The notes under the pieces: model-generated | The model's input: only the letters and a program-made list of their open reading frames with translations | The model's database searches: none | Told to the model about the DNA's origin: nothing | Shown here: positions 1 to 64,000 of the stretch, one piece after another | Position numbering within the stretch: position 1 is the stretch's first letter | Layout of the letters: every line of letters starts with the position of its first letter | Virus record (IMG/VR): IMGVR_UViG_3300045996_002337 | Span: 285,661-349,660 of that record | Direction: 5' to 3' (one strand) | DNA length: 64,000 nucleotides | Translations under genes and position numbers: made by a program

Positions 1-197
1 CGTTCATCCTTCGAGTAGTGTGCGCCAATCCAGATACCACCGGCTTGGAACAGCGTGCCGATCGTAAGACGATCAACCTTGAGACTTGATATCATGGGCG
101 AGATGCCGTGCGCCTTCTGGGCACCATGAACGAGAGCTTCCTGCGAGACGTCCCCAAGACGAGGACCTCCTTCAATCACCTTGAGGTTCGTCATCAT
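1..197 (-). CDS. Hypothetical protein, runs off window edge (MMTNLKVIEGGPRLGDVSQEALVHG...)
   Basis: Manual translation; ATGA overlap with the stop of 194..469; open to position 1. Confidence 0.5.
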   Translation of the reverse strand, partial: MMTNLKVIEGGPRLGDVSQEALVHGAQKAHGISPMISSLKVDRLTIGTLFQAGGIWIGAHYSKDE

Positions 198-469
198 TCG
201 ACCTTGCAACCGATAGGATGGCCTTCAGCATCAAGATCGATCACGTAGCCGGCACCGTTCGAACGCCCAACGATCTCGACTAACACCTTGCCGTCCATGC
301 AGTGACGGCGGAAGTTAAGCACATCGCGGTTGGCTGTCTTGCCTTCCACGCCCACGCGCCGGCTTTCCGTAGACACAGAGAATACGATGAGCGCGATGAA
401 CGCTACGGCGAACGCGATGAACCCTATGACGTTGAGAGCTTGCTTGAGGAATTTCATTGTTTGTTCCAA
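194..469 (-). CDS. Small membrane-anchored hypothetical protein
   Basis: One hydrophobic helix (ALNVIGFIAFAVAFIALIVFSV); packed in operon. Confidence 0.6.
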   Translation of the reverse strand: MEQTMKFLKQALNVIGFIAFAVAFIALIVFSVSTESRRVGVEGKTANRDVLNFRRHCMDGKVLVEIVGRSNGAGYVIDLDAEGHPIGCKVE

Positions 470-800
470 GAACGCAGGAAGTTGGCGCCGACATCAAGGC
501 TGACATAGTTGAAGCCCTGCATCCCCTGTTCGGAGTAGGCTACGTCAGAGGCATCGTACCCCGCCCGGGTTAGATAGTCGCGAAGCTCGTCCATGAAGCC
601 CTTGTCGGTGTAGATGAGACCGTGCTGATCCACATCCCACGAGTCCATGGCGAAGTAGACGCGAAGCTCGCCGAACGAGGGTTCCGTTTCGCCGTCTTCC
701 AGTTCTGCGACATACGCAACTACAAGACCGGTGCAGGCGACTGCACGTTGTTCGTCCGTCCAGTAACCGACGCCGTTCGTGCTGAGAGATTCGTTCATTG
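454..800 (-). CDS. Hypothetical phage protein
   Basis: Acidic globular ORF; likely start MNESLST coupled to the upstream stop. Confidence 0.65.
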
Positions 801-959
801 AGCGCATTGTGCGTCCTGCTTTGTCTTCTCGCGGGCAAGCGTTGCTTCAACCTCCTTCTCAACAGCAAACTTATGACCGGCAACGATATGCGAGGTCACA
901 CTGTTCACTGTGATGCCCAGGATAAAAACCGCAAGAACGTAAGCTGTGCTGTTCGGCAT
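795..959 (-). CDS. 54-aa membrane-anchored hypothetical protein (MPNSTAYVLAVFILGITV...), below the ORF-track cutoff
   Basis: Manual translation; SD GGAG; directly downstream of the early promoter at 985-1013; stop overlaps next ATG. Confidence 0.6.
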   Translation of the reverse strand: MPNSTAYVLAVFILGITVNSVTSHIVAGHKFAVEKEVEATLAREKTKQDAQCAQ

Positions 960-984
960 GAAGTCTCCAAGAGTTTATAGATGA

Positions 985-1013
985 ATTATATCCAACCTGC
1001 GCCCAATGTACAC
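985..1013 (-). promoter_or_regulatory. Early (sigma70-type) promoter, CGCAGGTTG family
   Basis: GTGTACA-ttgggCGCAGGTTGga-TATAAT. Confidence 0.75.
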
Positions 1014-1023
1014 AACCTGACGG

Positions 1024-1029
1024 TAAATA
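1024..1029 (+). promoter_or_regulatory. T4-type late promoter TAAATA
   Basis: TAAATA ~30 nt upstream of the only plus-strand gene. Confidence 0.55.
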
Positions 1030-1057
1030 TGTGTAACGTTCTTCTTAAGGATTTCTA

Positions 1058-1519
1058 GTGGCAAAAAAACGCATCCCAAGCTTGGTGGTTGAACGAGCTG
1101 AAGACCAGGGCAATTACTTCTATTTGAGCGTGCTCGAATATCGGCGCGAGAATTATCTCGTCATCATCGATAACATTACAGAAGATGGCATCGGGGCCTA
1201 CGTACTTGATTACGCGCAGCAAGAAGGTCTTGATCTTCGCCAACTTATGAGCGTCGTGACCGAGTGGTTCTATCGCGGCTCATATCGTTACCCGCTCTCA
1301 TTTGAGTTTTCACGTCGTGGCATGGCGCACATGACGAACAGGATTCACAAGAATTTTGAACTTGCGCACGTCACCCGATTGATCGGAAACGACTTTAGGT
1401 TTGACCTCACAGCCCCACCTAAAGTTCGTCGTCGTCGCGTTTCAATGATCCCGGCTGGAGTTGAGATCAAGCTCAGAAAATCAAGCGAGCGCGTAGAGGT
1501 TCTGAAGTTTCCGAAGTAG
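1058..1519 (+). CDS. Hypothetical protein (only plus-strand gene)
   Basis: 153 aa, protein-like composition, occupies otherwise empty sequence, has its own promoter and AAGGA SD. Confidence 0.75.
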   Translation: MAKKRIPSLVVERAEDQGNYFYLSVLEYRRENYLVIIDNITEDGIGAYVLDYAQQEGLDLRQLMSVVTEWFYRGSYRYPLSFEFSRRGMAHMTNRIHKNFELAHVTRLIGNDFRFDLTAPPKVRRRRVSMIPAGVEIKLRKSSERVEVLKFPK

Positions 1520-2503
1520 CCATTCTTCAGCGGCCGCCTCCAGTTCGGGGGTCCGCTTTTGCAGGGTGGTCTCCTTGAGCTTGCGCTGGACAGTGTCGTC
1601 CAGTTCACGTAGGTGGGCTTCGATCACCGGCATGTCAACAAGGCCCTTCTTCACAGAAAGAAGGTACTCGGCATTGCTGCGCGGGAATGTGATCGCTCCA
1701 GTGTCCAATAGCTCGATGGCCTGCTCATAAACGCGGATGGCGTGGGACATCGACTTGTAATCCACCGCTTTTTCAGCAGCTCCAGTCGTGCGTTCGCCAT
1801 ACCCTGCGATAAGCTTCTTCACAGCGGTGTTCAGCGTCTGCAGAGAAGAGGTCTCCAAGTAGCTACGTCCATTCAACTCAAGCGTACGAAGCACCCGGTT
1901 GTTGTTCGGCGTTTCAGAGGTGAGCAGCTCGGCTTCGCGTGCGATCACATCGATCACCTTTTCACCATCGATCAAGTCATCGAGCCGATACTCAGCTTTC
2001 TTTTCCTGCAAGGAAAGCTTAAGCTCTACAGCAGAGATAGCAGCGAGGACCTTGCGAGCTGCATTCAGACGCTCACCGCGTCGAACGTAGTCAAACGTCT
2101 GCTTCATCGCAAACCCGACCATCGAATAGACTTCGGCGTTCGTGAACTTTGCGATCAGTTCCTGAAGAAGCTCTTGCATCTCAGGAGGGGTGCTGGTATT
2201 CTTCACCCCGCCGAAGGCGATTTCAAGTGCGTAAGTTTGCCCTGCCACGAAGTCGCGAACGAACGTTTGAAGTGGGAAGTACTCCGTCTCGACACCATTA
2301 TCAGGCATCGATTTATCGACTGCAACAGGTTCACCGTCAGCGTCAACCCGCGTCTTGAAGATGCGAGGAGCTTTGCCTAGCAGCAAACTGTCGAGTGAGG
2401 GGAGGTACACGACCTTGTTGTCGGTATCAGAAGTAGGCGTTGAGGTACCGTACAGCTTCGAGCCATATGTCACCTCAAAAAGATTCGTGGTTTGATCTGT
2501 CAA
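1481..2503 (-). CDS. Pol-beta superfamily nucleotidyltransferase (RlaP/Nuc-transf-like) with C-terminal helical domain
   Basis: YGSKLYGTSTPTSDTD = GS-x-x-YG...SDxD motif; C-terminal YKSMSHAIRV...ELLDTG; TTG start after AGGAG. Confidence 0.8.
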   Translation of the reverse strand: MTDQTTNLFEVTYGSKLYGTSTPTSDTDNKVVYLPSLDSLLLGKAPRIFKTRVDADGEPVAVDKSMPDNGVETEYFPLQTFVRDFVAGQTYALEIAFGGVKNTSTPPEMQELLQELIAKFTNAEVYSMVGFAMKQTFDYVRRGERLNAARKVLAAISAVELKLSLQEKKAEYRLDDLIDGEKVIDVIAREAELLTSETPNNNRVLRTLELNGRSYLETSSLQTLNTAVKKLIAGYGERTTGAAEKAVDYKSMSHAIRVYEQAIELLDTGAITFPRSNAEYLLSVKKGLVDMPVIEAHLRELDDTVQRKLKETTLQKRTPELEAAAEEWLLRKLQNLYALA

Positions 2504-2547
2504 CAGAAACTCCTAAATTAAGTGCAGCGAAACGTTGCAAGGCTTTT

Positions 2548-3048
2548 TCATTCGACCTCGAGCTCCTCGACGCGGTATGAGTTGTCACGTCTGCGTGAGT
2601 AGTCGTAGACGTAGTACGGTGCGGAGGCGTAGTGATTACGCTCTTCCACCGGCACGTTCAGCGCGTCGAAGACCTTTGTCGCTGCTTTGCCCAGGTCTTC
2701 GAAGTAGACCTGAAGCTTTGCCTCGTATTCGAAATGTACCGCCTTGTTGTACATCTCAACGCGCTCCTTCTCGTCCCAGTAGGTCTGCGGCCACAGATCT
2801 TTCTTCAAACCCTTCGGCTGCTTAGGTTGCAGTAACAGGTCTGGCCGTGGGGGTGGGCGGACGGCCACACTAATTGTGCTGAACATGACCGCGAACTTGT
2901 CGCGGATTTCCCAGTAGGCACGATCCGCCTCCTTGAGCATGAGGATGGCGTACTCAGCTTTGGCATGGTCAAGGTAGCCTTTTATCAGCTCCTCACCAGC
3001 GTCCTCGTACTCTCCCCAGGATTCAATCACAACATAAATTTTGTTCAT
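2548..3048 (-). CDS. Hypothetical protein
   Basis: 166-aa ORF; TGnTATAAT 6 nt upstream of ATG. Confidence 0.65.
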   Translation of the reverse strand: MNKIYVVIESWGEYEDAGEELIKGYLDHAKAEYAILMLKEADRAYWEIRDKFAVMFSTISVAVRPPPRPDLLLQPKQPKGLKKDLWPQTYWDEKERVEMYNKAVHFEYEAKLQVYFEDLGKAATKVFDALNVPVEERNHYASAPYYVYDYSRRRDNSYRVEELEVE

Positions 3049-3067
3049 GCTGTGATTATATCACAAA

Positions 3068-3559
3068 TCAACTAACAGCGACTTCTTCGATCACACGATT
3101 GAACAGCTCATCCATGATGGCGATGAAGCGGGTCTTGATACGCATTTCGTTCTTGATGCCGCGGAAGCCAGCCTCAAAATCAGTGATGGCTGCATCATCA
3201 CCAAACTCTTGACGAATCTTCGCAATACCAACGGTGTAGAGCGGGGTCATCGTGGTGCCGGTGTTTGAGCGGGCGCCGTGATAGCCGATCGTATCGAGGA
3301 ACTGCTGAGTGGCAATTGACATCATGCGGCCAAGCAGCTCCGGGCTCATGTGCTCCGGGCGATTGTAAAGCGTGGCGTCGTGAATGTACCCTTGAAACTT
3401 CGGGTTCTTGGTCTGCGCCGTGCGAGCACGGGCGCAGTGACCACCCTGCGAAAGGGTTCCATCTTCACGAAGAATGGATGATGCAAAGAATTGCTTTTGC
3501 TCAGCAAGACCATTGCGTTCGAAATCGGCAGCGGAAACGGGGTTGACTTTAACGGACAT
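3068..3559 (-). CDS. Hypothetical protein
   Basis: 163-aa ORF with GGAGA SD; preceded by a ~110-nt leader. Confidence 0.7.
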   Translation of the reverse strand: MSVKVNPVSAADFERNGLAEQKQFFASSILREDGTLSQGGHCARARTAQTKNPKFQGYIHDATLYNRPEHMSPELLGRMMSIATQQFLDTIGYHGARSNTGTTMTPLYTVGIAKIRQEFGDDAAITDFEAGFRGIKNEMRIKTRFIAIMDELFNRVIEEVAVS

Positions 3560-3670
3560 AGATTTCTCCAGGATAGCAGGTGGAAGATGCCAGCACTTTG
3601 GTATTCCCTAGGGGAAGTTCCTACTCATGTGGCGGTTTGATATCGGTTACTCTTTGCAACCGATGAAGCT

Positions 3671-3691
3671 ATTATAAGCTCCGGGTATTTA
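3671..3691 (-). promoter_or_regulatory. Tandem TAAATA (late) and TATAAT (-10) promoter elements
   Basis: Minus strand gaTAAATAcccggagctTATAAT. Confidence 0.5.
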
Positions 3692-3711
3692 TCGTGTTCA
3701 GCACGTTTAGG

Positions 3712-4284
3712 TTACACTCTACCTTGCTCGATCAAGTGTAACTGAAGCCAGACGACGTACGAGTAGGCCAAGGCGTGTGACTTCTTGAAGGAGTAACCGG
3801 ACTCATCCTTCGCGTACAGAATCCTTCGTGCAGCTTCGCGGTCCTTCTTGTAGAGGCCGATGAAGTTCTTCTTGCCAGGTCGAATGAGGGCCATGATGTC
3901 AGCAACCTCCATGATCGACGTTGGCTTCAGATCGCAGAGAAGATCGCCATGCTTGGCCAGCTGAAAAATCTTGTCATGGTTAGACGGAACGAGCAGCAGC
4001 TTCCAATCGGGTTCTTTCTTCAGCAGCTCGTCAATCTCGGCTCTGCTTGTAAAGTGCTTGTACACAGTGAGGTGGAGAAAGTCAACCTTCAGGTAGCCCA
4101 GGTCCTCTGCCTCTTCATATGGGATTGCCGCTAGGCCGGTCACCGGGTCCTTTGCAATTTTTTGTGGATACACTCCACATGGATGTGGAGTCAGCTTGCC
4201 GTCTTTCAGCAAACTGGCCCGCACCCACGTTTTAAAGAGGGTGGTTGGCTTGAAATCGGGGGTGATGTCAATATCGACGTCCAA
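3712..4284 (-). CDS. dnaE: Split minimal DNA polymerase III alpha (DnaE), C-terminal catalytic fragment
   Basis: DVDID (D401/D403 equivalent), HPCGVY, KVDFLHL (D555 equivalent), LIRPG, GYSFKKSHALAY; TTG start. Confidence 0.85.
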   Translation of the reverse strand: MDVDIDITPDFKPTTLFKTWVRASLLKDGKLTPHPCGVYPQKIAKDPVTGLAAIPYEEAEDLGYLKVDFLHLTVYKHFTSRAEIDELLKKEPDWKLLLVPSNHDKIFQLAKHGDLLCDLKPTSIMEVADIMALIRPGKKNFIGLYKKDREAARRILYAKDESGYSFKKSHALAYSYVVWLQLHLIEQGRV

Positions 4285-4285
4285 A

Positions 4286-4501
4286 TTAAATGTCCCTCAT
4301 GTTGTCAAGCTTAATCATCATTACGATCTGTGGTACCGCTTCTCGCCATCTTAACATGATCAGTGGGTCATCAGACTCACAAATCAGGATGTCAAAATAT
4401 CCACGACGGACAGCATGGAGGTTCAGTAGCGCAGTATTGAACACACGTGAATAGAAAGCCTTTGAATGCCCATCCATGCCCTCGAAGATCTTTCGAGTCA
4501 T
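4286..4501 (-). CDS. Small hypothetical protein
   Basis: ATGA overlap with upstream gene; fills the gap before the dnaE fragment. Confidence 0.5.
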   Translation of the reverse strand: MTRKIFEGMDGHSKAFYSRVFNTALLNLHAVRRGYFDILICESDDPLIMLRWREAVPQIVMMIKLDNMRDI

Positions 4502-5262
4502 AGACCCAATTCCTTCGTCGCCTTGCAAAAATCGGTAAACATGTCGCGTGTCTTTTCAGACTGGTTGATCCGCGAGATCATTGCACCAACCTGAACGGCA
4601 TCTTCAAGCCGCAGCGAATCATCAGGAGTTTGGTTCTTAAGCCACTCTCTAAACGCTGTTGATGCTACTAGAAACCACGCAGAGAGCTTTCTTCGTTGCA
4701 CCAGGTCGAGCACCTTGTTCACACCAACCGCCGTAAAAACATCACGCAACGGGACCTCATGACTTTGTGAGAGCTCAGTCACCAAATCAATGCTATCAAT
4801 GAACTGCTTCGTCGGTGGAACAACCTTGTCATACCCCTGCAGGTACAGGGCGTACACGTTGTCGCGACACCACAATGATGGCTGCACGTTACCATTGTCC
4901 ACCATTGCCTTAACGAAAGCCATTGGCGTCGGCATGTTCACGCGAAGAACGTGGTTAGCAAACTTGATGAACGTAGAAAAATACGACGAGGCGCTAAACG
5001 TTTCGATTGGTGGGACTGACCTTCTGTTGAGGCGCATCCACTCGCTGTAATAGGCGTAAGCGGCTTGACCAATTGGGCTTCGTAGCTCGTCAAGCTTCTC
5101 ACGTTCACGACAACGGTGATTCATGAACGTACGCTCACTCACGAAGTCATGATTGCAAAACGTGCAGCCCCACTTCACCTTACGTTGCAGCGGAGCTTCG
5201 GCCTCAACGGTTTGGTTTCTTCTTGCTGCTGCTTGGTTTCTCAGTGCTTCCCGATCCATCAC
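4498..5262 (-). CDS. Zinc-finger-containing hypothetical protein
   Basis: WGCTFCNHDFVSERTFMNHRC (CxxC...HxC) followed by a helical domain. Confidence 0.7.
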   Translation of the reverse strand: MMDREALRNQAAARRNQTVEAEAPLQRKVKWGCTFCNHDFVSERTFMNHRCREREKLDELRSPIGQAAYAYYSEWMRLNRRSVPPIETFSASSYFSTFIKFANHVLRVNMPTPMAFVKAMVDNGNVQPSLWCRDNVYALYLQGYDKVVPPTKQFIDSIDLVTELSQSHEVPLRDVFTAVGVNKVLDLVQRRKLSAWFLVASTAFREWLKNQTPDDSLRLEDAVQVGAMISRINQSEKTRDMFTDFCKATKELGL

Positions 5263-5707
5263 CCACCTCTTTCTTGAGTTTCGTCAGTTCCTCTTTCTCC
5301 CACCCAAGTTCCTCCGCCATCTGCATGATCGTTTCACCATCGATGTTAATCGCATAGAGGGTAGCTTCACGCGTGGACACGTCGTAATACTGCTTGATGG
5401 CTTCTAACCGCAGCTTGGTCGCGCTCTTGGCACCAGGGGCCTTCAGCCATTGATACCTACGACTCTTGCCCGTGGCCGCCGCGGCCAACAGCTTAAACAG
5501 CAGTGCCTTCTCTTGTCCCAGAGAAAACCCATAGGGGTTAACAAACGTATTTAGCCGAATCAGCTGGGCGTGATCAGAAGTTCCAGTCATCCACCTCGCG
5601 ATTACGAATGGTGAAGCTGCCTTCTTGTCCTCAGGGCTGAGGCGATCATACCACGTCATGTCCCGCCCGGAGATCTTTTCCAATCCGTCGAATAGATCAA
5701 ACGCCAC
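5204..5707 (-). CDS. Clamp loader small subunit (T4 gp62-like)
   Basis: SPFVIARWMTG...NTF...LFKLL...RYQWLK pattern; next to gp44 homolog; GTG start after GGAG. Confidence 0.65.
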   Translation of the reverse strand: MAFDLFDGLEKISGRDMTWYDRLSPEDKKAASPFVIARWMTGTSDHAQLIRLNTFVNPYGFSLGQEKALLFKLLAAAATGKSRRYQWLKAPGAKSATKLRLEAIKQYYDVSTREATLYAINIDGETIMQMAEELGWEKEELTKLKKEVGDGSGSTEKPSSSKKKPNR

Positions 5708-5821
5708 GTGTAATTCTCCAACCTGTAGTCCAAAGATCAACGCGAAAGAACCACTTGCCATCATGCTTTCCGAGACCAACCCGTATCATGCGGTTATTTT
5801 TATCAAGTGGTAGCTTTGTAA

Positions 5822-6049
5822 TCATGCGAGCTCAACGATGTACGTAGTTGGTGATGTTTCAGTAATTTTAGCACGAACCTTCCACCCCGCGAAGCTGATG
5901 TAAGGACCCTCGGTTGCAGTGAAGTGAATCTTCAAATCTTCAGTTGCCTCAACAGCGCCATCAATGACGTGCTCCATGAGCGCGCTCTGAATTCCAGCAG
6001 GGAGCTGAGTGAAGAAGCAGGTGCCAATTGGCCATGTATCGGTAATCAT
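5822..6049 (-). CDS. Small hypothetical protein
   Basis: Likely start MITDTWP after AGGA; annotated longer ORF 5822..6169. Confidence 0.45.
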   Translation of the reverse strand: MITDTWPIGTCFFTQLPAGIQSALMEHVIDGAVEATEDLKIHFTATEGPYISFAGWKVRAKITETSPTTYIVELA

Positions 6050-6193
6050 AGTTGTTTTTCCTGTAGTTTTAGGCACCGCTGACAGCGACGCCGCGTAAAC
6101 CAAAAAGAGCGTCTTCGCTTCTGAAAAGGATTCGACCATGGCGTCCACAAGTGAAAGCCGAGGCGACACCTCCAGTTCATGTCATCGTCTCAA

Positions 6194-7108
6194 TCACAGA
6201 AGCGCAGCAATCTCAATGAAGAGTGCGGCGATCTGCAGTTCAGGATCTGACACGAATGAGTGTTGATACTGATACTGTGCAATGAGGACGACGGCTTCAT
6301 CTTGCGCCTTCAGCTTCTTGCAGCGGTGAAGATTGTCGTAGAGAAAGCGATAGACCTCCAACAGCTCTTCCTTCGTGGCGGTTTCACACACGAGTTTACG
6401 GCACGCGCGGATGTCTCCAGCTTCAAGTAGGGGTAGGAGCTGGAGCTTCCAGTCGTGTGCGGCCCCACCACCGTCGATCTGCAGTTTGCCACCAATAGAA
6501 CCGCTCTCAAGGAGCTGGATGATCTTGCGGAAGTCTGGATAACCGGCGGCGACAACCTTCTCGAGGTCTTCAACTTCAAACGTGATGTCCTCAGCAACAA
6601 GGATGTCGGCAGCCTTGAGCAGCACGTCATCTTTTGACGGAGCCGCGAACACGAACTCTTGAAACCGTGAACGAAGCGCCGGTGTGATCTTGTTGATGTA
6701 ATTACACGTCGCGATGTAGCGGCAGGATGTTGAAGTAGATTCAATGAGGTCACGGAGCAGGGCTTGTGCGTCATGACCAAGGTAATCAAACTCCTCTAGG
6801 CGGACCACCTTGAACTTACCAATCGCCATGGTCATGGCGAAGTTCTTCACCTTGTCCCGCATTGCATCAATTTTTTCGTCTGAGCAGTTGACCTTCAGGA
6901 CATCACTTCGATCGACACCGAGGGACCTGATCAACGCCAGTGACATGGAACTTTTGCCAGTCCCTGGGCCCCCCTGCAGAAGCAGGTTTGGAATTTGGCC
7001 TTCTGACACATAGCTGTCAAATTTCTGACGGTCACGTTCATTAGTAACGATGACATCACTGACCTCTTTAGGCCGATATTTTTCACACCAAAGTTTTTTC
7101 ACAGTCAT
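6194..7108 (-). CDS. Clamp loader AAA+ subunit (T4 gp44/RFC small subunit family)
   Basis: LWCEKYRP, PNLLLQGGPGTGKS, KVVRLEEFDYL, ALRSRF (SRC motif). Confidence 0.92.
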   Translation of the reverse strand: MTVKKLWCEKYRPKEVSDVIVTNERDRQKFDSYVSEGQIPNLLLQGGPGTGKSSMSLALIRSLGVDRSDVLKVNCSDEKIDAMRDKVKNFAMTMAIGKFKVVRLEEFDYLGHDAQALLRDLIESTSTSCRYIATCNYINKITPALRSRFQEFVFAAPSKDDVLLKAADILVAEDITFEVEDLEKVVAAGYPDFRKIIQLLESGSIGGKLQIDGGGAAHDWKLQLLPLLEAGDIRACRKLVCETATKEELLEVYRFLYDNLHRCKKLKAQDEAVVLIAQYQYQHSFVSDPELQIAALFIEIAALL

Positions 7109-7173
7109 GGTTCCAGATAAAACAAGGCACGACACCTTCTATGGTGTCATTTTAACATGTAAGACGCGAGGTC

Positions 7174-8388
7174 TTACTTCTTTTCAGGGGTCGTAATTGA
7201 CGAGGCTCGCTTGAACCCCGTTGTGGTGCGCGCGTCAACCACAGTGTTCGGATCAGGCTTAATAAGACCTAATGAAGATTTCGTGATCTGCTCCCGAACC
7301 GGTGGGGCATCAACGCTCACCACGCTTGTTAAGCCAGTCTGTGGCGCTGGCTCTTCGGCCGGCGTAGGAAGGTCAACGTTATCCATTACCTGAACGTCTT
7401 CACGTTTTACCTCTGGCACTTCCGAGACCTCTAGAAACTCGTCCTCGGGTTCTGGCTGAGGAGGTTCTTCCTTTGATGACTCGACAGGAAAAACCACAGG
7501 TGGAAGAGAGTCCCCTTCTTTCACAGAAGGATAGAGACGTTCGAAAATTGGAGGCTGCGGGTCTTCATTCAGCTTTCGCTGTTGCTCCGCATGAAAGGCT
7601 TCTTCCTCTGGATCTGGAACGTAGTGCTGCGGGCCCAAAGGCTCCTCGACCACGCTGTGCTTCACGGGATCGTAGGCAGCCAGCTTCTCCTGAAGAGGGG
7701 TTTCCTTTTGAGACTTGCGATGGGCCCAGAGGAAGTTGCCAGCGATGATCAGGAAGATGGCCAACGGGTCGAACACGAAGATGATCATGAGGATCACCCA
7801 CTTCACTGCCTGCTCTACTGGCACGTCAAAGGCCTTCGCAACGTAGAGAATCGGGCCGGCTTTTGCTTCAGTGCCAATCTGGGTGATCTGCAAAGCGGGC
7901 AATTCCCGATCAATGGTCGCGAGTTGTTCAGTGACCGCCTTTTGCTCACCTTCAAACTGCTTCATCAGGGTGATTCGCGAACGAGAGTAGTTTGAAGGCA
8001 GCTTTGCGATCTGATCGTCAATCTGTTTCTTACGTTCAAGCAGTCGTGTTTGCTGTTCCTTCAACACGCTCACCTTCAGCTCACCTTCCTTCGTTCCAAG
8101 GATCGCCTTCTGAAACTCACCGGACAAATATCCGGCGGCGCCCGCAGAAGTAATCGTCATTGTCACCGCCGCGGCTACAAGAGCATACGACTTCATCAGC
8201 TTTGAAAGGTCCTTCCAGTAAGTGTATAGGAGGGACACAACCACGATCTTGCCAACGTCTAGTGCGATAGCGAGTGCGATGATGATTGGATTGGCACCGA
8301 AAAGTGCCGAGATGCCAATGACAGAAACGAGAGAACCGAGCCCTTCGATAAAGAGGGCTGCGGCAAAGGTGAGAATGATGAAGAACAT
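7174..8388 (-). CDS. Membrane protein with coiled coil and acidic/Pro-rich C-terminal tail
   Basis: 3 N-terminal TM helices, coiled coil, IIFVFDPLAIFLIIA helix. Confidence 0.75.
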   Translation of the reverse strand: MFFIILTFAAALFIEGLGSLVSVIGISALFGANPIIIALAIALDVGKIVVVSLLYTYWKDLSKLMKSYALVAAAVTMTITSAGAAGYLSGEFQKAILGTKEGELKVSVLKEQQTRLLERKKQIDDQIAKLPSNYSRSRITLMKQFEGEQKAVTEQLATIDRELPALQITQIGTEAKAGPILYVAKAFDVPVEQAVKWVILMIIFVFDPLAIFLIIAGNFLWAHRKSQKETPLQEKLAAYDPVKHSVVEEPLGPQHYVPDPEEEAFHAEQQRKLNEDPQPPIFERLYPSVKEGDSLPPVVFPVESSKEEPPQPEPEDEFLEVSEVPEVKREDVQVMDNVDLPTPAEEPAPQTGLTSVVSVDAPPVREQITKSSLGLIKPDPNTVVDARTTTGFKRASSITTPEKK

Positions 8389-8406
8389 TAGGGGTCTTTG
8401 TAAACT

Positions 8407-8967
8407 TTAGACGACGTGGGCGCCGAACTGCAGGGTGACAAAGGAACACTTCTCAATCATTTCAGCAGTCAACACGGTCGTGATACGACGGGGTTTCAAT
8501 GTTTCTAGATCGAAGATCGTACTAACGACTTGATCACCAATTGAGTAGTTTTCCAACACTTCACGGTGCGGCATCTCGAGCCGATACGGAAAAATTGTGA
8601 CGGTCGAAAAGCTGTTATATCCCATGTCAAGCACCTCTTTCAGCGCTTGCATATTTGGTTCACCGCGCTCAATTGATTCCAAAACTGAAAGCGAAATTTT
8701 CAAGCGCAGGTTCGCTGTTAATGTTGTCACCTGCTCCTCGAAAGGAATTTCAAAGTCGATTGGGAGAGCCTCAGCCGGAATAAAATTTGGTGGGTTTGAG
8801 AATGCCGAATCGTCTTCACTCTTGATAATCTTACTTCCACGAACAGTCTCGGCGGGCCCTCGCATCTGCTCACCAATTTGAATTTTTGGGTTGCACAGCT
8901 GAAGCCCACGGATGGATAGATCCATGAGGGCCTTATCCGTGTACTTGATAAGATTGGATTTTGACAT
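8407..8967 (-). CDS. Hypothetical protein
   Basis: Likely start MSKSNLIK immediately after the groES stop. Confidence 0.6.
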   Translation of the reverse strand: MSKSNLIKYTDKALMDLSIRGLQLCNPKIQIGEQMRGPAETVRGSKIIKSEDDSAFSNPPNFIPAEALPIDFEIPFEEQVTTLTANLRLKISLSVLESIERGEPNMQALKEVLDMGYNSFSTVTIFPYRLEMPHREVLENYSIGDQVVSTIFDLETLKPRRITTVLTAEMIEKCSFVTLQFGAHVV

Positions 8968-8968
8968 T

Positions 8969-9292
8969 TTAGAAGCTTGTCTTGTACGTTTCGGTGACGT
9001 CGTCCGTGACAAGCACAATCTTCGAGTCGTCGGTTTTCCACATCTTCTCACCGTCAACTTCGGTGCCAAAGGACCACATGAGGGCCTCGATCAGAATGTA
9101 TTCACCGACGGCGACTTGGGCGTCAGGTCCGACTGCGACGACCTTACCCCAACGTGGGAGCTTCTGGCTTGAATCAAGGGTGGGCAAGATGATGCCACCT
9201 TCGGTCTTGCGGTCAGTAAACTTTCCCTTGGACCCTGCGGTCTCATCGAGAAATTTGAACATGACGTTGTTCTTGAGGGGAAGGATGTTCAT
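8969..9292 (-). CDS. groES: GroES-like co-chaperonin
   Basis: ILPLKNNV...TEGGIILP...GKVVAVGPDA..VAVGEYIL. Confidence 0.88.
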   Translation of the reverse strand: MNILPLKNNVMFKFLDETAGSKGKFTDRKTEGGIILPTLDSSQKLPRWGKVVAVGPDAQVAVGEYILIEALMWSFGTEVDGEKMWKTDDSKIVLVTDDVTETYKTSF

Positions 9293-9315
9293 ATGAGTAT
9301 GGTTATGTTAACGGA

Positions 9316-9546
9316 TTATTTCCGCTTGAGTTGCTTGGCTTGACCAGACGTGTTCGCAGCCTCGACTGAGACCGCAAGAAAATCAACATCTGCGACGACG
9401 TCAGATTTAACGCCGTCTTTTACGTCGATTGCATGCTTCCGCTGCTCGACTGCCTTTGGAATTGGTGCTGAGGCAAGTTGCTGCTTGATTGCAAGCAGTT
9501 CAAAATCGATCAGTTCACCGCGTGCGCTGCGAATGAGTTGTCCCAT
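9316..9546 (-). CDS. Hypothetical protein
   Basis: 76 aa; GGAGA SD; late promoter upstream. Confidence 0.7.
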   Translation of the reverse strand: MGQLIRSARGELIDFELLAIKQQLASAPIPKAVEQRKHAIDVKDGVKSDVVADVDFLAVSVEAANTSGQAKQLKRK

Positions 9547-9597
9547 TGTATCGTTCTCCGGAGATTTTTAGGCGTGCGTCTATATATTGCACTTCTA

Positions 9598-9605
9598 TAT
9601 TTATA
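9598..9605 (-). promoter_or_regulatory. Late promoter TATAAATA
   Basis: Exact T4 gp55 consensus in intergenic gap. Confidence 0.75.
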
Positions 9606-9619
9606 GGCACCCGCGCAGC

Positions 9620-10171
9620 TTATTCGTGGAAAAATTCTTCAGCAGATACGTTCATCTTAACACAATCGACAACATGCAGCCCGATGATAAACAGGAGGTA
9701 ACATGCACAGGATGAACCTCGACCAACACCCCAGACGACATCATTTGCCCTGAGCTGATCCAGAATGTAAATGATGGTTCTCATGAACTCCACCATCCCG
9801 CGTTGGTTGACCTGATCCAGCTCAAAGGCGATGCGATCGATTGCTTCTTCAACCTGCTCGGGCGTGTAATCCGTGGGGCAGCGTTCCTCGAACTGTGAAG
9901 CGATGTATTCTTCAAGATCGAGAGTTTGATACTTTTCGGGCAGTTCCCACCCCATGTCGAGCGCAATTGGTTCCTGCCCGCCGACTTGAATTTGATCCTC
10001 GGCCGGCACCTGCGCATTGAAGGTTACGACATCGGGAGTTTCTTGAAGGACTCGAAGCTTTGAGGGAGGGACGCCCAAAAGCAGAAACCGGCCCAACTGG
10101 TCCGGTTCCACTTCAGAAACTCCGTCGAAACGGAGTTTTCGGTTCGTCAGTTCAGATTGAAGTGAACGCAT
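9620..10171 (-). CDS. dnaE: Split minimal DnaE, N-terminal fragment (pre-catalytic palm helices and GS motif)
   Basis: RIAFELDQVNQRGMVEF...WGVGRGSSCACYLLFIIGLHVVD...EEFF matches DnaE RLxxEL...GPGRGSxAGSLVAY...FERFL. Confidence 0.85.
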   Translation of the reverse strand: MRSLQSELTNRKLRFDGVSEVEPDQLGRFLLLGVPPSKLRVLQETPDVVTFNAQVPAEDQIQVGGQEPIALDMGWELPEKYQTLDLEEYIASQFEERCPTDYTPEQVEEAIDRIAFELDQVNQRGMVEFMRTIIYILDQLRANDVVWGVGRGSSCACYLLFIIGLHVVDCVKMNVSAEEFFHE

Positions 10172-10475
10172 GATTCTCGGGTTGAGCTGCCAGGGTGGCA
10201 GCTTCTTCTTTCGAAACGCCAAGCACACTCCGTTCACTGACCTGCAGTTGGTGACGTGCAAACTTCATCAGCACGGTCATCACGGCATCCGTGAACGGAA
10301 ACTCAGCGAAGAACATCGTGTTCTTGTCCCACATGCCCGTTTCGATGTACTTTTTCAACGAGGCCAGGTGGGCCTCGTTCGTCGGGTCGAAGAAGGAGCG
10401 GGCCGAGCCATGGCGGCGAAGAATCGAAGAACGCGACATGAAATCAGTAGAACCAACATCGACGAATTCAGGCAT
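10152..10475 (-). CDS. Hypothetical protein
   Basis: 107 aa; early promoter upstream; overlaps dnaE-N start. Confidence 0.65.
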   Translation of the reverse strand: MPEFVDVGSTDFMSRSSILRRHGSARSFFDPTNEAHLASLKKYIETGMWDKNTMFFAEFPFTDAVMTVLMKFARHQLQVSERSVLGVSKEEAATLAAQPENHAFTSI

Positions 10476-10504
10476 TTGATTTCCAGTGGAGTTGCAATAG
10501 AAGA

Positions 10505-10533
10505 ATTATACAATGAACCTGTGTTCTTGTACA
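10505..10533 (-). promoter_or_regulatory. Early promoter, divergent family member
   Basis: TGTACA-N17 (contains CAGGTT)-TATAAT. Confidence 0.65.
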
Positions 10534-10800
10534 TCACTTCTTGCGAGGATAGCAAGGACCTTGCGGTAGATGGGTGATGTCGCCATAACGTGGCAACCAA
10601 TTTGTCACGCCACACTTCACACACTCGTAGTCATACTCGCCGTTGTGGCCCCCGACTGCACGTGAAATGTCCTTCCACTCGTGCTGCTCAACCGCATCAG
10701 TCAAGGTTGGGATGACGTTAGCTTCGACCCACTTTTGGACGCCCGCAGGCGTTCCGTCACTTCGATTGTCGTGCTGTTCCCGCATCAACTTGCCAAGCAT
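10534..10800 (-). CDS. Hypothetical protein with CxxC motif
   Basis: Likely start MLGKLMRE; YECVKCG near C-terminus. Confidence 0.5.
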   Translation of the reverse strand: MLGKLMREQHDNRSDGTPAGVQKWVEANVIPTLTDAVEQHEWKDISRAVGGHNGEYDYECVKCGVTNWLPRYGDITHLPQGPCYPRKK

Positions 10801-10810
10801 CGAGGCACCA

Positions 10811-11368
10811 TCACCTTTGATCGTCACGCCTTCCAAAGTCGGGAAACGCTTCGGGCTGGACAGGTCCAAAAACGGGAGGCACCTCGACCTCACCGTGAGA
10901 ACCGTCCTGGACCAGTTGATGACACTTAACCCCACGCTTTTCGAGCCGCTCAACACCTTCAGGTAGACGGTAGTGCTTGCGGTACACTACACGGGAAATC
11001 TTGGCCTGCACGATCAGTTTCGCACATTCTGGGCAGGGAGAATAGGTGGTGTAGAGTGTCGCCCCGCGAGAGCTCACCCCACCATTGGCTGCAAGTTTGA
11101 GAATTGCGTTGGCCTCAGCGTGGAGAACTTCCTGCTTGGTTCGAACATTGCCATCTTCGTCATACATCTCGCATACATCGTCTTCACCTTCTGCACCCGC
11201 AGGCATGCCATTGTAGCCATCCGAGATGATCTGACCATCCTTCACGATGAGGGCCCCCACCTGGGCACGGGTGGCTTTGGAGCGCTTTGACCAAACCTCA
11301 GCCATTTGCATGTAGGCCTCATCGAGCTCGATGCGATTTGTGTTAACTTTGAGAATTGGTTTGTTCAT
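10811..11368 (-). CDS. dCMP deaminase
   Basis: QVGALIVKD..IISDGYNGMP, LHAEANAI, TYSPCPECAKLI. Confidence 0.93.
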   Translation of the reverse strand: MNKPILKVNTNRIELDEAYMQMAEVWSKRSKATRAQVGALIVKDGQIISDGYNGMPAGAEGEDDVCEMYDEDGNVRTKQEVLHAEANAILKLAANGGVSSRGATLYTTYSPCPECAKLIVQAKISRVVYRKHYRLPEGVERLEKRGVKCHQLVQDGSHGEVEVPPVFGPVQPEAFPDFGRRDDQR

Positions 11369-11411
11369 GCTCCTATTTTAACACAGGAACATGAACGCAA
11401 CATTTTCGTCT

Positions 11412-12641
11412 TCAGGTCGTTTTTGGCTTCTGATACACACGAACCCAATCAACCTTCAGGGCCTGAGGAAAGACTGAATCATCAATCCCATGGCGACCTG
11501 CCCATTGTCCGCCCAAAGCAAGGTTCAAGATGATGTGGGCGGGCGCGCCAAGTGTACCATCAGAGTACTTCCAAGGTGATTTTCGGACGTAGATTGCTGT
11601 GCCATCTACGTAGACCTTTGCGTTGTCCCAGTCCCACTCTAGACCTACGGTATGCCACCCTTCAGTGAACTTGTAGTCTGCCGGCCAATAGGTCCACTGC
11701 TTGTTGAACTTTGGATGGGCCCAGTAGAATGGAGCTGGATGTTTAGCGGTTCCAACCACGCCCGAATGAAGCATGTGCGGCCGATCCTCTACTCCGTTAT
11801 TGACGAACTCGAAGATGTCGATTTCTGGAGGCCAGCTCAACTTGCCTTTATCCGAAACATCTGAGTTGAGCCAGAACGCCGCTGAGCATCCAACGCCAGG
11901 TGGCATCCAAACTCGGGCTTCGTAGTAGCCCCAGTAGAAGGTTGCATCTGAGCGAATTAACCCAGATTCATAGTTGACGCCATCGGGGTGATCGTTACGA
12001 ACCTTGTGAGCTGTTAGCTCGAGGGCCCCATCTTTAACGATGTGGTTATTGTTGTCACGGTAGCGCTGCACCTCGTCGTTGAGGTAATCACCGGTCCCAG
12101 CAGAATAAATCGTGCGAGTGTGCCACTTGCTTCGATCAAGCTCAGTTCCATTAAACTCATCGTTAAACACGAGTTCGTACCCTGCAGGCACGAATGAACC
12201 TTCAGTGCTGGTGATTGGTTGCGTGAGAGAAATTGCTTCACATTCCATGAGAGAAATGGAATCAACATGGCAGCGGCTGCCATTTGCGATAACTGCGACA
12301 ACGCCTTTGGTAAAGATCGGCGCGATGAAGCGAACTTCATAGTCCTTCCACTCAGTGCCCGTCATCTTCACTTCGTAGCTGCGGAATGTTTCATCGGCGG
12401 CTGTTTTGAATCTCACCATTCCAGTAGCAAAGCCAGTGGTGGCAGTCATTTTTGCGCGAATCTTCAGAACATATGACGCACGTGCCTTGAGCAGGCCATG
12501 ATTAAAAAGCTGCTTGGCGAGATAGCCAATGTTGAGCGCCTTACCACCTGGTCGCTCCGTGCTAGAAATTACAGTTGCGGTGCTTAACGTCCAGTTTGCA
12601 GCAACGTTTTCAAAAGTTCCGTCCTTGACCATTTCAACCAT
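11412..12641 (-). CDS. Glycoside hydrolase family 16 with N-terminal carbohydrate-binding (CBM4/9-like) domain
   Basis: LVFNDEFNG..LD..KW, WPPEIDIFE catalytic ExDxxE, FTEGWHTVGLEW, LNLALGG, VDWVRVYQ. Confidence 0.88.
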   Translation of the reverse strand: MVEMVKDGTFENVAANWTLSTATVISSTERPGGKALNIGYLAKQLFNHGLLKARASYVLKIRAKMTATTGFATGMVRFKTAADETFRSYEVKMTGTEWKDYEVRFIAPIFTKGVVAVIANGSRCHVDSISLMECEAISLTQPITSTEGSFVPAGYELVFNDEFNGTELDRSKWHTRTIYSAGTGDYLNDEVQRYRDNNNHIVKDGALELTAHKVRNDHPDGVNYESGLIRSDATFYWGYYEARVWMPPGVGCSAAFWLNSDVSDKGKLSWPPEIDIFEFVNNGVEDRPHMLHSGVVGTAKHPAPFYWAHPKFNKQWTYWPADYKFTEGWHTVGLEWDWDNAKVYVDGTAIYVRKSPWKYSDGTLGAPAHIILNLALGGQWAGRHGIDDSVFPQALKVDWVRVYQKPKTT

Positions 12642-12670
12642 TTCGTCTCCTTGAGGGGCTTCACAGCCAA

Positions 12671-12676
12671 TATTTA
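12671..12676 (-). promoter_or_regulatory. Late promoter TAAATA upstream of GH16
   Basis: Intergenic, 30 nt upstream of ATG, AAGGAG SD follows. Confidence 0.6.
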
Positions 12677-12734
12677 AGAGACGATGACTGGGTGTCTGGT
12701 TTTTGATTACACTTTGGTCACTTTCTGTACTTGG

Positions 12735-13346
12735 TTAAAAACTGTAGTTGGCGGCCGCGATACGGCATTTTACCTGCCACGTCTTGTTGCTGTCCGGCTT
12801 CAAGCAGGCTTTCAGAGTGGCGTTCGGGTCCTTGAGCACGAGACCTTCATCTTCAGCGCTAAGAGTGTCGAAGAGAGCCGTGAAACCACCGGTGAAGCAC
12901 TTTGCCAGCGTGATGCGATCGGCGATGCGGTACTGATCGGACTCTGCTTCACCGCCGAATTTTTGGCGCATTGCAAGAACGCGCGATGCGAAGGTAGTTC
13001 CAACGAGGGAAACGCCATCACGAACGAGCTGATCGAAGATGAAGAGCTCATTCTTCGGCCCGCCGGTGACCTTGCTGTGGAGCAGCTCAGCCGTGTAGAC
13101 GTTCCAGCCTTCGGAGCCAGAGAAGAACTTGATGTGGTCAGCTTGTGGGGTCCACAGCTTGTGATCGTCGTTGTGGCGGGTCTTGAAGATGACTTGGTCA
13201 CCCTTCGCGAAGATCACCGTGCACGTGCCGTTCTTCTTTTTCTGCGCAACGAAGCCACGCTTCTGGTAAAAGCCAAGCATCGGTTTAGCGATTTTTTGTT
13301 CCGGACGAGGTGGCCACCAATACTGGTACTCGTTGTAATCCATCAC
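12735..13346 (-). CDS. ATP-dependent ligase-like nucleotidyltransferase domain, no OB fold
   Basis: Motif I QKKKNG, III TAELL, IIIa FIFDQL, IV EGLVLK, V WQVKCR, then stop. Confidence 0.72.
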   Translation of the reverse strand: MMDYNEYQYWWPPRPEQKIAKPMLGFYQKRGFVAQKKKNGTCTVIFAKGDQVIFKTRHNDDHKLWTPQADHIKFFSGSEGWNVYTAELLHSKVTGGPKNELFIFDQLVRDGVSLVGTTFASRVLAMRQKFGGEAESDQYRIADRITLAKCFTGGFTALFDTLSAEDEGLVLKDPNATLKACLKPDSNKTWQVKCRIAAANYSF

Positions 13347-13528
13347 AGACCCTTCTTGAAGATTTCCGTGGCGAGTTCCATGACGAAATCATCCACGAGT
13401 TTCCGCTGCTCCATCATCTTCTCGATGCGTTCGGAAAGATTGGAAGTGGATGCGCTCTCTACTCGCTTGATTGCGAGGTCAAGAGCAGTCCACATTTCAA
13501 GAAGTTGGTTGGCTTGTTCGGTGTGCAT
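13343..13528 (-). CDS. Small helical hypothetical protein
   Basis: Immediately downstream of an early promoter; ATGA overlap with ligase-like gene. Confidence 0.55.
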   Translation of the reverse strand: MHTEQANQLLEMWTALDLAIKRVESASTSNLSERIEKMMEQRKLVDDFVMELATEIFKKGL

Positions 13529-13533
13529 GATGC

Positions 13534-13563
13534 ATTATACTCCAACCTGCGGAGCGTGTACAC
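13534..13563 (-). promoter_or_regulatory. Early promoter, CGCAGGTTG family
   Basis: GTGTACA-cgctcCGCAGGTTGgag-TATAAT. Confidence 0.75.
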
Positions 13564-13566
13564 TGA

Positions 13567-13749
13567 TTATTTCTGTTTGCGCCGTTCCCACATCAGTACG
13601 TTGTGTAGGATATCTGACGCGCGCTGCCAGGGTTTTCGATGATCTTGGCGCGTGAGTGTGCACTCAATCCATTCAAGAATTTCTTCATGCGTTAGCTGCT
13701 CGACAGTCTTCTCTTCCCAAGGTTTGAGCTTATCGATTTCGTTGGTCAT
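13567..13749 (-). CDS. Small hypothetical protein
   Basis: ATGA overlap with upstream ORF. Confidence 0.5.
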   Translation of the reverse strand: MTNEIDKLKPWEEKTVEQLTHEEILEWIECTLTRQDHRKPWQRASDILHNVLMWERRKQK

Positions 13750-14207
13750 TTCTGTTCGTCCATGTACTTCCAGGAGGCCACCAAGGAATCACCAAGTCGG
13801 TTCATGAAGACCTTGTCAAAGGACCAGAACACGTGGTTGTCAATGTCCCACCAGAGGTCCGTCACATGATACTTTGAAGGTCGACGACCCGCTTCAAAGT
13901 GTGAAGATTCCTTCAGTCGCAATTTGTTGGCACGCATGGCCACAAGGTGCTGGAAGTACTCCTCAAACTCTGCCTCATCAAAGGTATGAAGAACACGGAG
14001 CGATTTCTCACCTTCGAGGATGCGGTTGTCAACCGTCAGTTTGATCTTGTCGACGTTTGCCTGCAGCTGACGAAGCGACTGAGGGAGAGCACCGAATTCA
14101 AATTCGGCGCTGCCCATGTAATCGAGGTTTGCGACTTGAGAGAATCGACCTTCCGTCAGAGGACGGCGAATCTCGCAACGTTGAATGAGGTAGGGGGTCT
14201 TGATCAT
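13746..14207 (-). CDS. Phage hypothetical protein
   Basis: LDYMGSAEFEFGALP motif; AGGAAAG SD. Confidence 0.7.
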   Translation of the reverse strand: MIKTPYLIQRCEIRRPLTEGRFSQVANLDYMGSAEFEFGALPQSLRQLQANVDKIKLTVDNRILEGEKSLRVLHTFDEAEFEEYFQHLVAMRANKLRLKESSHFEAGRRPSKYHVTDLWWDIDNHVFWSFDKVFMNRLGDSLVASWKYMDEQK

Positions 14208-14218
14208 TTTCTTTCCTT

Positions 14219-14629
14219 TCAGTAGCCGCGAACACGCTTCTGCAGTTCAGCAGAAACCAGGGTGGTGAGCACCGCGTGGGCGTTGAGCAGCACTTCCAGT
14301 TGTTCCTTTGTGAAGCTTGCCACGACTGCTTGCGCTGCTTCGCGCTTGCGCCGCTCTTCTTCGAAATGGGCCAACGCGGAGGTGAGGTTCTCGAGGAAGC
14401 TCTCGAATTCCCATGGCTCGCAGGCTTCGCCGACGGATTGATCCACGTCGTATCGGTGGCCCGTGTAAGCGGGCATCGTGAGCCGTAGGGAGTCCGTGAG
14501 AGAAAGTTCGGCGTACATACCGTGCTTCTTCAGCTGACCAACCAGACGCATGGCCTTCACGGCGCACTCATCGAATGTCAGGGGCGCCTCTTCAACAGTG
14601 ACTTCAACTTGAGCTTTTGCTTTTGCCAT
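14219..14629 (-). CDS. Hypothetical protein
   Basis: AAGGAG SD; typical codon usage. Confidence 0.65.
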   Translation of the reverse strand: MAKAKAQVEVTVEEAPLTFDECAVKAMRLVGQLKKHGMYAELSLTDSLRLTMPAYTGHRYDVDQSVGEACEPWEFESFLENLTSALAHFEEERRKREAAQAVVASFTKEQLEVLLNAHAVLTTLVSAELQKRVRGY

Positions 14630-14643
14630 TTTTCAGTTCTCCT

Positions 14644-14835
14644 TCAGCAATTGTCTTGAAAGTACTCGCGCACGACTTCAACAGCTTCTTCCATCCACGC
14701 TTCATCGATTCCCTTGGTCGCGAGGAAGGCGCGGATTCGGGAGTCGAGCTCTTCATCTTCGAAGCTTTCGTCGTCATTTTCGTCGTAGTTGGCGTCGAGG
14801 AAGTCGTCAGCGTATTCTTGAAATTTGTTGTTCAT
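14644..14835 (-). CDS. Small acidic hypothetical protein
   Basis: MNNKFQEYADDFLD...; very D/E rich. Confidence 0.55.
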   Translation of the reverse strand: MNNKFQEYADDFLDANYDENDDESFEDEELDSRIRAFLATKGIDEAWMEEAVEVVREYFQDNC

Positions 14836-14840
14836 GCTCT

Positions 14841-15020
14841 TCACCGGCGGATCACGATGGTGAAGGTTTCGCCGTCGAGCGACTTCGGAGGATCAACTTC
14901 GAAACCGAGCATCGTGAAAACATCGGCTTGTTCGTACGCCTTGTAAGCATCGTCGAACGTCATTTCGGTTTCCTTGTTAACGTGTTGAAGGCAGGAAACG
15001 GTAACTGCGTTGAATTCCAT
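14841..15020 (-). CDS. 59-aa hypothetical protein (MEFNAVTVSCLQHVNKE...), below the ORF-track cutoff
   Basis: Manual translation; first gene after the promoter at 15050-15078. Confidence 0.6.
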   Translation of the reverse strand: MEFNAVTVSCLQHVNKETEMTFDDAYKAYEQADVFTMLGFEVDPPKSLDGETFTIVIRR

Positions 15021-15049
15021 GATCGTTCCAGTTTGGTTGGTATGATGCT

Positions 15050-15078
15050 ATTATATCCAACCTGCGCTAGATGTACAC
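15050..15078 (-). promoter_or_regulatory. Early promoter, CGCAGGTTG family
   Basis: GTGTACA-tctagCGCAGGTTGga-TATAAT followed by ACCAACCAAAC leader. Confidence 0.8.
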
Positions 15079-15118
15079 TACTTTTTAGCGCGACAGGAAC
15101 TCACGGTAGGTGAATGAA

Positions 15119-15295
15119 TCATTTGCCTCCATCATCTTCCTTTTCGAGAGCATCCAGAAAGATCTTCTTGTACGAGTTAACGCTGCCAACAAAGTTGGTG
15201 TGTGGCTCAACCTTGTCCTTCTTGCCAAGTGGTTGAACCTCGTGGAGATGGGAGATGAACTTCTCCCAGAGTTCCCCAGCCTCTTCTCGCTTCAC
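15119..15295 (-). CDS. 58-aa hypothetical protein (MKREEAGELWEKF...)
   Basis: Manual translation; GTGA overlap with the upstream stop. Confidence 0.45.
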   Translation of the reverse strand: MKREEAGELWEKFISHLHEVQPLGKKDKVEPHTNFVGSVNSYKKIFLDALEKEDDGGK

Positions 15296-15483
15296 GCAAT
15301 CACCAGCGAAGCGCGCTTTTGGCGGATGGCCTTGGCGACAAGTTCCTCAGCGACTTCGCGGGTCACTCCCTGGGCCACGATGGCCGAGTCCTTGCGCCGC
15401 ATCACCGAGTACAGCTTGATGGCGACAGCCTTGGGTGCGGGGCGGCGAGCGAAGAGGGCGAGCTTGATTTGACGAATCTTCAT
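15292..15483 (-). CDS. Small basic hypothetical protein
   Basis: AAAGGA SD. Confidence 0.6.
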   Translation of the reverse strand: MKIRQIKLALFARRPAPKAVAIKLYSVMRRKDSAIVAQGVTREVAEELVAKAIRQKRASLVIA

Positions 15484-15507
15484 GATGTTTCCTTTCGTTA
15501 TGTGAGA

Positions 15508-16218
15508 TTAGGCGGCGACCTTCTTGGATTTGGCGATTTCTGCCACGCCTTCAGCTTCCAGTTCAGCGACTTCGTCGGTTTCCGGGACAAGGTAGCTTGC
15601 GACGTTCGTCTGGAGAGCTTCCATCGGGTATTCGGCGTTGAGCTTCGGCTTCAGCGCCATCGTGGTGACGATGCGGAGAGCGGTTTGACGTGCTTCACCT
15701 TCGAGCTTGAAGGCTGCGTCCATGAGTTCATCGCTGACAACCATCTTGGAAACTTCTTCTTGCAGAACGATGAAGTCTTCGGGAACGATCTTCTCGAGGG
15801 CCTTCGAAACCTTTTCCATGAGCTTCTCATCACCTGCGTACTTCGGGTTGATGCCGAACATTTCGGTGGTTACCACTTGCTTGAAAGCGGTAAGGCCGAG
15901 ACTTTCGAGAACTTCGAGCTCGTCGGCGTTCAGCGCGGAATTGGTGCCGCGCTTGCGCATTTCAACAGAGCAGGTTGCCATGCCATCGACACCCTTGAAG
16001 GATTCCGGACGAACGTTGGTTTCCATCGCGAGGAACTCGGAGAAACCGGCTTCCTTGATCTCGGTTGCGAGAGTGGACTTCACAGCCTCGAGGTTCTTGA
16101 TCATCGCTTCGACTTCAGCGAGAGATTGGATACCAGCCAGAGCAATTTCCTGCTTCGTGGCCTTGGCCTTGGCGGTGGGCTTTGCGGAAACCTTGGCAGC
16201 TTTTGCGAAAATGCTCAT
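15508..16218 (-). CDS. Hypothetical early protein
   Basis: 236 aa; strong codon bias; first gene after early promoter. Confidence 0.75.
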   Translation of the reverse strand: MSIFAKAAKVSAKPTAKAKATKQEIALAGIQSLAEVEAMIKNLEAVKSTLATEIKEAGFSEFLAMETNVRPESFKGVDGMATCSVEMRKRGTNSALNADELEVLESLGLTAFKQVVTTEMFGINPKYAGDEKLMEKVSKALEKIVPEDFIVLQEEVSKMVVSDELMDAAFKLEGEARQTALRIVTTMALKPKLNAEYPMEALQTNVASYLVPETDEVAELEAEGVAEIAKSKKVAA

Positions 16219-16251
16219 TTGAATTCCTTCAAGTTTGGTTGGTATAGATGA

Positions 16252-16280
16252 ATTATATTCAACCTGCGGTTTCTGTACAC
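16252..16280 (-). promoter_or_regulatory. Early promoter, CGCAGGTTG family
   Basis: GTGTACA-gaaacCGCAGGTTGaa-TATAAT followed by ACCAACCAAAC leader. Confidence 0.8.
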
Positions 16281-16310
16281 ATCTAAAGTGTAACAGTTAG
16301 ACATGCCCTT

Positions 16311-16562
16311 TCATTTGGCGCTCGAGTTGACAAGCTTGTAGCCCCTATCCGCGAGGTGGAGCACCAGCTCTTGATGGAAACCCTCGGCACGGTCGATGTG
16401 CGCGAACGTTTTCAAGTCACTTGCGTACCGCACCTTACCTTTCTTGAGAATGATTAGGCGGACCACGTACGATGGCCAAGTTTCGTGATGTACGTACCTT
16501 GAATGAACTGTGACATCGCGCCCAGTTTTTTCAAGTTTAGAAAATGAATAGTGGGTAGCCAT
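16311..16562 (-). CDS. Hypothetical protein
   Basis: Likely start MATHYSF, 6 nt after TACAAT; TGTACA-N17-TACAAT at 16569-16597. Confidence 0.55.
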   Translation of the reverse strand: MATHYSFSKLEKTGRDVTVHSRYVHHETWPSYVVRLIILKKGKVRYASDLKTFAHIDRAEGFHQELVLHLADRGYKLVNSSAK

Positions 16563-16617
16563 GTGTCTATTGTAGCTCGAGTTCTTCAACCTGTACAACG
16601 TTGAAGTGTAACACCCC

Positions 16618-16641
16618 ACAAAGGACCCGCAGGTCCTTTGT
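16618..16641 (-). terminator. Intrinsic terminator ending the fibre block
   Basis: ACAAAGGACC-CGCA-GGTCCTTTGT hairpin right after the 16642 stop. Confidence 0.7.
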
Positions 16642-18738
16642 TTAACTTACTCCGTGACCGAAGCTTGTGAGTCGCATTCGCGTTGCGTCTCCACCTACGT
16701 ACATCGCGAGACCTGGTGAACCACCGGTGAGAGGCGTTCCATCAGTATAATCAATAGCTGCTGTCGTGCTACCGTTTAGATAGACTCGAATCCGTCCGTT
16801 CAAGCTAGTGATCTTAACCGTGTTTGGCCCAGTGAATGTCAAGCCGTGGGCCGTCGTGTCACTTACCTGTGCGCTTGCTCTGTAAAGCAAGATCGACGAA
16901 GAATTAAGGCGCACGTGGTATCCCTCACCTGCACCGCTCCGATGAATGTACAAGTATAAGGTTTCACCGTTAGCCGTGAACGTCGTACCACCAGCAAGCG
17001 TAGCTTGAGCTGCTTGGTTTGTGCCCGTCACTGAGCTTAGATATGGAGGATCGTTATGCTCAACATAGCCGTTGCCAGTTACCTGCAGCGCCGAGTTTGT
17101 TACCGCGTAGCGAGCGTCGCCACTCCAGTTTGAATCAATCTGCTCAAGTGTTGTGCCATTAGCTTGATTGAAGAGGATGGATGTGCCGATGGTCGGTTCA
17201 GTTCCATTTGGTTCCCCACCACCAGGTTCCCCACCACCAGGTTCCCCACCACCAGGTTCCTCTACTGGTGTGACTCCTGTTTCACCGAGCGCCCAAGATG
17301 GCAACGCAATCATGTACGATGATTTATCTGAGCGACTGCCTCCTTGGGTCAGTGGCATGTCAGATGCAAACAACACACGCGTAAAGTCGTTGTTTACAGT
17401 GCCGTGCGGTTCAGAGAAGTAATCCTCCTCGTCGGGCCGAACCTCAGTGTACGTGTATGCAAGGCGCTTTGGCGTTTCTGGCGTAGGAGTAAGCTTAGCT
17501 GCCATGATAACGCCATCTTTCCAAATCATTCCGGTGTTGTTTGGAAGATACCAATCTTTGGTGTAAGAACCAACTAAAACCCAGCCAGGGCGTTTAGTAG
17601 CAGTCCCACACATGTGCCACGCATAATCAGTACCGCCATAACCAGAGAACATTGGATATGCAACGCCATTGTCGAGGCGACGGTAGAAGAGATATCCATC
17701 GGGAACATCAGGCATATTACCGTCATTATAGTTCACGGATACATACACCTCGTTACCTTCAGCATCAATTGCCGTATCGGCGTGCTCGCCGTAGTAGCTA
17801 AGCTGGGTGAAGTTGCCGGTGTCCTTGTCGTAAGCTCGCGTTCCATCTGTAGTGTTGATGCCTTGTGCAGCTGCTTGCGCCATGGTGTAGCCTGATGCAT
17901 TTGACCAAGACACGATGGCGTACTTGCCCTTAGGGCTCGTAGAAATGTTGTTTGGCTTATTGGTAGTTGGCCAGCTTCTAGCAATTGTGTTTGTTTGACG
18001 ATCATACATGATAAAGCCAATCATGTTGAACTGTTCATCTTGACACGCAAGAGCCCACCAACGACCATCGTCACTCGGCCGACCTTCACCCTGAAATGAA
18101 ATTCGAGTTACGTTGTTCCAACCAAGAGCCGCCATGTGAGACGTAAAATCAAATGCTATCGTGCGAACTTTTGTTGACACATTGAAATCGTAAAAAACTA
18201 ACCCGCCATTGATATCGGTGCATGTGATGATGTTTGGATCTGTTGGATGCCACATCGGCTCACAGTCACCTGTTAGCTGCCATGTGTTGCTTGGAAGACC
18301 GAGCGCATTGGCTGCTGGTGAGGCGGTGCGCCCTCCGGGCAAGCGCACGAATGTGTTCGCATCGTAAAGATACCAAGCGCCACGTGACGACTGCGAAATG
18401 AATAGGGTGTTATTGCAGTTGAATGCCTGCCGGCGACTGTACTCATGGCGATTATGGGTAGCATCTCCGTCAACATCTGCTAAGGAAGTAGCTCTGAAAA
18501 TCTTTGTTCCAAAGGTGGGTTCAGTGAAACTTGGAACCGTGATGGAGCTTGCCTTCGATGCTGGCTTTAGCACCTGCTGTCGCGTGAGATACGTCTGATT
18601 CTGAACAGGGCGCCAAGAAGTATCATAGAGCGCGTCGAAGGTTTTAGCCACATTGCCACGAACCACGGGGGGTGCAACTCGCGGCAACGCATTTCTTACC
18701 GCGCGTTGGATCTGAGAAAACATGAAGCGCTTTGTCAT
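16642..18738 (-). CDS. Beta-propeller (oligogalacturonate-lyase/TolB-like) protein with C-terminal ConA-like lectin domain; paralog 1
   Basis: FTEPTFGTKIFRAT...RHEYSRRQAFN, WHPTDP, EGRPSDDGRWW; GGGEP linker; C-terminal domain shared with paralogs 2 and 3. Confidence 0.6.
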   Translation of the reverse strand: MTKRFMFSQIQRAVRNALPRVAPPVVRGNVAKTFDALYDTSWRPVQNQTYLTRQQVLKPASKASSITVPSFTEPTFGTKIFRATSLADVDGDATHNRHEYSRRQAFNCNNTLFISQSSRGAWYLYDANTFVRLPGGRTASPAANALGLPSNTWQLTGDCEPMWHPTDPNIITCTDINGGLVFYDFNVSTKVRTIAFDFTSHMAALGWNNVTRISFQGEGRPSDDGRWWALACQDEQFNMIGFIMYDRQTNTIARSWPTTNKPNNISTSPKGKYAIVSWSNASGYTMAQAAAQGINTTDGTRAYDKDTGNFTQLSYYGEHADTAIDAEGNEVYVSVNYNDGNMPDVPDGYLFYRRLDNGVAYPMFSGYGGTDYAWHMCGTATKRPGWVLVGSYTKDWYLPNNTGMIWKDGVIMAAKLTPTPETPKRLAYTYTEVRPDEEDYFSEPHGTVNNDFTRVLFASDMPLTQGGSRSDKSSYMIALPSWALGETGVTPVEEPGGGEPGGGEPGGGEPNGTEPTIGTSILFNQANGTTLEQIDSNWSGDARYAVTNSALQVTGNGYVEHNDPPYLSSVTGTNQAAQATLAGGTTFTANGETLYLYIHRSGAGEGYHVRLNSSSILLYRASAQVSDTTAHGLTFTGPNTVKITSLNGRIRVYLNGSTTAAIDYTDGTPLTGGSPGLAMYVGGDATRMRLTSFGHGVS
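17210..17260. repeat. 15-bp tandem repeat x3 encoding (GGGEP)3 linker
   Basis: ggttccccaccacca at 17210, 17225, 17240. Confidence 0.9.
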
Positions 18739-20177
18739 ACGTTCTTACCTTTGATTGCGAAGGCAATGCCACCCACGGGGGTTCCGTTATTACTTTGACC
18801 CGTGAATGCTGGTGTATATGTTCCGGTAGATGTTACTTGTTTGCCAACCACGATGATTTGATTCTGCATGTTAGAACCGTTGTTGCTGTTTGGCGCACCC
18901 GTACCTTCAATGAGCGGCCATGCTGCGTCATACACCATCATGTCTGCACTTTCGTACCAGCTGCCAAAGTAAAGAATCAGATCATGGGAATATGTGGTCG
19001 GCTCAAGAGCAACAGAGACGGGTAGACTATCCCCGTTGTAATACGTGTCTACAAATCCTGGGGTTCCATCAAAAATGGCCGCGTCGTAGTTCTGCACGCG
19101 CATTGCCACAAGCCCTTTGTAATCACCTGAAGAGCCAGTGATCGTAATAGAGCCTGCTTGCGTCGCAACACCGGTAAAGCAGTTGAATGCGAGATCTGCA
19201 TCAATGCCAACATCGGTGGCAATCGCCTTGTTGAATGTGATACCTGGGGCCGTAATCGCTGTCGTTGGCATGTTGCCCGCCGCGTATGTGCTAAAGCCCG
19301 CAACGATCAAATCGCCAACTTGAACATCAGCGAGGGTTACGGTTGCTGGCGTGCCAACTCCATTCACATAGTTAACTTGAGGCGTGCCTACGATAGAAGG
19401 GGCCGTTGGGGCTGTAGCTGGTGGTTCAGCAACTGGTGCAACGGGGATTGGACGGACGCGCTTCACTGCCTCTGCCGCCATACCACCAATAACAGCGTAA
19501 CCTGCATTTCCCGGGTGGGTGTAATCATCTGCTGTACCATCCGAGCGCGCCCAAAGACCAGTCGCAATGAAAGCCTCAGGCGTCCATACGTTTGCAGCGA
19601 ACATGTTTGCAAACACCGGATACGCCGCCACATCACAGAGAATGTCTGCGTACTCTGCCCAATGTGTACGCATTAGATTATTTGCTTGGATAATTGCTGC
19701 ATTGCGACTATCAGCCCACGCCTGACCTTCGCCTGCAGGAACAGCACCAGCAGGCGTGGTTGTCATCGTGATGATGGTCAGCTTTGCGCCCTTTGTTTTG
19801 GCAGCAGCTTTTCTAGCAAGGCAGTAGTTTGCCCACGCTGTATGTGATGCCGTTGCATTGAAGTTGTTTGCCTTGAGGTCATTAATGAACTCGTGAACAA
19901 TCAGAATGTTGTGCTTCGTCGCGTCTACATCTGCGTCAATTGTTGCTGCTTGCGCCAGCATAGTACCAGCGCCTGCATTAGTGGCGATGCTCATGCCCGC
20001 CACCGCTCTATTAACAAGGGTGATCCCCTTGCCGTTGAGCGGCTGCTTGGTCTGCATAACGCCTTGCCAGCGGGTTGAGGTACCGCTCGCACCAACTCCA
20101 GCACCAAGGCTGTTGCCAGCCGTGACGATCTTGAAGTCGGTGGAAGAGAGCTTAGCTCTCGGAAAAAGGCGTCTCAT
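18735..20177 (-). CDS. SGNH/GDSL-family esterase with C-terminal beta-sandwich; putative fibre-associated
   Basis: Block I KIVTAGNSLG, block II NRAVAG, block III HEFIND, block V DYTHPGNAGY. Confidence 0.75.
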   Translation of the reverse strand: MRRLFPRAKLSSTDFKIVTAGNSLGAGVGASGTSTRWQGVMQTKQPLNGKGITLVNRAVAGMSIATNAGAGTMLAQAATIDADVDATKHNILIVHEFINDLKANNFNATASHTAWANYCLARKAAAKTKGAKLTIITMTTTPAGAVPAGEGQAWADSRNAAIIQANNLMRTHWAEYADILCDVAAYPVFANMFAANVWTPEAFIATGLWARSDGTADDYTHPGNAGYAVIGGMAAEAVKRVRPIPVAPVAEPPATAPTAPSIVGTPQVNYVNGVGTPATVTLADVQVGDLIVAGFSTYAAGNMPTTAITAPGITFNKAIATDVGIDADLAFNCFTGVATQAGSITITGSSGDYKGLVAMRVQNYDAAIFDGTPGFVDTYYNGDSLPVSVALEPTTYSHDLILYFGSWYESADMMVYDAAWPLIEGTGAPNSNNGSNMQNQIIVVGKQVTSTGTYTPAFTGQSNNGTPVGGIAFAIKGKNV

Positions 20178-20178
20178 A

Positions 20179-22179
20179 TTATGCGAATCCAGTTACACGT
20201 GGCTGGCAGACGCGGCGTGCAGTTGTGCTGTACGTGGTGTGGAAGTTGAGCGACAAGGTTGCAGCAGTGGTGGTGCCAAACGTGTGACGCACGGTGCTTG
20301 TTGCCCAGTCGTCAGTGGTTGTCTCAATTGTGAGCGTACTGCCAACTCGACGAACACCAACTCGTGTTGTTGGGCTGGCTGTTAGAGTAGTGAGCGCAGC
20401 GCTCATGGTGATACTGTTCTGAGCCCATGTAACGGTGCCAGTGCTTCCAAGTTGAACAAGGAAGTCAGCTTGACCATAAGGACGAGATGCCGGTGCGGTT
20501 GCATCAAGGGCAAGCATCGAGCTCGTGCTTGTTGCTTCAGGGAACTGCATTTCGGCGAAGAAGTCACCTGCCGCGGTACCAGTAACGACACCCAGCGCGG
20601 TGTTGCTTGTACCTGCTGAAGTCGCCGCGTAAATTTCATCACCCAATGAGGTCATGTTGACCATCGATGAGAATACTACTGGAGTTCCCGTAGTGCTGCC
20701 GCCGGCCGCTGCGGCTGTTGAGACGTTCAGCAGGTCAGCATAAGGGCCAGTGCCGGCCGAATTAACTGCGGCCACGCGAACGTCATACGCCGTTGAAGCA
20801 GTAAGACCCGTGATTGTTGCCGTTGTGGCCGTGCTTGTGCCATCTGCGAACGTTGTCGGGCTGGCAAAAGAAGTGCCCGCGGTTGCGTATTGAATAACGT
20901 AGTCAGTCATCGTTCCAGCTGGTGCTGTCCACGATAGAGAGATGGTGTTCGCGGTCGTACCGGTTGAAGCCAGGTTCGTTACTGCGTCAGGAGCTGTCGC
21001 TGGAGCGGGTGCGGGCGGTGTTGGGGCCGGGGCTGGTGGTGCAGGAGTTGGGGCGACAGCATCTTGAGCTTGCGACCAAGCAAAGTGATTTGCGTCGCCA
21101 TTATGCCAGAAATCCAACTGGTTTCGAACGCCTGCAGTGTTAAGGTATCCAGCGTTGCTATCCCACGCGGTCGCGCCCACGATCGTCGGAATATTGACAC
21201 CATCGGCAATCACAAGCATTTCAGATTTTGCACCAAGCGCTCCGCCGGAAATTGTCAGCGTTGTGGGCCCTGTTACAGTGAACGGCGCGTAAACTGTTGA
21301 TTGCGCAAGTGAGAGAGAAGTTCCTGCTGCCGCCGTAGCAAATGGTGTGGCAGCAATAGTGAGTGTGTTACCAGCATCATTATATGTGAGCGTGATGTTC
21401 GCACCCGCCTGCAAGAGCGCGGCGATGCGGTCGTCAATCGTCTCTGACTTGACTGTCCAGGTTGCTCCAGAGGCCGAAACAATAACATCGCCCTTGTCAC
21501 CATCCGTTACGCCAGCACCGCCCCCACCAGCTTCCACGTTTGGTTGAAGCCAGACTGCAGCACCACCGACTGGATTTGAAAGCACAAACAGCTTGCTGTT
21601 CGCAGTATTCAACCAAATAGATCCAAGAGCATAGCCTTTTGTTTCATCGTCGGTAACTGTCGGATCAGTTGTTGCGCTGAAGTTGTTAAGCGCCTGCGTC
21701 TCTCCAACTACCCAGTAATCAGTGCCGTCAAAGATAAACGAAATTTTCAAGCGGGCATTGGGCAGCAGCTTAAATGAAGTGATGGACGCGTTCTGCGCCA
21801 ATGAAATGCATGGAGGAATTGTAATGGTGCGAATTGTAGCACCACCGTTCGTGATCGTCCAATTGAACTGTTGGCCCGGCGAGGGAGTTCCACCAAACGT
21901 GAACTCGGTATCTGCTGCAACGTCGAGTGTTTGATTCTCACCAACTGCAACTTGAATAACGTTGCCGGCAGTGTTCACCGGAGCACTAACAGTTGCGCCT
22001 GGCATCGTCACAACACCAGTGAACTGTGGCGAGGCCGAGTTGGCCTTTAGCGCCAACGCTGCAGTGACTGCTGTACTGACTGGTTTATTTGCGTCAGATG
22101 TGTTATCAACGTTGGCAAGACCCACAGCGGCCTTAGTAGCAACTGTGGTCTCAATTGGAAATGATGTAATGGTAGCCAA
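20179..22179 (-). CDS. Tail/head fibre protein with fibronectin type III domain
   Basis: KAAVGLANVDNTSDANKPVS and DGDKGDV fibre motifs; FN3 (ISLSWTAP...YVIQY...GLTASTAYDVRVAAVN); Pro-rich linker. Confidence 0.75.
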   Translation of the reverse strand: MATITSFPIETTVATKAAVGLANVDNTSDANKPVSTAVTAALALKANSASPQFTGVVTMPGATVSAPVNTAGNVIQVAVGENQTLDVAADTEFTFGGTPSPGQQFNWTITNGGATIRTITIPPCISLAQNASITSFKLLPNARLKISFIFDGTDYWVVGETQALNNFSATTDPTVTDDETKGYALGSIWLNTANSKLFVLSNPVGGAAVWLQPNVEAGGGGAGVTDGDKGDVIVSASGATWTVKSETIDDRIAALLQAGANITLTYNDAGNTLTIAATPFATAAAGTSLSLAQSTVYAPFTVTGPTTLTISGGALGAKSEMLVIADGVNIPTIVGATAWDSNAGYLNTAGVRNQLDFWHNGDANHFAWSQAQDAVAPTPAPPAPAPTPPAPAPATAPDAVTNLASTGTTANTISLSWTAPAGTMTDYVIQYATAGTSFASPTTFADGTSTATTATITGLTASTAYDVRVAAVNSAGTGPYADLLNVSTAAAAGGSTTGTPVVFSSMVNMTSLGDEIYAATSAGTSNTALGVVTGTAAGDFFAEMQFPEATSTSSMLALDATAPASRPYGQADFLVQLGSTGTVTWAQNSITMSAALTTLTASPTTRVGVRRVGSTLTIETTTDDWATSTVRHTFGTTTAATLSLNFHTTYSTTARRVCQPRVTGFA

Positions 22180-22200
22180 ATTATTCTCCTGAGAACGCTC

Positions 22201-22206
22201 TATTTA
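22201..22206 (-). promoter_or_regulatory. Late promoter TAAATA
   Basis: Intergenic, upstream of fibre gene. Confidence 0.6.
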
Positions 22207-22209
22207 AGG

Positions 22210-25200
22210 TTACTGCTGTGTGGTCAAGAAGTTTCCGTTTGAATCAGTTAGGAAGTTTCCGTTTGAATCTGTCAAGAAGACTTCATCACTCGGCGCTCCT
22301 GTGCTTGCTTCACCATTATGGCGGAAGTCTGAAATTGTTACGTTCGCTGGTACGCCGTTTGCAAAGATTCCAAAACCCGGATATCCACCAGTTAATGGTG
22401 TCGTATCAGTATAGTCAATGCTCGGCGTGCTAGATCCATTGAGATAAACGCGAACACGGCCAGCGAAGGTAGTCATACGAACGGTGATGCCAGACGCGGG
22501 GATATCAAAGCCGTGTGATTGAGAGCCTGAGAGTGTGGTTCCACGGTAAAGCTGAATGGAACCTGGGAGCACACGAACTTGATAAAAGTTATTGCCACCT
22601 GAGTTGTTAGCATACAAATATGCTTGCTCTCCACCTTCCGCCCAAGCACCACCACCAGCTGCCAGTGTAAACTGCGCAGCTTGATTATTGCCGATAGTTT
22701 TTCCAAGCAGGACGGTTCCTTCGGTGTACCCGTTTCCAGCGGCCCGCATTGTCGAATCTGTTACCGCATAGGATGTAGAGTCGCCAAACCAATCGGCGTC
22801 AATTGCTTCAAGCGTAGTTCCATTTGCTTGGTTAAACGTTACGATGGTCGTTGGCGTTGGCTCTGAGGCTGGAAGCTCGACGGTAGAAGTGTTTGAGTAC
22901 GCAACAACATCAGGCCCTTGGTTGTTGGAACCAGTGACCCGTAAACGCCACTCACCTGCAACATCGAGTGTTGGACTAAGCACCGTAAAGCTGCTGTCGG
23001 TCCAAGTGCCAGAGACATTTCGCTGCCACATGAAGGCGAGAGTTGGCGCCGGGTTTCCAGTCCAAGTTCCTGCATCACCAACCATTGCAGTGCCGACGTT
23101 TCCAGTTGGATTAATCGACGGGGCGACAGTGTTTGCGGTGGCTGACAACGGCGCGGTTACGATAACATTCGACGCGGTGCTGAGTGTTCCACCAACGTTT
23201 GTCGCGCTTTCAAACCAACGATAATAAACGCCGTTCGGCGTGCCGCTCGGGATAACGTATGTTGACCCAGTTGCTGCTGGTGCAATCGCTGTCCAAGTCG
23301 TTCCATCGGCTGAAGTTTCCCATGCCCCGCTAACTATTGGAGTCGGCACGCCGACATAGGATCCAAGAACTCGTGAAATGGTTCCATCAGCGGCGTAAGT
23401 GCCAGATACACTCGGTGAAGCGGTGCGCTGTGGCGCAGAGCTTCCAGCCACAGGGAATGCGTCTGACGGCAGGATAAGGGCGTATGAAACTAGCTCGTTA
23501 GACCCATCAAAGTTGCTGGCAAAAACGATGCGTGTCAAGTCTTGGTTTGGCGTTGCATGAGGTTCGGCTTCATATGGCGAACCAGTGGAGCGGTGATGGG
23601 CAAGACGATAGAGCTTAGCTGGACGCTCCATTGTAGGTGGTTGAATTTCAGCAACAACGATTTGACCGTCATATGAACCGTTACCAACGCCGGAGTATTT
23701 GGAAAGAACAACAAAGCCTGGGCGCGAGGTGCAGGTACCGGAAATGTGGAAGCCGTCGCCTGTTCCACCGTTAAACGGTAGGAACGGAATTTCCCAAGTG
23801 CCACCACCATCAAGACGGCGCACAAAAATAGTGTCGCGCGTTAGACCATCTGCGGTTCCATGAAGCGAAATGGCAACAAGAACTTCAACAATCTCGTCAT
23901 TTTCATCGATATAATAAGCAAGGTCGCTATGTTCACCTAGAACGCTCAGCGCGGTGAACGAAGAAAAATCTGCAGTATACGCTCTTGCGCCTCGGGCCTG
24001 TGTAATCGGTGCTGCTTGTTCATCTGCCATGTTGGCAGCTGCGCTCGTGTACCACGATGGCACCGCATATTCGCCAGTAAATGACGTGCTAATGTGGTCA
24101 GGTGGGTTAGTTCCGCCAACAACAACGCTGCCAATGATTTGGTCAAGACCAAGATCATACATGATCAGGCCAATGTGAATATCATTCTGGTCATTGACCA
24201 TCAGCGCCCAACGATTCCAATCATGTGAAGGGCGCCCTTCACCTTTGAAATAGGCCTTTCGCGCATTTAACCAGACGCCGCCCATTTCTTGAAATTTTGG
24301 CGTAAGATCAAAAAGCACGGACGTTGTGTGGGTGAAGACGTCACGCACATACCAGATCAATCCACCATTTCTCGCAGTGTACGCAAGCTTTGCGCGATCC
24401 GTTGGATGCCAAATTGGATCACAGCCGCCCGCCAATCCAGGAATCGCTCCGTTTCCTGGAGGTCCAATACGGCCAGAATAAATTAACTCGAGTGAAATCG
24501 CGTCAAATTGGTACCAGAAACCATTTGACGCCTTCATCAACATGCGAGACCCATCAGCATTGTATACCTGACGCCGGGAATAATCATGCCGGAAATTGGT
24601 AACGGTTGCATCGGGGGCGTCGACGATAGAAACTAGCTTACGGACCTCGACATTAAATGCTGGATCTGTGTAACCGCCCACAAACAGGTTTTCACTTTTA
24701 GCAGGTGCCGTCACCGCGGGTTGGGTGACCGCTGCAGTGCCCTCATCAGCTACCCAGCTCACGTCATAGAGGTGGTCAAAAATTGGAGAGCCAAGGCCCC
24801 GGGCCGGGTTAGTCACCTGCAAATGAAAATATGAGGTCGACATCAACGCGCCGTCTGACAACGTGTAAGGTACCGTGAAATCACCAACGAAGTCAAGCGT
24901 TGGCATAAATGTGAAGCTTTGGTTAGCGTTTAACGTCAACGAGCCATTGGCCAGCGTAATTGATTCGCCGACAGAAATACCAATACCATTCACCTCTACA
25001 ATTGAAATACTTGAGCCAGCATCAATATCTGAATCGTTTTCTAGTGGCCAAAATACTACCGGGGTATTGATGATCGTTGTCGCAAAGTCGCCAATTGATC
25101 GAGGCGCGTCATTGACTGCGATGATTGTGATTGTCAGAGTTGATTGCTTTACGTCTGTGCCGTTTGTCGCTTGATAGGTGATCAGCGGCACCTCACCATT

Positions 25201-25518
25201 CCAGTCAGGAGATGGGGTGAACGTCCATGCCCCCGTTGCGGCCAACGTAAAACGGCCGGTGCTTGGAATGTCACATGGCTGCCCCACCGCAAAAATGCCA
25301 GTCACGCCGGCCACGGTAAACTGCGTGGCCGTCAGTGTGCCAGTTGTTGCAATGTCGTTTTGAAGTACATTTCCTGAAAGAGCGTTGTCTTCGAAACCAG
25401 AGGCGACGTCGGGGTTCAAAGTTAGACTTGATGGAGGCGTTAGATTATATGCATCTAAAACCGTCGTTGCACCGTAATGAATTTTACCCTCACGGTTGTT
25501 AAATCTAAAACCTGGCAT
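22210..25518 (-). CDS. Large adhesin-like virion protein: 2 cadherin/VCBS-like Ig domains, beta-propeller, 2 Ig-like domains, ConA-like domain; paralog 2
   Basis: EDNALSGNVLQND, AVNDAP..GDF, RHDYSRRQVYN, WHPTD, GEGRPSHD; C-terminal FLTDSNGN repeat. Confidence 0.7.
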   Translation of the reverse strand: MPGFRFNNREGKIHYGATTVLDAYNLTPPSSLTLNPDVASGFEDNALSGNVLQNDIATTGTLTATQFTVAGVTGIFAVGQPCDIPSTGRFTLAATGAWTFTPSPDWNGEVPLITYQATNGTDVKQSTLTITIIAVNDAPRSIGDFATTIINTPVVFWPLENDSDIDAGSSISIVEVNGIGISVGESITLANGSLTLNANQSFTFMPTLDFVGDFTVPYTLSDGALMSTSYFHLQVTNPARGLGSPIFDHLYDVSWVADEGTAAVTQPAVTAPAKSENLFVGGYTDPAFNVEVRKLVSIVDAPDATVTNFRHDYSRRQVYNADGSRMLMKASNGFWYQFDAISLELIYSGRIGPPGNGAIPGLAGGCDPIWHPTDRAKLAYTARNGGLIWYVRDVFTHTTSVLFDLTPKFQEMGGVWLNARKAYFKGEGRPSHDWNRWALMVNDQNDIHIGLIMYDLGLDQIIGSVVVGGTNPPDHISTSFTGEYAVPSWYTSAAANMADEQAAPITQARGARAYTADFSSFTALSVLGEHSDLAYYIDENDEIVEVLVAISLHGTADGLTRDTIFVRRLDGGGTWEIPFLPFNGGTGDGFHISGTCTSRPGFVVLSKYSGVGNGSYDGQIVVAEIQPPTMERPAKLYRLAHHRSTGSPYEAEPHATPNQDLTRIVFASNFDGSNELVSYALILPSDAFPVAGSSAPQRTASPSVSGTYAADGTISRVLGSYVGVPTPIVSGAWETSADGTTWTAIAPAATGSTYVIPSGTPNGVYYRWFESATNVGGTLSTASNVIVTAPLSATANTVAPSINPTGNVGTAMVGDAGTWTGNPAPTLAFMWQRNVSGTWTDSSFTVLSPTLDVAGEWRLRVTGSNNQGPDVVAYSNTSTVELPASEPTPTTIVTFNQANGTTLEAIDADWFGDSTSYAVTDSTMRAAGNGYTEGTVLLGKTIGNNQAAQFTLAAGGGAWAEGGEQAYLYANNSGGNNFYQVRVLPGSIQLYRGTTLSGSQSHGFDIPASGITVRMTTFAGRVRVYLNGSSTPSIDYTDTTPLTGGYPGFGIFANGVPANVTISDFRHNGEASTGAPSDEVFLTDSNGNFLTDSNGNFLTTQQ
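22224..22279. repeat. Imperfect 24-bp tandem repeat encoding FLTDSNGN-FLTDSNGN-FLT
   Basis: gaagtttccgtttgaatc occurs twice. Confidence 0.8.
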
Positions 25519-25545
25519 CAGAAGTTCCCTGTTATTTTCAGTGTG

Positions 25546-25551
25546 TATTTA
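25546..25551 (-). promoter_or_regulatory. Late promoter TAAATA
   Basis: Between the terminator hairpin and paralog 2 start. Confidence 0.65.
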
Positions 25552-25553
25552 GG

Positions 25554-25581
25554 ATTCTGAACGGCTTTCGCCGTTCAGAAT
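25554..25581. terminator. Terminator hairpin after paralog 3
   Basis: ATTCTGAACGG-CTTTCG-CCGTTCAGAAT. Confidence 0.7.
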
Positions 25582-25582
25582 T

Positions 25583-28500
25583 TTAGGATACGCCGTGCGC
25601 GATGTGACTGATTCTGACTCTGCTTGAATCCGCACCAGGGTACGAGAACAGGCCAACATATCCGCCAGTGATTGGATCTGCATCTGTGTAATCAATGATC
25701 GGTGTTGCGGAACCATTGATGTACGCCCTGATTCTACCGTAATAACTCGTCATGCGAAGAGTCATGTCTGTGGTGAGCAGGTCTACGTTGTGAGCAAGTG
25801 GGCCAACAGCCGGCTCTCCAAAATTGTCCGCGCGGTAGAGACGCAGCTGGGTGTCACGAATTTCAATCTTGTATCCAGTTGTAGACACACCTGTCGTGTG
25901 AATCATAATCGTCAAGTGGTTGCCACCCGGTCCAATGTTTGCTGGCGCAGCAAGCGTAACTTCAAACGCTTGATTGTTTCCTCCGGACGTTGTGAGCCAG
26001 ATAGGACCGGTGTTATAGCCCTCCGTTGTGCCGTTACGAAGCATGTTGTCGACGATGACATAGTTGCTTGTAATGCCGTCCCAGTTAGGATCAATCATCT
26101 CAATTGACGTGTCATTGGCGGCGGTCAAGTTCACAACGTTTGTTGGAATAGGCTCAAAAACCGGCTCAGAAATTGTTGCGTTGTTTGAGAATGCAACAAT
26201 CGGCCCACCCTCGCTATTCGAAGCTGAAACGCGAAGGCGCCAAACGCCCGCCGGTGAAAGCAACGCGCTCCTCGTTGTGAACGCCGTGTCAGTCCATGAT
26301 GCGGCGACGTCACGCTGCCACATGTATGTGAATGTCGGTGTTGGGTTTGCAGACCATGATCCGCGATTACCAACGCTAAGAACGTCCGTCCGTCCATTGG
26401 TGATAGACGGTGCAACTAGGTTCACTGGGGCAGAAATTGGTGCAACTGTTAGCGCGTTTGAGAGGGCGGCTGCAAAGCCGTTGGCATTCGCTGCCATTTC
26501 ACGCCAACGATACATAGTGCCGTTCGTGATGCCACCAGGAATTACATACGTTTCAGAGCTCGCGCCGGTGATGTCAGTCCATGAAGAACCGGAGTTTGTA
26601 GAAATTTGCCATTTACCCGTGACTGTTGCCACAGGCGTCGAATCGTACGTACCCGCAGTACGCGTGAGTGTGCCACCGGGCGAAACTAGACCTCCAATTT
26701 CTGGATCTGTAAGCTTCGTCGGTGGGTATGTGCCAGCGGTTGGAACTGCCCATGAAGGTAGCCCAATCATAAGCTGCGGGTACGGCATGCCTGAATTGTG
26801 GAAATCACTACCAAAGAGAATACGTGTCAGATCACGGTTTGCGGTCGCAAATGGTGTTGCCCAATATTCACCGCTGTCTGTTCTATGGTGAACGAGTCGG
26901 TATGCACGGGGTGATTCAGTAGTGAGCTCAATCAGCATGATCGTGCCGTTGCGCCAGGAAGCAGGTGTACCACCAGCGTTGTAGCTGATAAGCGCCCAAC
27001 CCGGCTTTCCATAATGGCATCCGCTAAAGTGCATGGCGTTGTTGCCGCCCGGAGCATACGCGCTCAGACCCTCATAGATGTAAGGAACGCCCGTTTCAAT
27101 GTCGCGGAAGTATAGATCACCGTCTAGCATGTCCATAAATGGACTGTAAGATGCGCTAACCCAAACATCTCTACCATTCACATCGACTGCCAAGTCTCCG
27201 TGCTGGCCACTTTGGTCAAGAACCGTAAAGACGCTGCCAGAGATAGCGTCAATTGGATATGCTCTGGTGCCGGCAAACTGTGTGATATCGCGGCCCGCTT
27301 CCAGCTCCATTGTGTTGCCCGCGATGCCGCCCTTACCACCAAGTACAGCCCATGCACCGCTGTGGCTAACACCAGCCCAGTCAATTGCACGGTTAGTAAC
27401 GACGTAGTCAAGGATGGTATCTGTCTCGCGGTCATAGGTAATTACGCCAATGTAAGAATCATCCGAGCCGCGGGCCTGCAGGCACCAAAAGCGACCATCC
27501 GCGGATGGTCGACCCTCACCACCCATGTTTAGACGTGTGGCATTTTGAAAACCTGGTGGCATGCGTCCTTCAAATGAGAACAGCGGTGAGATTTCACCTG
27601 TTCTAATATCAATCTCTTGGAAGAACAGATTCAAGCCACGGTTGTTGAACCAAAACTTGTGTGGATCCGTAGGGTGCCAAACAATTTCAGCATCAGCGGC
27701 GACAGTTGGCATGCGTCCGTTCACCCCACCTGGTACGTCAATGTGCGCGAAGGTGTTGGCGTCGTAGAGGTGCCACCAGCTGTTTTGCGCAGTTGCAACA
27801 AATCTAGTTGAATCACAGTTGAAACATTGACGCTTCGAGTAGTCGTTTCGAATGTAGCCAACGGTGTCAGCGGTGTCAGTTACATCCGTGACCATGAATA
27901 CCTTGGTGCCAAATGCCGGATCTGTGTACTTGAAATCCGATGTGCTCGTTGATTTAACTGTAGGTTTAACCAAGACCTCGCGCGTGATTACATCTTGCGT
28001 TGAGTTCAGCGCAAAAGTTTCTTCATAGATGCTGTCAAAGGTGGTTGCCGAACCATTCGCCGCCAGGGTCGGAAGCACTGTGATAGTGATCGTGGAGCTT
28101 GCTTGCCCAACGCCATCAGTGATGGAATATGGAAATGAGAATGTGCCGCTATAGCCCGGTGTCGGCGTAAACGTAAGTACGTTATTTGCGCCGATAGTCA
28201 CCGTTCCGTTTGGCACGTTGATAACATTACCCTCAACTGGTGCTTCACCGTTGACTTCATAAAGCGTGAGAACATCGGCGTCAGGATCAACGTCGTTTAG
28301 AATTGGTGAAAAGGTAACCGGCGAATTAAAGGATGCCGTCACCGAATCAGTGGATGCGGTAGGCGCATCCTGCACCGGAGTGATTGTGATTGATAGCGTT
28401 GTTTGGTTCACCGCGTCGCCATTGGTCGCCTGATACGTGACCAATGGAACGTTGCCGCGGTAGTTCGGCGCCGGTGAAAACGTCCAAGCGCCCGTCGCCA

Positions 28501-28774
28501 AAATTCGAAGACTACCGACACCGGTAATAGTTGCAAGCGCGCCAGCGGCGAAGATGCCAACAACTCCAGCAACTGTGAATTGACTAACAACGAGATTACC
28601 AACCGCGGTAAAGTCGTTTGTTAGCACGTTGCCAGTAAGGACTTGATCTTCAGGTCCAGTTACTGCATCGGCGACCAGGGTAATTTGATCACCAGGAAGG
28701 TGGTTAACGTCCAGTACGGTGATATCACCGAATTGAATTTTACCCTCCCGGTTGTTGAATCTAAATCCGCTCAT
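25583..28774 (-). CDS. Large adhesin-like virion protein with the same architecture as 22210..25518; paralog 3
   Basis: Near-identical N-terminus M(S/P)GFRFNNREGKI, EDQVLTGNVLTND, RNDYSKRQCFN, WHPTDP, GEGRPSADGRFW. Confidence 0.7.
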   Translation of the reverse strand: MSGFRFNNREGKIQFGDITVLDVNHLPGDQITLVADAVTGPEDQVLTGNVLTNDFTAVGNLVVSQFTVAGVVGIFAAGALATITGVGSLRILATGAWTFSPAPNYRGNVPLVTYQATNGDAVNQTTLSITITPVQDAPTASTDSVTASFNSPVTFSPILNDVDPDADVLTLYEVNGEAPVEGNVINVPNGTVTIGANNVLTFTPTPGYSGTFSFPYSITDGVGQASSTITITVLPTLAANGSATTFDSIYEETFALNSTQDVITREVLVKPTVKSTSTSDFKYTDPAFGTKVFMVTDVTDTADTVGYIRNDYSKRQCFNCDSTRFVATAQNSWWHLYDANTFAHIDVPGGVNGRMPTVAADAEIVWHPTDPHKFWFNNRGLNLFFQEIDIRTGEISPLFSFEGRMPPGFQNATRLNMGGEGRPSADGRFWCLQARGSDDSYIGVITYDRETDTILDYVVTNRAIDWAGVSHSGAWAVLGGKGGIAGNTMELEAGRDITQFAGTRAYPIDAISGSVFTVLDQSGQHGDLAVDVNGRDVWVSASYSPFMDMLDGDLYFRDIETGVPYIYEGLSAYAPGGNNAMHFSGCHYGKPGWALISYNAGGTPASWRNGTIMLIELTTESPRAYRLVHHRTDSGEYWATPFATANRDLTRILFGSDFHNSGMPYPQLMIGLPSWAVPTAGTYPPTKLTDPEIGGLVSPGGTLTRTAGTYDSTPVATVTGKWQISTNSGSSWTDITGASSETYVIPGGITNGTMYRWREMAANANGFAAALSNALTVAPISAPVNLVAPSITNGRTDVLSVGNRGSWSANPTPTFTYMWQRDVAASWTDTAFTTRSALLSPAGVWRLRVSASNSEGGPIVAFSNNATISEPVFEPIPTNVVNLTAANDTSIEMIDPNWDGITSNYVIVDNMLRNGTTEGYNTGPIWLTTSGGNNQAFEVTLAAPANIGPGGNHLTIMIHTTGVSTTGYKIEIRDTQLRLYRADNFGEPAVGPLAHNVDLLTTDMTLRMTSYYGRIRAYINGSATPIIDYTDADPITGGYVGLFSYPGADSSRVRISHIAHGVS

Positions 28775-28798
28775 TTTTATCCTTCAGGTATGGTAACG

Positions 28799-31700
28799 TT
28801 ACGCAACAAGAGCCACTGCAGTCCAACCAATTGTTTTGCCCAATTCGCCGGTCACCTGAAGTACAACTGAATCTACTCCTTCTAGGGGAGTTACCGTCCA
28901 TGTATCAGAAGCAACTTCTTTAATTTCATCTGTTTGTGAAGTGGCAGAAATAATTGTAACCGTGCCACCGACATTTTTTGCTGCAAAGAAAATTCTGGCT
29001 GAGTATGCCGCACCGCTTGCAAGTTCAAATCCATTAACTTGCGCGGTGACACTAACGACCCTGTTCAGTGGCACGTCAAATGTGAGTGCTGTTGTGGGGG
29101 TCGCATCGCCGGTTGAGGCCGTTCCTGTCTTGACGGGATTATTAATCCATGTCGTGGCAAAATCGCTGTCCGTCTGTTTAACCAAGAGTTGACCAGTAGA
29201 CCCGCCAGCAGCAATACCTGGACCCGGTGGACCCTCTTCACCATCTGCACCAGCAGGACCTTGGATACCCTGAATGCCTTGGATACCCTGAATACCTTGA
29301 GGACCTGGATCGCCCTGTTCACCTTGGATACCTGGGATACCCTGAGGACCTTGCTCACCCTGTGGGCCAGTGATACCAGTAGATGCAATCCATGAAACAC
29401 CGTTAAACAGCAGAAGCGAGTTAGTTTCGGGTGATGGGACAGAAACATCAGTGAGGGCATCAAGTGTTGTTGCGCCTCCACCCCCAGAACCACCAGTTGG
29501 TGCCGCTGCGATCCACAGACCATTGTCGTATGTCAGAACGTGGCCATTTGCCGGAGTCGTTGTGAACACAACGTCATCAAGATCCACCAGATCAAGGGCG
29601 CCACCGCCTTGGGCCGCTTGAGCGACCCATGAAGTACCATTAAATGTGAGAACATCACCGAAGGTTGGGCCTACGATGCTAACATCAGTGAGCTCAGTGA
29701 GAGCATCTGGTACAGTTCGCGCGATCCATTGTCCGCCGGTATAACCGAGAAAGTTACCTTCCGCTGGTGCACCGACCGCGACGTCAGTAAGATCATTTAG
29801 CGTCTGAGCTACAATTCCTGGAACCCATGTTCCATTGTTGAAAACCAGCGCGGCACCATTTGTAGGAGCTGTCGTGGTTAGGTCAACGTCCTGCAGAGTT
29901 TCGAGGTAAAAATCTGGAAGCGGGGTGGCGGCCCAGCCTGCTTCACCATAGGCCAGGAAGGATCCAGGGCCTGGATTCGGAGCAAAGACGTCTGACAGAT
30001 CATCAAGCGACGAAGGAACAGAAACTTCAATGTGACCAGGTTCAAGTTCATTTACGACGGGGCCGGTGAACGAAAGTGTGTGCGTTGTGACAGGTGTCGC
30101 ATCATCCAGAAGAACTGTAAGACCGGCACCGCCCACCCATGAGGTGCCGTTAAATCTAAGCACGTCGCCTAGTGCAGGAGCTGAAGCATCTACGTCTGAC
30201 AGCTCATCAAGCGCCAGCGTAAATCCAGTGTTCAGCTTACCATCTAGAGCCCCTTGAAGTCCAGTGACATCTGCAATGATGTGAGTATGGGTAGTTAGCG
30301 CACGCCCATCAAGTTCACTCTGAAGATTGATAACTTCATCGATGGCATGGGTGTGACCGACGTTCGACTTACCAGCGAGAACCTGGGTAAGTGAATCACC
30401 TGTCGCAATATCACTGAGGGCCGTTTGATCTACAGAGACAAAGATCCGATCAAATGCCAACAGGCCAGTGTCACGATCAAATTTGTCGTTCAGCGCGTCC
30501 TGAAGTCCAGTTACCTCAGGGATGACGTGGTCATGATTGATAAGCGCGTAACGATCATCATGGTTGTGATTGACGAGCGCGTAGCGATCATCAAAGTTTG
30601 CATCTACATCCAACTTTCCATCAAGCAGGCCCTGTAAATCAGTGATGTCGGCCGCTGCGTGGGTGTGGCCGACATTGGACTTGCCTGTTTGGAGCGCCGA
30701 GATCAGGCCGTTGATCGTCGTGATCTGGCCAGGCACCGCTGCCACTGTAACGGCTTGGGCAGTGGTCATGTGGCCAGGTCCGGTGGCGGTTGCCGGTGGC
30801 ATGGAAATTGTTACAACACGCTCACCAATGCCGTTCAACGAATCTGTCGTTTGGACTGGCACTGAACCGGAAATAATGACGGCTTCGGCCTCGGCGGAAT
30901 AAACTTGTGGCTGTGTCTCAGCGTCGACATCAAAGACGATGGTGTTTCTGTTCTTGATGAAACCTACACGATAGGCAAGTAGACCACCAGGGCGAGATGT
31001 GGTAAGCTGGCCAGCGCTATTCGAGTACACGGCCTTACCAATGTGGCCAGACCAATCCCACTGGTCATACGTAATGTCACCACTTTGGGTTAGTACGCCA
31101 ATCTCGTTGGTTGAGAGCGCCTCTTGAATAACACCAACTGGGGTGCGTTCAAACAGGAGCGCAGGGTCTGAGCTAGCAAGCGAAACCGTATCTTCGCCTG
31201 AAAAGTAGACGAGCGACATTGCCGGAATGTTCTCGCCCGCCCGAACCGGGATAAAGGCATTTGGTGGAACAGCAAGAACGCCGGCGGTACCGACAGTTGT
31301 GCGAATTCTAACTGGAGTATCCGTGGTTAGAAATTCACCAACAGACGTACGCAGCGGACGAAGTTGCGAATCGACCATGATAAAGCCAGGATTCGAGGGC
31401 GCATTAACCCAGACCTGAGATCCAGCTGTACGAGGGAAGATCTGGCCCGCGCTACCGTTTTCAACTCGACCAGCAAACACACGAACGCGATCAATCCACT
31501 TGTTCGAAGATGTTCTCCAAACCCGCATCTTGTTTGTGTTAAGATCAAACCAGTGGAGATCATTCACCGGTGAGGTCGGTTCAACTGATGAGGTGACTGG
31601 CTCGACGGTCGTAATGCCATAAGAAACCGCCGCGGTTAGAAGGTCAATGTCCCAGTAGAGATAGTTGTCCTTGTTGGCAATGAGCGGACCCCAAGCATTC

Positions 31701-31882
31701 GGCACCGTTACATCAAACACCTGCAGGTAATCAGAACCGCCATGGGCAAAGGCTACGGTGGTGGGCGTTGGTGCTACGTTTAGAGAAACATAGCCCGATG
31801 TCGAAGAGGGCAAAAGGAACTGTGGCAGTCCGTTGACGTCTTTTTGATATGATACGAGGCCCTGACGAAAAGTGATTCTCAT
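28799..31882 (-). CDS. Long tail fibre protein with HxH repeats, LxDLxDV repeats and collagen segment
   Basis: HTHAAADITDL, HTHAIDEV, HTHIIADV; multiple LDDLSDV-type repeats; ~17 Gly-X-Y triplets. Confidence 0.8.
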   Translation of the reverse strand: MRITFRQGLVSYQKDVNGLPQFLLPSSTSGYVSLNVAPTPTTVAFAHGGSDYLQVFDVTVPNAWGPLIANKDNYLYWDIDLLTAAVSYGITTVEPVTSSVEPTSPVNDLHWFDLNTNKMRVWRTSSNKWIDRVRVFAGRVENGSAGQIFPRTAGSQVWVNAPSNPGFIMVDSQLRPLRTSVGEFLTTDTPVRIRTTVGTAGVLAVPPNAFIPVRAGENIPAMSLVYFSGEDTVSLASSDPALLFERTPVGVIQEALSTNEIGVLTQSGDITYDQWDWSGHIGKAVYSNSAGQLTTSRPGGLLAYRVGFIKNRNTIVFDVDAETQPQVYSAEAEAVIISGSVPVQTTDSLNGIGERVVTISMPPATATGPGHMTTAQAVTVAAVPGQITTINGLISALQTGKSNVGHTHAAADITDLQGLLDGKLDVDANFDDRYALVNHNHDDRYALINHDHVIPEVTGLQDALNDKFDRDTGLLAFDRIFVSVDQTALSDIATGDSLTQVLAGKSNVGHTHAIDEVINLQSELDGRALTTHTHIIADVTGLQGALDGKLNTGFTLALDELSDVDASAPALGDVLRFNGTSWVGGAGLTVLLDDATPVTTHTLSFTGPVVNELEPGHIEVSVPSSLDDLSDVFAPNPGPGSFLAYGEAGWAATPLPDFYLETLQDVDLTTTAPTNGAALVFNNGTWVPGIVAQTLNDLTDVAVGAPAEGNFLGYTGGQWIARTVPDALTELTDVSIVGPTFGDVLTFNGTSWVAQAAQGGGALDLVDLDDVVFTTTPANGHVLTYDNGLWIAAAPTGGSGGGGATTLDALTDVSVPSPETNSLLLFNGVSWIASTGITGPQGEQGPQGIPGIQGEQGDPGPQGIQGIQGIQGIQGPAGADGEEGPPGPGIAAGGSTGQLLVKQTDSDFATTWINNPVKTGTASTGDATPTTALTFDVPLNRVVSVTAQVNGFELASGAAYSARIFFAAKNVGGTVTIISATSQTDEIKEVASDTWTVTPLEGVDSVVLQVTGELGKTIGWTAVALVA
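29219..29372 (-). repeat. Collagen-like (Gly-X-Y)n repeat
   Basis: GPQGEQGPQGIPGIQGEQGDPGPQGIQGIQGIQGIQGPAGADGEEGPPGPG. Confidence 0.9.
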
Positions 31883-31907
31883 GTCTAATCCTGTGTTTGC
31901 GTACTGC

Positions 31908-31913
31908 TATTTA
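31908..31913 (-). promoter_or_regulatory. Late promoter TAAATA
   Basis: 26 nt upstream of the long fibre ATG; hairpin 31924-31946 just upstream. Confidence 0.65.
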
Positions 31914-31975
31914 GGGAAAGTGGCGCGGCCCTGTAGAAGGGCCGCGACTCCGCTGTCATCAAGTGACATGATGAC

Positions 31976-32518
31976 TTAATCTTGGCCTTTTTTGACAGTC
32001 TTCTGTTCAAAGATGGAGACGTCTGGAGTTTCCGTGGTTGTCACGGTCGTTTCATAGATCGACCCATCAGTTGCCTGGCCTGAAGCATCCTTGATAGAGG
32101 TTTCATTGTAGTTGTACTTAGCAGCGATAAACTTGCTGAAGCCTTCAATAGAACCCATGTAGATCAAATAAATGCTAAAGATTTCAGAGGTGAGCGTGCC
32201 GGCAAGCCCAGTCTTGACAATAACCCAGGTTGAAGCGATGCCAGCCACGAACTGCAGCACCTTGGTCGATGACACTTTTCGACCATCCTTGGTAAACATG
32301 TCAGCAAAATCTAGGCGTGCAGAGGTTTGGATCCGGTAAAACATGACCAGAATGCCAATGATGATGCCGAGGATCAGGATGGTCATCAGGTTGAACTGAT
32401 AACCAAAGGCGGTAATTAGGAAGGCGTTGGTGTTTACTGCGTCACTGATTGCGGCGTTTGTGACGATGGCCTCAGCCACTTTTTCTGCGGCTTGTGCTAC
32501 TTGTTCTGTTGTTTCCAT
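31976..32518 (-). CDS. Membrane protein, holin candidate
   Basis: 3 predicted TM segments; late promoter at 32547-32552; start METTEQ. Holin function is inference. Confidence 0.5.
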   Translation of the reverse strand: METTEQVAQAAEKVAEAIVTNAAISDAVNTNAFLITAFGYQFNLMTILILGIIIGILVMFYRIQTSARLDFADMFTKDGRKVSSTKVLQFVAGIASTWVIVKTGLAGTLTSEIFSIYLIYMGSIEGFSKFIAAKYNYNETSIKDASGQATDGSIYETTVTTTETPDVSIFEQKTVKKGQD

Positions 32519-32574
32519 TTGGGGGCTTTCTGATGAGTGGACCTGATATTTATGAGGTCCACGCCCCGGGCAAC

Positions 32575-32595
32575 AAAAAGCCGCCCGAAGGCGGC
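32575..32595 (-). terminator. Intrinsic terminator with UUCG tetraloop
   Basis: GCCGCC-TTCG-GGCGGC-TTTTT on minus strand. Confidence 0.85.
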
Positions 32596-32633
32596 GGCTA
32601 TCTAGCAACTAATGCTATAATTGTTGCGCGCGT

Positions 32634-32948
32634 TTAGTCTTGAGTCCAATCATTGCTGAGGTAAGCGGTCTTGACACCAACTTTTGCGCGGTCGAGAGTT
32701 CCATCAGGATGGACCCAAGCCACACATTCGTTTGCGTACAACGAGATTGCAACCTTACCAGCAGTGGTGTTCCACACGATCTTGTTTGCTTTCCAGCCGA
32801 ACTTTGCGGCTTTGGTCAGCGTTTCGATCTGCTTGTCAGTGACATAGAGGGTGAACATCTGCAGGTACGCATGGTTGCGGCCGAAGTCCATATCGACAAC
32901 ACCGAGGGACTTGAGGAGCGGCTTGGTGATGAGGGTGTTTTGTTGCAT
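32634..32948 (-). CDS. Hypothetical protein
   Basis: Likely start MQQNTL 6 nt after TATAAT; promoter GTGTAC-N18-TATAAT at 32955-32984. Confidence 0.6.
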   Translation of the reverse strand: MQQNTLITKPLLKSLGVVDMDFGRNHAYLQMFTLYVTDKQIETLTKAAKFGWKANKIVWNTTAGKVAISLYANECVAWVHPDGTLDRAKVGVKTAYLSNDWTQD

Positions 32949-32988
32949 GAATGTATTATACACTTGATTTCAGGTCAAGTACACAATT

Positions 32989-33240
32989 TCATTCAGCAGC
33001 ATCACGTTCCTCATGACGAAGCTTCTTCATGTACTTCTCGGTCGAGACCTTCCAGCTCACCATCTGCGCGAGGGTTGCCTTCTCTTCAGCCAGCCGCATT
33101 TCGTAGCTCGAAGCGATATCGTAGATGTGACCAAACGCGCGGAGATTTTTCTCCGCCTCGGTGACGTTGACACGCTGAGCCTTGATCTGCTCTTCCATCC
33201 ACTTCACGACGTCCTTGACGCCTTCAGATTTGGTGTTCAT
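32989..33240 (-). CDS. Coiled-coil hypothetical protein
   Basis: 83 aa; AAGGA SD. Confidence 0.55.
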   Translation of the reverse strand: MNTKSEGVKDVVKWMEEQIKAQRVNVTEAEKNLRAFGHIYDIASSYEMRLAEEKATLAQMVSWKVSTEKYMKKLRHEERDAAE

Positions 33241-33302
33241 GATCAGACGTTTCCTTGGCTCATGAGTTCATCCTGAAGTTGTTAGATGTATTTTAACACA
33301 GG

Positions 33303-33773
33303 TCACTTAGGAATGACACTGTATTTTCCATCTCTTTCAACTCGCATCTCTTTAACTTCATCCACTCCGGTTAAGCCGTTCTTGCGAATCTCGCTGAGGA
33401 GGTCATCTTCCTTCAGGTGCTCTCGACGCAGGTTTCGCTGGATGAATTTACCGTTCTTAACGAGCAGCACCTCCGGTGGCTCATTTAACCAATCGAAGAA
33501 CTTGAACTTCAAGGAGAGACGGTCTACGATAAAGTTCCAGAAGAATAGGGTGCCGACCACTATGATGCCTGATGTGATGCTCTCGTATTGGTCCGTCATT
33601 CCATTTGACGCCGCATCCGCCACCAGAACCAGCAGCAGTACGTCAGCCGCACCAACTTCCCCTAAGGCCCGCTTTAGAATGAAGCGCATGGTTAGCACAA
33701 TGAACCAATACATGCACGTCACTCTAATGAAAAGCTCTAGCGGGTTTTTATCAAGCTCAAAAATCTCCATCAT
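33303..33773 (-). CDS. DUF421 (YetF/YcaP-like) membrane protein
   Basis: KRALGEVGAADVLLLVLVADA, EPPEVLLVKNGKF...NLRREHL..DDLLSEIRKNG...EV....ERDGK.SVIPK. Confidence 0.8.
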   Translation of the reverse strand: MMEIFELDKNPLELFIRVTCMYWFIVLTMRFILKRALGEVGAADVLLLVLVADAASNGMTDQYESITSGIIVVGTLFFWNFIVDRLSLKFKFFDWLNEPPEVLLVKNGKFIQRNLRREHLKEDDLLSEIRKNGLTGVDEVKEMRVERDGKYSVIPK

Positions 33774-34185
33774 CTAGCACCTCAGCGTATTCGTTGCAGA
33801 ACGTAAGGGCGAAGTTGGGCAAAGACAGACCACTTAGGCTTTCCTTACCCTTCACCAACGTAACGTGTGGATTGTATTTAGGAAAGTCATGTGTCCCACC
33901 TGCTTGAATGAACTGATCGTGTCGCCTCTGAAGATCTTCACTTTCAAGAACCAGCACCAAACAATTACCATCAAACGTATCAAACTTTAATGGTGTGGCG
34001 TGATAATCTACGTCCTTCTTTGGCGAAACTGAAATTGAGTTTCGCGAATACAGCAGCGTGACATGAAGGTCGTCGACTAGCTGGATGCCGCTATCCAAGG
34101 CCCACTCTTGGAGTAGAGCCTTGGTAGCAAGATTGGGAACTGCGGCAACGTATGTGCCAGTTCCTAAAATCTCCTTAAGCAGCAA
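33757..34185 (-). CDS. acb1: 2H phosphodiesterase, anti-CBASS Acb1 (T4 gp57B)-like
   Basis: TYVAA, LHVTLLYSR, CLVLVLESEDLQRRH, GGTHDFPKYNPHVTL, EYAEVL parallel the T4 Acb1 sequence as I recall it. Confidence 0.82.
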   Translation of the reverse strand: MLLKEILGTGTYVAAVPNLATKALLQEWALDSGIQLVDDLHVTLLYSRNSISVSPKKDVDYHATPLKFDTFDGNCLVLVLESEDLQRRHDQFIQAGGTHDFPKYNPHVTLVKGKESLSGLSLPNFALTFCNEYAEVLDDGDF

Positions 34186-34396
34186 GCTGGGCCTTCAATT
34201 CCATGAAGCCCCCAATCAACTGATCGCCCTTCATGATCTGTGGCATGGTGCGGGCGGTCGGGATCTTCGCTAGGAGTTCATCTCGGCTGATGCCTTCACC
34301 GAGCTTGACGGTTTGAAATGGGAGGCCCTTTGACTGCAGCAGGCTTTTCGCCTGCTCACAGTACGTGCAATTGTCTTTTGTGTAAACTGTGAACAT
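34175..34396 (-). CDS. Glutaredoxin
   Basis: VYTKDNCTYC, ARTMPQI, IGGF; next to nrdB. Confidence 0.92.
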   Translation of the reverse strand: MFTVYTKDNCTYCEQAKSLLQSKGLPFQTVKLGEGISRDELLAKIPTARTMPQIMKGDQLIGGFMELKAQLAA

Positions 34397-34413
34397 TTTT
34401 CTCCTTAGAAGGG

Positions 34414-35514
34414 TTAAAAGTCAACGTCGAAATCAGCGCCGTCATCATCGCGAACAATCGTTCCAACCTTGTATTGGTTGTTGTCTTGCTCTTGTGGTGC
34501 TGCTTGTGATTTCCCGATGTTGATCCAATCTTCAAGATGGGGCATCGGGTTGGTCTTAGGGAACTTGTAATCGGATTCGATATCCATGAACTCGTAGATG
34601 TCACGAGCACTGAAGAGAACCCATTGCTTCACGATCTTCTCATTTGTGCCAACCAGCTCGCGGCCCTCGCTGAACAGATTTTCAGTCCACGTGAACTCAT
34701 TGCCAACCACCGTGTCGAAGAGCACCTTGATACGAGGCTTAAGCCGCTTGTACGCTTCCTGCCCTCTGGCAGTACCAAGCTCTACACGAAGAACTTCCTT
34801 GTCGAGCTCAACGTGAACTTCAAGTTCATCTTGGGCAATCTTCTGAACCGCTTTACCGATCGATTGGAAAACGTTAGACGAGCAGATTGTGAAGGTGATG
34901 GCAAACGAGGCCATGAACTGCACACGTTCGAGGGCGAGTAGCGCGCAAACGCCCATGAACAAGTAGTCATAGGCTTCGTCACTGGACATTTCACCCAAGG
35001 CGTACTTGTGCGATGCGTACTGTAGGTCCTTGAAGACCGCAGCGACTGGGCCCAGTCGCTCAAGGCTTTCCTTGACCGCGAGAACTTCGCTCAGCACCTC
35101 GCTAGGATCATCAAATGACATCCGCACGATTTCCGAGTACGTTGCGGCGTGAACCACTTCGTTGTCAGAGATACGTTGCCACGCCGCCCAAAGACTGGAG
35201 TCAGTGATAAACGGGGCAAGAAGCGGTGCGATGGCGCGGGAAGCAACAGAGTCTGCCTCCCACTGCCAGGCCAATGTACGGATCATCATGTCGTACATTG
35301 GCTTTGGGCAGTTCTTAAAGTCAAGATTACACTGCGTGTAATCAAACTCATCCTCAGACCAGTCCAACGATTTCATGGTCTTATACAGCGACCAAATCTT
35401 TGGGTAGTGCTTGTTGAGGGTGTCAAACAAACCAGGATCCGCACCAAAGAACAGGGGTGCCTGTTCTCGGTATTGTGCTGGTGTCTTGTCAATATTAAAA
35501 ACTTGGTTGCTCAT
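34414..35514 (-). CDS. nrdB: Ribonucleotide reductase class Ia beta subunit
   Basis: WSEDE, WEADS, NEVVHAATYS, LERVQFMASF, IAQDELEVH. Confidence 0.95.
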   Translation of the reverse strand: MSNQVFNIDKTPAQYREQAPLFFGADPGLFDTLNKHYPKIWSLYKTMKSLDWSEDEFDYTQCNLDFKNCPKPMYDMMIRTLAWQWEADSVASRAIAPLLAPFITDSSLWAAWQRISDNEVVHAATYSEIVRMSFDDPSEVLSEVLAVKESLERLGPVAAVFKDLQYASHKYALGEMSSDEAYDYLFMGVCALLALERVQFMASFAITFTICSSNVFQSIGKAVQKIAQDELEVHVELDKEVLRVELGTARGQEAYKRLKPRIKVLFDTVVGNEFTWTENLFSEGRELVGTNEKIVKQWVLFSARDIYEFMDIESDYKFPKTNPMPHLEDWINIGKSQAAPQEQDNNQYKVGTIVRDDDGADFDVDF

Positions 35515-37802
35515 AGGGCGCAGGATTCGCAGTAATCGTCACCCTCTTCGGTGACTGTGGGTTCTGGGGTTGGTGTTTCTTTCATGACGGCAGATTCGCT
35601 CTTCGTCAAATCAACGCCCGCGCTTGTCAGGCTGTTGACGTAGTAACGTGTCTTCATTCCATACTTCACCATATCGAGGTAGTCCTGAATAATGGCCGAG
35701 CTAGGAACCTTTTTGTCACCTTGCAGATTAACAAATAGGTCGGCACTAATAGCTTGATCTGTCCACTTTTGCATGATCGAGTAGACCTTGATCATGTCAG
35801 TAGTGCTAACATCCCACGCGCTTTGATACTTGTTCTTCAGCTTGGTGCCTTCTGGGGCAGCCCAGTGGTTCACGCTCGTGTCGTTCGTCTTCATGATGTA
35901 CAGCTCACGAATCGGGTATGGACCGTTCGTCGTACCAGCGGCAATCGTAGAGGACTCACCTGGCATATGCGCAATCAGGACTGAATTACGAATACCACCA
36001 TTTTCAATGATTTTACCACGAATGGTCTCCCAATCCCGCTTGTTGTCGATTGTGACGAGTTCATCTACCTTCTTTTGATACGTATCAATTGGCAGCCAAC
36101 CCGTGGGCCACAGCGTCTTGTGCATCCACGGCGCATTTCCGAGTTCCTTACCGAGACGGAGCGATGCGTTGATAAGGTGCCAAGCATGCGTTTCGCCGAG
36201 CTCATGAATAAAGTCACGGCCATCTTGTGTGTCGTACTTCTTGCCCTCTTTTGCCATCAGGTGAGCAAGACCCAGAATACCAACACCTGCTGACAAGCGC
36301 GATTTGGCGGTATGCTCAAGATTAGGGAAAACGTAATCCGACTTGTGAATGCAAACGTCAATCATCTTCAGGGCGTAGTAGGCAACTTCTGCGTACTGCT
36401 CATCTGATTCAATGTTCGACACGATGATGCCGGCTAGTGAGCAAAGCCCGATCTCGCCATCACCTTCACGATATTCGCGGTACAAGTCTTGAACAGACGT
36501 GAACGGCTTGGTTGGCAGGCCAATTTCAGCACATAGGTTTGAGGAGTAAATCGGCTCCTTGAAGGGGGTGTGCCGGTTCATTTCATCCGTCATGTGCATG
36601 TACTGCACACCTGTTTCATAGGCCTGGGTTACTGCACCAAGAAGCACATCGCGGGCGTTCAGCTTCTTAGATGCTGCCTTTGCATGAACATTATACAGCT
36701 TGTCAAAGTTTGCTTGATCCTTGCTGTATTGTGCCTCGTACAATGACGGGTTGTTGCCATACGAGAACGGTGCGTACTCTTCATTCTTGGCAACCATCCG
36801 TGCAAACGTCTTGTTTGATCCGAAGTTGTAGTGGCAACCGGCAACCTTCTTAGCCAGCGGTGTCAGCGGGTGGCGAAGCTTCTGAATAACCTCGACCTCG
36901 GGGTCGTATGCGGTGTAGTACACCGTGGAAGCACCACCTCGACCATTCTGCAGGTTTGCGCCGATTGCACCAACCATTGCGCGGTAGTACGGGAGCTTGC
37001 CTTGGTGCTGGATCAGCCCGCCGCGAATCGGATCACCGATCGAACGCGTCTTGATGTGCGTGCCAATGCCAGCGCTCATGACGGTCATCATGTATGCGAT
37101 GTGATCGCCTGCTGCAAGCGATGGAGCGGTGTCGTCAGTCGTGTAGAGGCAGCATGAAGCATATCCGTTCAAGCGCGTACCGAGGTTGACGAAGTTTGGA
37201 GTTGGCGGGTTCAGACGGTTGTGGCTGAAGTGGCTGTACCACTTGGCGATGTGAGTCAAGCGCTCAGCCTTTGGTTCATTTTCAGCGAGGGCCATGGCCA
37301 TTCGCATGTAGACGAACTGTGGCGTTTCATATTCTTTACCAGTTCCTTTGTGGCGCAGCGCGTACTTGAACCGGATTTGATTAATTTGGTAGTGTGGGTA
37401 CTTCAGATCAAGCTTATGATCGATGATTTTTTCAACCTCCGCGTATTCTTCATCGCTGTAGTTGAGCTTAACCATGATCTCTGCATCAAGCAGTTCGGAG
37501 TGGAGCTGCTTGACCGTTGGGCGCCCTGTTGGGTAAATGACGCGCTCGAGGAGAGCCGAATACAGGCGGCCTGCCATGCGGTTGTATTCCCAAGTCTTCT
37601 TGCTTAAGCAGACCTTGATGAGCGTTTCCTGGAGCTCAAGGCTCGAGCAACCGTCTTGACATTGATTAACGGCTTCGAGTACGACGCTCGCCCAATCAAA
37701 GTTCGTACCAAGCGTCTTCGCTGCCCAAATGCCCCAACCGTTGATCTTTGTTGGCGAAAATTCTTGGCGTGAACCATCACGTTTAATTAGATAAGTGATC
37801 AT
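35511..37802 (-). CDS. nrdA: Ribonucleotide reductase class Ia alpha subunit with ATP cone
   Basis: IKRDG, ETPQFVY, PTP, YASCCL, SSNLCAEI, GLCSLA, HMPGESST, C-terminal CESCAL; real start MITYLIKRDG. Confidence 0.95.
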   Translation of the reverse strand: MITYLIKRDGSRQEFSPTKINGWGIWAAKTLGTNFDWASVVLEAVNQCQDGCSSLELQETLIKVCLSKKTWEYNRMAGRLYSALLERVIYPTGRPTVKQLHSELLDAEIMVKLNYSDEEYAEVEKIIDHKLDLKYPHYQINQIRFKYALRHKGTGKEYETPQFVYMRMAMALAENEPKAERLTHIAKWYSHFSHNRLNPPTPNFVNLGTRLNGYASCCLYTTDDTAPSLAAGDHIAYMMTVMSAGIGTHIKTRSIGDPIRGGLIQHQGKLPYYRAMVGAIGANLQNGRGGASTVYYTAYDPEVEVIQKLRHPLTPLAKKVAGCHYNFGSNKTFARMVAKNEEYAPFSYGNNPSLYEAQYSKDQANFDKLYNVHAKAASKKLNARDVLLGAVTQAYETGVQYMHMTDEMNRHTPFKEPIYSSNLCAEIGLPTKPFTSVQDLYREYREGDGEIGLCSLAGIIVSNIESDEQYAEVAYYALKMIDVCIHKSDYVFPNLEHTAKSRLSAGVGILGLAHLMAKEGKKYDTQDGRDFIHELGETHAWHLINASLRLGKELGNAPWMHKTLWPTGWLPIDTYQKKVDELVTIDNKRDWETIRGKIIENGGIRNSVLIAHMPGESSTIAAGTTNGPYPIRELYIMKTNDTSVNHWAAPEGTKLKNKYQSAWDVSTTDMIKVYSIMQKWTDQAISADLFVNLQGDKKVPSSAIIQDYLDMVKYGMKTRYYVNSLTSAGVDLTKSESAVMKETPTPEPTVTEEGDDYCESCAL

Positions 37803-37911
37803 ATTCCTGTAATTTATTTTTAGTGTCAGTAGCGTATTGCTGTTACACATTTTAACACGTGAACAGCAAGTTCCGGAGGCAACAACAGGCTGTAGGTACA
37901 GCCTGTCAAGG

Positions 37912-38505
37912 TTAGAACGAGCGTTTTGGATCTGTCGAAAAGACGCGCATCTCGTTGATGCGACGAAGCCACCCATTCAGGTACTTCGCCTGCGAAGAAT
38001 TGTTCTGAACGATTTGACGATAGAACTGTTCACGCTGATTGCAGATGCTTTGGCAAAGCGTAATCGGGTTAAGTTGCTTTACCTTAGCGATGGTGACAGG
38101 ACCAACGATTCCGTCAGGAGAAACCCCGGCGGCACGTTGAAGGAACATGTTCGCGCGCTTGATGCCGTGGTTAACACAGCCGTCAAAGTGTAGCACCGCG
38201 ACACGTCCTGGTAGCTGTTCACACTTGCCTGCCAACCAGTAGCGGACATAGTAAACGGCTTTAGCTTGGTCCCAGGTTAAGCGGGTGATGTTCAGATCTG
38301 GGTTGGCATTTCGCGCCACGCCAAACTTTGTCTCACCGCCTCTATCATCAGGATCATTCACATAACCGACTGCTCTGCGGTTCGCCGTTGTGTTGATCAA
38401 CCCCTGCTCAACTGCAGGGTGCGCTCGATTCCAAAAACCACCGACCTCATAAAGCATGGCGTGGTTAATGGCTTCTTCAAAAGCATGGGGGTATTGGGCC
38501 ATCAT
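37912..38505 (-). CDS. Endolysin, glycoside hydrolase family 108 with C-terminal peptidoglycan-binding domain
   Basis: EVGG...YVNDPDDRGGETKFGV, FDGCVNHG, LQRAAGVSPDGIVGP, YLNGWLRR; late promoter at 38525-38530. Confidence 0.9.
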   Translation of the reverse strand: MMAQYPHAFEEAINHAMLYEVGGFWNRAHPAVEQGLINTTANRRAVGYVNDPDDRGGETKFGVARNANPDLNITRLTWDQAKAVYYVRYWLAGKCEQLPGRVAVLHFDGCVNHGIKRANMFLQRAAGVSPDGIVGPVTIAKVKQLNPITLCQSICNQREQFYRQIVQNNSSQAKYLNGWLRRINEMRVFSTDPKRSF

Positions 38506-38704
38506 AGTCTCCTTTTACGAGGACTATTTATGATGGCCTGCCCATACGTTCAATTCCGGACTAGCACCGGCCATTGACTAAAACCGGCTTCAAAATCTGA
38601 AGAAAGATAAGCGGTATCAATCTGCCAGTGCGAATTTCATCACGATCTGCGACTAGCTGGAAACAGGTGGAATCGCACCATGCGGGCACCCCAACGCTAG
38701 GTCC

Positions 38705-39214
38705 TTAGCCTAGAATGTCACCTACAGTTTTACCACCAACATACCTGTGCAGGTCATGGGGGCCACACACGATTCCGTAAAAAATACTACGACCATGTGA
38801 GAGCTCAGGACCCGTTGGGTGAATCATCGCTGATCCTTTAGGGATCATTGGGTGAATACAGGATTTCTTTTCAGAAAAATCAACGACGTTTAGCTTCGCC
38901 GTTACGAGCTTGCTGTCATCTGGCGAGAACAGCAGAATGTCATGCTCAAAGGTGGCGCATGCAGTAACGGGGATCGTGTCGATAGTGTACGTTTCCTTAT
39001 CGACCGCGATGATGGACCAACTGGTTGGCATCTCGATTTCAAGGTTCTGAACCCTGATCTTAATCGTGGGCCCAATCGTCTCCTCAAGATAGTCAAGCCC
39101 CTCAAGCTTGAAGTCCATCATGTGGCCAGAGAACGTCCAGAAGTGGGTGACGCCCATTGGGGAGCTGATAGAATCAACGATGTACGGCTTTCCAGCCTCA
39201 TGGAGAATTTGCAT
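38705..39214 (-). CDS. Hypothetical all-beta protein, possibly degenerate Hint fold
   Basis: 169 aa beta-rich ORF downstream of uvsW; fold call is inference. Confidence 0.6.
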   Translation of the reverse strand: MQILHEAGKPYIVDSISSPMGVTHFWTFSGHMMDFKLEGLDYLEETIGPTIKIRVQNLEIEMPTSWSIIAVDKETYTIDTIPVTACATFEHDILLFSPDDSKLVTAKLNVVDFSEKKSCIHPMIPKGSAMIHPTGPELSHGRSIFYGIVCGPHDLHRYVGGKTVGDILG

Positions 39215-39224
39215 GTAAATCCAA

Positions 39225-39518
39225 TCAAACGTTTCGTGTCACCAGCTGCTCAATCTTCGCAATGATTTCATTGTATTGCTGAGTCAGGTGATGTGTATTT
39301 TCTGAGACCTCGTCTTCCATCATGACGATTTTCGTGATGCCTTCATCCATCATTTTTCGGATAGTGAGGAAGGCGCCGGCCAGACCTTCTCGATCAGGAA
39401 ATGCATAGAGCAGGGCGAAGACGGCGCAGTTGACGGCCATCATGTTTCCCACATTCTGCATGATGCGAACCTCAAGTTCACTGTCCCTCTTAGCCAGGAT
39501 GCGGATAATTTCTTCCAT
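39225..39518 (-). CDS. Hypothetical protein
   Basis: Likely start MEEII after AAGGA. Confidence 0.5.
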   Translation of the reverse strand: MEEIIRILAKRDSELEVRIMQNVGNMMAVNCAVFALLYAFPDREGLAGAFLTIRKMMDEGITKIVMMEDEVSENTHHLTQQYNEIIAKIEQLVTRNV

Positions 39519-39594
39519 GGCGTCTTCCTTTGGTGGTTGTTCTAGGTTCATTGTACCATCAATTGTAACAAAGCTGGATTGAAATTCAGGAAGC

Positions 39595-41004
39595 TCAAAG
39601 CTTGTACTTAACCAGCTTCGCTGTGTTGTACTTTGCTTCCTTGTAGTACTTGTTTCGCTCTCTAAAGTGCTTCTTTGACCACTTGAGCTTCGAGTGAACA
39701 TCGACGCAGTGCACTCTTTCTTTATCGTGTCCTTTTCTCAGTCCACGACCAATCGATTGGATGCAACGAACAAACGCTTTACCTGCATCAACCATCATGA
39801 GACAAAATACACGGTCGATAGAAATACCGGTCGATGCAATACCAAAGGTAGCGATCACAATCAAGTCATCGCGATTTTCGAACATTGAATACCACTCGGC
39901 TCGAACGTCAGTGTCATCAGCGCCGTGAAGAAACACGGAATTTTTGATTAGCTTTTGGAGCGCCTTGCCCTGCTTAATCGAGTTGACAAGCACGAGGGTG
40001 TTGCCATACTGTTCAGACTTTGCGATAATCAGGTCCGCTAGAAAATCTAGCCGGGCTGGCGACTTAGAAAGGAACGTCTTCTCAGAAGTGTAGTCTGGGA
40101 AATCCTCAGTCACGTCTTCTTCAGTTTCTACCGGCTCAATTTCGAGCTGCGCAAGAACTCCACGCTCCATTAGCTCAGACGCAGTAATCGTGAACAGCAC
40201 CTCACCAATTGATCCCTTGAGGGTCGTTCTATCGATTTCTGGTTTTGGCATCGTGCCGGTGAAACCGAAACGGTAAGCGATGTGTTTGCCGTGGGCATTG
40301 ATGAGCTCACCAACAACCTTTGCCTTGGCGCCGTGAGCCTCGTCAACAACGAGAACCTGGAACTCATTCATCAGGGACGGGTTGTTTTGAAGGGCCTGCC
40401 ACGTCGCAACGACGACCATGTGGTAGATGTCCTTCGTCGAGCCTGAATAAATGCCGACGTCAAGCTTACCGAGTCGGAACGTAGCGGCCGTCTGCTTCAC
40501 CAGGTCATCAGACGGCACGATAACAATCGTGCGCATCTCATTTGCAGCGAAGACGTCTGTCAACGCTGCAACCATCCATGTCTTGCCTGAGCCGGTCGCC
40601 GCTTGAATGAAGCCAGACTGATTCTCAAGGCAGGCGTTTACCGCTTCAACCTGATAGTCGCGCAGCTTGACCTTGAGCTCCATCCCTTCCTTGTTTAGAA
40701 ACCACGATTCATCCACACGTGTTTCAACGTGCGCGACTGGAAGACGCGAATCAACTAAATTGATGTCGTATCCCCATTTTTCAATGTACGGAAGAACATC
40801 AGGAAGAAGACGGGTGTAGATCTTCCCTGCCTTATCAAAGAACCGAACCTTACCGTCCCAGCGCCCGAGCTTGTAGAGCGGCATGAAGAAGGCGCCATCA
40901 ACCATGAATGCAAACTTGTTGTCCAAGTATTCGTGGTCTTGCGGCTCAAGACCGGTGACGTTGCAATAAACTTCGTCACGAACGGTGATATTACATTTTT
41001 TCAT
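39595..41004 (-). CDS. uvsW: SF2 DNA helicase, UvsW-like
   Basis: LRDYQ, QAATGSGKT, VVDEAH, GFTGT, FGIASTGISI, QSIGRGLR. Confidence 0.92.
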   Translation of the reverse strand: MKKCNITVRDEVYCNVTGLEPQDHEYLDNKFAFMVDGAFFMPLYKLGRWDGKVRFFDKAGKIYTRLLPDVLPYIEKWGYDINLVDSRLPVAHVETRVDESWFLNKEGMELKVKLRDYQVEAVNACLENQSGFIQAATGSGKTWMVAALTDVFAANEMRTIVIVPSDDLVKQTAATFRLGKLDVGIYSGSTKDIYHMVVVATWQALQNNPSLMNEFQVLVVDEAHGAKAKVVGELINAHGKHIAYRFGFTGTMPKPEIDRTTLKGSIGEVLFTITASELMERGVLAQLEIEPVETEEDVTEDFPDYTSEKTFLSKSPARLDFLADLIIAKSEQYGNTLVLVNSIKQGKALQKLIKNSVFLHGADDTDVRAEWYSMFENRDDLIVIATFGIASTGISIDRVFCLMMVDAGKAFVRCIQSIGRGLRKGHDKERVHCVDVHSKLKWSKKHFRERNKYYKEAKYNTAKLVKYKL

Positions 41005-41309
41005 TGTGCTGCTTGTGTGGTACGTGTTCCATTATACGCCGCACCCTTCTCTTTCATTCGCAGATAAATGATCAGACCGATCCAAACCGAGTTCGCGGCA
41101 AGTACCGCAAGCCCGCCGTAAAAGCTCATCATTTGACCGATGTGCGGATAGTAAAAGACGTTCCAAAGTCCCCAAAGACCAAAGAAGATCGTGGAGACCA
41201 AGGAGATCCCATAGGCCTGCTTTGATTTCCACAGCGCCCAGGCATGGTTCAAGATGAATGCCGAAGCAAACAGCTCAAACCCTCCATTGATGGTGTCAGC
41301 GATGCTCAT
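41001..41309 (-). CDS. Small 3-TM protein, PQ-loop/SemiSWEET-like
   Basis: WALWKSKQAYGISLVSTIFFGLWGLWNVFYY...N..W pattern; canonical PQ absent. Confidence 0.5.
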   Translation of the reverse strand: MSIADTINGGFELFASAFILNHAWALWKSKQAYGISLVSTIFFGLWGLWNVFYYPHIGQMMSFYGGLAVLAANSVWIGLIIYLRMKEKGAAYNGTRTTQAAQ

Positions 41310-41761
41310 GAGTACGTGAAATGACGCTCAAGCCCTTGCTTCTTAACATGGGCAAGTGCGTTGAAGAGCGATGGTGATTGTGCTGCAGCGATGAGCAGCA
41401 TGACCAGTCGAAGTGTTTCGTGTGGGCCAATACCATGCTCTGGCTTAAGAGTCATTCTCACTGGATTGCAGTGTTCATCCTCAGTGTTGATCACGATTGG
41501 CGGCAGATCGGGTGAATGCGAGCGTAGCGCCATTCCTGACGACACGAGGGACGTGTCTACACCATTCACGGGGATGTATGTTCCTTTTGGGCCTGGGCTC
41601 CAATGCTGCTGAGACGAATATACGTTGCCGTTCGACGTATATGTGCTGTTGCTATTTGGCGAGGTGCCAGGATATCCGCCGTGCGCGGGAGCACTGACGC
41701 CCTTGATTCCTGCGAGCTGGCGCATCTGTTCTTGAAACTCTGATTTGGAAATGTTGTTCAC
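41306..41761 (-). CDS. Hypothetical protein with low-complexity N-terminal half
   Basis: GTG start after GAGG. Confidence 0.55.
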   Translation of the reverse strand: MNNISKSEFQEQMRQLAGIKGVSAPAHGGYPGTSPNSNSTYTSNGNVYSSQQHWSPGPKGTYIPVNGVDTSLVSSGMALRSHSPDLPPIVINTEDEHCNPVRMTLKPEHGIGPHETLRLVMLLIAAAQSPSLFNALAHVKKQGLERHFTYS

Positions 41762-42219
41762 AGTGTTACCTCTTGAAGTTCGGCTACGCGAAGCTTCGTG
41801 ATGTTGCCAATCATCCACCCCATTTGGCGAAAGCCTTCGACGATGTCGTCTAGTTGCGAATAAAGCAGCGTTGCCTCAATGATCAGTTGATTGAGCTCGA
41901 CAATGTCTTGCTCACCACCGATAAACGTTGTCACCTCTCGGGCGGCCAAGGCGCGTTGTCCTTGTGCATAGTTCTTCGTAAACCGTGACTCGAGCTTGGC
42001 CTTATAGTTTTCCAACCACTTGATGACTTGCTTCATCTCGGCTGCGCGATTCGCGTAGAACGTTTGATGATGCGGAAGATTTCGAGCGAGAAGCTCTAGC
42101 CGAACCCCCTCTAGCTCGAAAAGGGGTTCAGCGTTGGTAATGTGCTTCTCGTAGTTCTCAAAGATGGCAGGTAGCTGTTCAGCCAGCTTGCCTTCTTCAA
42201 GAGTGAAGAGAAAGCTCAT
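41758..42219 (-). CDS. uvsY: Recombination mediator UvsY-like
   Basis: Helical bundle ending DDIVEGFRQMGWMIGNITKLRVAE; in the uvsX-uvsY-uvsW cluster. Confidence 0.75.
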   Translation of the reverse strand: MSFLFTLEEGKLAEQLPAIFENYEKHITNAEPLFELEGVRLELLARNLPHHQTFYANRAAEMKQVIKWLENYKAKLESRFTKNYAQGQRALAAREVTTFIGGEQDIVELNQLIIEATLLYSQLDDIVEGFRQMGWMIGNITKLRVAELQEVTL

Positions 42220-42407
42220 TCATCATCTCCAAAATCCAGATCTTCATCGGCTTCCTCATCTTCGAGAAGCTCGACATCGATCAGTGTTTGGTCTGATGCC
42301 ATGTTTTCTTGGACTACATATTCGCCGATGCGCTCTGCTAGCGAGTAGGCCTTCTCGTGATCCTTGGCGGTCACGGTAAATGAGATTGAGATGGCGAAGG
42401 TTGCCAT
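42216..42407 (-). CDS. Small acidic hypothetical protein
   Basis: Translationally coupled on both sides. Confidence 0.55.
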   Translation of the reverse strand: MATFAISISFTVTAKDHEKAYSLAERIGEYVVQENMASDQTLIDVELLEDEEADEDLDFGDDE

Positions 42408-42673
42408 TATTCTTTTCCTCTGTTTGAGATTATGAACTCACCCGTGTTGTAATCAAAGTCGATGTACTGACCGGCCAATAGGGTTGCGGTTTGCAGATCG
42501 ACAACAACACGAGGAACAATTGATATTGTACTATCCATTGAGGTAACATCGACATTAGGTATCAGGTCGACGTGTGCCCCAGCTTCAGCGGATCCAGTAG
42601 CCTGAACCCGAAATGCCTTACCCGTATCCGTCAATTGTAGAATTTTGGACCGAGCGCAGAGTGTGATTTGCAT
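42407..42673 (-). CDS. Possible small hypothetical protein; start uncertain
   Basis: Fills gap, but no SD before MQITL. Confidence 0.35.
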   Translation of the reverse strand: MQITLCARSKILQLTDTGKAFRVQATGSAEAGAHVDLIPNVDVTSMDSTISIVPRVVVDLQTATLLAGQYIDFDYNTGEFIISNRGKE

Positions 42674-42680
42674 AGGAGAA

Positions 42681-42700
42681 GGGGAGCCGATCGGCTCCCC
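42681..42700. terminator. Perfect 20-bp palindrome, probable terminator
   Basis: GGGGAGCCGATCGGCTCCCC after the 42708 stop. Confidence 0.65.
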
Positions 42701-42707
42701 CTTAGTT

Positions 42708-42896
42708 TTAGCCAGCGATCTCGCTGTCGTCCTTCGACTTAGCAACGAGCGACTGTTCTTCAACTACCGTGCGCACCGCCTTCAGCAGTTTGCCAGGCGA
42801 GGTAAAAACTTCCGTACGGCTGTCTTCGGACGAGAACGTCTGGAGGATGAAACCTCCGTGTACGAGTTGAATTTGAATAGTGCTTCCGTGTCCCAT
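42708..42896 (-). CDS. Small hypothetical protein
   Basis: GAGGAG SD after the uvsX stop. Confidence 0.55.
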   Translation of the reverse strand: MGHGSTIQIQLVHGGFILQTFSSEDSRTEVFTSPGKLLKAVRTVVEEQSLVAKSKDDSEIAG

Positions 42897-42899
42897 ATT

Positions 42900-44033
42900 T
42901 TACTCCTCAAGTTGCAATGTGTGTTTCCTTTTGGCGCTGTCTACATCAATCTCACGATCTGTAGAATTGTCCAGCGCCTCAAGGTCGATTTCGGGTTCAT
43001 CGCGTGCGAGCATAGGCGCGCACTTTGGGTGGCCTTTGAGGATCTTGAGAGCAATCTCATCCGTCAGGTCACGTTCTTTGAAGGTTACCCGTTGATCACC
43101 TCCAGCATCAGTCCACTCTGCAACCCACAGCAGCTTTTCACCAGGACGTGTGCCCTTAGCGATAACGCCGTCAGCCTCAAGCATTTCAAGCAGACCAGAG
43201 GTCGATGACATGCCTTTGTTGTACGGGACTTCCAATTCTACCTTCGTGCCAAGACGTGCGAAGCGGGACTTGTAGGTCTCAAAACGCATGCGAACACCGG
43301 TAACGAGACCGTCCTCCTTGAGCTTCAGCTTCGTGATGATGCCGATGATCGAGGATGAGAACTTTGTCGAGTTGGTGATTGCCCAAGCACCGTCACCCAT
43401 CATGATATCTTGAGGATACACGTGGTCAGTGACGAGCATGCCAACCGGCAAACGGCTCAGCTTACCAACTGCCAGACGCAGCATGGCCTTGCGGCGCTTT
43501 GCGAGCTGACCTTGGTCACCCTTGATAACGCCCTTGTCATAGTTCTCCATTTCAGTGGAGGATGACAGCATAGCGAGCGAGTCAAGAATGATGAGGGTCT
43601 TCGGGGCCTCTGCGTTGTCCTTGCCGTATTCCTTCTGATAGCTCGAGAAGAAGTCAGAAAGAACGCCGTTAACGTCTTCGATCGTTGCAAGGGAGATGTA
43701 CGTGAGCGCATCTTCACCAGTGTCAACGCCGATCTTGCGGAGGTAATCCACGTCGATTGCGTTTTCAGTGTCGATGACCATCACGTGATAGCCTTCTCTT
43801 TGCGCTTGAAGCGCAATGTTAGACGTGATGAACGACTTGCCTGAGCCAGAAGGACCAGCAAAGAGGCAGATACGATTCAGGGGAACGCCCTTCAAGTAGT
43901 CGCCAGAGAGGGCGCGGTTCAGGGCGTAGTTGCCCGTCGTCAGCCATTCTTCGACGCTCTTGATGCCAACCCCGACTGTGTCGAGCTTGGCTACTTCCTT
44001 CTTGAACTTGTCAAGAAATTTCAGTTTAGCCAT
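42900..44033 (-). CDS. uvsX: RecA-like recombinase UvsX
   Basis: WLTTGNYALNRALSG, FAGPSGSGKS, VIDTENA, IILDSL, VTDHVY. Confidence 0.93.
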   Translation of the reverse strand: MAKLKFLDKFKKEVAKLDTVGVGIKSVEEWLTTGNYALNRALSGDYLKGVPLNRICLFAGPSGSGKSFITSNIALQAQREGYHVMVIDTENAIDVDYLRKIGVDTGEDALTYISLATIEDVNGVLSDFFSSYQKEYGKDNAEAPKTLIILDSLAMLSSSTEMENYDKGVIKGDQGQLAKRRKAMLRLAVGKLSRLPVGMLVTDHVYPQDIMMGDGAWAITNSTKFSSSIIGIITKLKLKEDGLVTGVRMRFETYKSRFARLGTKVELEVPYNKGMSSTSGLLEMLEADGVIAKGTRPGEKLLWVAEWTDAGGDQRVTFKERDLTDEIALKILKGHPKCAPMLARDEPEIDLEALDNSTDREIDVDSAKRKHTLQLEE

Positions 44034-44047
44034 TGATACTCCTTAGA

Positions 44048-44069
44048 GAAAGGGCACTTAGGCCCTTTC
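44048..44069. terminator. Hairpin after gp32 gene
   Basis: GAAAGGGC-acttag-GCCCTTTC. Confidence 0.55.
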
Positions 44070-44071
44070 GA

Positions 44072-44974
44072 TTATTCTGCGTCAGCCTTGGCCTTCTGTG
44101 CAGCAGCGCGAGCGCGGAGCTGTTCAACCACAGAGAGCTTCTTTTCACCGGCAGGTGCCGGAGCTGGGGCAGCTTCAGGAGTTTCATCATCCTCAGCTGG
44201 AGCTGGAGCCGCCTTCGGTGCTGCGGCTGGCTTAGCCTTAGGAGCCGGAGCTTCTTCCTTGTCGCCAGCGAAAGAACCGCCGGTTTGGTCGGCCAGAAGC
44301 ATTGCTTCCAGCACGTCACGCGACATCTTAGGCGTGCGGTAGTCAGCCAGGTTGTACAGCTCCATCGATTCGATGATGTCATCGGCGACGTCCGTCTGCT
44401 TCGGTGAGAAGCTTGAAGTGCCGTAGTCAGCGTATTCGCCAGACTTCGTCTTCTTGATGCGGAAGTTGTAGCCGCCCTTCAGTTCGTAAGGAGGCTCATC
44501 CATGTCACCCGATTGGAATGCCGATTGGATCTGCTTGAAGATCTTCGGGCCGAATTCGATCAGCTTGACGAGCTGCTCTTGATCGTGCTCGATCGGGGTG
44601 TCAGTCACAAGAACTTGACCGATGTACGACTTCTTGCGGTAGTACTTCTTGCCGAGTTGTTCGTTGTGCTCAGGATCCTTCTCGTCGTAGTACTTTTGCG
44701 AGAGGGCGCAGATCGGGCAATCTTGATCGTACATCTTCAAGCAAGGCACTTTTTCGCGCTTGCCATTGATCACGAGTTCGTGGGCCAGGTTTTCAACCAG
44801 GAAGCCCATTGGGTTTTCTTCGTCTGCGTCGGGGAGGAATCGAACAGTAGAAACGCTGTCGACTGGTGCTTTCCAGAAGTTGAAGAACAGCTTCCATGTT
44901 TGGTTGCTGGAGCTTTCGCCTGTGTTCTTGGAAGCAAATGCGGAAGCGAGGTCCGCGAGAGATTTCTTAGCCAT
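44072..44974 (-). CDS. Single-stranded DNA-binding protein (T4 gp32-like)
   Basis: VRFLPD, PCLKMYDQDCPIC, IEFGPKIF, GGYNFRIK, YGTSSF. Confidence 0.88.
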   Translation of the reverse strand: MAKKSLADLASAFASKNTGESSSNQTWKLFFNFWKAPVDSVSTVRFLPDADEENPMGFLVENLAHELVINGKREKVPCLKMYDQDCPICALSQKYYDEKDPEHNEQLGKKYYRKKSYIGQVLVTDTPIEHDQEQLVKLIEFGPKIFKQIQSAFQSGDMDEPPYELKGGYNFRIKKTKSGEYADYGTSSFSPKQTDVADDIIESMELYNLADYRTPKMSRDVLEAMLLADQTGGSFAGDKEEAPAPKAKPAAAPKAAPAPAEDDETPEAAPAPAPAGEKKLSVVEQLRARAAAQKAKADAE

Positions 44975-45035
44975 GAGTCAAACCTTTCAAAGTTACAAAA
45001 TAATCGTAAAAGCACCGTCTCTTTCGACGGCTTGG

Positions 45036-45043
45036 TATTTATA
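45036..45043 (-). promoter_or_regulatory. Late promoter TATAAATA upstream of gp32
   Basis: Exact T4 late consensus. Confidence 0.65.
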
Positions 45044-45145
45044 GCAAAACACCAGCTCTTACAACCTTCGCGGTTAATTGCTTAACCGGAGATATAATTG
45101 TAACATGGAAAAGAGTGTAACCGACCTGAAGTGTGGTTGAAGAAA

Positions 45146-45805
45146 CTAGTTCAACCAATGGAGCAAAACTTGTGACTTTACAACATCGAAGAACATTTTG
45201 ACACGGGCGAAGAAACCAAGAAGAATACCGTACTTCTTCTCTTTGATCGTCTGAGAGAGCCCCTTAAAAACCTTGTACTTGTAGCCACGCCCAACATGGT
45301 AGGCGTAGAAGTTCAAAGCCGCCTCGATCATGAACCTGCTCTTGTAACGATCAGGTATGGAGTTCCAGAAAGATCGCGTTACTGCTCGCTCACCGCCCAA
45401 CAGTGGAATGACACGAAGAAGAAACCGCAGCATGTAGATCGCGCGGTTGCGCATAGCGATCATCATGTCAACCTCGCCGTCAACAACAGGGCCAAGTGTC
45501 TGTGTGATGATCGTGTGGGTTAAACCGTGAACGTCCGCATCACAGAAGAAAATGAACTCTGCTTCGGACTCGCGCACCCCTCGATCCATTGCTTGACCTT
45601 TCCCAAGGTTCAATGGTTGCTGAATGACACGAACTGGAAATTGATTGGCTACTGCGACTGTATCGTCGGTCGAGCCGTCATCTACAACGATGATCTCATC
45701 AAATGGAAATGAACACAAAACACGAAGGACCTCAGCGATTCGAGGTCCTTCGTTGTGGGCGGCAACTACAGCCGCAACCTTACGGTGCGATGATTTTGAA
45801 CCCAT
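45146..45805 (-). CDS. Glycosyltransferase family 2
   Basis: VVAAHNEG, IIVVDDGSTDDT, NLGKGQAM, FFCDAD, LGGERA; likely start MGSKSS. Confidence 0.88.
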   Translation of the reverse strand: MGSKSSHRKVAAVVAAHNEGPRIAEVLRVLCSFPFDEIIVVDDGSTDDTVAVANQFPVRVIQQPLNLGKGQAMDRGVRESEAEFIFFCDADVHGLTHTIITQTLGPVVDGEVDMMIAMRNRAIYMLRFLLRVIPLLGGERAVTRSFWNSIPDRYKSRFMIEAALNFYAYHVGRGYKYKVFKGLSQTIKEKKYGILLGFFARVKMFFDVVKSQVLLHWLN

Positions 45806-47024
45806 CCACTTCAGGCCCCAGCCACGGGGTTTCCTGCTGCATGTAGATCTGGTGGACACGGAAAGCCGGCAGCTCCTTGTCTCCACGCGTCTTCTGACGG
45901 GACTTCGCCGTTTCTTCCGAAACGTAGAACTCGATGGAGACAACCTTGTAACCACGCTGCTTCGCGGCTTCGATCCATGGCGAGCGGCCCTTTCGACCCT
46001 GGTTCATTCGATCCAAGATGATGTCGTCGCTCGAGTCCAACGCCTGCTGGTACCTCATCTTCGCGTACGCGTCGTATTTCGACCCCGGGTTCAAGTGGCA
46101 GAACTTCCATGCGGCGTCGTACTTCTCCGCAGCCGTCTGAACTTCGTACGTCTTTTCCATGAGCAGCCCTGCGTATTCCATGCGGTACGCATCTTCAGAG
46201 ACCACCGTGGTCCGGCTCATCTCACCTTGGTTCTTGATCCACGTGGACTTGCCCGCACCAGACACACCGCACAGCACAAACAGCGTACGCTGCCGTTCAC
46301 GCAACAGACGTTCGCCGGTTTCTTTACTGTAATCGGCAACGCCATTAACGATCTCAAACGGGGGCGCCCGCTTCTTGCTAAACATACGAGCACCAGCGTC
46401 GATTTGCTTGTACGGCAAATGGCGGAACTCGGCGATCCAGTCCTCGACGTTCTTCAGCTTCGTTTCGTGGTCGTCACTGATCCGACCTGCGGCATCCGAG
46501 CGCAGCATGTCCCAGTACGATTCCTCATCATCGCCCATAGTCAAACCAACCGCCTGACGCAGGTTGTTGCGCTTCGTCGGGTTCTTCAGTCCATACGGCA
46601 GGTGATGCTCGATCATGAACTTGATGGTGCGAACGTCGTTCCAGCCGTAGCCTTGCGCAAAGAACATCTCACGCAACTCCGCTTGATCGCACATGAATGA
46701 GAGAAACTCGTTGGCAGAAACAGGCTCATGCCCGGCATAACGCCGGTACATCACGCCAGGCTCGTCCTTCTTCTCGAGCACCTCTTCAGCTTCAGGCTTG
46801 CCAAAGTCATGAAAGAGCAGTGCCATCAGTGCCAGCATCCGCTCCCGCTCAGTGCGATGGGCGGAGAACTTGTTCATGTAGGCCTCAATCGTCATGAGGG
46901 TGTGGACAGCCACATTGGCTTCACGGTGCCAAGGAGAGTTCTCGACGACGGACTCCATCACCTTCCAGTGCGGGGTCTCCATCACCTTGATGAGGAATTC
47001 AGCAAAAAAATCGGTGGTTTTCAT
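45780..47024 (-). CDS. HD phosphohydrolase fused to P-loop polynucleotide-kinase-like (AAA_33) domain
   Basis: SPWHREANVAVHT, LLFHDFGKP, HH, RSDAAGR; LCGVSGAGKSTW, VSEDAYR, ILDRMN; start MKTTDFF. Confidence 0.82.
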   Translation of the reverse strand: MKTTDFFAEFLIKVMETPHWKVMESVVENSPWHREANVAVHTLMTIEAYMNKFSAHRTERERMLALMALLFHDFGKPEAEEVLEKKDEPGVMYRRYAGHEPVSANEFLSFMCDQAELREMFFAQGYGWNDVRTIKFMIEHHLPYGLKNPTKRNNLRQAVGLTMGDDEESYWDMLRSDAAGRISDDHETKLKNVEDWIAEFRHLPYKQIDAGARMFSKKRAPPFEIVNGVADYSKETGERLLRERQRTLFVLCGVSGAGKSTWIKNQGEMSRTTVVSEDAYRMEYAGLLMEKTYEVQTAAEKYDAAWKFCHLNPGSKYDAYAKMRYQQALDSSDDIILDRMNQGRKGRSPWIEAAKQRGYKVVSIEFYVSEETAKSRQKTRGDKELPAFRVHQIYMQQETPWLGPEVDGFKIIAP

Positions 47025-47184
47025 AACCTGATTATAACCCCTTGGTGGCAAGCGTGTTAAATTTTTGCCAAGAAAATGGTAAGTGAGACACCAATGGTAA
47101 CTACAAGTGCCCAAAGAGCGAGCATCAGCCTGAACGCGGGCCAAATAGTTCGCTCACTTTGATATGGTAAGGAGTACGTCTGCC

Positions 47185-47439
47185 TCATTCCTTCTCCGGC
47201 GGATAAGGCCATTGCCAGATGGAATCACTGGTCGTTTGAGGTGGTTCAGGCAGGTTGGTGTGCGTCCCCTTCTTTTTGTCAAGCGAAATGACAGGCAACC
47301 CGAAAGGACCCGTATCGCCATCGATCGTGAAATATGTTCCGTCTTCACAGAGAATTTCCACCTCGTTGATCGCATTGGTGCGAACATCTTTGATGGTCTT
47401 GCCCTTCAACTTCTTAAAGCCGCGCGTTTTATCAGTCAT
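47185..47439 (-). CDS. Hypothetical protein
   Basis: GAGG SD; coupled to upstream stop. Confidence 0.55.
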   Translation of the reverse strand: MTDKTRGFKKLKGKTIKDVRTNAINEVEILCEDGTYFTIDGDTGPFGLPVISLDKKKGTHTNLPEPPQTTSDSIWQWPYPPEKE

Positions 47440-47783
47440 CAGTCGATCCTCGTTTTGGCTTCCGCCTTCAGACCATATTTACGGAGTTCTGCAGCGAACG
47501 CCTCGGCACCTGCAGCCTTCACCTCCATGTTCTGCGTACTGTGAGCAGATGGGTTGTAGATGTGCCAGCCGCCGTAGTAGGAGTCGAGTCGCCCCAAACC
47601 GATTTCCTTCATCACCGTGATCCACAGACCACGAGCCGGCTTGATGTTGACCCACGCGAAGCCACACGGGTATTGATTGTCGCCGTGTTGCTCAACATAG
47701 GCCCGTGCGTGGCGCGCAGCAACTTCTTGGGCTTCTTGAAGCGCCTTGAGAATGAAGGCGCGGTCATACTTTTGTTTTGTCAT
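47439..47783 (-). CDS. Phage hypothetical protein (CGFAWV motif)
   Basis: YPCGFAWVNIKP...STQNMEVKAAGAEAFA; GGAG SD. Confidence 0.7.
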   Translation of the reverse strand: MTKQKYDRAFILKALQEAQEVAARHARAYVEQHGDNQYPCGFAWVNIKPARGLWITVMKEIGLGRLDSYYGGWHIYNPSAHSTQNMEVKAAGAEAFAAELRKYGLKAEAKTRID

Positions 47784-48043
47784 CGCGGTTCTCCGTAGTA
47801 TGCACGATAGCGGGCCAAGCAATTATCACAAGTGCAGTCATCATTCTCAGCCTGCTGCACGCGCCAACCGAGATCGGTCAAAACTTCTGGCTTGACTTCA
47901 ACTGGTTTCGGTGGATTGGCGCGAGCGGCGTCCCAAGCTTCCTTCGCAGCCATGAGCGCAACATGCTTGATTGAACCGTATCGCGCAGTAAAGTCGGTGC
48001 TGGCAAGCCAGTCTTCGAAGGTCTTGTGTTTGTAGAAAGCCAT
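47780..48043 (-). CDS. Hypothetical protein with C-terminal CxCxxC
   Basis: DCTCDNC; coupled ORF. Confidence 0.55.
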   Translation of the reverse strand: MAFYKHKTFEDWLASTDFTARYGSIKHVALMAAKEAWDAARANPPKPVEVKPEVLTDLGWRVQQAENDDCTCDNCLARYRAYYGEPR

Positions 48044-48045
48044 TT

Positions 48046-48354
48046 TTACACCAGAAGGTCAACTTCTTCAGACGAGAGCTCAATCTGAAGCTCGTAGCCA
48101 GCGAGCTCTTGAATGCGCTTGAGGTGCTTCAGCCGGCGTTTTGCGAAGTGAAGGCTCCACGAAATATGGTCATCGCATGGCTCTGAGAAGGAGAAGAGGC
48201 GCTTGAAGAAGGGAAGGGCCTTGAACGCGGCGATCTTCCGGTCCATTTCCTCTTTCTCCTTTCGCAGCTCGACAAGGCGAGCTTCACTAGCGTGGATGGC
48301 CTTGTCGAGCAGAACGCAGAGAGCCTCGTGGTCGGCGTGAGAAACGATTTTCAT
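48046..48354 (-). CDS. Hypothetical protein
   Basis: 102 aa with coiled-coil segment. Confidence 0.6.
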   Translation of the reverse strand: MKIVSHADHEALCVLLDKAIHASEARLVELRKEKEEMDRKIAAFKALPFFKRLFSFSEPCDDHISWSLHFAKRRLKHLKRIQELAGYELQIELSSEEVDLLV

Positions 48355-48363
48355 GGCGTTCTT

Positions 48364-48855
48364 TCAGAAGTGCGGGTTGCGTTCGTCAACGATGCCCTTG
48401 ATCAGAGACCAGGTTCCACCGACCATCTTCCAACCAGAGGTCTTGCCCTTGCGGTTGAAGGTGCACTTTTGACGGTGGGCGCCATCCGACTTAGAGACAT
48501 CTTCTGTGTAGATGCGAAGGCCCTTGGTGATGCGAACGATCTTGCCGCAGGGGTAGTAGTCACCGTTGAAACCGTACGAAACGTCGTCGCCAACCTTCGG
48601 GAGTTCCATGACGCCGAATTGATCCGAGGTGCCAGAACCGTTGTCGTAGGCGATCCAGGTGACGCCGTAGATTTCAGTGAGTTGAGCGGCGATGTCTTCC
48701 GCTTCAGCGAACGTCTTGTAGTCCCAGCCGTTTTGCTTGGCTTGATCGTACGTGATGCCAGGAAACTCCTTCATCTTCGGCGTGCCCGTGTAGGGCTGCT
48801 CCGGCGCAACTGCAACGACCTTGCCTTTGTTGAGGAGAACGTAGGTGCTGGACAT
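48364..48855 (-). CDS. Hypothetical early protein
   Basis: First gene after early promoter; GDDVSYGFNGDYYPCG beta-rich domain. Confidence 0.7.
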   Translation of the reverse strand: MSSTYVLLNKGKVVAVAPEQPYTGTPKMKEFPGITYDQAKQNGWDYKTFAEAEDIAAQLTEIYGVTWIAYDNGSGTSDQFGVMELPKVGDDVSYGFNGDYYPCGKIVRITKGLRIYTEDVSKSDGAHRQKCTFNRKGKTSGWKMVGGTWSLIKGIVDERNPHF

Positions 48856-48885
48856 CTGGGATTCCTGTTTGGTTGGTATGATGCT

Positions 48886-48916
48886 ATTATACTCAACCTG
48901 CGGATTCTGTGTAAAG
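48886..48916 (-). promoter_or_regulatory. Early promoter, CGCAGGTTG family
   Basis: TTTACA-cagaatcCGCAGGTTGag-TATAAT followed by ACCAACCAAAC leader. Confidence 0.78.
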
Positions 48917-48918
48917 AG

Positions 48919-49179
48919 TTACACCTTACGTGGACCTGCGCCACGATGTTGTTTTGACCATTCGTAGTCGTGGCCGTCGGGGGTCTTGCCATCGGTCACG
49001 GCGTCAACACCGGGCTTGCCGATATTGTCAGCCAACTGGAGAGAGATGGAGACGTGCTGCTCGCCGAGCTTGCGAAGATCCGCAACGACTTTCATTGCGA
49101 GAGTGTACTCATCGTCTTTAAAACGCTCGCACCGCGGCTGATGCTCATCCTTTGATAGATAGAAAACAACAATAGACAT
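48919..49179 (-). CDS. Hypothetical protein
   Basis: 86-aa ORF in intergenic space. Confidence 0.55.
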   Translation of the reverse strand: MSIVVFYLSKDEHQPRCERFKDDEYTLAMKVVADLRKLGEQHVSISLQLADNIGKPGVDAVTDGKTPDGHDYEWSKQHRGAGPRKV

Positions 49180-49245
49180 TAAGCTCTTTCTTAGTTAATG
49201 AATTTTATCACAACCAAGAAAGCGGGTGTTCTATTTTTAGGTTAG

Positions 49246-49995
49246 TTAAGCGTTCAAAAATTGCCGGGTGGGTGGCGTGAAGGCCTCTGTGTAGCGTGCG
49301 AGTCCAAACGTGAAGCGAACATCATCAACGTAGCCAGCAAAGTTGCGCGAGTTTTGCCCGGCGGTGGAACCAACTCCGTTTAGAATTCTGAACTGCTGTG
49401 CTGGATAGTCAGTGGTGTCCGCGGCAGACCCTAAAAGATTTCCGTTGTAAAACGCATAAACGACGCTTGAACTTCTCACTAGAGCCAAATGTGTCCACGT
49501 GGTGTTTGGCGTTATGGCTGAAAGCCCCACTGGAATTTGCGTGGCTCCAGATGCCCCCGCGTAGAAGGCGACTCTACCAATGCCCGTAGTACCTGGGAAG
49601 CCACCACTGGCAACAGAGCTTGAGACAAAGAACCGAATGCCGGTGTCGCTTCCCATCAACTGCATGGAGATGTCATTGGCCGCCGTTTTATAGATCCACA
49701 TTTCAATGGTGAAATCGCCGGTGCCAATAGCTGGTAGCTGCGGCGATGAAATGATAAAAACGTTCGAGCTGCCGGTACCCGTACCGGCAGTGATTGAGCT
49801 TTTGCCAAACTTTTTGACTGATGCGCTAACGGTCGGGGTTCCGCTACGACTAACAGCGACCCCGTACTTAGAGGCATCACCGCCCCGCAACTCAGTTCCA
49901 GTGGGCGTGCCACTGCCTTGCATCAGTAGTCGCACTTTATCGAAGTGTGGATCACGCTCCACCGCAGGAGAAAGTGCTTGAGCGATGTTAAACAT
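49246..49995 (-). CDS. Laminin G/ConA-like domain virion protein
   Basis: DPHFDKVRLL, KKFGKSS, GTGDFTIEMW, WTHLALVR, FAGYVDDVRFT.GLARY. Confidence 0.8.
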   Translation of the reverse strand: MFNIAQALSPAVERDPHFDKVRLLMQGSGTPTGTELRGGDASKYGVAVSRSGTPTVSASVKKFGKSSITAGTGTGSSNVFIISSPQLPAIGTGDFTIEMWIYKTAANDISMQLMGSDTGIRFFVSSSVASGGFPGTTGIGRVAFYAGASGATQIPVGLSAITPNTTWTHLALVRSSSVVYAFYNGNLLGSAADTTDYPAQQFRILNGVGSTAGQNSRNFAGYVDDVRFTFGLARYTEAFTPPTRQFLNA

Positions 49996-51353
49996 TACGC
50001 GAAGCCTCTAGCAAGGGCGCAGATCAAGGCATTAAGCGTCGAGTCATAGTAACAAGAAAGCATGTTGACGCTGTTTGGTCCTGAGCCGACAGCGGGGGTA
50101 TCACCACCTGCAAATCGATACATGGTTCCATACGCTAGAGTGCGGCCGCCAGTAGCATCTTGAACAAGCAGTACGTTAATGGTTTGACCATCAATAAGTC
50201 CCGTTGGATTAGCAAGAGTTGCGTTTTCAGTTAGAGATAGGCGGAAGTTATTGGACAGCGTTGCGTCAATCGCCACCGATCCAGCAGAAATTGATAGGGC
50301 GACAGGGGCAATGACCTGCGCCTTTGTGAAGGTGTTGACGGTGTTTGTGCTTACACTTTGGCCAGAAGATGTTTGTTGCCAGGTAGGCGGCGCATTACCA
50401 TTTGACGTAAGCACCCAACCAACTTGCCCGTACCCGCTTGCCGTGGCGCCGGTTCCACCAAATGCGAGGCCGCCCTGTGGTGTGATCATCAAGCGATCTT
50501 CAATGGCGCCACCAACACCAGTTTGAATTTTCACAGTTCCACTGTTAGCAATGCCGTTGTTGGCCGACCCACCTGCAGCACCACCACGGATGATCACATC
50601 ACCGCCGTTTACTGGTGTCGCTGCAAATGCCGAGTCTGCTGAGCCGCCGCCCTGGAGAATAAGGTCACCGCCAGCACCGCCCTTGTTATCTGACGAGAAG
50701 AAGAGCGTTGCAGTTCCACCGCGAACTGTTACATCTGGAGCATCAGCATTTGCCGTGCTCTGTGAGCCTGCACCAATTAGAAAGCCGCCACCAGAAGTTG
50801 TGCCCAATGTGAGTGTAGTAGAACCGTTGAACGTGAGGCCACCGCTTCCAGCAAAGATGCCGGCGTTATTGTACTGCACCTGACCAGTTGAGCCGGCGGG
50901 GGTTGTCGCTGGTGTAGAAGTGGTGGCAAGCTCTTGCCAGTTACCTAACGTTCCTGCACCTTCTGCGCGCAGAATAAATGTCTTGCTGAGGTCGGTGCGT
51001 ACCGCGACATCACCTACTTCTGCTGTCAGCGCTAGCATCGCAGCTTGTGATCCAACCACAAACGTATCAGTGATGGCAACAGCTGGCAGCTGCGACGTAA
51101 GCAGCTTACTTGTCCCATCCAACGCTGCCGGTGTGTAGCCTAAGGCGGTAATGATGTCAGCACTGGTAATGCCGCCGCCGGCACCAACCACGCCCCAATC
51201 GGTGCCGGTAAACACGTGAAGCGCGGGGGTGGGCGTCGTTAGAAAGAAGAGCTCGCCAGTGTTGTTGCCAACTGTTGGCAGGGCCGTACCGCTAGCAACC
51301 GTGAAATTCACGGCTGACGAGGCGCCCATAAGTTCAATACCGTCCAAAAGCAT
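49995..51353 (-). CDS. Fibre protein
   Basis: DIITALGYTP, DTFVV.SQAAMLAL..EVGDVAVRTD, GQVQYN..G, C-terminal ATLANPT domain; late promoter at 51378-51383. Confidence 0.75.
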   Translation of the reverse strand: MLLDGIELMGASSAVNFTVASGTALPTVGNNTGELFFLTTPTPALHVFTGTDWGVVGAGGGITSADIITALGYTPAALDGTSKLLTSQLPAVAITDTFVVGSQAAMLALTAEVGDVAVRTDLSKTFILRAEGAGTLGNWQELATTSTPATTPAGSTGQVQYNNAGIFAGSGGLTFNGSTTLTLGTTSGGGFLIGAGSQSTANADAPDVTVRGGTATLFFSSDNKGGAGGDLILQGGGSADSAFAATPVNGGDVIIRGGAAGGSANNGIANSGTVKIQTGVGGAIEDRLMITPQGGLAFGGTGATASGYGQVGWVLTSNGNAPPTWQQTSSGQSVSTNTVNTFTKAQVIAPVALSISAGSVAIDATLSNNFRLSLTENATLANPTGLIDGQTINVLLVQDATGGRTLAYGTMYRFAGGDTPAVGSGPNSVNMLSCYYDSTLNALICALARGFA

Positions 51354-51394
51354 GTTTGATCCTTTAACTGTGTGAACTATTTATGAGCAAGTCC

Positions 51395-52927
51395 TCACAT
51401 CATGAACGGTACCGGCTCGTCTCCATACTGGTCACCCTCATTGGGTGCCACGTACTCGTTCACCTGCTTAAACGCGGTGTCGTTGTACTCAGAGAGACGC
51501 TTGAGCAAACGAATGACAATGATGGTTGCCATCACGCAGTCAGAAGTTGCTCCCGGCTTGTGATCATAAGAACCACCTCGAGCCACAAAGTTCTTCAGTT
51601 CGTCGAGTAAGACCGTTGATTTGATCTGAAGGCCACCATTGATTTTTTCAACCAGTGATTTGAGCTGCAAGCAGGCAAGCACCTTTGTTTTACCTGACGT
51701 GAAGACTCCAAGCTTATCTGAAGATGGTTGATCACAATAGAGCTCGGCGTGTTCAGGTTGCTTTTCATCATTTTGGTAGAGTGCTGACATGGCCTCACCA
51801 ATACCGTTTCGCTCGAATGTCCAAAGAACTTCGGCGCGTCCTCTACCAATTGGCGCCGAAAGTTTCTCGAGTATCCACTTTAGCTTTGCGTAGAGCAGGG
51901 GGATGTTGATATCGTTTGATCGCCACTCAGCCACCTGCTCGAGTGATGGAAACTCAAAGACCTCAATGACTGAGAAGTCATTGCCTGAGCCTGTGGCCGG
52001 GTCAACCCCAACCAGATATGTACGGCCTTGACCACCTAGCTCTTCTTCAGGTTTCCAAAACTTAAACCCGAGGTCCTCATAGAGATGATGCGTGGGCGCA
52101 ATTTGGATCAGCTTCATTGAGTTGATCAGCAACGCATCTGATGATAAGAATTCGCACCCGACTTCTTGCCGCGTAGCAAGGGGCCCGATCTGTCCAACCA
52201 TGTCATCCCAGTACTGATCATCCCGCTCGGGGTGTTCTTTCCAGTGCACTTGAAATGGCTTGTACACATTTGTGCCAGACATTGCTCCACGCCACAACGA
52301 GGCAAAGAGATCCGTGTCTCCGTTTGGGGTTGAGGAAATGATAGCAGAACCACCAGTAGACAGGGTAGGCGACAGCGAGTTCCACATCTGCTGCTGAATG
52401 CGTGGGTTAATAAACGCCAACTCGTCAAGATACAGCTTCGAGATGGACAGGCCTCGACCAGTCTTGTCAGTCGTTGCTTCACAAACAACTCGTGATCCGT
52501 TGTCAAGGTCAATCTTGTGCATGTTGTAGTACTTCAAACCTGGCTTGATCCAGCTTGGAAGTTCTTCATACGCGAGCTTAACGCGACCGGCAATTTCAAG
52601 GGCGTGAGAACCGTTCTTCGAGGCGATCAGCACGGTGGCATCGTCGTTGAAGAGCGCGTACCAAAGCAGGTACATGGCAGCCGTGACCGTCTTACCGCAC
52701 TGACGCGGTTGCAGCGTGATCGTAAAACGGTTGGAGTGAATGTGACGAACGAACCGTTCCTGGTAGTCAAACATGTTGAAGGGAACGATACCGCGGGTTG
52801 GGTGGTTCACCTTCACATAGGTTCGAATGAAGTACACTGGATCCCGCTTGCAACGCGCAAGCTCTTGGATCATGAACGGCGTATACTCGTCTGTTGCGTA
52901 CGCCTTCTTAAGCTGCGGGTTCTTCAT
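51395..52927 (-). CDS. terL: Terminase large subunit (T4 gp17-like)
   Basis: PRQCGKT, LYLDELAF, SSTPNG, GCEFL, nuclease YLVGVDPATG, SDCVMA. Confidence 0.95.
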   Translation of the reverse strand: MKNPQLKKAYATDEYTPFMIQELARCKRDPVYFIRTYVKVNHPTRGIVPFNMFDYQERFVRHIHSNRFTITLQPRQCGKTVTAAMYLLWYALFNDDATVLIASKNGSHALEIAGRVKLAYEELPSWIKPGLKYYNMHKIDLDNGSRVVCEATTDKTGRGLSISKLYLDELAFINPRIQQQMWNSLSPTLSTGGSAIISSTPNGDTDLFASLWRGAMSGTNVYKPFQVHWKEHPERDDQYWDDMVGQIGPLATRQEVGCEFLSSDALLINSMKLIQIAPTHHLYEDLGFKFWKPEEELGGQGRTYLVGVDPATGSGNDFSVIEVFEFPSLEQVAEWRSNDINIPLLYAKLKWILEKLSAPIGRGRAEVLWTFERNGIGEAMSALYQNDEKQPEHAELYCDQPSSDKLGVFTSGKTKVLACLQLKSLVEKINGGLQIKSTVLLDELKNFVARGGSYDHKPGATSDCVMATIIVIRLLKRLSEYNDTAFKQVNEYVAPNEGDQYGDEPVPFMM

Positions 52928-53706
52928 AGAAATTCACACTGATATTGTTCGCGCCACGCGTAGTCGCTAATAGACTGCTTGATTAAATCCTTGACTGCTT
53001 GATCCCACTGCACGTCGGCAAAGTCAACTTTAAATGGCGCAAACAGATTGGCGCCTTTGTTAGCTTCTGTCCAAATCTTTGCAAACATGTTATGCTTCCC
53101 ATTGGGCGTTGAGTGGATGGAAAATGCGACACCACATGACGTGAGGACTGGAAGCATCAACATTGCAATATTCTGCTGATCGCTTGGTGACAAAAAAGCA
53201 AAATTATCAAGATGCAACCGTGAAATTGCCATGCCCCTAACGGCCCTCGTGCTGGCAGCCCTAAAGAGAATTCGCGAACTATTTTCAAAGACGATTTCAT
53301 CTTTAGAGGAATAGCGAACCTTAGGCATGAGAAAAGTTGGCAACTTACTTACAGCAAAGTTTGCGATTTCAGAGGCCGAGGCGGCCATTGAATTGGTAAC
53401 TGTACCAAAAACCTCACTTTTACAATCATGGAAGATTGCTTCCCATAGCATAAATGCAATTGCTACGGTCGTCATGCCCACCTGTCTTGGCGCCATTGAA
53501 ACAACCATATCATTGCGCAGCATGTGGCGAATGTAGTCTTCTTGGTATGGGTGCAATGGGAGCGGCATGGCACCCATCTTTGGGTGCAAGTACTGAAAGT
53601 AGTTCTTTATGAAGTAGATTGGATCTTTGGCACAGCGAAAAATTTCTTCAACTTGCTCACGCGACTGGTCAGGGGCGCGGCCCCGCTTGGAGATAATGGT
53701 CTTCAT
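52924..53706 (-). CDS. TerL ATPase-domain paralog with degenerate Walker motifs, no nuclease domain
   Basis: PRQVGMTT (K to M), LHLDNFAF (E to N), HSTPNG, ends QYQCEFL. Confidence 0.85.
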   Translation of the reverse strand: MKTIISKRGRAPDQSREQVEEIFRCAKDPIYFIKNYFQYLHPKMGAMPLPLHPYQEDYIRHMLRNDMVVSMAPRQVGMTTVAIAFMLWEAIFHDCKSEVFGTVTNSMAASASEIANFAVSKLPTFLMPKVRYSSKDEIVFENSSRILFRAASTRAVRGMAISRLHLDNFAFLSPSDQQNIAMLMLPVLTSCGVAFSIHSTPNGKHNMFAKIWTEANKGANLFAPFKVDFADVQWDQAVKDLIKQSISDYAWREQYQCEFL

Positions 53707-54284
53707 TGATTGTCCTCGAAGATGAAGTTCTTAATTGCGCCCACAGTGTGTTCATGTAAGAGAACTTCGAAGTGATTGGCTTTGACTTCTACCTTCTTCC
53801 CGAATTTTAGTGCGCGTTGACTTGATACAGCAACGACGCTGTCATTCGGTTCCGGTGATGTGGGCAGGTGCCCTCCAGTAGAAATGATACTGAGAGTCGG
53901 AGTAGTCAACATGAGATCACAGCATCGTCTAACATGCGGGCCGCGTGGAATGATATCTCCCAGCACGGCTAAGCTGCCCGGGATCCAGCGCAAAGCTGCA
54001 GCGGCCCGTGATCCATTTAGTGGAGATGATATCGTTACAAGCTTTGTGATTCGTTCAGGTTCATCAGCTGCCACTAAGGTCGCGATAACCCCGCCAAGTG
54101 AATGACCGACGAGGATCAATTCGCCAGCTGGTAACTGCGCGCGAACCTGTTCTATCGAAACTGATAGGGGCTGATGCGACAAATAATCCACCATGATCGG
54201 TGAATGCTGGGGCAGCTTGTTGACGATGTATCCAAAGGAACGGTGACTGGAATTCAATCCATGCACGAAGACAATTTGTTTCAT
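53703..54284 (-). CDS. Alpha/beta hydrolase (lipase/esterase)
   Basis: VFVHGL, LVGHSLGG, ISSPLNGS, NDSVV, ANHFEVL; late promoter at 54303-54308. Confidence 0.85.
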   Translation of the reverse strand: MKQIVFVHGLNSSHRSFGYIVNKLPQHSPIMVDYLSHQPLSVSIEQVRAQLPAGELILVGHSLGGVIATLVAADEPERITKLVTISSPLNGSRAAAALRWIPGSLAVLGDIIPRGPHVRRCCDLMLTTPTLSIISTGGHLPTSPEPNDSVVAVSSQRALKFGKKVEVKANHFEVLLHEHTVGAIKNFIFEDNQ

Positions 54285-54311
54285 AGAACCTCTCAGGTTC
54301 TATATTTACAG

Positions 54312-54911
54312 TCACCCGGCGATCAAATCTTCGTAATCCACGTCCTTGCGTACAGGAACGATAATAACGGAGTCACACAGCAGCGCGATTTCGGCGCCAG
54401 AGGAAATGGCTTTTGCAAGGTTGTCGTCATGCCAGGTGATCTCGTCAAGCACCTTCGCGGCCACACCTTCAGCCTCTTCCTCTTTACTAACTCGCATCAA
54501 GTTCTCAATGGTGCGGGCCCAACGCATGGTATCATAGATGGCTTCACCGTTGTGTTCACCCCACACAAATTTGAAGTCACCGACCGGAAAGACGTAGTGA
54601 AGCTGCCCGTAAAGACGGGCAGCGTTTTTATCGCCCGTCGCGAACAGGCCTTCAGATCGAACCTTGACGCCAAACTTCTTTTGAAAGTATGTGTCAAGAA
54701 GCCCATGAACGAACGGAGTAGAATCGCGTGGTTTGCGGTCCTTGCGAACTGTCACCTCACGGGCTCCTTTTACTAGAGAGGCAAAAGGGCCGCCGTAACC
54801 ACGATAGAGTGGTCGATTACCTGCTTGCTCAAGAAAAGGGGCGCATTTCTGACGGATATCCAGCTTTGAATCACCCGTGAGAAAATCCTTAAACGTTCGT
54901 AGACTCGTCAC
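54312..54911 (-). CDS. Putative capsid-internal protein, ADP-ribosyltransferase-like paralog A
   Basis: N-terminal TFKDFL; PLYRG, R..RxS, RSEGLFAT, YG..YVFP, late AEIAL; ART fold is inference. Confidence 0.55.
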   Translation of the reverse strand: MTSLRTFKDFLTGDSKLDIRQKCAPFLEQAGNRPLYRGYGGPFASLVKGAREVTVRKDRKPRDSTPFVHGLLDTYFQKKFGVKVRSEGLFATGDKNAARLYGQLHYVFPVGDFKFVWGEHNGEAIYDTMRWARTIENLMRVSKEEEAEGVAAKVLDEITWHDDNLAKAISSGAEIALLCDSVIIVPVRKDVDYEDLIAG

Positions 54912-55033
54912 TTTTTCTTTGTCCTGTAGCGGGTCTCAAGCACTCCAGCCCATTCAAGGAACTTGTTGCCTAAGTATGTTGTTGCGGCTGCCGCTGCCGC
55001 GCCCGCAATGATCTTTCCAATGAGGCGCAGCAT
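54908..55033 (-). CDS. 41-aa membrane peptide (MLRLIGKIIAGAAAAAATTYLG...)
   Basis: Manual translation; GTGA overlap with next gene. Confidence 0.45.
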   Translation of the reverse strand: MLRLIGKIIAGAAAAAATTYLGNKFLEWAGVLETRYRTKKK

Positions 55034-55036
55034 GGC

Positions 55037-55252
55037 TTACTTCTTTTCGTTTTGTTCTTTGAGGAGGGCGTTAATCCTGCCAATCAGGTCATTAACACGA
55101 ACCTCAGTTGTATTTTTAAGGCCTTGAGCCATTTGTTTAGCATCGTTCACACGAACATCAAGTGGCTTTTGCTCAAGAGCGCGTTTAACATGCTTGGTTG
55201 CAAAGTAACCAGCAACTGCTGCGCCAGCAGCGATCAACATTTTCTTCATCAT
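55037..55252 (-). CDS. Small membrane-anchored protein
   Basis: LIAAGAAVAGYFA anchor; AAGGAG SD. Confidence 0.6.
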   Translation of the reverse strand: MMKKMLIAAGAAVAGYFATKHVKRALEQKPLDVRVNDAKQMAQGLKNTTEVRVNDLIGRINALLKEQNEKK

Positions 55253-55313
55253 CGTTTCTCCTTAAGAGAGGTTAACTTCCGCGTTGTGCAGAATGTGCAT
55301 CTTCGTTATATCT

Positions 55314-56099
55314 TCAAGCCTTGAACATCTTATGGTTGCCATCAGGTGCTTCAACGCGAACATATTTAACGTTCTCGTTGGTATAAAAGATGACTACCCA
55401 TTGTGCATCAGCGGCTTTAATAAGTTCACGCTTTAGCTGCTTGCCCTTCTGGATTACATTTTCTGCTTCGGTAGTACCAACAAGCTTGAGTCGATCGACT
55501 GGCACCTGAAGAAGTTCAGCAGCTTGCCCCATCGCGCGCGTTTCAGTGGCACTCACCCGCTCTGAAAGCAGGTCGATGCCCACGAGCTGCTTTTGAAACT
55601 CAAGTGCAAAAGCTTCATTCCACATCTTGATGATTGGCTTTGGTGGCGACTGTGTGGTCCAAACTGGAATGCGATACGCAGTGGCACCTGGATTTGAAAG
55701 AAGAAGCTTAACGTGCTTGGCTGCAATCTTTTGAGCCAATTTGATTCGTTTGGCACCCTCGCCCTTGATGCCTAATTCCTTCATTCGCTTTGCGATATTT
55801 GTCGTAATCGCAAGATTCTTTAGAGTGGAATAGAGCTGGCCAATCCAGTGATTGCCGTTCATACCCATGCCACCTGGCCTGAAAGGACCAGGACGGTACC
55901 ACCCACTTCCAACTGGGGGTGGCGTGACAGGTGGAATTTCGGGCACGTCAGTTGGAGTTCCACCATCACCAGGCGATGACTCGCCACCATCGCCACCATC
56001 CTCTTCTGAGATCAGTAGGAGCGGCAAAAGGGCCTCGTAAACTTCAAGGTTTTTGCCCTCGAGAAGTGGCTTAGCAGTCAGCAGTTCTTGTACCAGCAT
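55314..56099 (-). CDS. Hypothetical protein, possible internal head protein
   Basis: MLVQELL...LLEG N-terminus; acidic Gly/Pro linker; late promoter at 56123-56128. Confidence 0.6.
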   Translation of the reverse strand: MLVQELLTAKPLLEGKNLEVYEALLPLLLISEEDGGDGGESSPGDGGTPTDVPEIPPVTPPPVGSGWYRPGPFRPGGMGMNGNHWIGQLYSTLKNLAITTNIAKRMKELGIKGEGAKRIKLAQKIAAKHVKLLLSNPGATAYRIPVWTTQSPPKPIIKMWNEAFALEFQKQLVGIDLLSERVSATETRAMGQAAELLQVPVDRLKLVGTTEAENVIQKGKQLKRELIKAADAQWVVIFYTNENVKYVRVEAPDGNHKMFKA

Positions 56100-56129
56100 G
56101 TTGTTATCCGTTGTTAAGGATCTATTTAC

Positions 56130-56864
56130 TTAGGTTTTGTACCAACCCTCAACCTTTTTGTTGAGGGTTTCCATGTCAAAAATTTCTGGCACGAGATACT
56201 TTTCTTTGGTATCTTCAAGGTGCTTTAGCATGCGTTGGCCAACAGGGTTCTGCACAGGAGAGTCATAGAAGTTTGTAACTTCCTTGAAGATCTTCAGCAT
56301 TGCAGCGTCGTCAAGTTCGCCCGGGTTGTTGTTCACTTCCTTGAAGAACTCAAATTTGCCTTTAAAGTACGCCTTATTGGCCCGAGAAACTTCATGCACC
56401 TTGTCAATGAACTCAGGGTTCACTTCACGGCCAATCTCTTCACCGCGCTTCTTTGCGCGGGCCTGGGCTACTTCAAGCTCTGTATCAACAAATACCATGC
56501 CGACGTCATAGCCAAGTGATTCAAGAATGCCTGCCCGGCCGAGGATGTTTGATGCATCGTTGGACGTACCATCGACGAACAGCGGCAGCATGCCGTTCAA
56601 ATAACCAGCGAGCGCGTTCTTTGTTAGGGGGCGGGTGCGGTCGCGGAAGAACGACTTCCATGTTTCGTCATTCGATGGCATGTCGAATTTCTTTGAAAGA
56701 AACTCAGTTGCCTTATCGGTGTTGACAACCTTCGGTGAAATTGGCCCTTGCAGCTTTGAGACAGTGTATGACTTACCTGCGCCCGGAATGCCAACAACGA
56801 AAACCGCTTTCAAAATGCCGCGGTCGTTGATGCTTTCGTCTAGAAATTGTTTGAACGTAATCAT
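56130..56864 (-). CDS. P-loop kinase (zeta-toxin/AAA_33-like) with capsid-targeting-like N-terminus
   Basis: MITFKQFLDES; AVFVVGIPGAGKS, VNTD, LFVDGT, ARAKKR. Confidence 0.75.
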   Translation of the reverse strand: MITFKQFLDESINDRGILKAVFVVGIPGAGKSYTVSKLQGPISPKVVNTDKATEFLSKKFDMPSNDETWKSFFRDRTRPLTKNALAGYLNGMLPLFVDGTSNDASNILGRAGILESLGYDVGMVFVDTELEVAQARAKKRGEEIGREVNPEFIDKVHEVSRANKAYFKGKFEFFKEVNNNPGELDDAAMLKIFKEVTNFYDSPVQNPVGQRMLKHLEDTKEKYLVPEIFDMETLNKKVEGWYKT

Positions 56865-57643
56865 GATAGTGGTTTGATAAATTCGCTGAATTGAATTGCA
56901 GGCACTGAAAGGTATTTACCGCTAAACCAGACCTCGTGCTGCTTTCCATCAAACTTGAAAGAGGATGGTGTCTCGAGCGCGACGCCCATACGATCGGGCT
57001 GAAAGATGTCAGGATATTCAGCGTGAAAATCAAGTAACCAGGCACCGCTAATTTTGCCAATGCGCTTGAATTCGGGCTTCGTTTGGTCAATCTTTCCATC
57101 GACCTCCAGACTGTTGAGAATCTGTTCCCACAGATTCTTCAAGTCTGCTGACAATGTTTGGGGCCCGTCTATGTGGAGAACGTCTTCAGCAATTGTTCGA
57201 ATGTAATAGGAAATGGTGCCGAGATTATTTGTTCGGTGTTCCGCAGCTTTAAATGGTCTAATGAAGTTAAAATCTACCTCTTTGGTAATCGCAAGCTTCG
57301 TCCCATTCACCGGAAAGATGGCATAAGTGTTATCTTCTGTCATTTCTGTGACTTCTGTGTCCATCGTAGTAGAGCAGAAGATTGACCTGTCGCGCTCTGG
57401 AAAATCGTTCCATGCTGGGAACGAGAAGATCCATTTGTGCATGGCGCCATTGCCAGACCGGCTGCGCGGGCGCACGCGCTCTGAAGAGTCGCGAACTCTA
57501 ATTGGTTCGTTCTTGCTAGCCGCCCGCCATAATGGGCGTGTCGGGGTCTTCCAATCGGAGCAGTGCTTCTTAAAGAACTCAAGCGCCTCCTCAGCAGAAA
57601 GGGTCCGATCTTCTTCAAGTAAAAATTCCTTGAATGTGATCAC
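56861..57643 (-). CDS. Putative capsid-internal protein, ADP-ribosyltransferase-like paralog B
   Basis: MITFKEFLLEE; PLWRA, RSRS, RDRSIFCST, YAIFP, HEVW. Confidence 0.55.
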   Translation of the reverse strand: MITFKEFLLEEDRTLSAEEALEFFKKHCSDWKTPTRPLWRAASKNEPIRVRDSSERVRPRSRSGNGAMHKWIFSFPAWNDFPERDRSIFCSTTMDTEVTEMTEDNTYAIFPVNGTKLAITKEVDFNFIRPFKAAEHRTNNLGTISYYIRTIAEDVLHIDGPQTLSADLKNLWEQILNSLEVDGKIDQTKPEFKRIGKISGAWLLDFHAEYPDIFQPDRMGVALETPSSFKFDGKQHEVWFSGKYLSVPAIQFSEFIKPLS

Positions 57644-58359
57644 TTCATTTCACCCATAAGTTGCTTCCACACATCCAGACGAAGCGCGACACACTTTCCT
57701 GAAACCCAGCACTCATGCGGTCCGTTCGGTGGGCGAGCGGTTGTAGTCAAGCGTAGGCGCATGTTTGTCTCAGAGTAGGCTTCTTGCAGTGCCTTTGCGA
57801 CGTCTAGCCCGCCAAATATATGAGAGAACAGCTCGCTATTAGGGTCTTCATAGTCTTGCATTGTTTCTTCAATGCCATTGACCATGTCCTCAAATGAGTA
57901 GTCTGGAATGTCAGCATCGCTAAAAATTTCATTCCATGATGAAAGTGATTGACTCGTGCTTTTGCCAATTTTAATTCGAGTGTGCCAAATATCTTCATCA
58001 GAAGTCACGCCAATCTTGACACCATCAAAAGGGATGATCGCGTAAACCTTACCATAGCTTAGTGCGTAGTCTTGATTGTCTGGGCTAGCCATGATGATGG
58101 ATTTGCTTCGAGCTGGGTAACCCTGTGATGGCAAAAATTCATCCATCACAACAGTGTAATGGTTCGTTGTGTTTGCAGAGCTGCGCCCACCCAACTCGCC
58201 CTGGATAATGTACGCCTCTTCTTCGGTCTTTCGGGAGCCACGCCAGAATGGACGCCTAATGTCCATGTCCTTGCAGTTCGCCTCAATGAGCTCGCGCGCC
58301 TTTTCGACGCTGATGTCTTGACGGTGTTTGGCTTCTCTTAAGAAGTCTTTGAATCTCAT
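57640..58359 (-). CDS. Putative capsid-internal protein, ADP-ribosyltransferase-like paralog C
   Basis: Real start MRFKDFLREA; PFWRG, RSS, RSKSIIMAS, YGKVYAIIP, HECW. Confidence 0.55.
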   Translation of the reverse strand: MRFKDFLREAKHRQDISVEKARELIEANCKDMDIRRPFWRGSRKTEEEAYIIQGELGGRSSANTTNHYTVVMDEFLPSQGYPARSKSIIMASPDNQDYALSYGKVYAIIPFDGVKIGVTSDEDIWHTRIKIGKSTSQSLSSWNEIFSDADIPDYSFEDMVNGIEETMQDYEDPNSELFSHIFGGLDVAKALQEAYSETNMRLRLTTTARPPNGPHECWVSGKCVALRLDVWKQLMGEMK

Positions 58360-58360
58360 A

Positions 58361-58627
58361 TTAGCTCGGCATGCTATAGCCTGCAGGAAGCAGGCTAGGG
58401 TTGTTGTTGGCAGCTGCGATGGCAACCTTCTTAGCGGCTGTTAGGGTTCTAGTAATTCTTCGGCCCTTTGATTTCATCCGCAGATCAAATCCCCCGCCTT
58501 TTGACGTAAGCTTGGAGATAGACCCAACTTGTTGATCGCCCGATTTGACGAACCACTTGAACTGATCATCAGGATCGGGCACAAATGTGAGCTTGGCCTC
58601 GCTCTCAAACAATTCTTGAACTCTCAT
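58361..58627 (-). CDS. Small putative internal head protein
   Basis: MRVQELFESE N-terminus. Confidence 0.55.
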   Translation of the reverse strand: MRVQELFESEAKLTFVPDPDDQFKWFVKSGDQQVGSISKLTSKGGGFDLRMKSKGRRITRTLTAAKKVAIAAANNNPSLLPAGYSMPS

Positions 58628-59097
58628 TTAACTTCCTTGACTTCAGCGTCAATGCTGATCATTCTCATGATTTCATCGCGGCTGGCAACCACGACGTTGT
58701 TTTGCGTTTTATTTGCAAATGGTACAAAGGCAGCGTTGCGCTTGCGTTCGCCTTTGACCTTTGCGCGAGTTGCTGCGGCGCTGAGGGCAATGTTCAGGTA
58801 GTTAGCTGCCACTTCGGCGTTTCTAGCTGCATACCGTGGCTCAATGATCTCGGTGTAGGCGGTCTGCTGGTTGAAGGCGTCGATCGCAGCTTGATAGACG
58901 GTATCAATCTTACCGTCAATCTCCTTGTCTTCCTCATCCTTCTCAGGCGGAGCTTCTTCACCTGACGCCATTTCAGCAAGTTCACCTTCAGTGATCTGCT
59001 CGTACTCATCTTTGTCTTCGTCGAGGCGAGTAGCCGGTGTATTGAACAGCTCGTCAAGAGGATTCGAAAGCATTGGGTTGTTTGATTTGATCGTCAT
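58624..59097 (-). CDS. Probable terminase small subunit (T4 gp16-like)
   Basis: Acidic N-terminus, EPR....EVAANYL helix pair, C-terminal QNNVVVASRDEIMRMI; sits in the packaging block. Confidence 0.5.
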   Translation of the reverse strand: MTIKSNNPMLSNPLDELFNTPATRLDEDKDEYEQITEGELAEMASGEEAPPEKDEEDKEIDGKIDTVYQAAIDAFNQQTAYTEIIEPRYAARNAEVAANYLNIALSAAATRAKVKGERKRNAAFVPFANKTQNNVVVASRDEIMRMISIDAEVKEVK

Positions 59098-59555
59098 TTT
59101 TTCTTACTCCTCTTTGGAACTTGTCGGAACATGCTCTTCTCCGTGATTACGCGGAACACGGCTCCTTGAGATTCTGCGAAGATGCTTGCCGCCTTCCACT
59201 TCGCTTGGTTTACGGCATACGCCATTTTGTCTCGCTCTGAGGAACCTGCCGTTAAAACAGATTCCTTCATAGGTTTAACCTCTACGATTTCCTTCTTGAG
59301 GTTTCCTAGATTGTCACGGTACATGATAATGAAGTCGGGAAAGTACCGTGAAATTTTAGGGCGACCATTTTCATCAATCTTGATTGGGTTGACGTATGGA
59401 ATGGCAAGCTCTTCAGAGCCCCAGCGCAGCACCGCGTTGTTCGTATCTAGCCACTGCATGAACCGTAATTCCCAAGATGAACGGAACATTATCTTGTTGA
59501 CATTGCCAACATACTTCTGGGGGTTCTTGGGAATGAATCTGCCGCCGTGCGCCAT
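59094..59555 (-). CDS. Head completion nuclease (T4 gp4-like, TnsA-type)
   Basis: GRFIPKNPQKYVG, FRSSWELRFM, WGSEELAIPY, RYFPDF, VEVKP, NQAKW. Confidence 0.9.
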   Translation of the reverse strand: MAHGGRFIPKNPQKYVGNVNKIMFRSSWELRFMQWLDTNNAVLRWGSEELAIPYVNPIKIDENGRPKISRYFPDFIIMYRDNLGNLKKEIVEVKPMKESVLTAGSSERDKMAYAVNQAKWKAASIFAESQGAVFRVITEKSMFRQVPKRSKKK

Positions 59556-59556
59556 G

Positions 59557-60960
59557 TTAATCCTCACCCCAAGCCGGTTTGGAATCTGGCACCCATGTTA
59601 CATGTCCCGTAGAACTTGTGACAAGTTGACCTGTTTCCTCTGCTGCTTCTGCGTGTCGGTTATTTACTACCGGCGGGGCTGATGGAAGATCAGCCGATCG
59701 AGTTACGCCAGAAACTGCGGTTGGACCACCTTCAGCGCTGTCAATGACGGTCGCGCTGTACGCGCGCACGGCCCCTTGATTGACCGCTGTCGACATACCA
59801 GAGGCCAGGTCGCGTGCGGCTGCGCCAATCACACCACCTAAAATGTTTGATGCCTGTGAGCCAATAAGCGAAGCAAAGCGGCCCTTACCTGCAACTGATT
59901 GCACGGCGCGGCTAATTGCGGTAGATGAAATTGACTGTGCCGCCCGGCCCACTTGATTTGTGATGATGTTAGCGAAGGGGCTTCCGCCACCAGCTTGCGT
60001 CTGCGCACTTTGATTTACACTCATGTCAACAGGGGCTCCGCCAACTCCAGGGACCGCGATGCTATAGGCTGGTCCATCCATTGTTGTCATTGCACCGACA
60101 TCGACAATTTCCATCCAGTCGTAGTCGAACTGCATGGTCATCAAGGAAACATCAGATGTTTCATGGTTAAGGTCATCAAGATCGAAGGACACAATGCGGG
60201 CATTCAAGAAGTCATAAATGACTTCCTTTGCAGAACCGCCTAATTGTGAACCCGGGTCAACGAACATCTGTTTCACGCGAATGGCGGAGATGACATTACC
60301 AACTTGACTGTCTGTTACCCCACGAATGGCGTTGTCGCCAGCTTTTGGATCATTTGGCGCCGAGAACATCATACCGTTGCCGGTTGAGAGGGTGTTAGGG
60401 TCTGGTGGTCTGGTGGTGCCTTCACGCAGAAGCTGACGTCGGGTAATTGGTGACTGCAGCATCATCAAGGCGCGGAAGAAGTTCAGCACTCGGTTGCCAG
60501 TATCATCCATGAACGTGATTGTCAATTCGCGGTGGCGAATACGCTTTAGCACCTTCGTGCGAAAGTTGTACATGTTGACGTCGTCTTCATACTCGAAGTC
60601 AATCTTGGGACGGTCAACTGACTTGACCATGAATGTAAAGTCGTTGGCCTTGGCACCACCGAAGATCGTAGGGAAGGCAGCCACTGCTTCAGGCGTAAAG
60701 ACAAATTCCACCTTGAATAGAAATTTGAGCTTTGGTCTGTAACTTGTTCCGCCTGCTAAAGCGTGTGCATACGAGCTGGCGTAAAAGGAACCATCACCGC
60801 GATTAAATGGTACTTGACCACCGGGTAGGGGCTGAGGTTGACCTAGAGCAGGTCCTAGTACTCCGCGGCTGAATGTTTCAACCGCAGCACCAAATTTGTC
60901 TGATGCTTCTTTTTCAAGAGCGATCTTTGTGCTGTCGAGGAAGGGTTTTAGGTTTGCCAT
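59557..60960 (-). CDS. Tail-tube-fold baseplate protein (gp48/gp54/gp19-like)
   Basis: PKLKFLFKVEF, VKSVDRPKIDFE, NMYN, ELTITFMDD, FDLDDLNHE; late promoter at 60985-60990. Confidence 0.7.
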   Translation of the reverse strand: MANLKPFLDSTKIALEKEASDKFGAAVETFSRGVLGPALGQPQPLPGGQVPFNRGDGSFYASSYAHALAGGTSYRPKLKFLFKVEFVFTPEAVAAFPTIFGGAKANDFTFMVKSVDRPKIDFEYEDDVNMYNFRTKVLKRIRHRELTITFMDDTGNRVLNFFRALMMLQSPITRRQLLREGTTRPPDPNTLSTGNGMMFSAPNDPKAGDNAIRGVTDSQVGNVISAIRVKQMFVDPGSQLGGSAKEVIYDFLNARIVSFDLDDLNHETSDVSLMTMQFDYDWMEIVDVGAMTTMDGPAYSIAVPGVGGAPVDMSVNQSAQTQAGGGSPFANIITNQVGRAAQSISSTAISRAVQSVAGKGRFASLIGSQASNILGGVIGAAARDLASGMSTAVNQGAVRAYSATVIDSAEGGPTAVSGVTRSADLPSAPPVVNNRHAEAAEETGQLVTSSTGHVTWVPDSKPAWGED

Positions 60961-61007
60961 GAAGGCCCCACAATGCTGATGCTTTATTTATGGGACCTGG
61001 AAATAAG

Positions 61008-61031
61008 AAGGGGATCCAGCTGGATCCCCTT
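61008..61031. terminator. Perfect 24-bp palindrome, probable terminator
   Basis: AAGGGGATCCAGCTGGATCCCCTT. Confidence 0.7.
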
Positions 61032-61051
61032 TCTATTATGCTATGAGCTTA

Positions 61052-62509
61052 TCAGTACGCGAAGAGGCGAACTTGATATGCGTTGATGTCAGCATATGTT
61101 GTACCACCCCATGACGAGGTGAACGCGACACGGGTGCCATCACGGCTGATTGAGCCAACTGGTGAGAAGAAGTAGTAATCTTCTTCAGGGAAGGCGGTGC
61201 GGTGCCAAGCGACGTTGAGGATTCGGCCATTCGGCTTCAGTTCAACGAGAGTCAGCTTGCGGTCCATCCAACGGGTGGTTTTTCCTGGTGTTTCGTGCTG
61301 AGCACTGACAAGGATCCAACCTGGCTTGTTGAAGGACTTTCCAGAGAAGTGGAATGCACGACCAGATCCGTCACCGAAGTAGGTTGCCGAGATCTTTGTA
61401 CGAACGCCAGTTTCAATGTTCGTGAAGAACAGATCACCTTCGTTTGCTGCGTAGTCGACTGAAACGTAAACGTCTTGACCTTCTGCGTTAAGCGCGACGT
61501 CACTGTGTTGCGAACCATTCAGAAGCTTACGGCTAGACGTGAAATCACGTGTCCATGCAGCTGTGCCGTTGGTTGCGTCTTCATGGCTGGTAACGCAGTA
61601 CTTGCCTGAAGGCGACATGCTCACGTGGTCAGGACGATTGCCATTGGTGTTTTTGTAACCAAGAATGGTGTTGGTCTGCATGTCCCAAGTGAATACGCCG
61701 AGTGAGTTCCAATTTGCATCGTCTACCATGAAGCACCAGTAACGGCCATCTGCAGATGGCGAACCTTCAGAACGGGTCCATGCAGCGTTTGCAGTTGGCC
61801 AACGTGCTTTAACACGAGCAGCCAAATCACCAACTACGCGTGAAACGCCAGTTGCAACGTTCAATTCATGGACGCGCATGCCGATACCAGTGATTGGTAG
61901 GTAGTAGATGAGATCTGGATCTGTTGGATGCCATTGTGGCTCAGCATCACCAGCGAGACCGGGCAGGCGCTTCTCATATGCGAGGGTGGTCGCATTGTAG
62001 GTGTGCCAGCTGCCGTCAAGGGCTGAGATTAGTTGACGCGTGTTGTTGGCGTTGAAAGCTTGACGACGTGAGTAGTCATTGCGCGCAAAGCCACTTGGTG
62101 GCTCGGAGCGGTCTGTCACACGATAAACCGGGTTACCGAATGTTGGATCTGGTGTCGCGACACCTTTTGCCGGCCGCGCTGTCGTTGGTGACGTAGCAGT
62201 CGAAGGTCCAATTACCCAGCTTCCCGAGGGTGTTGGAGTTGGAGTTGGTGTTGGAGTTGGTGTCGGGGTTGGTGTCGGGGTTGGTGTCACTTCAGGGGCG
62301 ACAACACGGAGTTTGCGGACGCAACCATATTCCGTTGTACCACCAGCTTTAGTGCCGAGACCTTTCGCGCCAGCTTCACAATATGCCAAGGTGGTGTATT
62401 CCTTGAAAAGCGTGCCATCTGGGAGGGTAAGTTCGTAAAATGGTGTTACGGTTTGGGCTTGAGCAGCCGCCGCAACCACCATCGATAGACCGATAATGAT
62501 TTTCTTCAT
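61052..62509 (-). CDS. Secreted beta-propeller protein (signal peptide, small Cys2 domain, PT linker, propeller); paralog 4
   Basis: MKKIIIGLSMVVAAAAQA signal; (PT)n; DPTFGNPVYRVTD, RNDYSRRQAFN, WHPTDP, EGSPSADGRYW; late promoter at 62564-62569. Confidence 0.7.
   Translation of the reverse strand: MKKIIIGLSMVVAAAAQAQTVTPFYELTLPDGTLFKEYTTLAYCEAGAKGLGTKAGGTTEYGCVRKLRVVAPEVTPTPTPTPTPTPTPTPTPTPSGSWVIGPSTATSPTTARPAKGVATPDPTFGNPVYRVTDRSEPPSGFARNDYSRRQAFNANNTRQLISALDGSWHTYNATTLAYEKRLPGLAGDAEPQWHPTDPDLIYYLPITGIGMRVHELNVATGVSRVVGDLAARVKARWPTANAAWTRSEGSPSADGRYWCFMVDDANWNSLGVFTWDMQTNTILGYKNTNGNRPDHVSMSPSGKYCVTSHEDATNGTAAWTRDFTSSRKLLNGSQHSDVALNAEGQDVYVSVDYAANEGDLFFTNIETGVRTKISATYFGDGSGRAFHFSGKSFNKPGWILVSAQHETPGKTTRWMDRKLTLVELKPNGRILNVAWHRTAFPEEDYYFFSPVGSISRDGTRVAFTSSWGGTTYADINAYQVRLFAY
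62229..62290 (-). repeat. (Pro-Thr)n linker, 6-bp tandem units
   Basis: About 10 PT units. Confidence 0.9.
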
Positions 62510-62628
62510 ACGTTCCTTTTGTTAATCAGGAGAGGGTTTACTACAACTACGGTACTGCGATGTTATTTAGCGAATATTGCACCAAGGAACCAAGGCCAAA
62601 ATGAGGTTCGTCTATTATTGGCTAAAAG

Positions 62629-62652
62629 AAAAGGGCCCCTAGGGGCCCTTTT
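62629..62652. terminator. Perfect 24-bp palindrome, terminator of the tail tube gene
   Basis: AAAAGGGCCCCTAGGGGCCCTTTT. Confidence 0.75.
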
Positions 62653-62671
62653 AAAGAAGTGAAACGATGTC

Positions 62672-63268
62672 TTAGACGGTAACGTTACCGCCCAGGGCTG
62701 AACCATAACCTGCTCCGGATTCGACCTTGCGAGCATGGTCAAAACGGATGGAGGTGGTGATTGTCGCGGATTCAGACGCTGAATAATCACGATCACCAAA
62801 GTCGACGTTAGTCAACCAGCAGCCTTCAAGGATCCATGAAGAGATAACTACCTCGTCACCGTCCAGTTGGTCGATACGAATGCCGAACTTGTAATCGGAA
62901 CCTGTTGCTGCGCTGTTTAGCCAACGACCATCAAGGTCAGAACCGATGATGCGCTGCTGGGTTTCCATTTGCGCTTCAATGACCTTTGTTGCGAGGCCAG
63001 TGATGTCATCCTCGAAGGTAACAGAGATCGGTTCCCACGAATGCTTACCTGCGACGTATGCAGTCGAGTTATAGCGATGCAGCACAACTTCTTCCCACGT
63101 AATGTTGGGCAGCGTGAGGTTAGTTGTTTGCATGGTCAAATTGCGCGAGTTCGCGCCAGGCACCAGTTGACCAATGTTTTGGAAGGTGATGCGGAATTTG
63201 AATTTCAGACGAGGTGCAAGAATGCCGGCGCCTGCTCCCGCAATACCCATGTTCGATAACGTTGCGAT
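62672..63268 (-). CDS. Tail tube protein (T4 gp19-like); start possibly ATC at 63268 rather than ATG at 63250
   Basis: PRLKFKFRITF, LPNITWEEV, YNS..YVAGK..WEPISVTFEDD, WILEGCW, IRFD; late promoter at 63318-63323. Confidence 0.88.
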   Translation of the reverse strand: MATLSNMGIAGAGAGILAPRLKFKFRITFQNIGQLVPGANSRNLTMQTTNLTLPNITWEEVVLHRYNSTAYVAGKHSWEPISVTFEDDITGLATKVIEAQMETQQRIIGSDLDGRWLNSAATGSDYKFGIRIDQLDGDEVVISSWILEGCWLTNVDFGDRDYSASESATITTSIRFDHARKVESGAGYGSALGGNVTV

Positions 63269-63337
63269 GATAGTCTCCTTGTGCGCGCGGGCGCGTTATG
63301 TTGAGTTTGCTTGGCTCTATTTATGAGATTTGCCTAA

Positions 63338-63730
63338 TCAAGCAGTGATTTCATGCCAGGGCTGGCCAGGCTTGTACCCAGAAATTTTGATCCACTGGTA
63401 TGGAAGTTCACCCCAAGACCTTACTCGTGTTTGGCGGTTGTCAAGAATCCAGCCTTCAGCTTCGCAGACCAAGTGACCTTCGCCTGTTTCAGTCACACAC
63501 ATTGCAATACGATTTGGCACACGGGCTTGGTTGAGAATGTAACGACAGGCAAGGGCGAAGTTGTCACAATCGCCCTTGATTGCACCTGCTTCAATCTGCT
63601 GTGCAATGTACTTTGGATCTTCCCACCGTTCTGGGTGGCCGTACCAGGTTTGATCGTCAACGTACTCAAAAATTGAGTGAACGTAGGCAAACGTTTCCTT
63701 GACCTTGGTGAATTCAGTTTCAGTTAGCAT
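63338..63730 (-). CDS. Transglutaminase-like cysteine protease (BTLCP/LapG-like), catalytic part
   Basis: YVDD..WYG..E.W..P, GDCDNFAL, TGEGHLVC, WILDNR (Cys-His-Asp triad). Confidence 0.82.
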   Translation of the reverse strand: MLTETEFTKVKETFAYVHSIFEYVDDQTWYGHPERWEDPKYIAQQIEAGAIKGDCDNFALACRYILNQARVPNRIAMCVTETGEGHLVCEAEGWILDNRQTRVRSWGELPYQWIKISGYKPGQPWHEITA

Positions 63731-63918
63731 TGTACACCTCTCACTCTTCCTTCAACACACCCAATGGGCGGTGCAGTTTCTCTACCCGTCGGAATTGACG
63801 TCGTTTGTGGAACTACAACAGTAGGCGGCGGCGTAGAAATAGGCGGGGTTTTTGGTAGGGGCTCAAAGCCAGCGCATCCACTTAACGCCATCACCATTGC
63901 GGCTATGATCATCTTCAT
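63724..63918 (-). CDS. Small lipoprotein; may be the N-terminal part of the BTLCP protease
   Basis: Lipobox LSGC; ends TAPPIGCVEGRVRGVQC; stop overlaps protease ATG. Confidence 0.65.
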   Translation of the reverse strand: MKMIIAAMVMALSGCAGFEPLPKTPPISTPPPTVVVPQTTSIPTGRETAPPIGCVEGRVRGVQC

Positions 63919-63941
63919 TCACATTCCTCCTCGGAGACCAG

Positions 63942-63970
63942 AAAAGCCAAGGAGAGAAACCCTCCTTGGC
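63942..63970 (-). terminator. Intrinsic terminator
   Basis: GCCAAGGAG...CTCCTTGGC followed by TTTT on minus strand. Confidence 0.7.
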
Positions 63971-64000
63971 GCACTCTATGCGATGGCGTATATTGTATTT

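Follow-up and report, generated by a model that had tools for sequence, protein, structure and literature searches.

Short T4-type leaders mark a probable head-cargo cassette in a jumbo myovirus

Six minus-strand genes at positions 54312–58627 encode proteins with T4-like leaders at their N-termini, and we consider it fairly likely that this cassette encodes phage-head cargo addressed by T4 CTS-class leaders of 5–14 residues. Since unrelated late proteins all bear the T4 head-loading tag, they are probably, by analogy, pre-packed virion cargo. The strongest support for this reading, albeit indirect, comes from the related phage Atu_ph07, whose leader-bearing proteins are present in the virion. 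The window (the whole 64-kb stretch of DNA analyzed) derives from a jumbo myovirus of approximately 350 kb, a distant relation of T4 from the Rak2/Atu_ph07/XacN1 group, which is devoid of virion RNAP. Its TerL shares 46.6% identity with the TerL of RsoM2USA and 42% with that of XacN1. No genes for the prohead protease, scaffold or MCP were found within the 64-kb window; hence, the presence of the gp21-type protease, scaffold and MCP in this genome is deduced from relatives only.

All six N-termini listed in the first-pass annotation were found on the minus strand as described there. Four leaders are of the IP type (F-K-[EDQ]-F-L) and two of the Alt type (M-x-V-Q-E-L). The 88-aa basic protein (58361..58627, minus strand, pI 10.0), a candidate small internal protein, has the Alt-type leader MRVQELFESE. 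The 239-aa protein (57640..58359, minus strand), the real start of which is the ATG at 58359 and not the upstream TTG at 58425, belongs to a large unannotated family and begins with the IP-type leader MRFKDFLREA, i.e., MRFKDFLRE followed by A. Its 260-aa paralogue from the same family (56861..57643, minus strand, GTG start) begins with MITFKEFLLE followed by E, and the 244-aa P-loop kinase of the Zeta_toxin/AAA_33 type (56130..56864, minus strand) with MITFKQFLDE followed by S. The 261-aa protein (55314..56099, minus strand; N-terminus MLVQELLTAKPLLEG) carries the Alt-type leader MLVQELL and then PLLE with G after it; a linker that is acidic and rich in Gly and Pro leads to a C-terminal domain without an assigned fold. 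The 199-aa short family member (54312..54911, minus strand, GTG start; N-terminus MTSLRTFKDFLTG) has the core TFKDFL with no [LIV]-x-E after it.

The T4 leaders, read from NC_000866, are MKTFKEF in IPI, MKTYQEFIAEA in IPII and IPIII, and MELITELFDED in Alt. The family leader consensus M-[KRTNS]-F-K-[EQD]-F-L-x-E-[AS] is comparable with the first two, and one relative carries MKTFKQFIAEE; T4 Alt MELITELFDE, processed at ITE-6, has MRVQELFE and MLVQELL as its Alt-type counterparts in the window. The T4 prohead-protease motif [LIV]-x-E closes the leader in five of the six cassette genes, the predicted sites being LRE-9 in the 239-aa protein, LLE-10 in the 260-aa protein, LDE-10 in the 244-aa kinase, VQE-5/LFE-8 in the 88-aa protein and VQE-5/LLE-14 in the 261-aa protein. 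The first 40 residues of the 199-aa protein contain no such motif, which is also missing in two of its three orthologues, and this protein may be targeted yet uncleaved, or cut at another site. In both AF2 models (239-aa protein: pLDDT 92.5, residues 1–7 below 50; 199-aa protein: pLDDT 82.8, residues 1–15 below 50), the confidently predicted fold does not include the leader. The leader is amphipathic and acidic, unlike a signal peptide. Across the 20,772 residues of 89 window ORFs, there are exactly four copies of the core F[KQ][EDQ]F[LI], each at a cassette N-terminus (0.002 expected there from composition), and none is internal. The motif scan called for in the first-pass annotation, run on the window ORFs, confined the core to the four cassette N-termini without excess elsewhere. 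The assignment of the leaders to the T4 CTS class in that annotation also held. The leaders head cargo proteins unrelated to one another, their locus is a late structural one, and they are kept across thousands of relatives.

The late locus has a conserved order of gp4, the acidic TerS-like gene, the cassette and TerL. ATGA or GTGA stop/start overlaps at four cassette junctions indicate tight coupling, the number of paralogues per syntenic locus varies from two to six and the cargo sequence is hypervariable between phages. The upstream boundary is the gp4-like head completion protein (59094..59567, minus strand; Pfam Tn7_TnsA-like_N, 4.1e-20), which is 40% identical (E 1e-37) to Atu_ph07 gp125, annotated as a head completion protein, and occupies the equivalent position in the loci L005, L006, L008, L010 and L016; the downstream boundary is TerL (51395..52927, minus strand). 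Both of these previously proposed flanks were borne out, the former by Pfam and Atu_ph07 gp125, whereas the label TerS-like for the acidic 157-aa protein (58624..59097, minus strand) denotes a candidate on position, size and acidity only. The 157-aa protein, with its conserved NPLDELFNT, has no Pfam or PHROG match; among cultured phages, its only homologues are ORFs without a name, encoded close to TerL in RsoM2USA and XacN1, and it is kept inside the cassette in all syntenic loci. Three further neighbors have no leader. These are a 71-aa protein with a hydrophobic N-terminus (55037..55252, minus strand; counterparts in L005 and L010), a conserved 41-aa hydrophobic protein (54908..55033, minus strand), with a near-identical 42-aa ORF at the matching position in L005 and a 41-aa ORF of different sequence there in L008, and a 193-aa alpha/beta hydrolase (53703..54284, minus strand; Pfam Abhydrolase_1 and Lipase_3) with its own TAAATA, encoded just upstream of TerL as in L005 and L006.

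TAAATA is a late-promoter-like motif with four sites in the locus, which suggests that the cassette is transcribed late with the head genes. The coding strand of the window has 21 copies and the other strand one, mostly 24–73 nt 5′ of start codons. The two occurrences cited earlier are both present, at 59661..59666 and, 29 nt upstream of the 261-aa gene, at 56123..56128. Other minus-strand copies lie at 60985..60990 (30 nt upstream of the tube-like gene heading the operon), at 56913..56918 (54 nt upstream of the kinase start, within the 260-aa gene) and at 54303..54308 (24 nt upstream of the hydrolase gene).

The 239-, 260- and 199-aa proteins are paralogues, all from one large family that has no annotation. 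The first two match each other with a BLASTP E of 2e-10, and the 260-aa protein matches phrog_12810 and phrog_11975. A jackhmmer search seeded with the 199-aa protein retrieved the whole family; in hhalign, this protein matched the family alignment A1 with an E of 1.5e-4, and its orthologues were aligned separately (A2). For the 239-aa protein, 33 close homologues were obtained and, at E ≤ 1e-3, 3,999 cluster representatives. The family numbers ~4,000 clusters at 50% identity. These three proteins had been taken as ART-like, and this reading was not upheld by Pfam, PDB-sequence or Foldseek-PDB searches. No ART family was matched in Pfam, even at E ≤ 5, by 29 + 10 family members, and a profile search of PDB with the family found nothing. 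Foldseek searches of PDB with the two confident models gave best E values of 0.15 and 0.096 with TM below 0.3, the single ART among the matches being 7dn9_A (rank 20, E 0.57). In the 239-aa protein, R40, R84 and E216 are invariant and S87 nearly invariant among homologues; R40(-G), R84-S-x-S87 and E216 take strand positions in the R-S-E order of ARTs, as do R37-G, R85-S86 and E174 of the short form, a pattern that is suggestive but, without the fold, not specific. The nearest named family in the Atlas was DUF2441 (cosine 0.83–0.84, a sub-threshold language-model lead), to which a proxy cluster aligned at TM 0.43/0.55, a weak lead as well. DUF2441 belongs to the ART clan (PMC7955679). The large family is probably enzymatic.

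The kinase call, by comparison, was borne out by Pfam scores above cut-off together with Walker A. The 244-aa protein matches Zeta_toxin at 2.9e-12 (46.9 bits, cut-off 22.3) and AAA_33 at 4.8e-9 (37.1 bits, cut-off 27), and 20 kinase orthologues show little or no variation in Walker A G-x-P-G-x-G-K-S and in D-x-T-S-N. Matches to PSTK, PNK and thymidylate-kinase models were weak, and no PDB sequence match was found. In Atu_ph07 gp53, a kinase is fused behind a large-family domain; this fused kinase is internal, behind a single leader, whereas the freestanding kinases have their own.

The virion proteome of Atu_ph07 allowed the leader to be set against presence in the virion. Its leader, M-[RK]-W-x-Q-L-x-E, differs in sequence from those in the window. 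All 19 annotated Atu_ph07 CDS with this lineage leader (gp43, gp53–63, gp381, gp407, gp408, gp482, gp487, gp561 and gp672) appear in the published ESI-MS/MS virion table (Fisher p 1.3e-14, or 8e-6 with clusters collapsed and one ambiguous miss counted). They form at least seven unrelated groups, and the unrelated genes are dispersed, up to 400 kb apart. The gp53–gp63 proteins are homologous to the large family (Foldseek BFVD E down to 5e-15), and the family A1 profile matches Atu_ph07 proteins at 1e-11 to 1e-50. Because the 29–31 kDa paralogues peak in one gel band at about full size (12–46% coverage), they persist and are not degraded. Atu_ph07 also encodes a T4 gp21-type protease, gp204, which matches T6 gp21 at E 2e-10, and LLE-G sites are present in its MCP, gp205 and gp214 (compare PLLEG of the 261-aa protein). 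The proteome paper (PMC6102473) reports no N-terminal peptides. The Atu_ph07 data speak for virion presence only, from which neither in-head location nor ejection follows.

In a second reading, the proteins reach the virion by way of their leaders but serve there as structural or assembly components (core, scaffold-like or decoration proteins) and not as enzymes delivered to the host. We regard it as unlikely. The T4 core proteins gp67 and gp68 likewise assemble on the core, the Atu_ph07 data establish virion presence alone and the main cargo family is without a recognized catalytic fold; nevertheless, its Arg and Glu, which never vary, and its Ser, which hardly does, are typical of active sites, and in the kinase, Walker A is intact and catalytic-type residues are invariant across 120 orthologues. 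Copy number and sequence are hypervariable, as in T-even IP loci and unlike in structural genes, and the Atu_ph07 proteins are still of roughly full size, whereas a scaffold would be degraded.

The leader itself is widely retained, heading 91% of 144 large-family representatives, 117 of 120 kinase orthologues (97%) and 35 of 36 homologues of the 261-aa protein (97%). The corresponding share is 4% for the remaining window ORFs and 7% for reversed controls. Glu occupies the [LIV]-x-E position in 97 of 105 family leaders. Among the homologues of the 261-aa protein, 35 of 36 begin with MK[LIV]xEL and most retain PLLEG; in one orthologue (P0187), the leader type is swapped, being IP-type instead of Alt-type. 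At the first Phe, TTC and TTT stand at 13/13, and the Leu positions use six different Leu codons. Judging from this codon usage, the leader is conserved as a peptide and not as DNA, since synonymous codons vary freely, which indicates selection at the peptide level. Leader identity within genomes (0.58) was not above that between genomes of close relatives (0.55), so co-adaptation of the leaders to a receptor is unsupported. The conservation bears on the idea that the shared N-terminus is a relic of gene duplication, or a recombination copy between neighbors, with no targeting role, which we hold to be very improbable. Three of the six cassette proteins are indeed paralogues, and adjacent, partly overlapping genes favor gene conversion, yet leaders are also found on the kinase and on the 261-aa and 88-aa proteins, all unrelated to the family; the leader is kept at the peptide level in 91–97% of thousands of diverged homologues, the rest of the family falling to 25–40% identity, and the dispersed, unrelated leader genes of Atu_ph07 all encode virion proteins. 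Equally improbable is another N-terminal function (translation-initiation enhancer, membrane or secretion signal, degradation tag), because, short, strictly N-terminal and A/T-rich in its codons as the motif is, those codons vary freely between synonyms, the peptide, amphipathic and acidic, is no signal peptide, has the prohead-protease motif at its end and in Atu_ph07 predicts virion presence.

For head cargo, the preferred reading, a course of events can be proposed by analogy with T4. The cassette would be transcribed late from TAAATA promoters, jointly with the head-completion and packaging genes, and the leader would dock the cargo onto the scaffolding core while the prohead assembles. 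A gp21-type prohead protease would then cut the leader off after the Glu of [LIV]-x-E, and the mature cargo would stay in the DNA-filled head and exit with the DNA at infection. The cargo set would comprise a PNK/Zeta-like P-loop kinase, three family paralogues, a small basic protein and a linker-plus-domain protein. Docking, cleavage, ejection and an early function in the window phage are what we infer from this analogy, and a role of the cargo in host takeover or anti-defence, put forward in the first-pass annotation, is conceivable on the same grounds.

On the sequence evidence, the cassette would extend the T4 CTS kind of internal protein to jumbo phages. More tentatively, as a possibility that we would not yet favor, the T4 CTS may be an ancient, sequence-readable address label across the wider T4 superfamily, including jumbo phages of 350–490 kb, with the ~4,000-cluster family as a new class of head-delivered enzymes. 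If true, genomes and metagenomes would suffice to predict which proteins are packed in the head. The family, with its confident but unmatched fold, recurs beside or fused with the PNK/Zeta-like kinase; family and kinase may have a common substrate, on which they would act at the very start of infection.

Among known systems, the closest are the CTS of T4 IPI, IPII, IPIII and Alt (Mullaney and Black 1996, as reviewed in PMC3012670 and PMC5694885), whose residues nearly coincide with those of the window leaders. The likeness covers MKTFKEF, MKTYQEFIAE (cut before A) and Alt MELITE (cut before LFDE), with the gp21 motif [LI]-x-E ending the leader, as well as unrelated hypervariable cargo, late genes, and small basic proteins together with enzymes; homologues of the gp21-type protease, gp4, gp17 and gp23 are shared with the window lineage. 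Unlike T4, the window phage is a ~350-kb jumbo phage with a TerL only distantly related to that of T4, and its cassette lies between gp4/TerS-like and TerL, a different place from the ip and alt loci of T4. The cargo differs too, consisting of the PNK/Zeta-like kinase and the ~4,000-cluster family, with no cassette homologue of IPI–III and the ART domain of Alt not detected. The ejection (inner-body) proteins of phiKZ and SPN3US, jumbo phages that bring many proteins into their heads in this way, resemble our proposal in having N-terminal propeptides cut after Glu by a T4-related protease; those propeptides are mostly longer than 100 residues with the motif S/A-x-E (PMC5694885), whereas the window leaders are T4-like and of 5–14 aa. 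Iyer, Burroughs, Anantharaman and Aravind (PMC9503650) similarly predicted head-packed, injected enzymes beside terminase, portal and head genes of myoviruses. Their predictions comprise head-packaged ARTs and MuF-fused polyvalent effectors, whereas in the window a short CTS would deliver the cargo instead of a carrier-domain fusion; Pfam and PHROG searches with the cassette proteins found no head carrier domain, be it MuF, portal or another. In Attai et al. 2018 (PMC6102473), Atu_ph07 gp53–gp63 are listed as hypothetical; neither paralogues nor internal proteins turned up when the text of that paper was searched. This array is not beside TerL, and its kinase is fused (gp53) where the window has a separate gene; nonetheless, it is a homologous paralogue array, each member with a leader, associated with a kinase and detected in the virion.

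The minus strand of the window is coding almost throughout and carries 69 of the 89 called ORFs; the window's proteins lie on a 349,660-bp contig. TerL (51395-52927, minus strand) shared 46.6% identity with TerL of the Ralstonia jumbo phage RsoM2USA, 42% with that of Xanthomonas phage XacN1 and 37-39% with those of Atu_ph07 and PA5oct. On the basis of these identities and the contig size, the phage was placed among the uncultured jumbo myoviruses of the T4-related group without its own RNA polymerase, known as group 2.2 (PMC7824862). A near-identity DNA search with the cluster against 50,697 phage records gave no match. Of the public sequencing runs, only two DNA runs contained it, both weakly (share 0.06-0.07), and there was no RNA run among them. 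Portal, protease and MCP, which make up the head module, are absent from the 64-kb window.

All genes of the cassette locus lie on the minus strand. The tail-tube-like protein (59557-60960), the gp4-like head completion protein (59094-59567) and an acidic 157-aa protein (58624-59097) are followed by the genes for the 88-aa (58361-58627), 239-aa (57640-58359) and 260-aa (56861-57643) proteins, the 244-aa kinase (56130-56864), the 261-aa protein (55314-56099), two small hydrophobic proteins (55037-55252 and 54908-55033) and the 199-aa protein (54312-54911). An alpha/beta hydrolase (53703-54284) and a 260-aa paralogue of the TerL ATPase domain (52924-53706), directly upstream of full TerL, close the row. 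The TerS identity proposed for the acidic protein found no family support in the searches run. In the TerL paralogue the Walker A lysine is replaced (PRQVGMTT versus PRQCGKTV in TerL), and the product is probably a catalytically dead terminase-like subunit; the extra gene also occurs in two relatives' loci, L006 (15070-15852) and L010 (9779-10555).

RsoM2USA and four metagenomic jumbo-phage contigs share the locus arrangement, which runs from gp4 and the acidic protein through the paralogues, the kinase, the Alt-type protein, the small proteins and (in part of the cases) the short paralogue to the hydrolase and TerL. Across the syntenic loci there are two to six paralogues, and in one contig a trio of two paralogues and the kinase was relocated away from the locus. 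Two ORFs with faint NUMOD3 (homing-endonuclease-type) Pfam matches are inserted inside the cassette of L010 (5329-5931 and 6697-7491), which suggests that the locus is a recombination hotspot.

The late promoters ascribed to the cassette correspond to TAAATA motifs, four of which lie in or just before it. In T4 this hexamer forms the late-promoter core (TATAAATA). The coding strand of the window has 21 copies and the opposite strand a single one; most precede a start by 24-73 nt, with examples along the minus strand at 60990, 51383, 38530, 31913, 25551, 22206 and 12676. This distribution makes it a strong late-promoter-like signal, specific to one strand, throughout the window. TAAATA was also noted before each of three tandem giant ORFs of 1,027-1,102 aa (22210-25518, 25583-28774 and 28799-31882, minus strand), the sites being those at 25551 and 31913 and, ahead of the gene that follows, 22206. 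Two of the three share the N-terminus M-[PS]-GFRFNNREGKI, and the likely products are fibre or baseplate proteins, paralogous to one another and sharing an attachment module. A further late-locus protein (61052-62509, minus strand) has an N-terminus resembling a signal peptide, together with a (TP)n linker and a C-terminal region; it is apparently exported, which is unusual among tail and head genes. Its counterpart by position only, a 355-aa protein between the sheath and tube-like genes of a relative (L005, 2141-3208), has beta-propeller (PD40/WD40) Pfam matches.

The six N-termini quoted in the first-pass annotation as T4-like were all present, with two starts corrected to GTG and that of the 239-aa gene to the ATG at 58359. 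When the window ORFs (20,772 residues) were scanned, the core F[KQ][EDQ]F[LI] appeared four times, always at residues 3-7 of cassette genes; no internal occurrence was found, and 0.002 N-terminal occurrences were expected. In the T4 genome record, IPI starts MKTFKEF, IPII and IPIII start MKTYQEFIAEA, and Alt starts MELITELFDED. The two leaders regarded as weaker variants (MRVQELFESE and MLVQELL) do exist, but they are nearer to the T4 Alt leader than to a degraded IP leader. The processing site of T4 Alt is ITE-6 (PMC5694885), and VQE-5 is found in both Alt-type window proteins, of 88 and 261 aa. The 199-aa protein has no [LIV]-x-E cleavage site in its first 40 residues. The sole other window ORF with an Alt-type-like start (33757-34185, minus strand), adjoining the glutaredoxin and ribonucleotide reductase genes, matches weakly (MLLKEIL, TTG start), probably by chance.

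BLASTP (2e-10), hhalign (1.5e-4) and convergence in jackhmmer identify the 239-, 260- and 199-aa proteins as paralogues; the kinase, the 261-aa and the 88-aa proteins showed no kinship with them, so that leaders head unrelated cargo. A profile search extended the large family to 3,999 representatives of 50%-identity clusters at E<=1e-3, and an IP-type or Alt-type leader heads 91% of the best 144 of these, with control match rates of 4% in other window ORFs and 7% in reversed sequences. The mature parts of family members share only about 25-40% identity. Among kinase orthologues, 56-75% identical to each other, 117 of 120 start with M-[IKT]-T-F-K-Q-[FY]-[LIMV]-x-E-[SG]-I-N-D. The start MK[LIV]xEL was found in 35 of 36 homologues of the 261-aa protein, and the remaining one has an IP-type leader; both leader types are therefore interchangeable on one cargo. 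At conserved leader positions TTC and TTT divide 13/13 at the first Phe, and Leu is encoded by six different codons, so that selection acts on the peptide. AlphaFold models of two family members were confident (pLDDT 92.5 and 82.8) except for leader residues 1-7 and 1-15. In Atu_ph07 gp53 the kinase is fused behind the family domain and one leader serves both, whereas kinases encoded by separate genes have a leader each. Co-variation of leaders within a genome was unsupported in close relatives (0.58 versus 0.55); only two divergent lineages, Atu_ph07 and a relative's locus, L009, show it.

The virion proteome of Atu_ph07 links the leader to the particle. Its gp53-63 form an array of homologues, all with M-[RK]-W-x-Q-L-x-E or a near variant at the N-terminus. 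Every ORF start of the whole 490-kb genome was scanned for the leader, gp numbering being verified on eight anchor genes, and 19 annotated leader genes were obtained: gp43, gp53-63, gp381, gp407, gp408, gp482, gp487, gp561 and gp672. For every one of the 19, two or more unique peptides are recorded in the published ESI-MS/MS data on purified virions, a table of 140 entries for 714 CDS (PMC6102473 supplement; Fisher's one-sided p = 1.3e-14). After gene clusters were collapsed and one internal-start match was counted as a miss, p was 8e-6. Trimmed of leaders, the 19 proteins fall into at least seven BLAST-unrelated groups spread over 430 kb. Paralogues of 29-31 kDa have their maximum in a single gel band, at 12-46% coverage, and therefore remain in the virion instead of being broken down as scaffold is. 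The genome includes a protease of the T4 gp21 type, and LLE-G is present near the N-termini of MCP, gp205 and gp214, a site identical to the one that the window's 261-aa family has as PLLEG. Neither paralogues nor internal proteins came up when the text of the Atu_ph07 paper (PMC6102473) was searched. The RsoM2USA paper, in which no more than ten abundant bands were identified, is uninformative for the cassette. Two virion proteins of Atu_ph07 are also of note: gp381 (L018, 40373-40885), a lone 170-aa protein with the leader MKWQDLSEG followed by VYHGS, and gp483 (L020, 504-1388), whose start MLLSELFDT is near MELITELFDE of T4 Alt.

The kinase call held: the protein belongs to the Zeta_toxin/AAA_33 P-loop kinases, Walker A and D-x-T-S-N being invariant, and had no sequence match in PDB as a single sequence or a profile. 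The reading of the 239-, 260- and 199-aa proteins as ART-like was not confirmed, no ART match appearing in Pfam (strict or relaxed), NCBIfam, the PDB profile search or Foldseek against PDB with two models. Against viral models, Foldseek matched the family only to uncharacterised jumbo-phage proteins. The leads that are left are Atlas matches to DUF2441, an ART-clan family, which stayed below threshold, and an ordered R-G / R-S-x-S / E pattern on beta-strands. The family is probably enzymatic, with a fold not yet placed. For the C-terminal domain of the 261-aa protein, Atlas scores (0.61-0.66) were below noise level, and the named matches, mostly toxin nuclease domains, were unusable. A second P-loop kinase of 454 aa (45780-47144, minus strand), with weak HDIG and Pnkp-like matches, hits phrog_6931 and phrog_2071 as the cassette kinase does; it lacks a CTS-like leader and may function as a kinase/phosphatase in RNA repair. 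Homologues of the cassette kinase at about 31-33% identity occur in two 141-147-kb marine T4-like phages, Pelagibacter phage HTVC008M (L015, 106562-109011) and Methylophilales phage Melnitz. The HTVC008M kinase starts MIPFILKEG, and MKTLKELL is the start of the next gene's product, which has 596 aa and a nucleotidyltransferase-like motif, so CTS-like tags may extend to such phages.

The best-supported reading is that the cassette proteins would be synthesized late, dock via the CTS on the prohead core, lose the leader after [LIV]-x-E, be kept in the filled head and be released together with the DNA; for the window phage, we infer an early function as well. Proteins of jumbo-phage virions are mostly hypothetical (102 of 131 in Atu_ph07 have no assigned function), and a short leader that predicts virion presence, correct for 19 of 19 in the sole available proteome, would allow candidate ejected proteins to be listed from sequence only, uncultured phages included. 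It singles out specific genes as candidates for host takeover or counter-defence. These data also suggest that protein packaging by the T4 CTS, already an engineering tool, could be carried over to capsids of far greater size. The leader appears to mark the large cargo family as head cargo; with its confidently predicted fold and no counterpart in PDB, this family is a sensible choice for structural and functional work.

In the literature searched, accounts of the CTS were limited to T4 and its T-even relatives; phiKZ and SPN3US have analogues with long propeptides. The cassette differs from the phiKZ type, whose propeptides are long, and from MuF-fusion effectors. It resembles the T4 IP/Alt system in every testable sequence-level feature apart from the cleavage site of the 199-aa protein, and the 88-aa protein has the small size and basic character (pI 10.0) of the T4 IPs. 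Host phage, locus and cargo differ from those of T4, and the new point relative to that system is that jumbo phages appear to have kept its address label, which seems to be predictive there as well.

What the first reader, a model, noticed from the sequence alone, without database searches (positions are those of the whole stretch)
61052..62509. Secreted (Sec signal peptide) version of the propeller inside the tail gene block
Seen: a classic signal peptide ending AQA, a ~50-aa domain with two Cys, a (PT)10 linker typical of carbohydrate-active enzymes, then the propeller. It has its own late promoter and terminator. Inference: exported to the periplasm late in infection and released at lysis as a free enzyme or lectin (matrix clearing, receptor masking or superinfection exclusion). 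It may be the host-derived ancestor of the virion-bound copies.
Basis: partly seen in the sequence, partly recalled or inferred. Interest (0 to 1): 0.6.

Follow-up and report, generated by a model that had tools for sequence, protein, structure and literature searches.

The report
Exported free propeller enzyme of a jumbo phage
A giant phage carries, between its two tail-tube genes, a late-expressed gene for an exported, non-virion protein whose beta-propeller is related to those on its tail fibres, and whose closest relatives sit inside the lysis cassettes of smaller phages, so it is most likely a sugar-polymer-cleaving enzyme set free when the cell bursts.

Summary
Window 61052-62509 (-) encodes 485 aa: a Sec-type signal peptide ending AQA, a 50-aa two-Cys domain, a (TP)10 linker and a seven-bladed beta-propeller. 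A T4-type late-promoter motif and a hairpin terminator bracket it. The window is the end of a 349.7-kb jumbo myophage record related to RsoM2USA and XacN1.

The propeller has no Pfam family. Its best solved fold match is PL22 oligogalacturonate lyase (Z 28.5, against about 21 for generic WD40), with no sequence-level membership. Hundreds of bacterial homologues (52-59% identity) are mostly lipoproteins or secreted proteins, often fused to carbohydrate-binding modules.

New here:
- The full-length relatives whose contexts were read lie on phage contigs. In 6 of 7 contexts the gene sits directly upstream of the endolysin, behind holin-like genes.
- Orthologues with a signal peptide keep the two Cys. 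All 9 without one have none.

Export and a non-virion role are well supported. A free glycan-cleaving enzyme released at lysis is the best, untested reading. "Ancestor of the fibre copies" is not supported: the fibre copies form a separate deep clade (AU p 6e-65 against one clade). This is a new variant of a known kind, of moderate interest.

The parts
62564..62570 (-). T4-type late-promoter-like motif (C-TAAATA-A), 60 nt upstream of the ATG
   Evidence: The hexamer is strand-specific (21 vs 1 in the window, 94 vs 21 in the genome) and sits upstream of many ORF starts. A gp55-like sigma factor is encoded in the genome.
62514..62517 (-). Ribosome-binding site AGGA, 5 nt before the ATG
   Evidence: Read from the sequence.
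61052..62509 (-). Coding sequence of the 485-aa exported propeller protein (P0001)
   Evidence: Orthologues share 47-67% identity over the full length.
62456..62509 (-). Signal peptide, residues 1-18 (MKK, 13-residue hydrophobic core, AQA)
   Evidence: Read from the sequence. Low pLDDT. The signal co-varies with the Cys pair in orthologues.
62294..62455 (-). Small N-terminal domain, residues 19-72, strand-strand-helix-strand, with Cys44 and Cys63
   Evidence: AF2 pLDDT 94. No PDB fold match with Z of 5 or more. Only a weak DUF7196 hit.
62228..62287 (-). (TP)10 linker, residues 75-94
   Evidence: Low pLDDT.
61055..62197 (-). Seven-bladed beta-propeller, residues about 105-485, PL22-like fold
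   Evidence: Foldseek E 6e-15 to 3c5m/3pe7. VIA-align Z 28.5, rmsd 3.4 over 332 residues, against about 21 for generic WD40. The nearest named Atlas clusters carry PF14583/PD40.
60998..61031 (-). Intrinsic terminator-like hairpin (10-bp stem) plus U-rich tail, downstream of the gene
   Evidence: -21.1 kcal/mol, z -3.2.
62621..62652 (-). Terminator-like hairpin after the tail-tube gene, which isolates the propeller gene as its own unit
   Evidence: -17.9 kcal/mol.
16642..18738 (-). Fibre-block paralogue (698 aa): short N-terminal peptide, propeller, C-terminal domain of about 185 aa
   Evidence: 32% identity to P0001. Placed in the fibre clade.
22210..25518 (-). Fibre-block paralogue (1102 aa): cadherin/Ig-like repeats, propeller, Ig-like domains, C-terminal domain
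   Evidence: TAAATA lies 33 nt upstream.
25583..28774 (-). Fibre-block paralogue (1063 aa) with the same architecture
62672..63250 (-). Tail-tube gene directly upstream
   Evidence: phrog_4542 E 4e-42. 53% identity to RsoM2USA_356.
59557..60960 (-). Second tube-like gene directly downstream (467 aa)
   Evidence: phrog_4542 E 8e-15. Matches XacN1 ORF349.

Best explanation
The gene is a self-contained late transcription unit. Its product is exported to the periplasm by the Sec pathway, where the signal peptide is cut after AQA (residue 18). There the small N-domain probably forms a disulfide (Cys44-Cys63). Because the protein leaves the cytoplasm it cannot join the virion, so it is a free protein.

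Its seven-bladed propeller belongs to a large, uncharacterised family of bacterial extracytoplasmic proteins. The nearest solved fold is the PL22 oligogalacturonate lyase. I infer that it cleaves, or at least binds, a surface or matrix polysaccharide of the host. It would be set free at lysis, where it clears matrix or destroys receptors on debris so that progeny escape. On this reading it is the soluble counterpart of the propellers carried on the tail fibres.

Status of each step:
- Shown: the anatomy, the promoter-like and terminator-like sites, the fold, the family and its distribution, and the lysis-cassette position of relatives.
- Inferred: export and cleavage, catalysis, the substrate, and the time and place of action.
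For: Anatomy and regulatory sites.

Export:
- A classic n-h-c signal ending AXA.
- Among orthologues that share the N-domain, those with a signal keep 2 (or 4) Cys in it, and all 9 without a signal have none.
- The two signal-less genes checked have no in-frame upstream extension that could add a signal.
- Most of the bacterial homologues whose N-termini were examined carry a lipobox or a signal.

Not a fibre: it lacks the N-terminal attachment segments, the Ig-like repeats and the C-terminal domain that the fibre paralogues share.

Enzyme-like:
- PL22 stands well above all other propellers and is the nearest named family by language-model features.
- 18 invariant and about 90 nearly invariant columns across 124 sequences, including the fibre copies. 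They include His335, Asp337, His387, Glu248, Tyr146 and Tyr446, and several lie at the start of the innermost strand of successive blades.
- Bacterial members are fused to CBM60, PKD, FN3, InlB-B, laminin-G and sialidase-lectin modules.

Action at or after lysis:
- In 6 of 7 phage contexts the gene lies directly upstream of an endolysin of four different families (GH108, CHAP, phrog_3108, PF00959). It sits behind small genes that are holin-family hits in three contigs, multi-TM in one, and unexamined in two. Start/stop overlaps with the upstream gene were read in three contigs.
- Signal-less variants occupy the same slot.
Against: - No activity, substrate or host is known.
- PF14583 finds nothing in the genome even at E 10, and a family profile finds no PDB sequence. 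PL22 catalytic or metal residues could not be compared.
- PL22 enzymes are cytoplasmic and act on oligosaccharides.
- In the jumbo phage the gene is about 23 kb from the GH108 endolysin-like gene (37912-38505), so the lysis-cassette link holds only for relatives.
- The promoter motif lies 60 nt from the ATG, farther than the usual 24-35 nt.
- No transcript or proteome data were available.
Confidence: 0.55

Rival explanations
1. Lysis accessory acting inside the envelope. The exported propeller degrades or loosens an envelope polymer from the periplasm (nascent exopolysaccharide, capsule or O-antigen, periplasmic glucan, or a peptidoglycan-linked polymer). It acts before or at holin triggering and is needed for complete lysis, as LysB is in mycobacteriophages.
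For: - Its position directly upstream of the endolysin, behind holin-like genes, in six temperate-phage contigs, with overlapping stops and starts where read.
- The signal peptide puts it in the periplasm before lysis.
- Homologues are abundant in predatory, cell-lysing bacteria such as myxobacteria and Lysobacterales.
- One homologue is fused to PG_binding_1 (P0107).
Against: - Signal-less, Cys-less orthologues sit in the same slot (P0006), so periplasmic residence before lysis is not required.
- In the jumbo phage the gene is far from the endolysin-like gene.
- Divergent copies on tail fibres point to a surface-exposed ligand.
Confidence: 0.2
2. Non-catalytic lectin. The propeller only binds a surface glycan or receptor. 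From the periplasm or after release it masks receptors, giving superinfection exclusion or protecting progeny from debris.
For: - Propellers are common binding modules.
- No catalytic residues could be assigned.
- The same domain on fibres could be purely receptor-binding.
Against: - Conservation is very high (52-59% identity between phage, myxobacterial and Burkholderiales members) with many invariant His, Asp, Glu, Arg and Tyr. That is more typical of an active site than of a fast-evolving receptor binder.
- Bacterial members already carry separate CBMs.
- The nearest fold is an enzyme.
Confidence: 0.12
3. Propeller acting on a non-glycan target, for example a TolB- or PD40-like binder of an envelope protein such as Pal, or a peptidase-associated propeller that weakens the outer membrane.
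For: - TolB and PD40/DPP-IV propellers appear among the fold and feature matches (rank 10).
- The protein is periplasmic and its relatives sit in lysis cassettes.
Against: - These matches are no better than generic WD40, whereas PL22 stands out.
- Bacterial homologues carry CBM fusions.
- There is no peptidase domain.
Confidence: 0.06
4. Virion component after all. The hydrophobic N-terminus is not a working signal, and the protein is a tail decoration encoded in the variable slot between the tube genes.
For: - It is located inside the sheath-tube block.
- The same slot in XacN1 holds a signal-less protein rich in Pro/Thr with a LamG-like domain.
Against: - The n-h-c signal with AXA is canonical.
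- The Cys pair co-varies with the signal.
- It has no attachment segment in common with the fibre paralogues.
- Its relatives lie in lysis cassettes, not in tail modules.
Confidence: 0.04

Closest known systems
PL22 oligogalacturonate lyase (Ogl; PDB 3c5m, 3pe7)
   Same: Seven-bladed beta-propeller. It is the best fold match by a wide margin: Foldseek E 6e-15, VIA-align Z 28.5, rmsd 3.4 over 332 residues. It is also the nearest named family by language-model features.
   Different: - 13-18% identity, and no PF14583 hit at E 10.
- No profile hit to PDB sequences.
- Ogl is cytoplasmic, has a single domain and acts on short oligogalacturonides.
- This protein is exported and has an extra N-domain and linker.
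- Metal and catalytic residues were not compared.
Phage polysaccharide depolymerases (tailspikes and their free forms)
   Same: A phage-encoded domain that appears both on fibres and as a free protein, and a presumed action on host surface polysaccharide.
   Different: From my own knowledge, known depolymerases are mostly beta-helix trimers, and their free forms arise from excess or alternative translation rather than from a separate Sec-exported paralogue. Here the free copy is a distinct gene from a different clade with a signal peptide.
Mycobacteriophage LysB (lysis-cassette accessory enzyme)
   Same: An extra enzyme gene embedded in the lysis cassette next to the endolysin. This holds for the orthologues, not for the window gene.
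   Different: LysB is an alpha/beta-hydrolase esterase of phages that infect mycolic-acid bacteria (own knowledge). It has an unrelated fold and no Sec signal. A role in lysis is untested here.
Late-expressed, signal-peptide cargo released by phage lysis (for example the subunits of prophage-encoded exotoxins)
   Same: The logic is shared: a late promoter, Sec export to the periplasm, and release only when the phage lyses the cell (own knowledge).
   Different: No sequence or fold relation, and nothing suggests toxicity.
Xanthomonas phage LucasX protein LUCX_246 and the three fibre paralogues of this phage
   Same: The same propeller family. LUCX_246 shares 34% identity and is the only BFVD fold match of note, at E 3e-38.
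   Different: These are proteins of 700-1170 aa without a signal, placed beside tail genes and lying in the separate fibre clade.

Membership tests
PL22 oligogalacturonate lyase (Pfam PF14583) | Sequence match to the family model above its cut-off | tested here: not met
   PF14583 finds nothing in the whole phage genome at E up to 10. The Pfam scan of P0001 gives no such hit. The A2 profile against PDB sequences gives nothing.
PL22 oligogalacturonate lyase (Pfam PF14583) | Seven-bladed beta-propeller fold superposable on 3c5m/3pe7 | tested here: met
   Foldseek E 6e-15, TM 0.68 by target. VIA-align Z 28.5 against about 21 for the next rows.
PL22 oligogalacturonate lyase (Pfam PF14583) | Central metal site (His/Gln ligands) and catalytic base | not testable with these tools
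   Model coordinates and residue-level structural alignments are not returned. No PL22 sequence could be fetched for a profile alignment.
PL22 oligogalacturonate lyase (Pfam PF14583) | Beta-elimination of uronate-containing substrates | not testable with these tools
   This needs a biochemical assay.
Sec (SPase I) secreted protein | Positive n-region, hydrophobic h-region of 7-15 residues, small residues at -3/-1, no lipobox Cys | tested here: met
   MKK, then 13 hydrophobic residues, then AQA followed by Q. The fold starts at residue 20. Signal and Cys pair co-vary in orthologues. SignalP was not available.
T4-type late transcription unit | TATAAATA-like -10 element upstream and a gp55-type sigma factor in the genome | tested here: met
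   C-TAAATA-A lies 60 nt upstream. The hexamer is strand-specific and sits upstream of ORFs. A gp55-like ORF was found at E 1.3e-7. Transcript 5' ends were not tested.
Intrinsic terminator | G+C-rich hairpin followed by a U tract | tested here: met
   61031-61008, 10-bp stem, -21.1 kcal/mol, tail CUUAUUU. The U tract is interrupted.
Tail-fibre / virion protein of this phage | Shares the N-terminal attachment segment, Ig-like repeats or C-terminal domain of the fibre paralogues, and has no export signal | tested here: not met
   Only the propeller is shared, and P0001 has a signal peptide instead. The virion proteome cannot be tested here.
Lysis-cassette gene | Adjacent to holin, endolysin and spanin genes | tested here: not met
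   Not met in the window: the neighbours are tube genes, and the GH108-like gene is about 23 kb away. Met for relatives on phage contigs: 6 of 7 contexts.

The most novel reading that the evidence does not exclude
The propeller defines a new, widespread class of lysis-cassette gene in phages of Gram-negative bacteria. On this reading it is an exported glycan lyase or hydrolase, co-translated with holin and endolysin, that removes an envelope or matrix polysaccharide barrier. It would be a functional analogue of mycobacteriophage LysB for exopolysaccharide-, capsule- or O-antigen-rich hosts, and the same catalytic module has been recruited onto tail fibres. It would also found a new polysaccharide-lyase family distantly related to PL22.
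Probability: 0.25. Interest if true: 0.75.

Novelty: new variant of a known kind. Interest (0 to 1): 0.55.

Why it matters
Phages are known to carry sugar-cutting enzymes on their tails. A separate, Sec-exported copy with its own late promoter is unusual. Its repeated placement directly upstream of the endolysin, behind holin-like genes, in unrelated temperate phages points to a release-stage function that standard lysis models for Gram-negative hosts do not include. The domain family is large, strongly conserved, has no Pfam family or solved close homologue, and is common in predatory and biofilm-forming bacteria. An assignable activity would name hundreds of hypothetical proteins. It could also give a soluble, naturally secreted matrix- or receptor-degrading enzyme for biofilm and adsorption studies.

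Tried and rejected
- Sequence searches of P0001 against Pfam, NCBIfam, PHROGs and PDB gave only linker or low-complexity hits. The A2 profile against PDB gave nothing.
- The N-domain alone gave no PDB fold match (best Z 4.6; Foldseek E above 1) and only a sub-threshold DUF7196 hit. A word search restricted to residues 18-74 found only two known orthologues, which is uninformative.
- I tried to fetch PL22 sequences for a profile-profile alignment of catalytic residues. PF14583 was absent from three homologue-bearing genomes and from 301 genomes of the same taxonomic class as one homologue-bearing genome (G001) at E 1e-30, and the control also rang nowhere. The comparison was therefore not done. 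Two papers I consulted held no PL22 active-site details.
- Bacterial genomic contexts (Acidovorax, Myxococcus, Massilia, and a 237-kb contig) showed stand-alone genes with no informative neighbours.
- The literature search for exported depolymerases in lysis cassettes found nothing comparable.
- In-genome duplication of all four propellers is rejected by the AU test.
- Recent transfer from high-G+C bacteria is rejected, because the gene's G+C equals the phage's.
- A SAR-type anchor was considered and rejected: the hydrophobic core has only 13 residues and is followed by AXA.
- The large representative protein search and complex prediction were not used, because no claim here depends on them.

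Full report
**What the window is.** The window is the last 64 kb of a 349,660-bp virus record, estimated 97% complete. The two ends of the record overlap by about 135 bp, so the map closes on itself.
- The large terminase is closest to the jumbo myophages Ralstonia RsoM2USA (46.6% identity) and Xanthomonas XacN1 (42%).
- The window holds ribonucleotide reductase, UvsX-like, helicase, terminase, baseplate, fibre and tube genes, nearly all on the - strand.

**Observation.** ORF 61052-62509 (-) encodes 485 aa.
- Residues 1-18 are MKK, then a 13-residue hydrophobic core, then AQA.
- Residues 20-70 fold confidently as strand-strand-helix-strand, with Cys44 at the start of the helix and Cys63 at the start of the last strand.
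- Residues 75-94 are (TP)10.
- Residues about 105-485 form a seven-bladed propeller. The whole-protein model has mean pLDDT 91.4.
- Three ORFs in the fibre block carry the same propeller at 30-33% identity, and these four are the only copies in the genome.
- The gene order on the - strand is: sheath, a 152-aa Ig-like ORF, a 64-aa lipoprotein, a 130-aa C93-like peptidase, tube, this gene, a second tube-like gene, head-completion gene. 'Inside the tail gene block' is therefore correct.

**Own promoter and terminator.**
- A stable hairpin (-17.9 kcal/mol) with a U tract follows the tube gene. Another (-21.1 kcal/mol, 10-bp stem) follows the propeller gene.
- C-TAAATA-A lies 60 nt upstream of the ATG. 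The TAAATA hexamer occurs 21 times on the - strand of the window and once on the + strand. Genome-wide the counts are 94 and 21, and the bias flips in the one 25-kb bin where the + strand codes.
- About 14 of the window sites lie 24-75 nt upstream of an ORF start. These include both tube genes, three fibre genes, the GH108-like gene and a baseplate gene.
- T4 late promoters are TATAAATA read by gp55 (established knowledge). The genome has a gp55-like ORF at E 1.3e-7.

**What the propeller is.**
- No Pfam, NCBIfam or PHROG family matches it.
- Foldseek puts PL22 oligogalacturonate lyase first (E 6e-15, against 1e-9 and weaker for WD40 proteins).
- An exhaustive VIA-align scan gives Z 28.5 (rmsd 3.4, 332 residues) for 3c5m, against about 21 for the next fifty propellers.
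- The nearest named ESM-Atlas clusters by sequence features carry PF14583 and PD40. The score is 0.89, which counts only as a lead.
- The PL22 model itself finds nothing in the genome at E 10.
- The protein therefore works on a PL22-like scaffold but is not a demonstrable PL22 member.

**The family.**
- The word-based search gave 726 hits. These include Myxococcus, Corallococcus, Cystobacter, Acidovorax, Massilia, Rhizobacter, Lautropia, Silanimonas, Dokdonella and Pseudoxanthomonas, at 42-59% identity over the propeller.
- Most of the bacterial members whose N-termini were examined begin with a lipobox or a signal peptide.
- Many are fused to CBM60, PKD, FN3, InlB-B, laminin-G, sialidase-lectin or PG-binding modules.
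- Across 124 sequences, including the fibre copies, 18 columns are invariant and about 90 nearly so.
- Several conserved polar residues (Glu190, Glu248, His295, His335/Asp337, His387) lie at the start of the innermost strand of successive blades in the model. That is where propeller enzymes place their active sites. This is an inference, because no coordinates were available.

**Export.** Among 64 homologues of similar architecture, those sharing the N-domain split cleanly.
- Members with a signal peptide keep the two (or four) Cys of the N-domain.
- All nine without a signal have no Cys there.
- The two signal-less genes I could read have only 21 and 7 in-frame codons before an upstream stop, so the missing signal is not a gene-calling artefact.
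- This is the pattern expected if the Cys pair forms a periplasmic disulfide. It is independent support that the signal works.

**Context of relatives.** I read the surroundings of eight full-length relatives. Seven lay on phage contigs and one on a bacterial contig.
- P0002, P0004, P0005, P0006, P0020 and P0078 lie in siphophage-like contigs; four of the six carry an integrase. In each, the propeller gene lies directly upstream of the endolysin.
- The endolysin belongs to four different families: GH108, CHAP, phrog_3108 and PF00959. In three contigs a scored Rz-like spanin gene follows it; in the others the small downstream genes were not scored.
- The genes upstream are a phrog_1356/DUF7940 holin in three contigs and two multi-TM proteins in a fourth. 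In the other two contigs they are small genes I did not examine.
- In the three contigs where I read the junction, the upstream stop overlaps the propeller start. One propeller stop overlaps the CHAP start.
- P0023, which lacks a signal, is a lone gene in a replication module.
- P0041 is chromosomal in a bacterium.
- No cultured phage in the collection has the free form. Only LucasX has a copy, of the fibre type.
- In the jumbo phage the GH108-like gene is at 37912-38505, about 23 kb away. Here the gene has become an independent late unit.

**Phylogeny.**
- A tree of 104 propellers splits into two deep clades.
- One clade (48 rows) holds the three fibre paralogues, LucasX_246 and many long, signal-less metagenomic proteins, plus a few bacterial lipoproteins.
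- The other clade (56 rows) holds the bacterial family. Nested within it is a 23-row subclade (support 100) of proteins that share the N-domain-linker-propeller architecture, including P0001. All six members whose contexts I read lie on phage contigs.
- Each fibre paralogue has closer relatives elsewhere than in this genome.
- Forcing the four window copies into one clade costs 495 log-likelihood units (p-AU 6e-65).
- The gene's G+C and GC3 match the phage's.
- So the free copy is neither a recent duplicate nor the in-genome parent of the fibre copies. Which clade is older cannot be told without a root.

**Mechanism.**
- Late in infection the protein is made and exported. Because it leaves the cytoplasm it cannot be assembled into virions.
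- Signal-less orthologues occupy the same lysis-cassette slot. Where the protein waits before lysis therefore seems not to matter, which favours action after release.
- The fold, the conservation and the CBM fusions favour cleavage of a polysaccharide over mere binding.
- Divergent copies on three fibres argue that the ligands are surface glycans.
- My best reading (0.55) is a soluble matrix-clearing or receptor-destroying enzyme released at lysis.
- The rivals are a periplasmic lysis accessory (0.2), a lectin or receptor mask (0.12), a non-glycan target such as a TolB-like binder (0.06), and a virion decoration with a dead signal (0.04).

**Limits.**
- No SignalP run, model coordinates, transcripts, host identity or PL22 sequences were available.
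- The catalytic-residue comparison was therefore not done.
- The large representative protein search was not needed.

Noticed in passing
window 63338-63918 (-): Between the sheath and tube genes lies a coupled gene pair whose stop and start overlap as ATGCTAA. The first encodes a 64-aa proline-rich lipoprotein with an LSGC lipobox. The second encodes a 130-aa Peptidase_C93 / bacterial transglutaminase-like cysteine protease (E 4e-14) with the GDC..H..D motifs intact and no signal peptide. From my own knowledge this is the family of LapG, which cuts adhesins off the cell surface. It may be a second surface-remodelling cargo gene.
   Followed up: partly
L005 9739-12724; L007 7744-10446; L012 3536-6734; L100 6322-9384: In temperate siphophage contigs the propeller orthologue is embedded in the lysis cassette in the order holin-like gene(s), propeller, endolysin, downstream small genes. 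The endolysin belongs to four different families across the contigs.
   Followed up: yes
whole genome G000; window sites listed: TAAATA is a strand-specific motif upstream of genes (94 vs 21 genome-wide), and a T4 gp55-like sigma ORF lies at G000:46353-46658. Together these point to T4-style late transcription in this jumbo phage.
   Followed up: partly
G000 1-135 and 349526-349660 (window 63866-64000): The two ends of the record repeat about 135 bp with one mismatch. The record is therefore circularly closed or terminally redundant, although it is classed as linear. The sheath gene (G000 635-2485) follows the window's end.
   Followed up: partly
L099 5607-7571 (XacN1 ORF350); L098 5606-6775 (RsoM2USA_355): The slot downstream of the tube gene varies among relatives. 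XacN1 holds a 654-aa signal-less protein with very long Pro/Thr-rich linkers and a LamG-like domain, placed between tube and tube-like genes. RsoM2USA holds an unrelated 389-aa protein after its tube gene.
   Followed up: partly
window 16642-31882 (-): The fibre block has six large ORFs. The three with propellers share a C-terminal domain of about 185 aa (37-47% identity). Two of them share the whole architecture, with cadherin/Ig-like repeats. The 480-aa ORF (18735-20177) has an N-terminal GNSLGAG motif reminiscent of SGNH esterases.
   Followed up: partly
window 37912-38505 (-): A GH108 endolysin-like ORF (E 8e-20) has TAAATA 25 nt upstream. A second GH108 domain lies inside a 537-aa ORF at G000:79375-79584.
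   Followed up: no
window 55314-58425 (-) and G000 2581-6522 (-): There are tandem paralogous ORFs of 210-290 aa with similar N-termini (M-x-x-FK-x-FL). Two of them hit phrog_12810, a family of unknown function.
   Followed up: no
window 59557-60960 (-): The second tube-like protein has a long Ala/Gly/Ser-rich C-terminal extension of about 180 aa after the tube domain.
   Followed up: no
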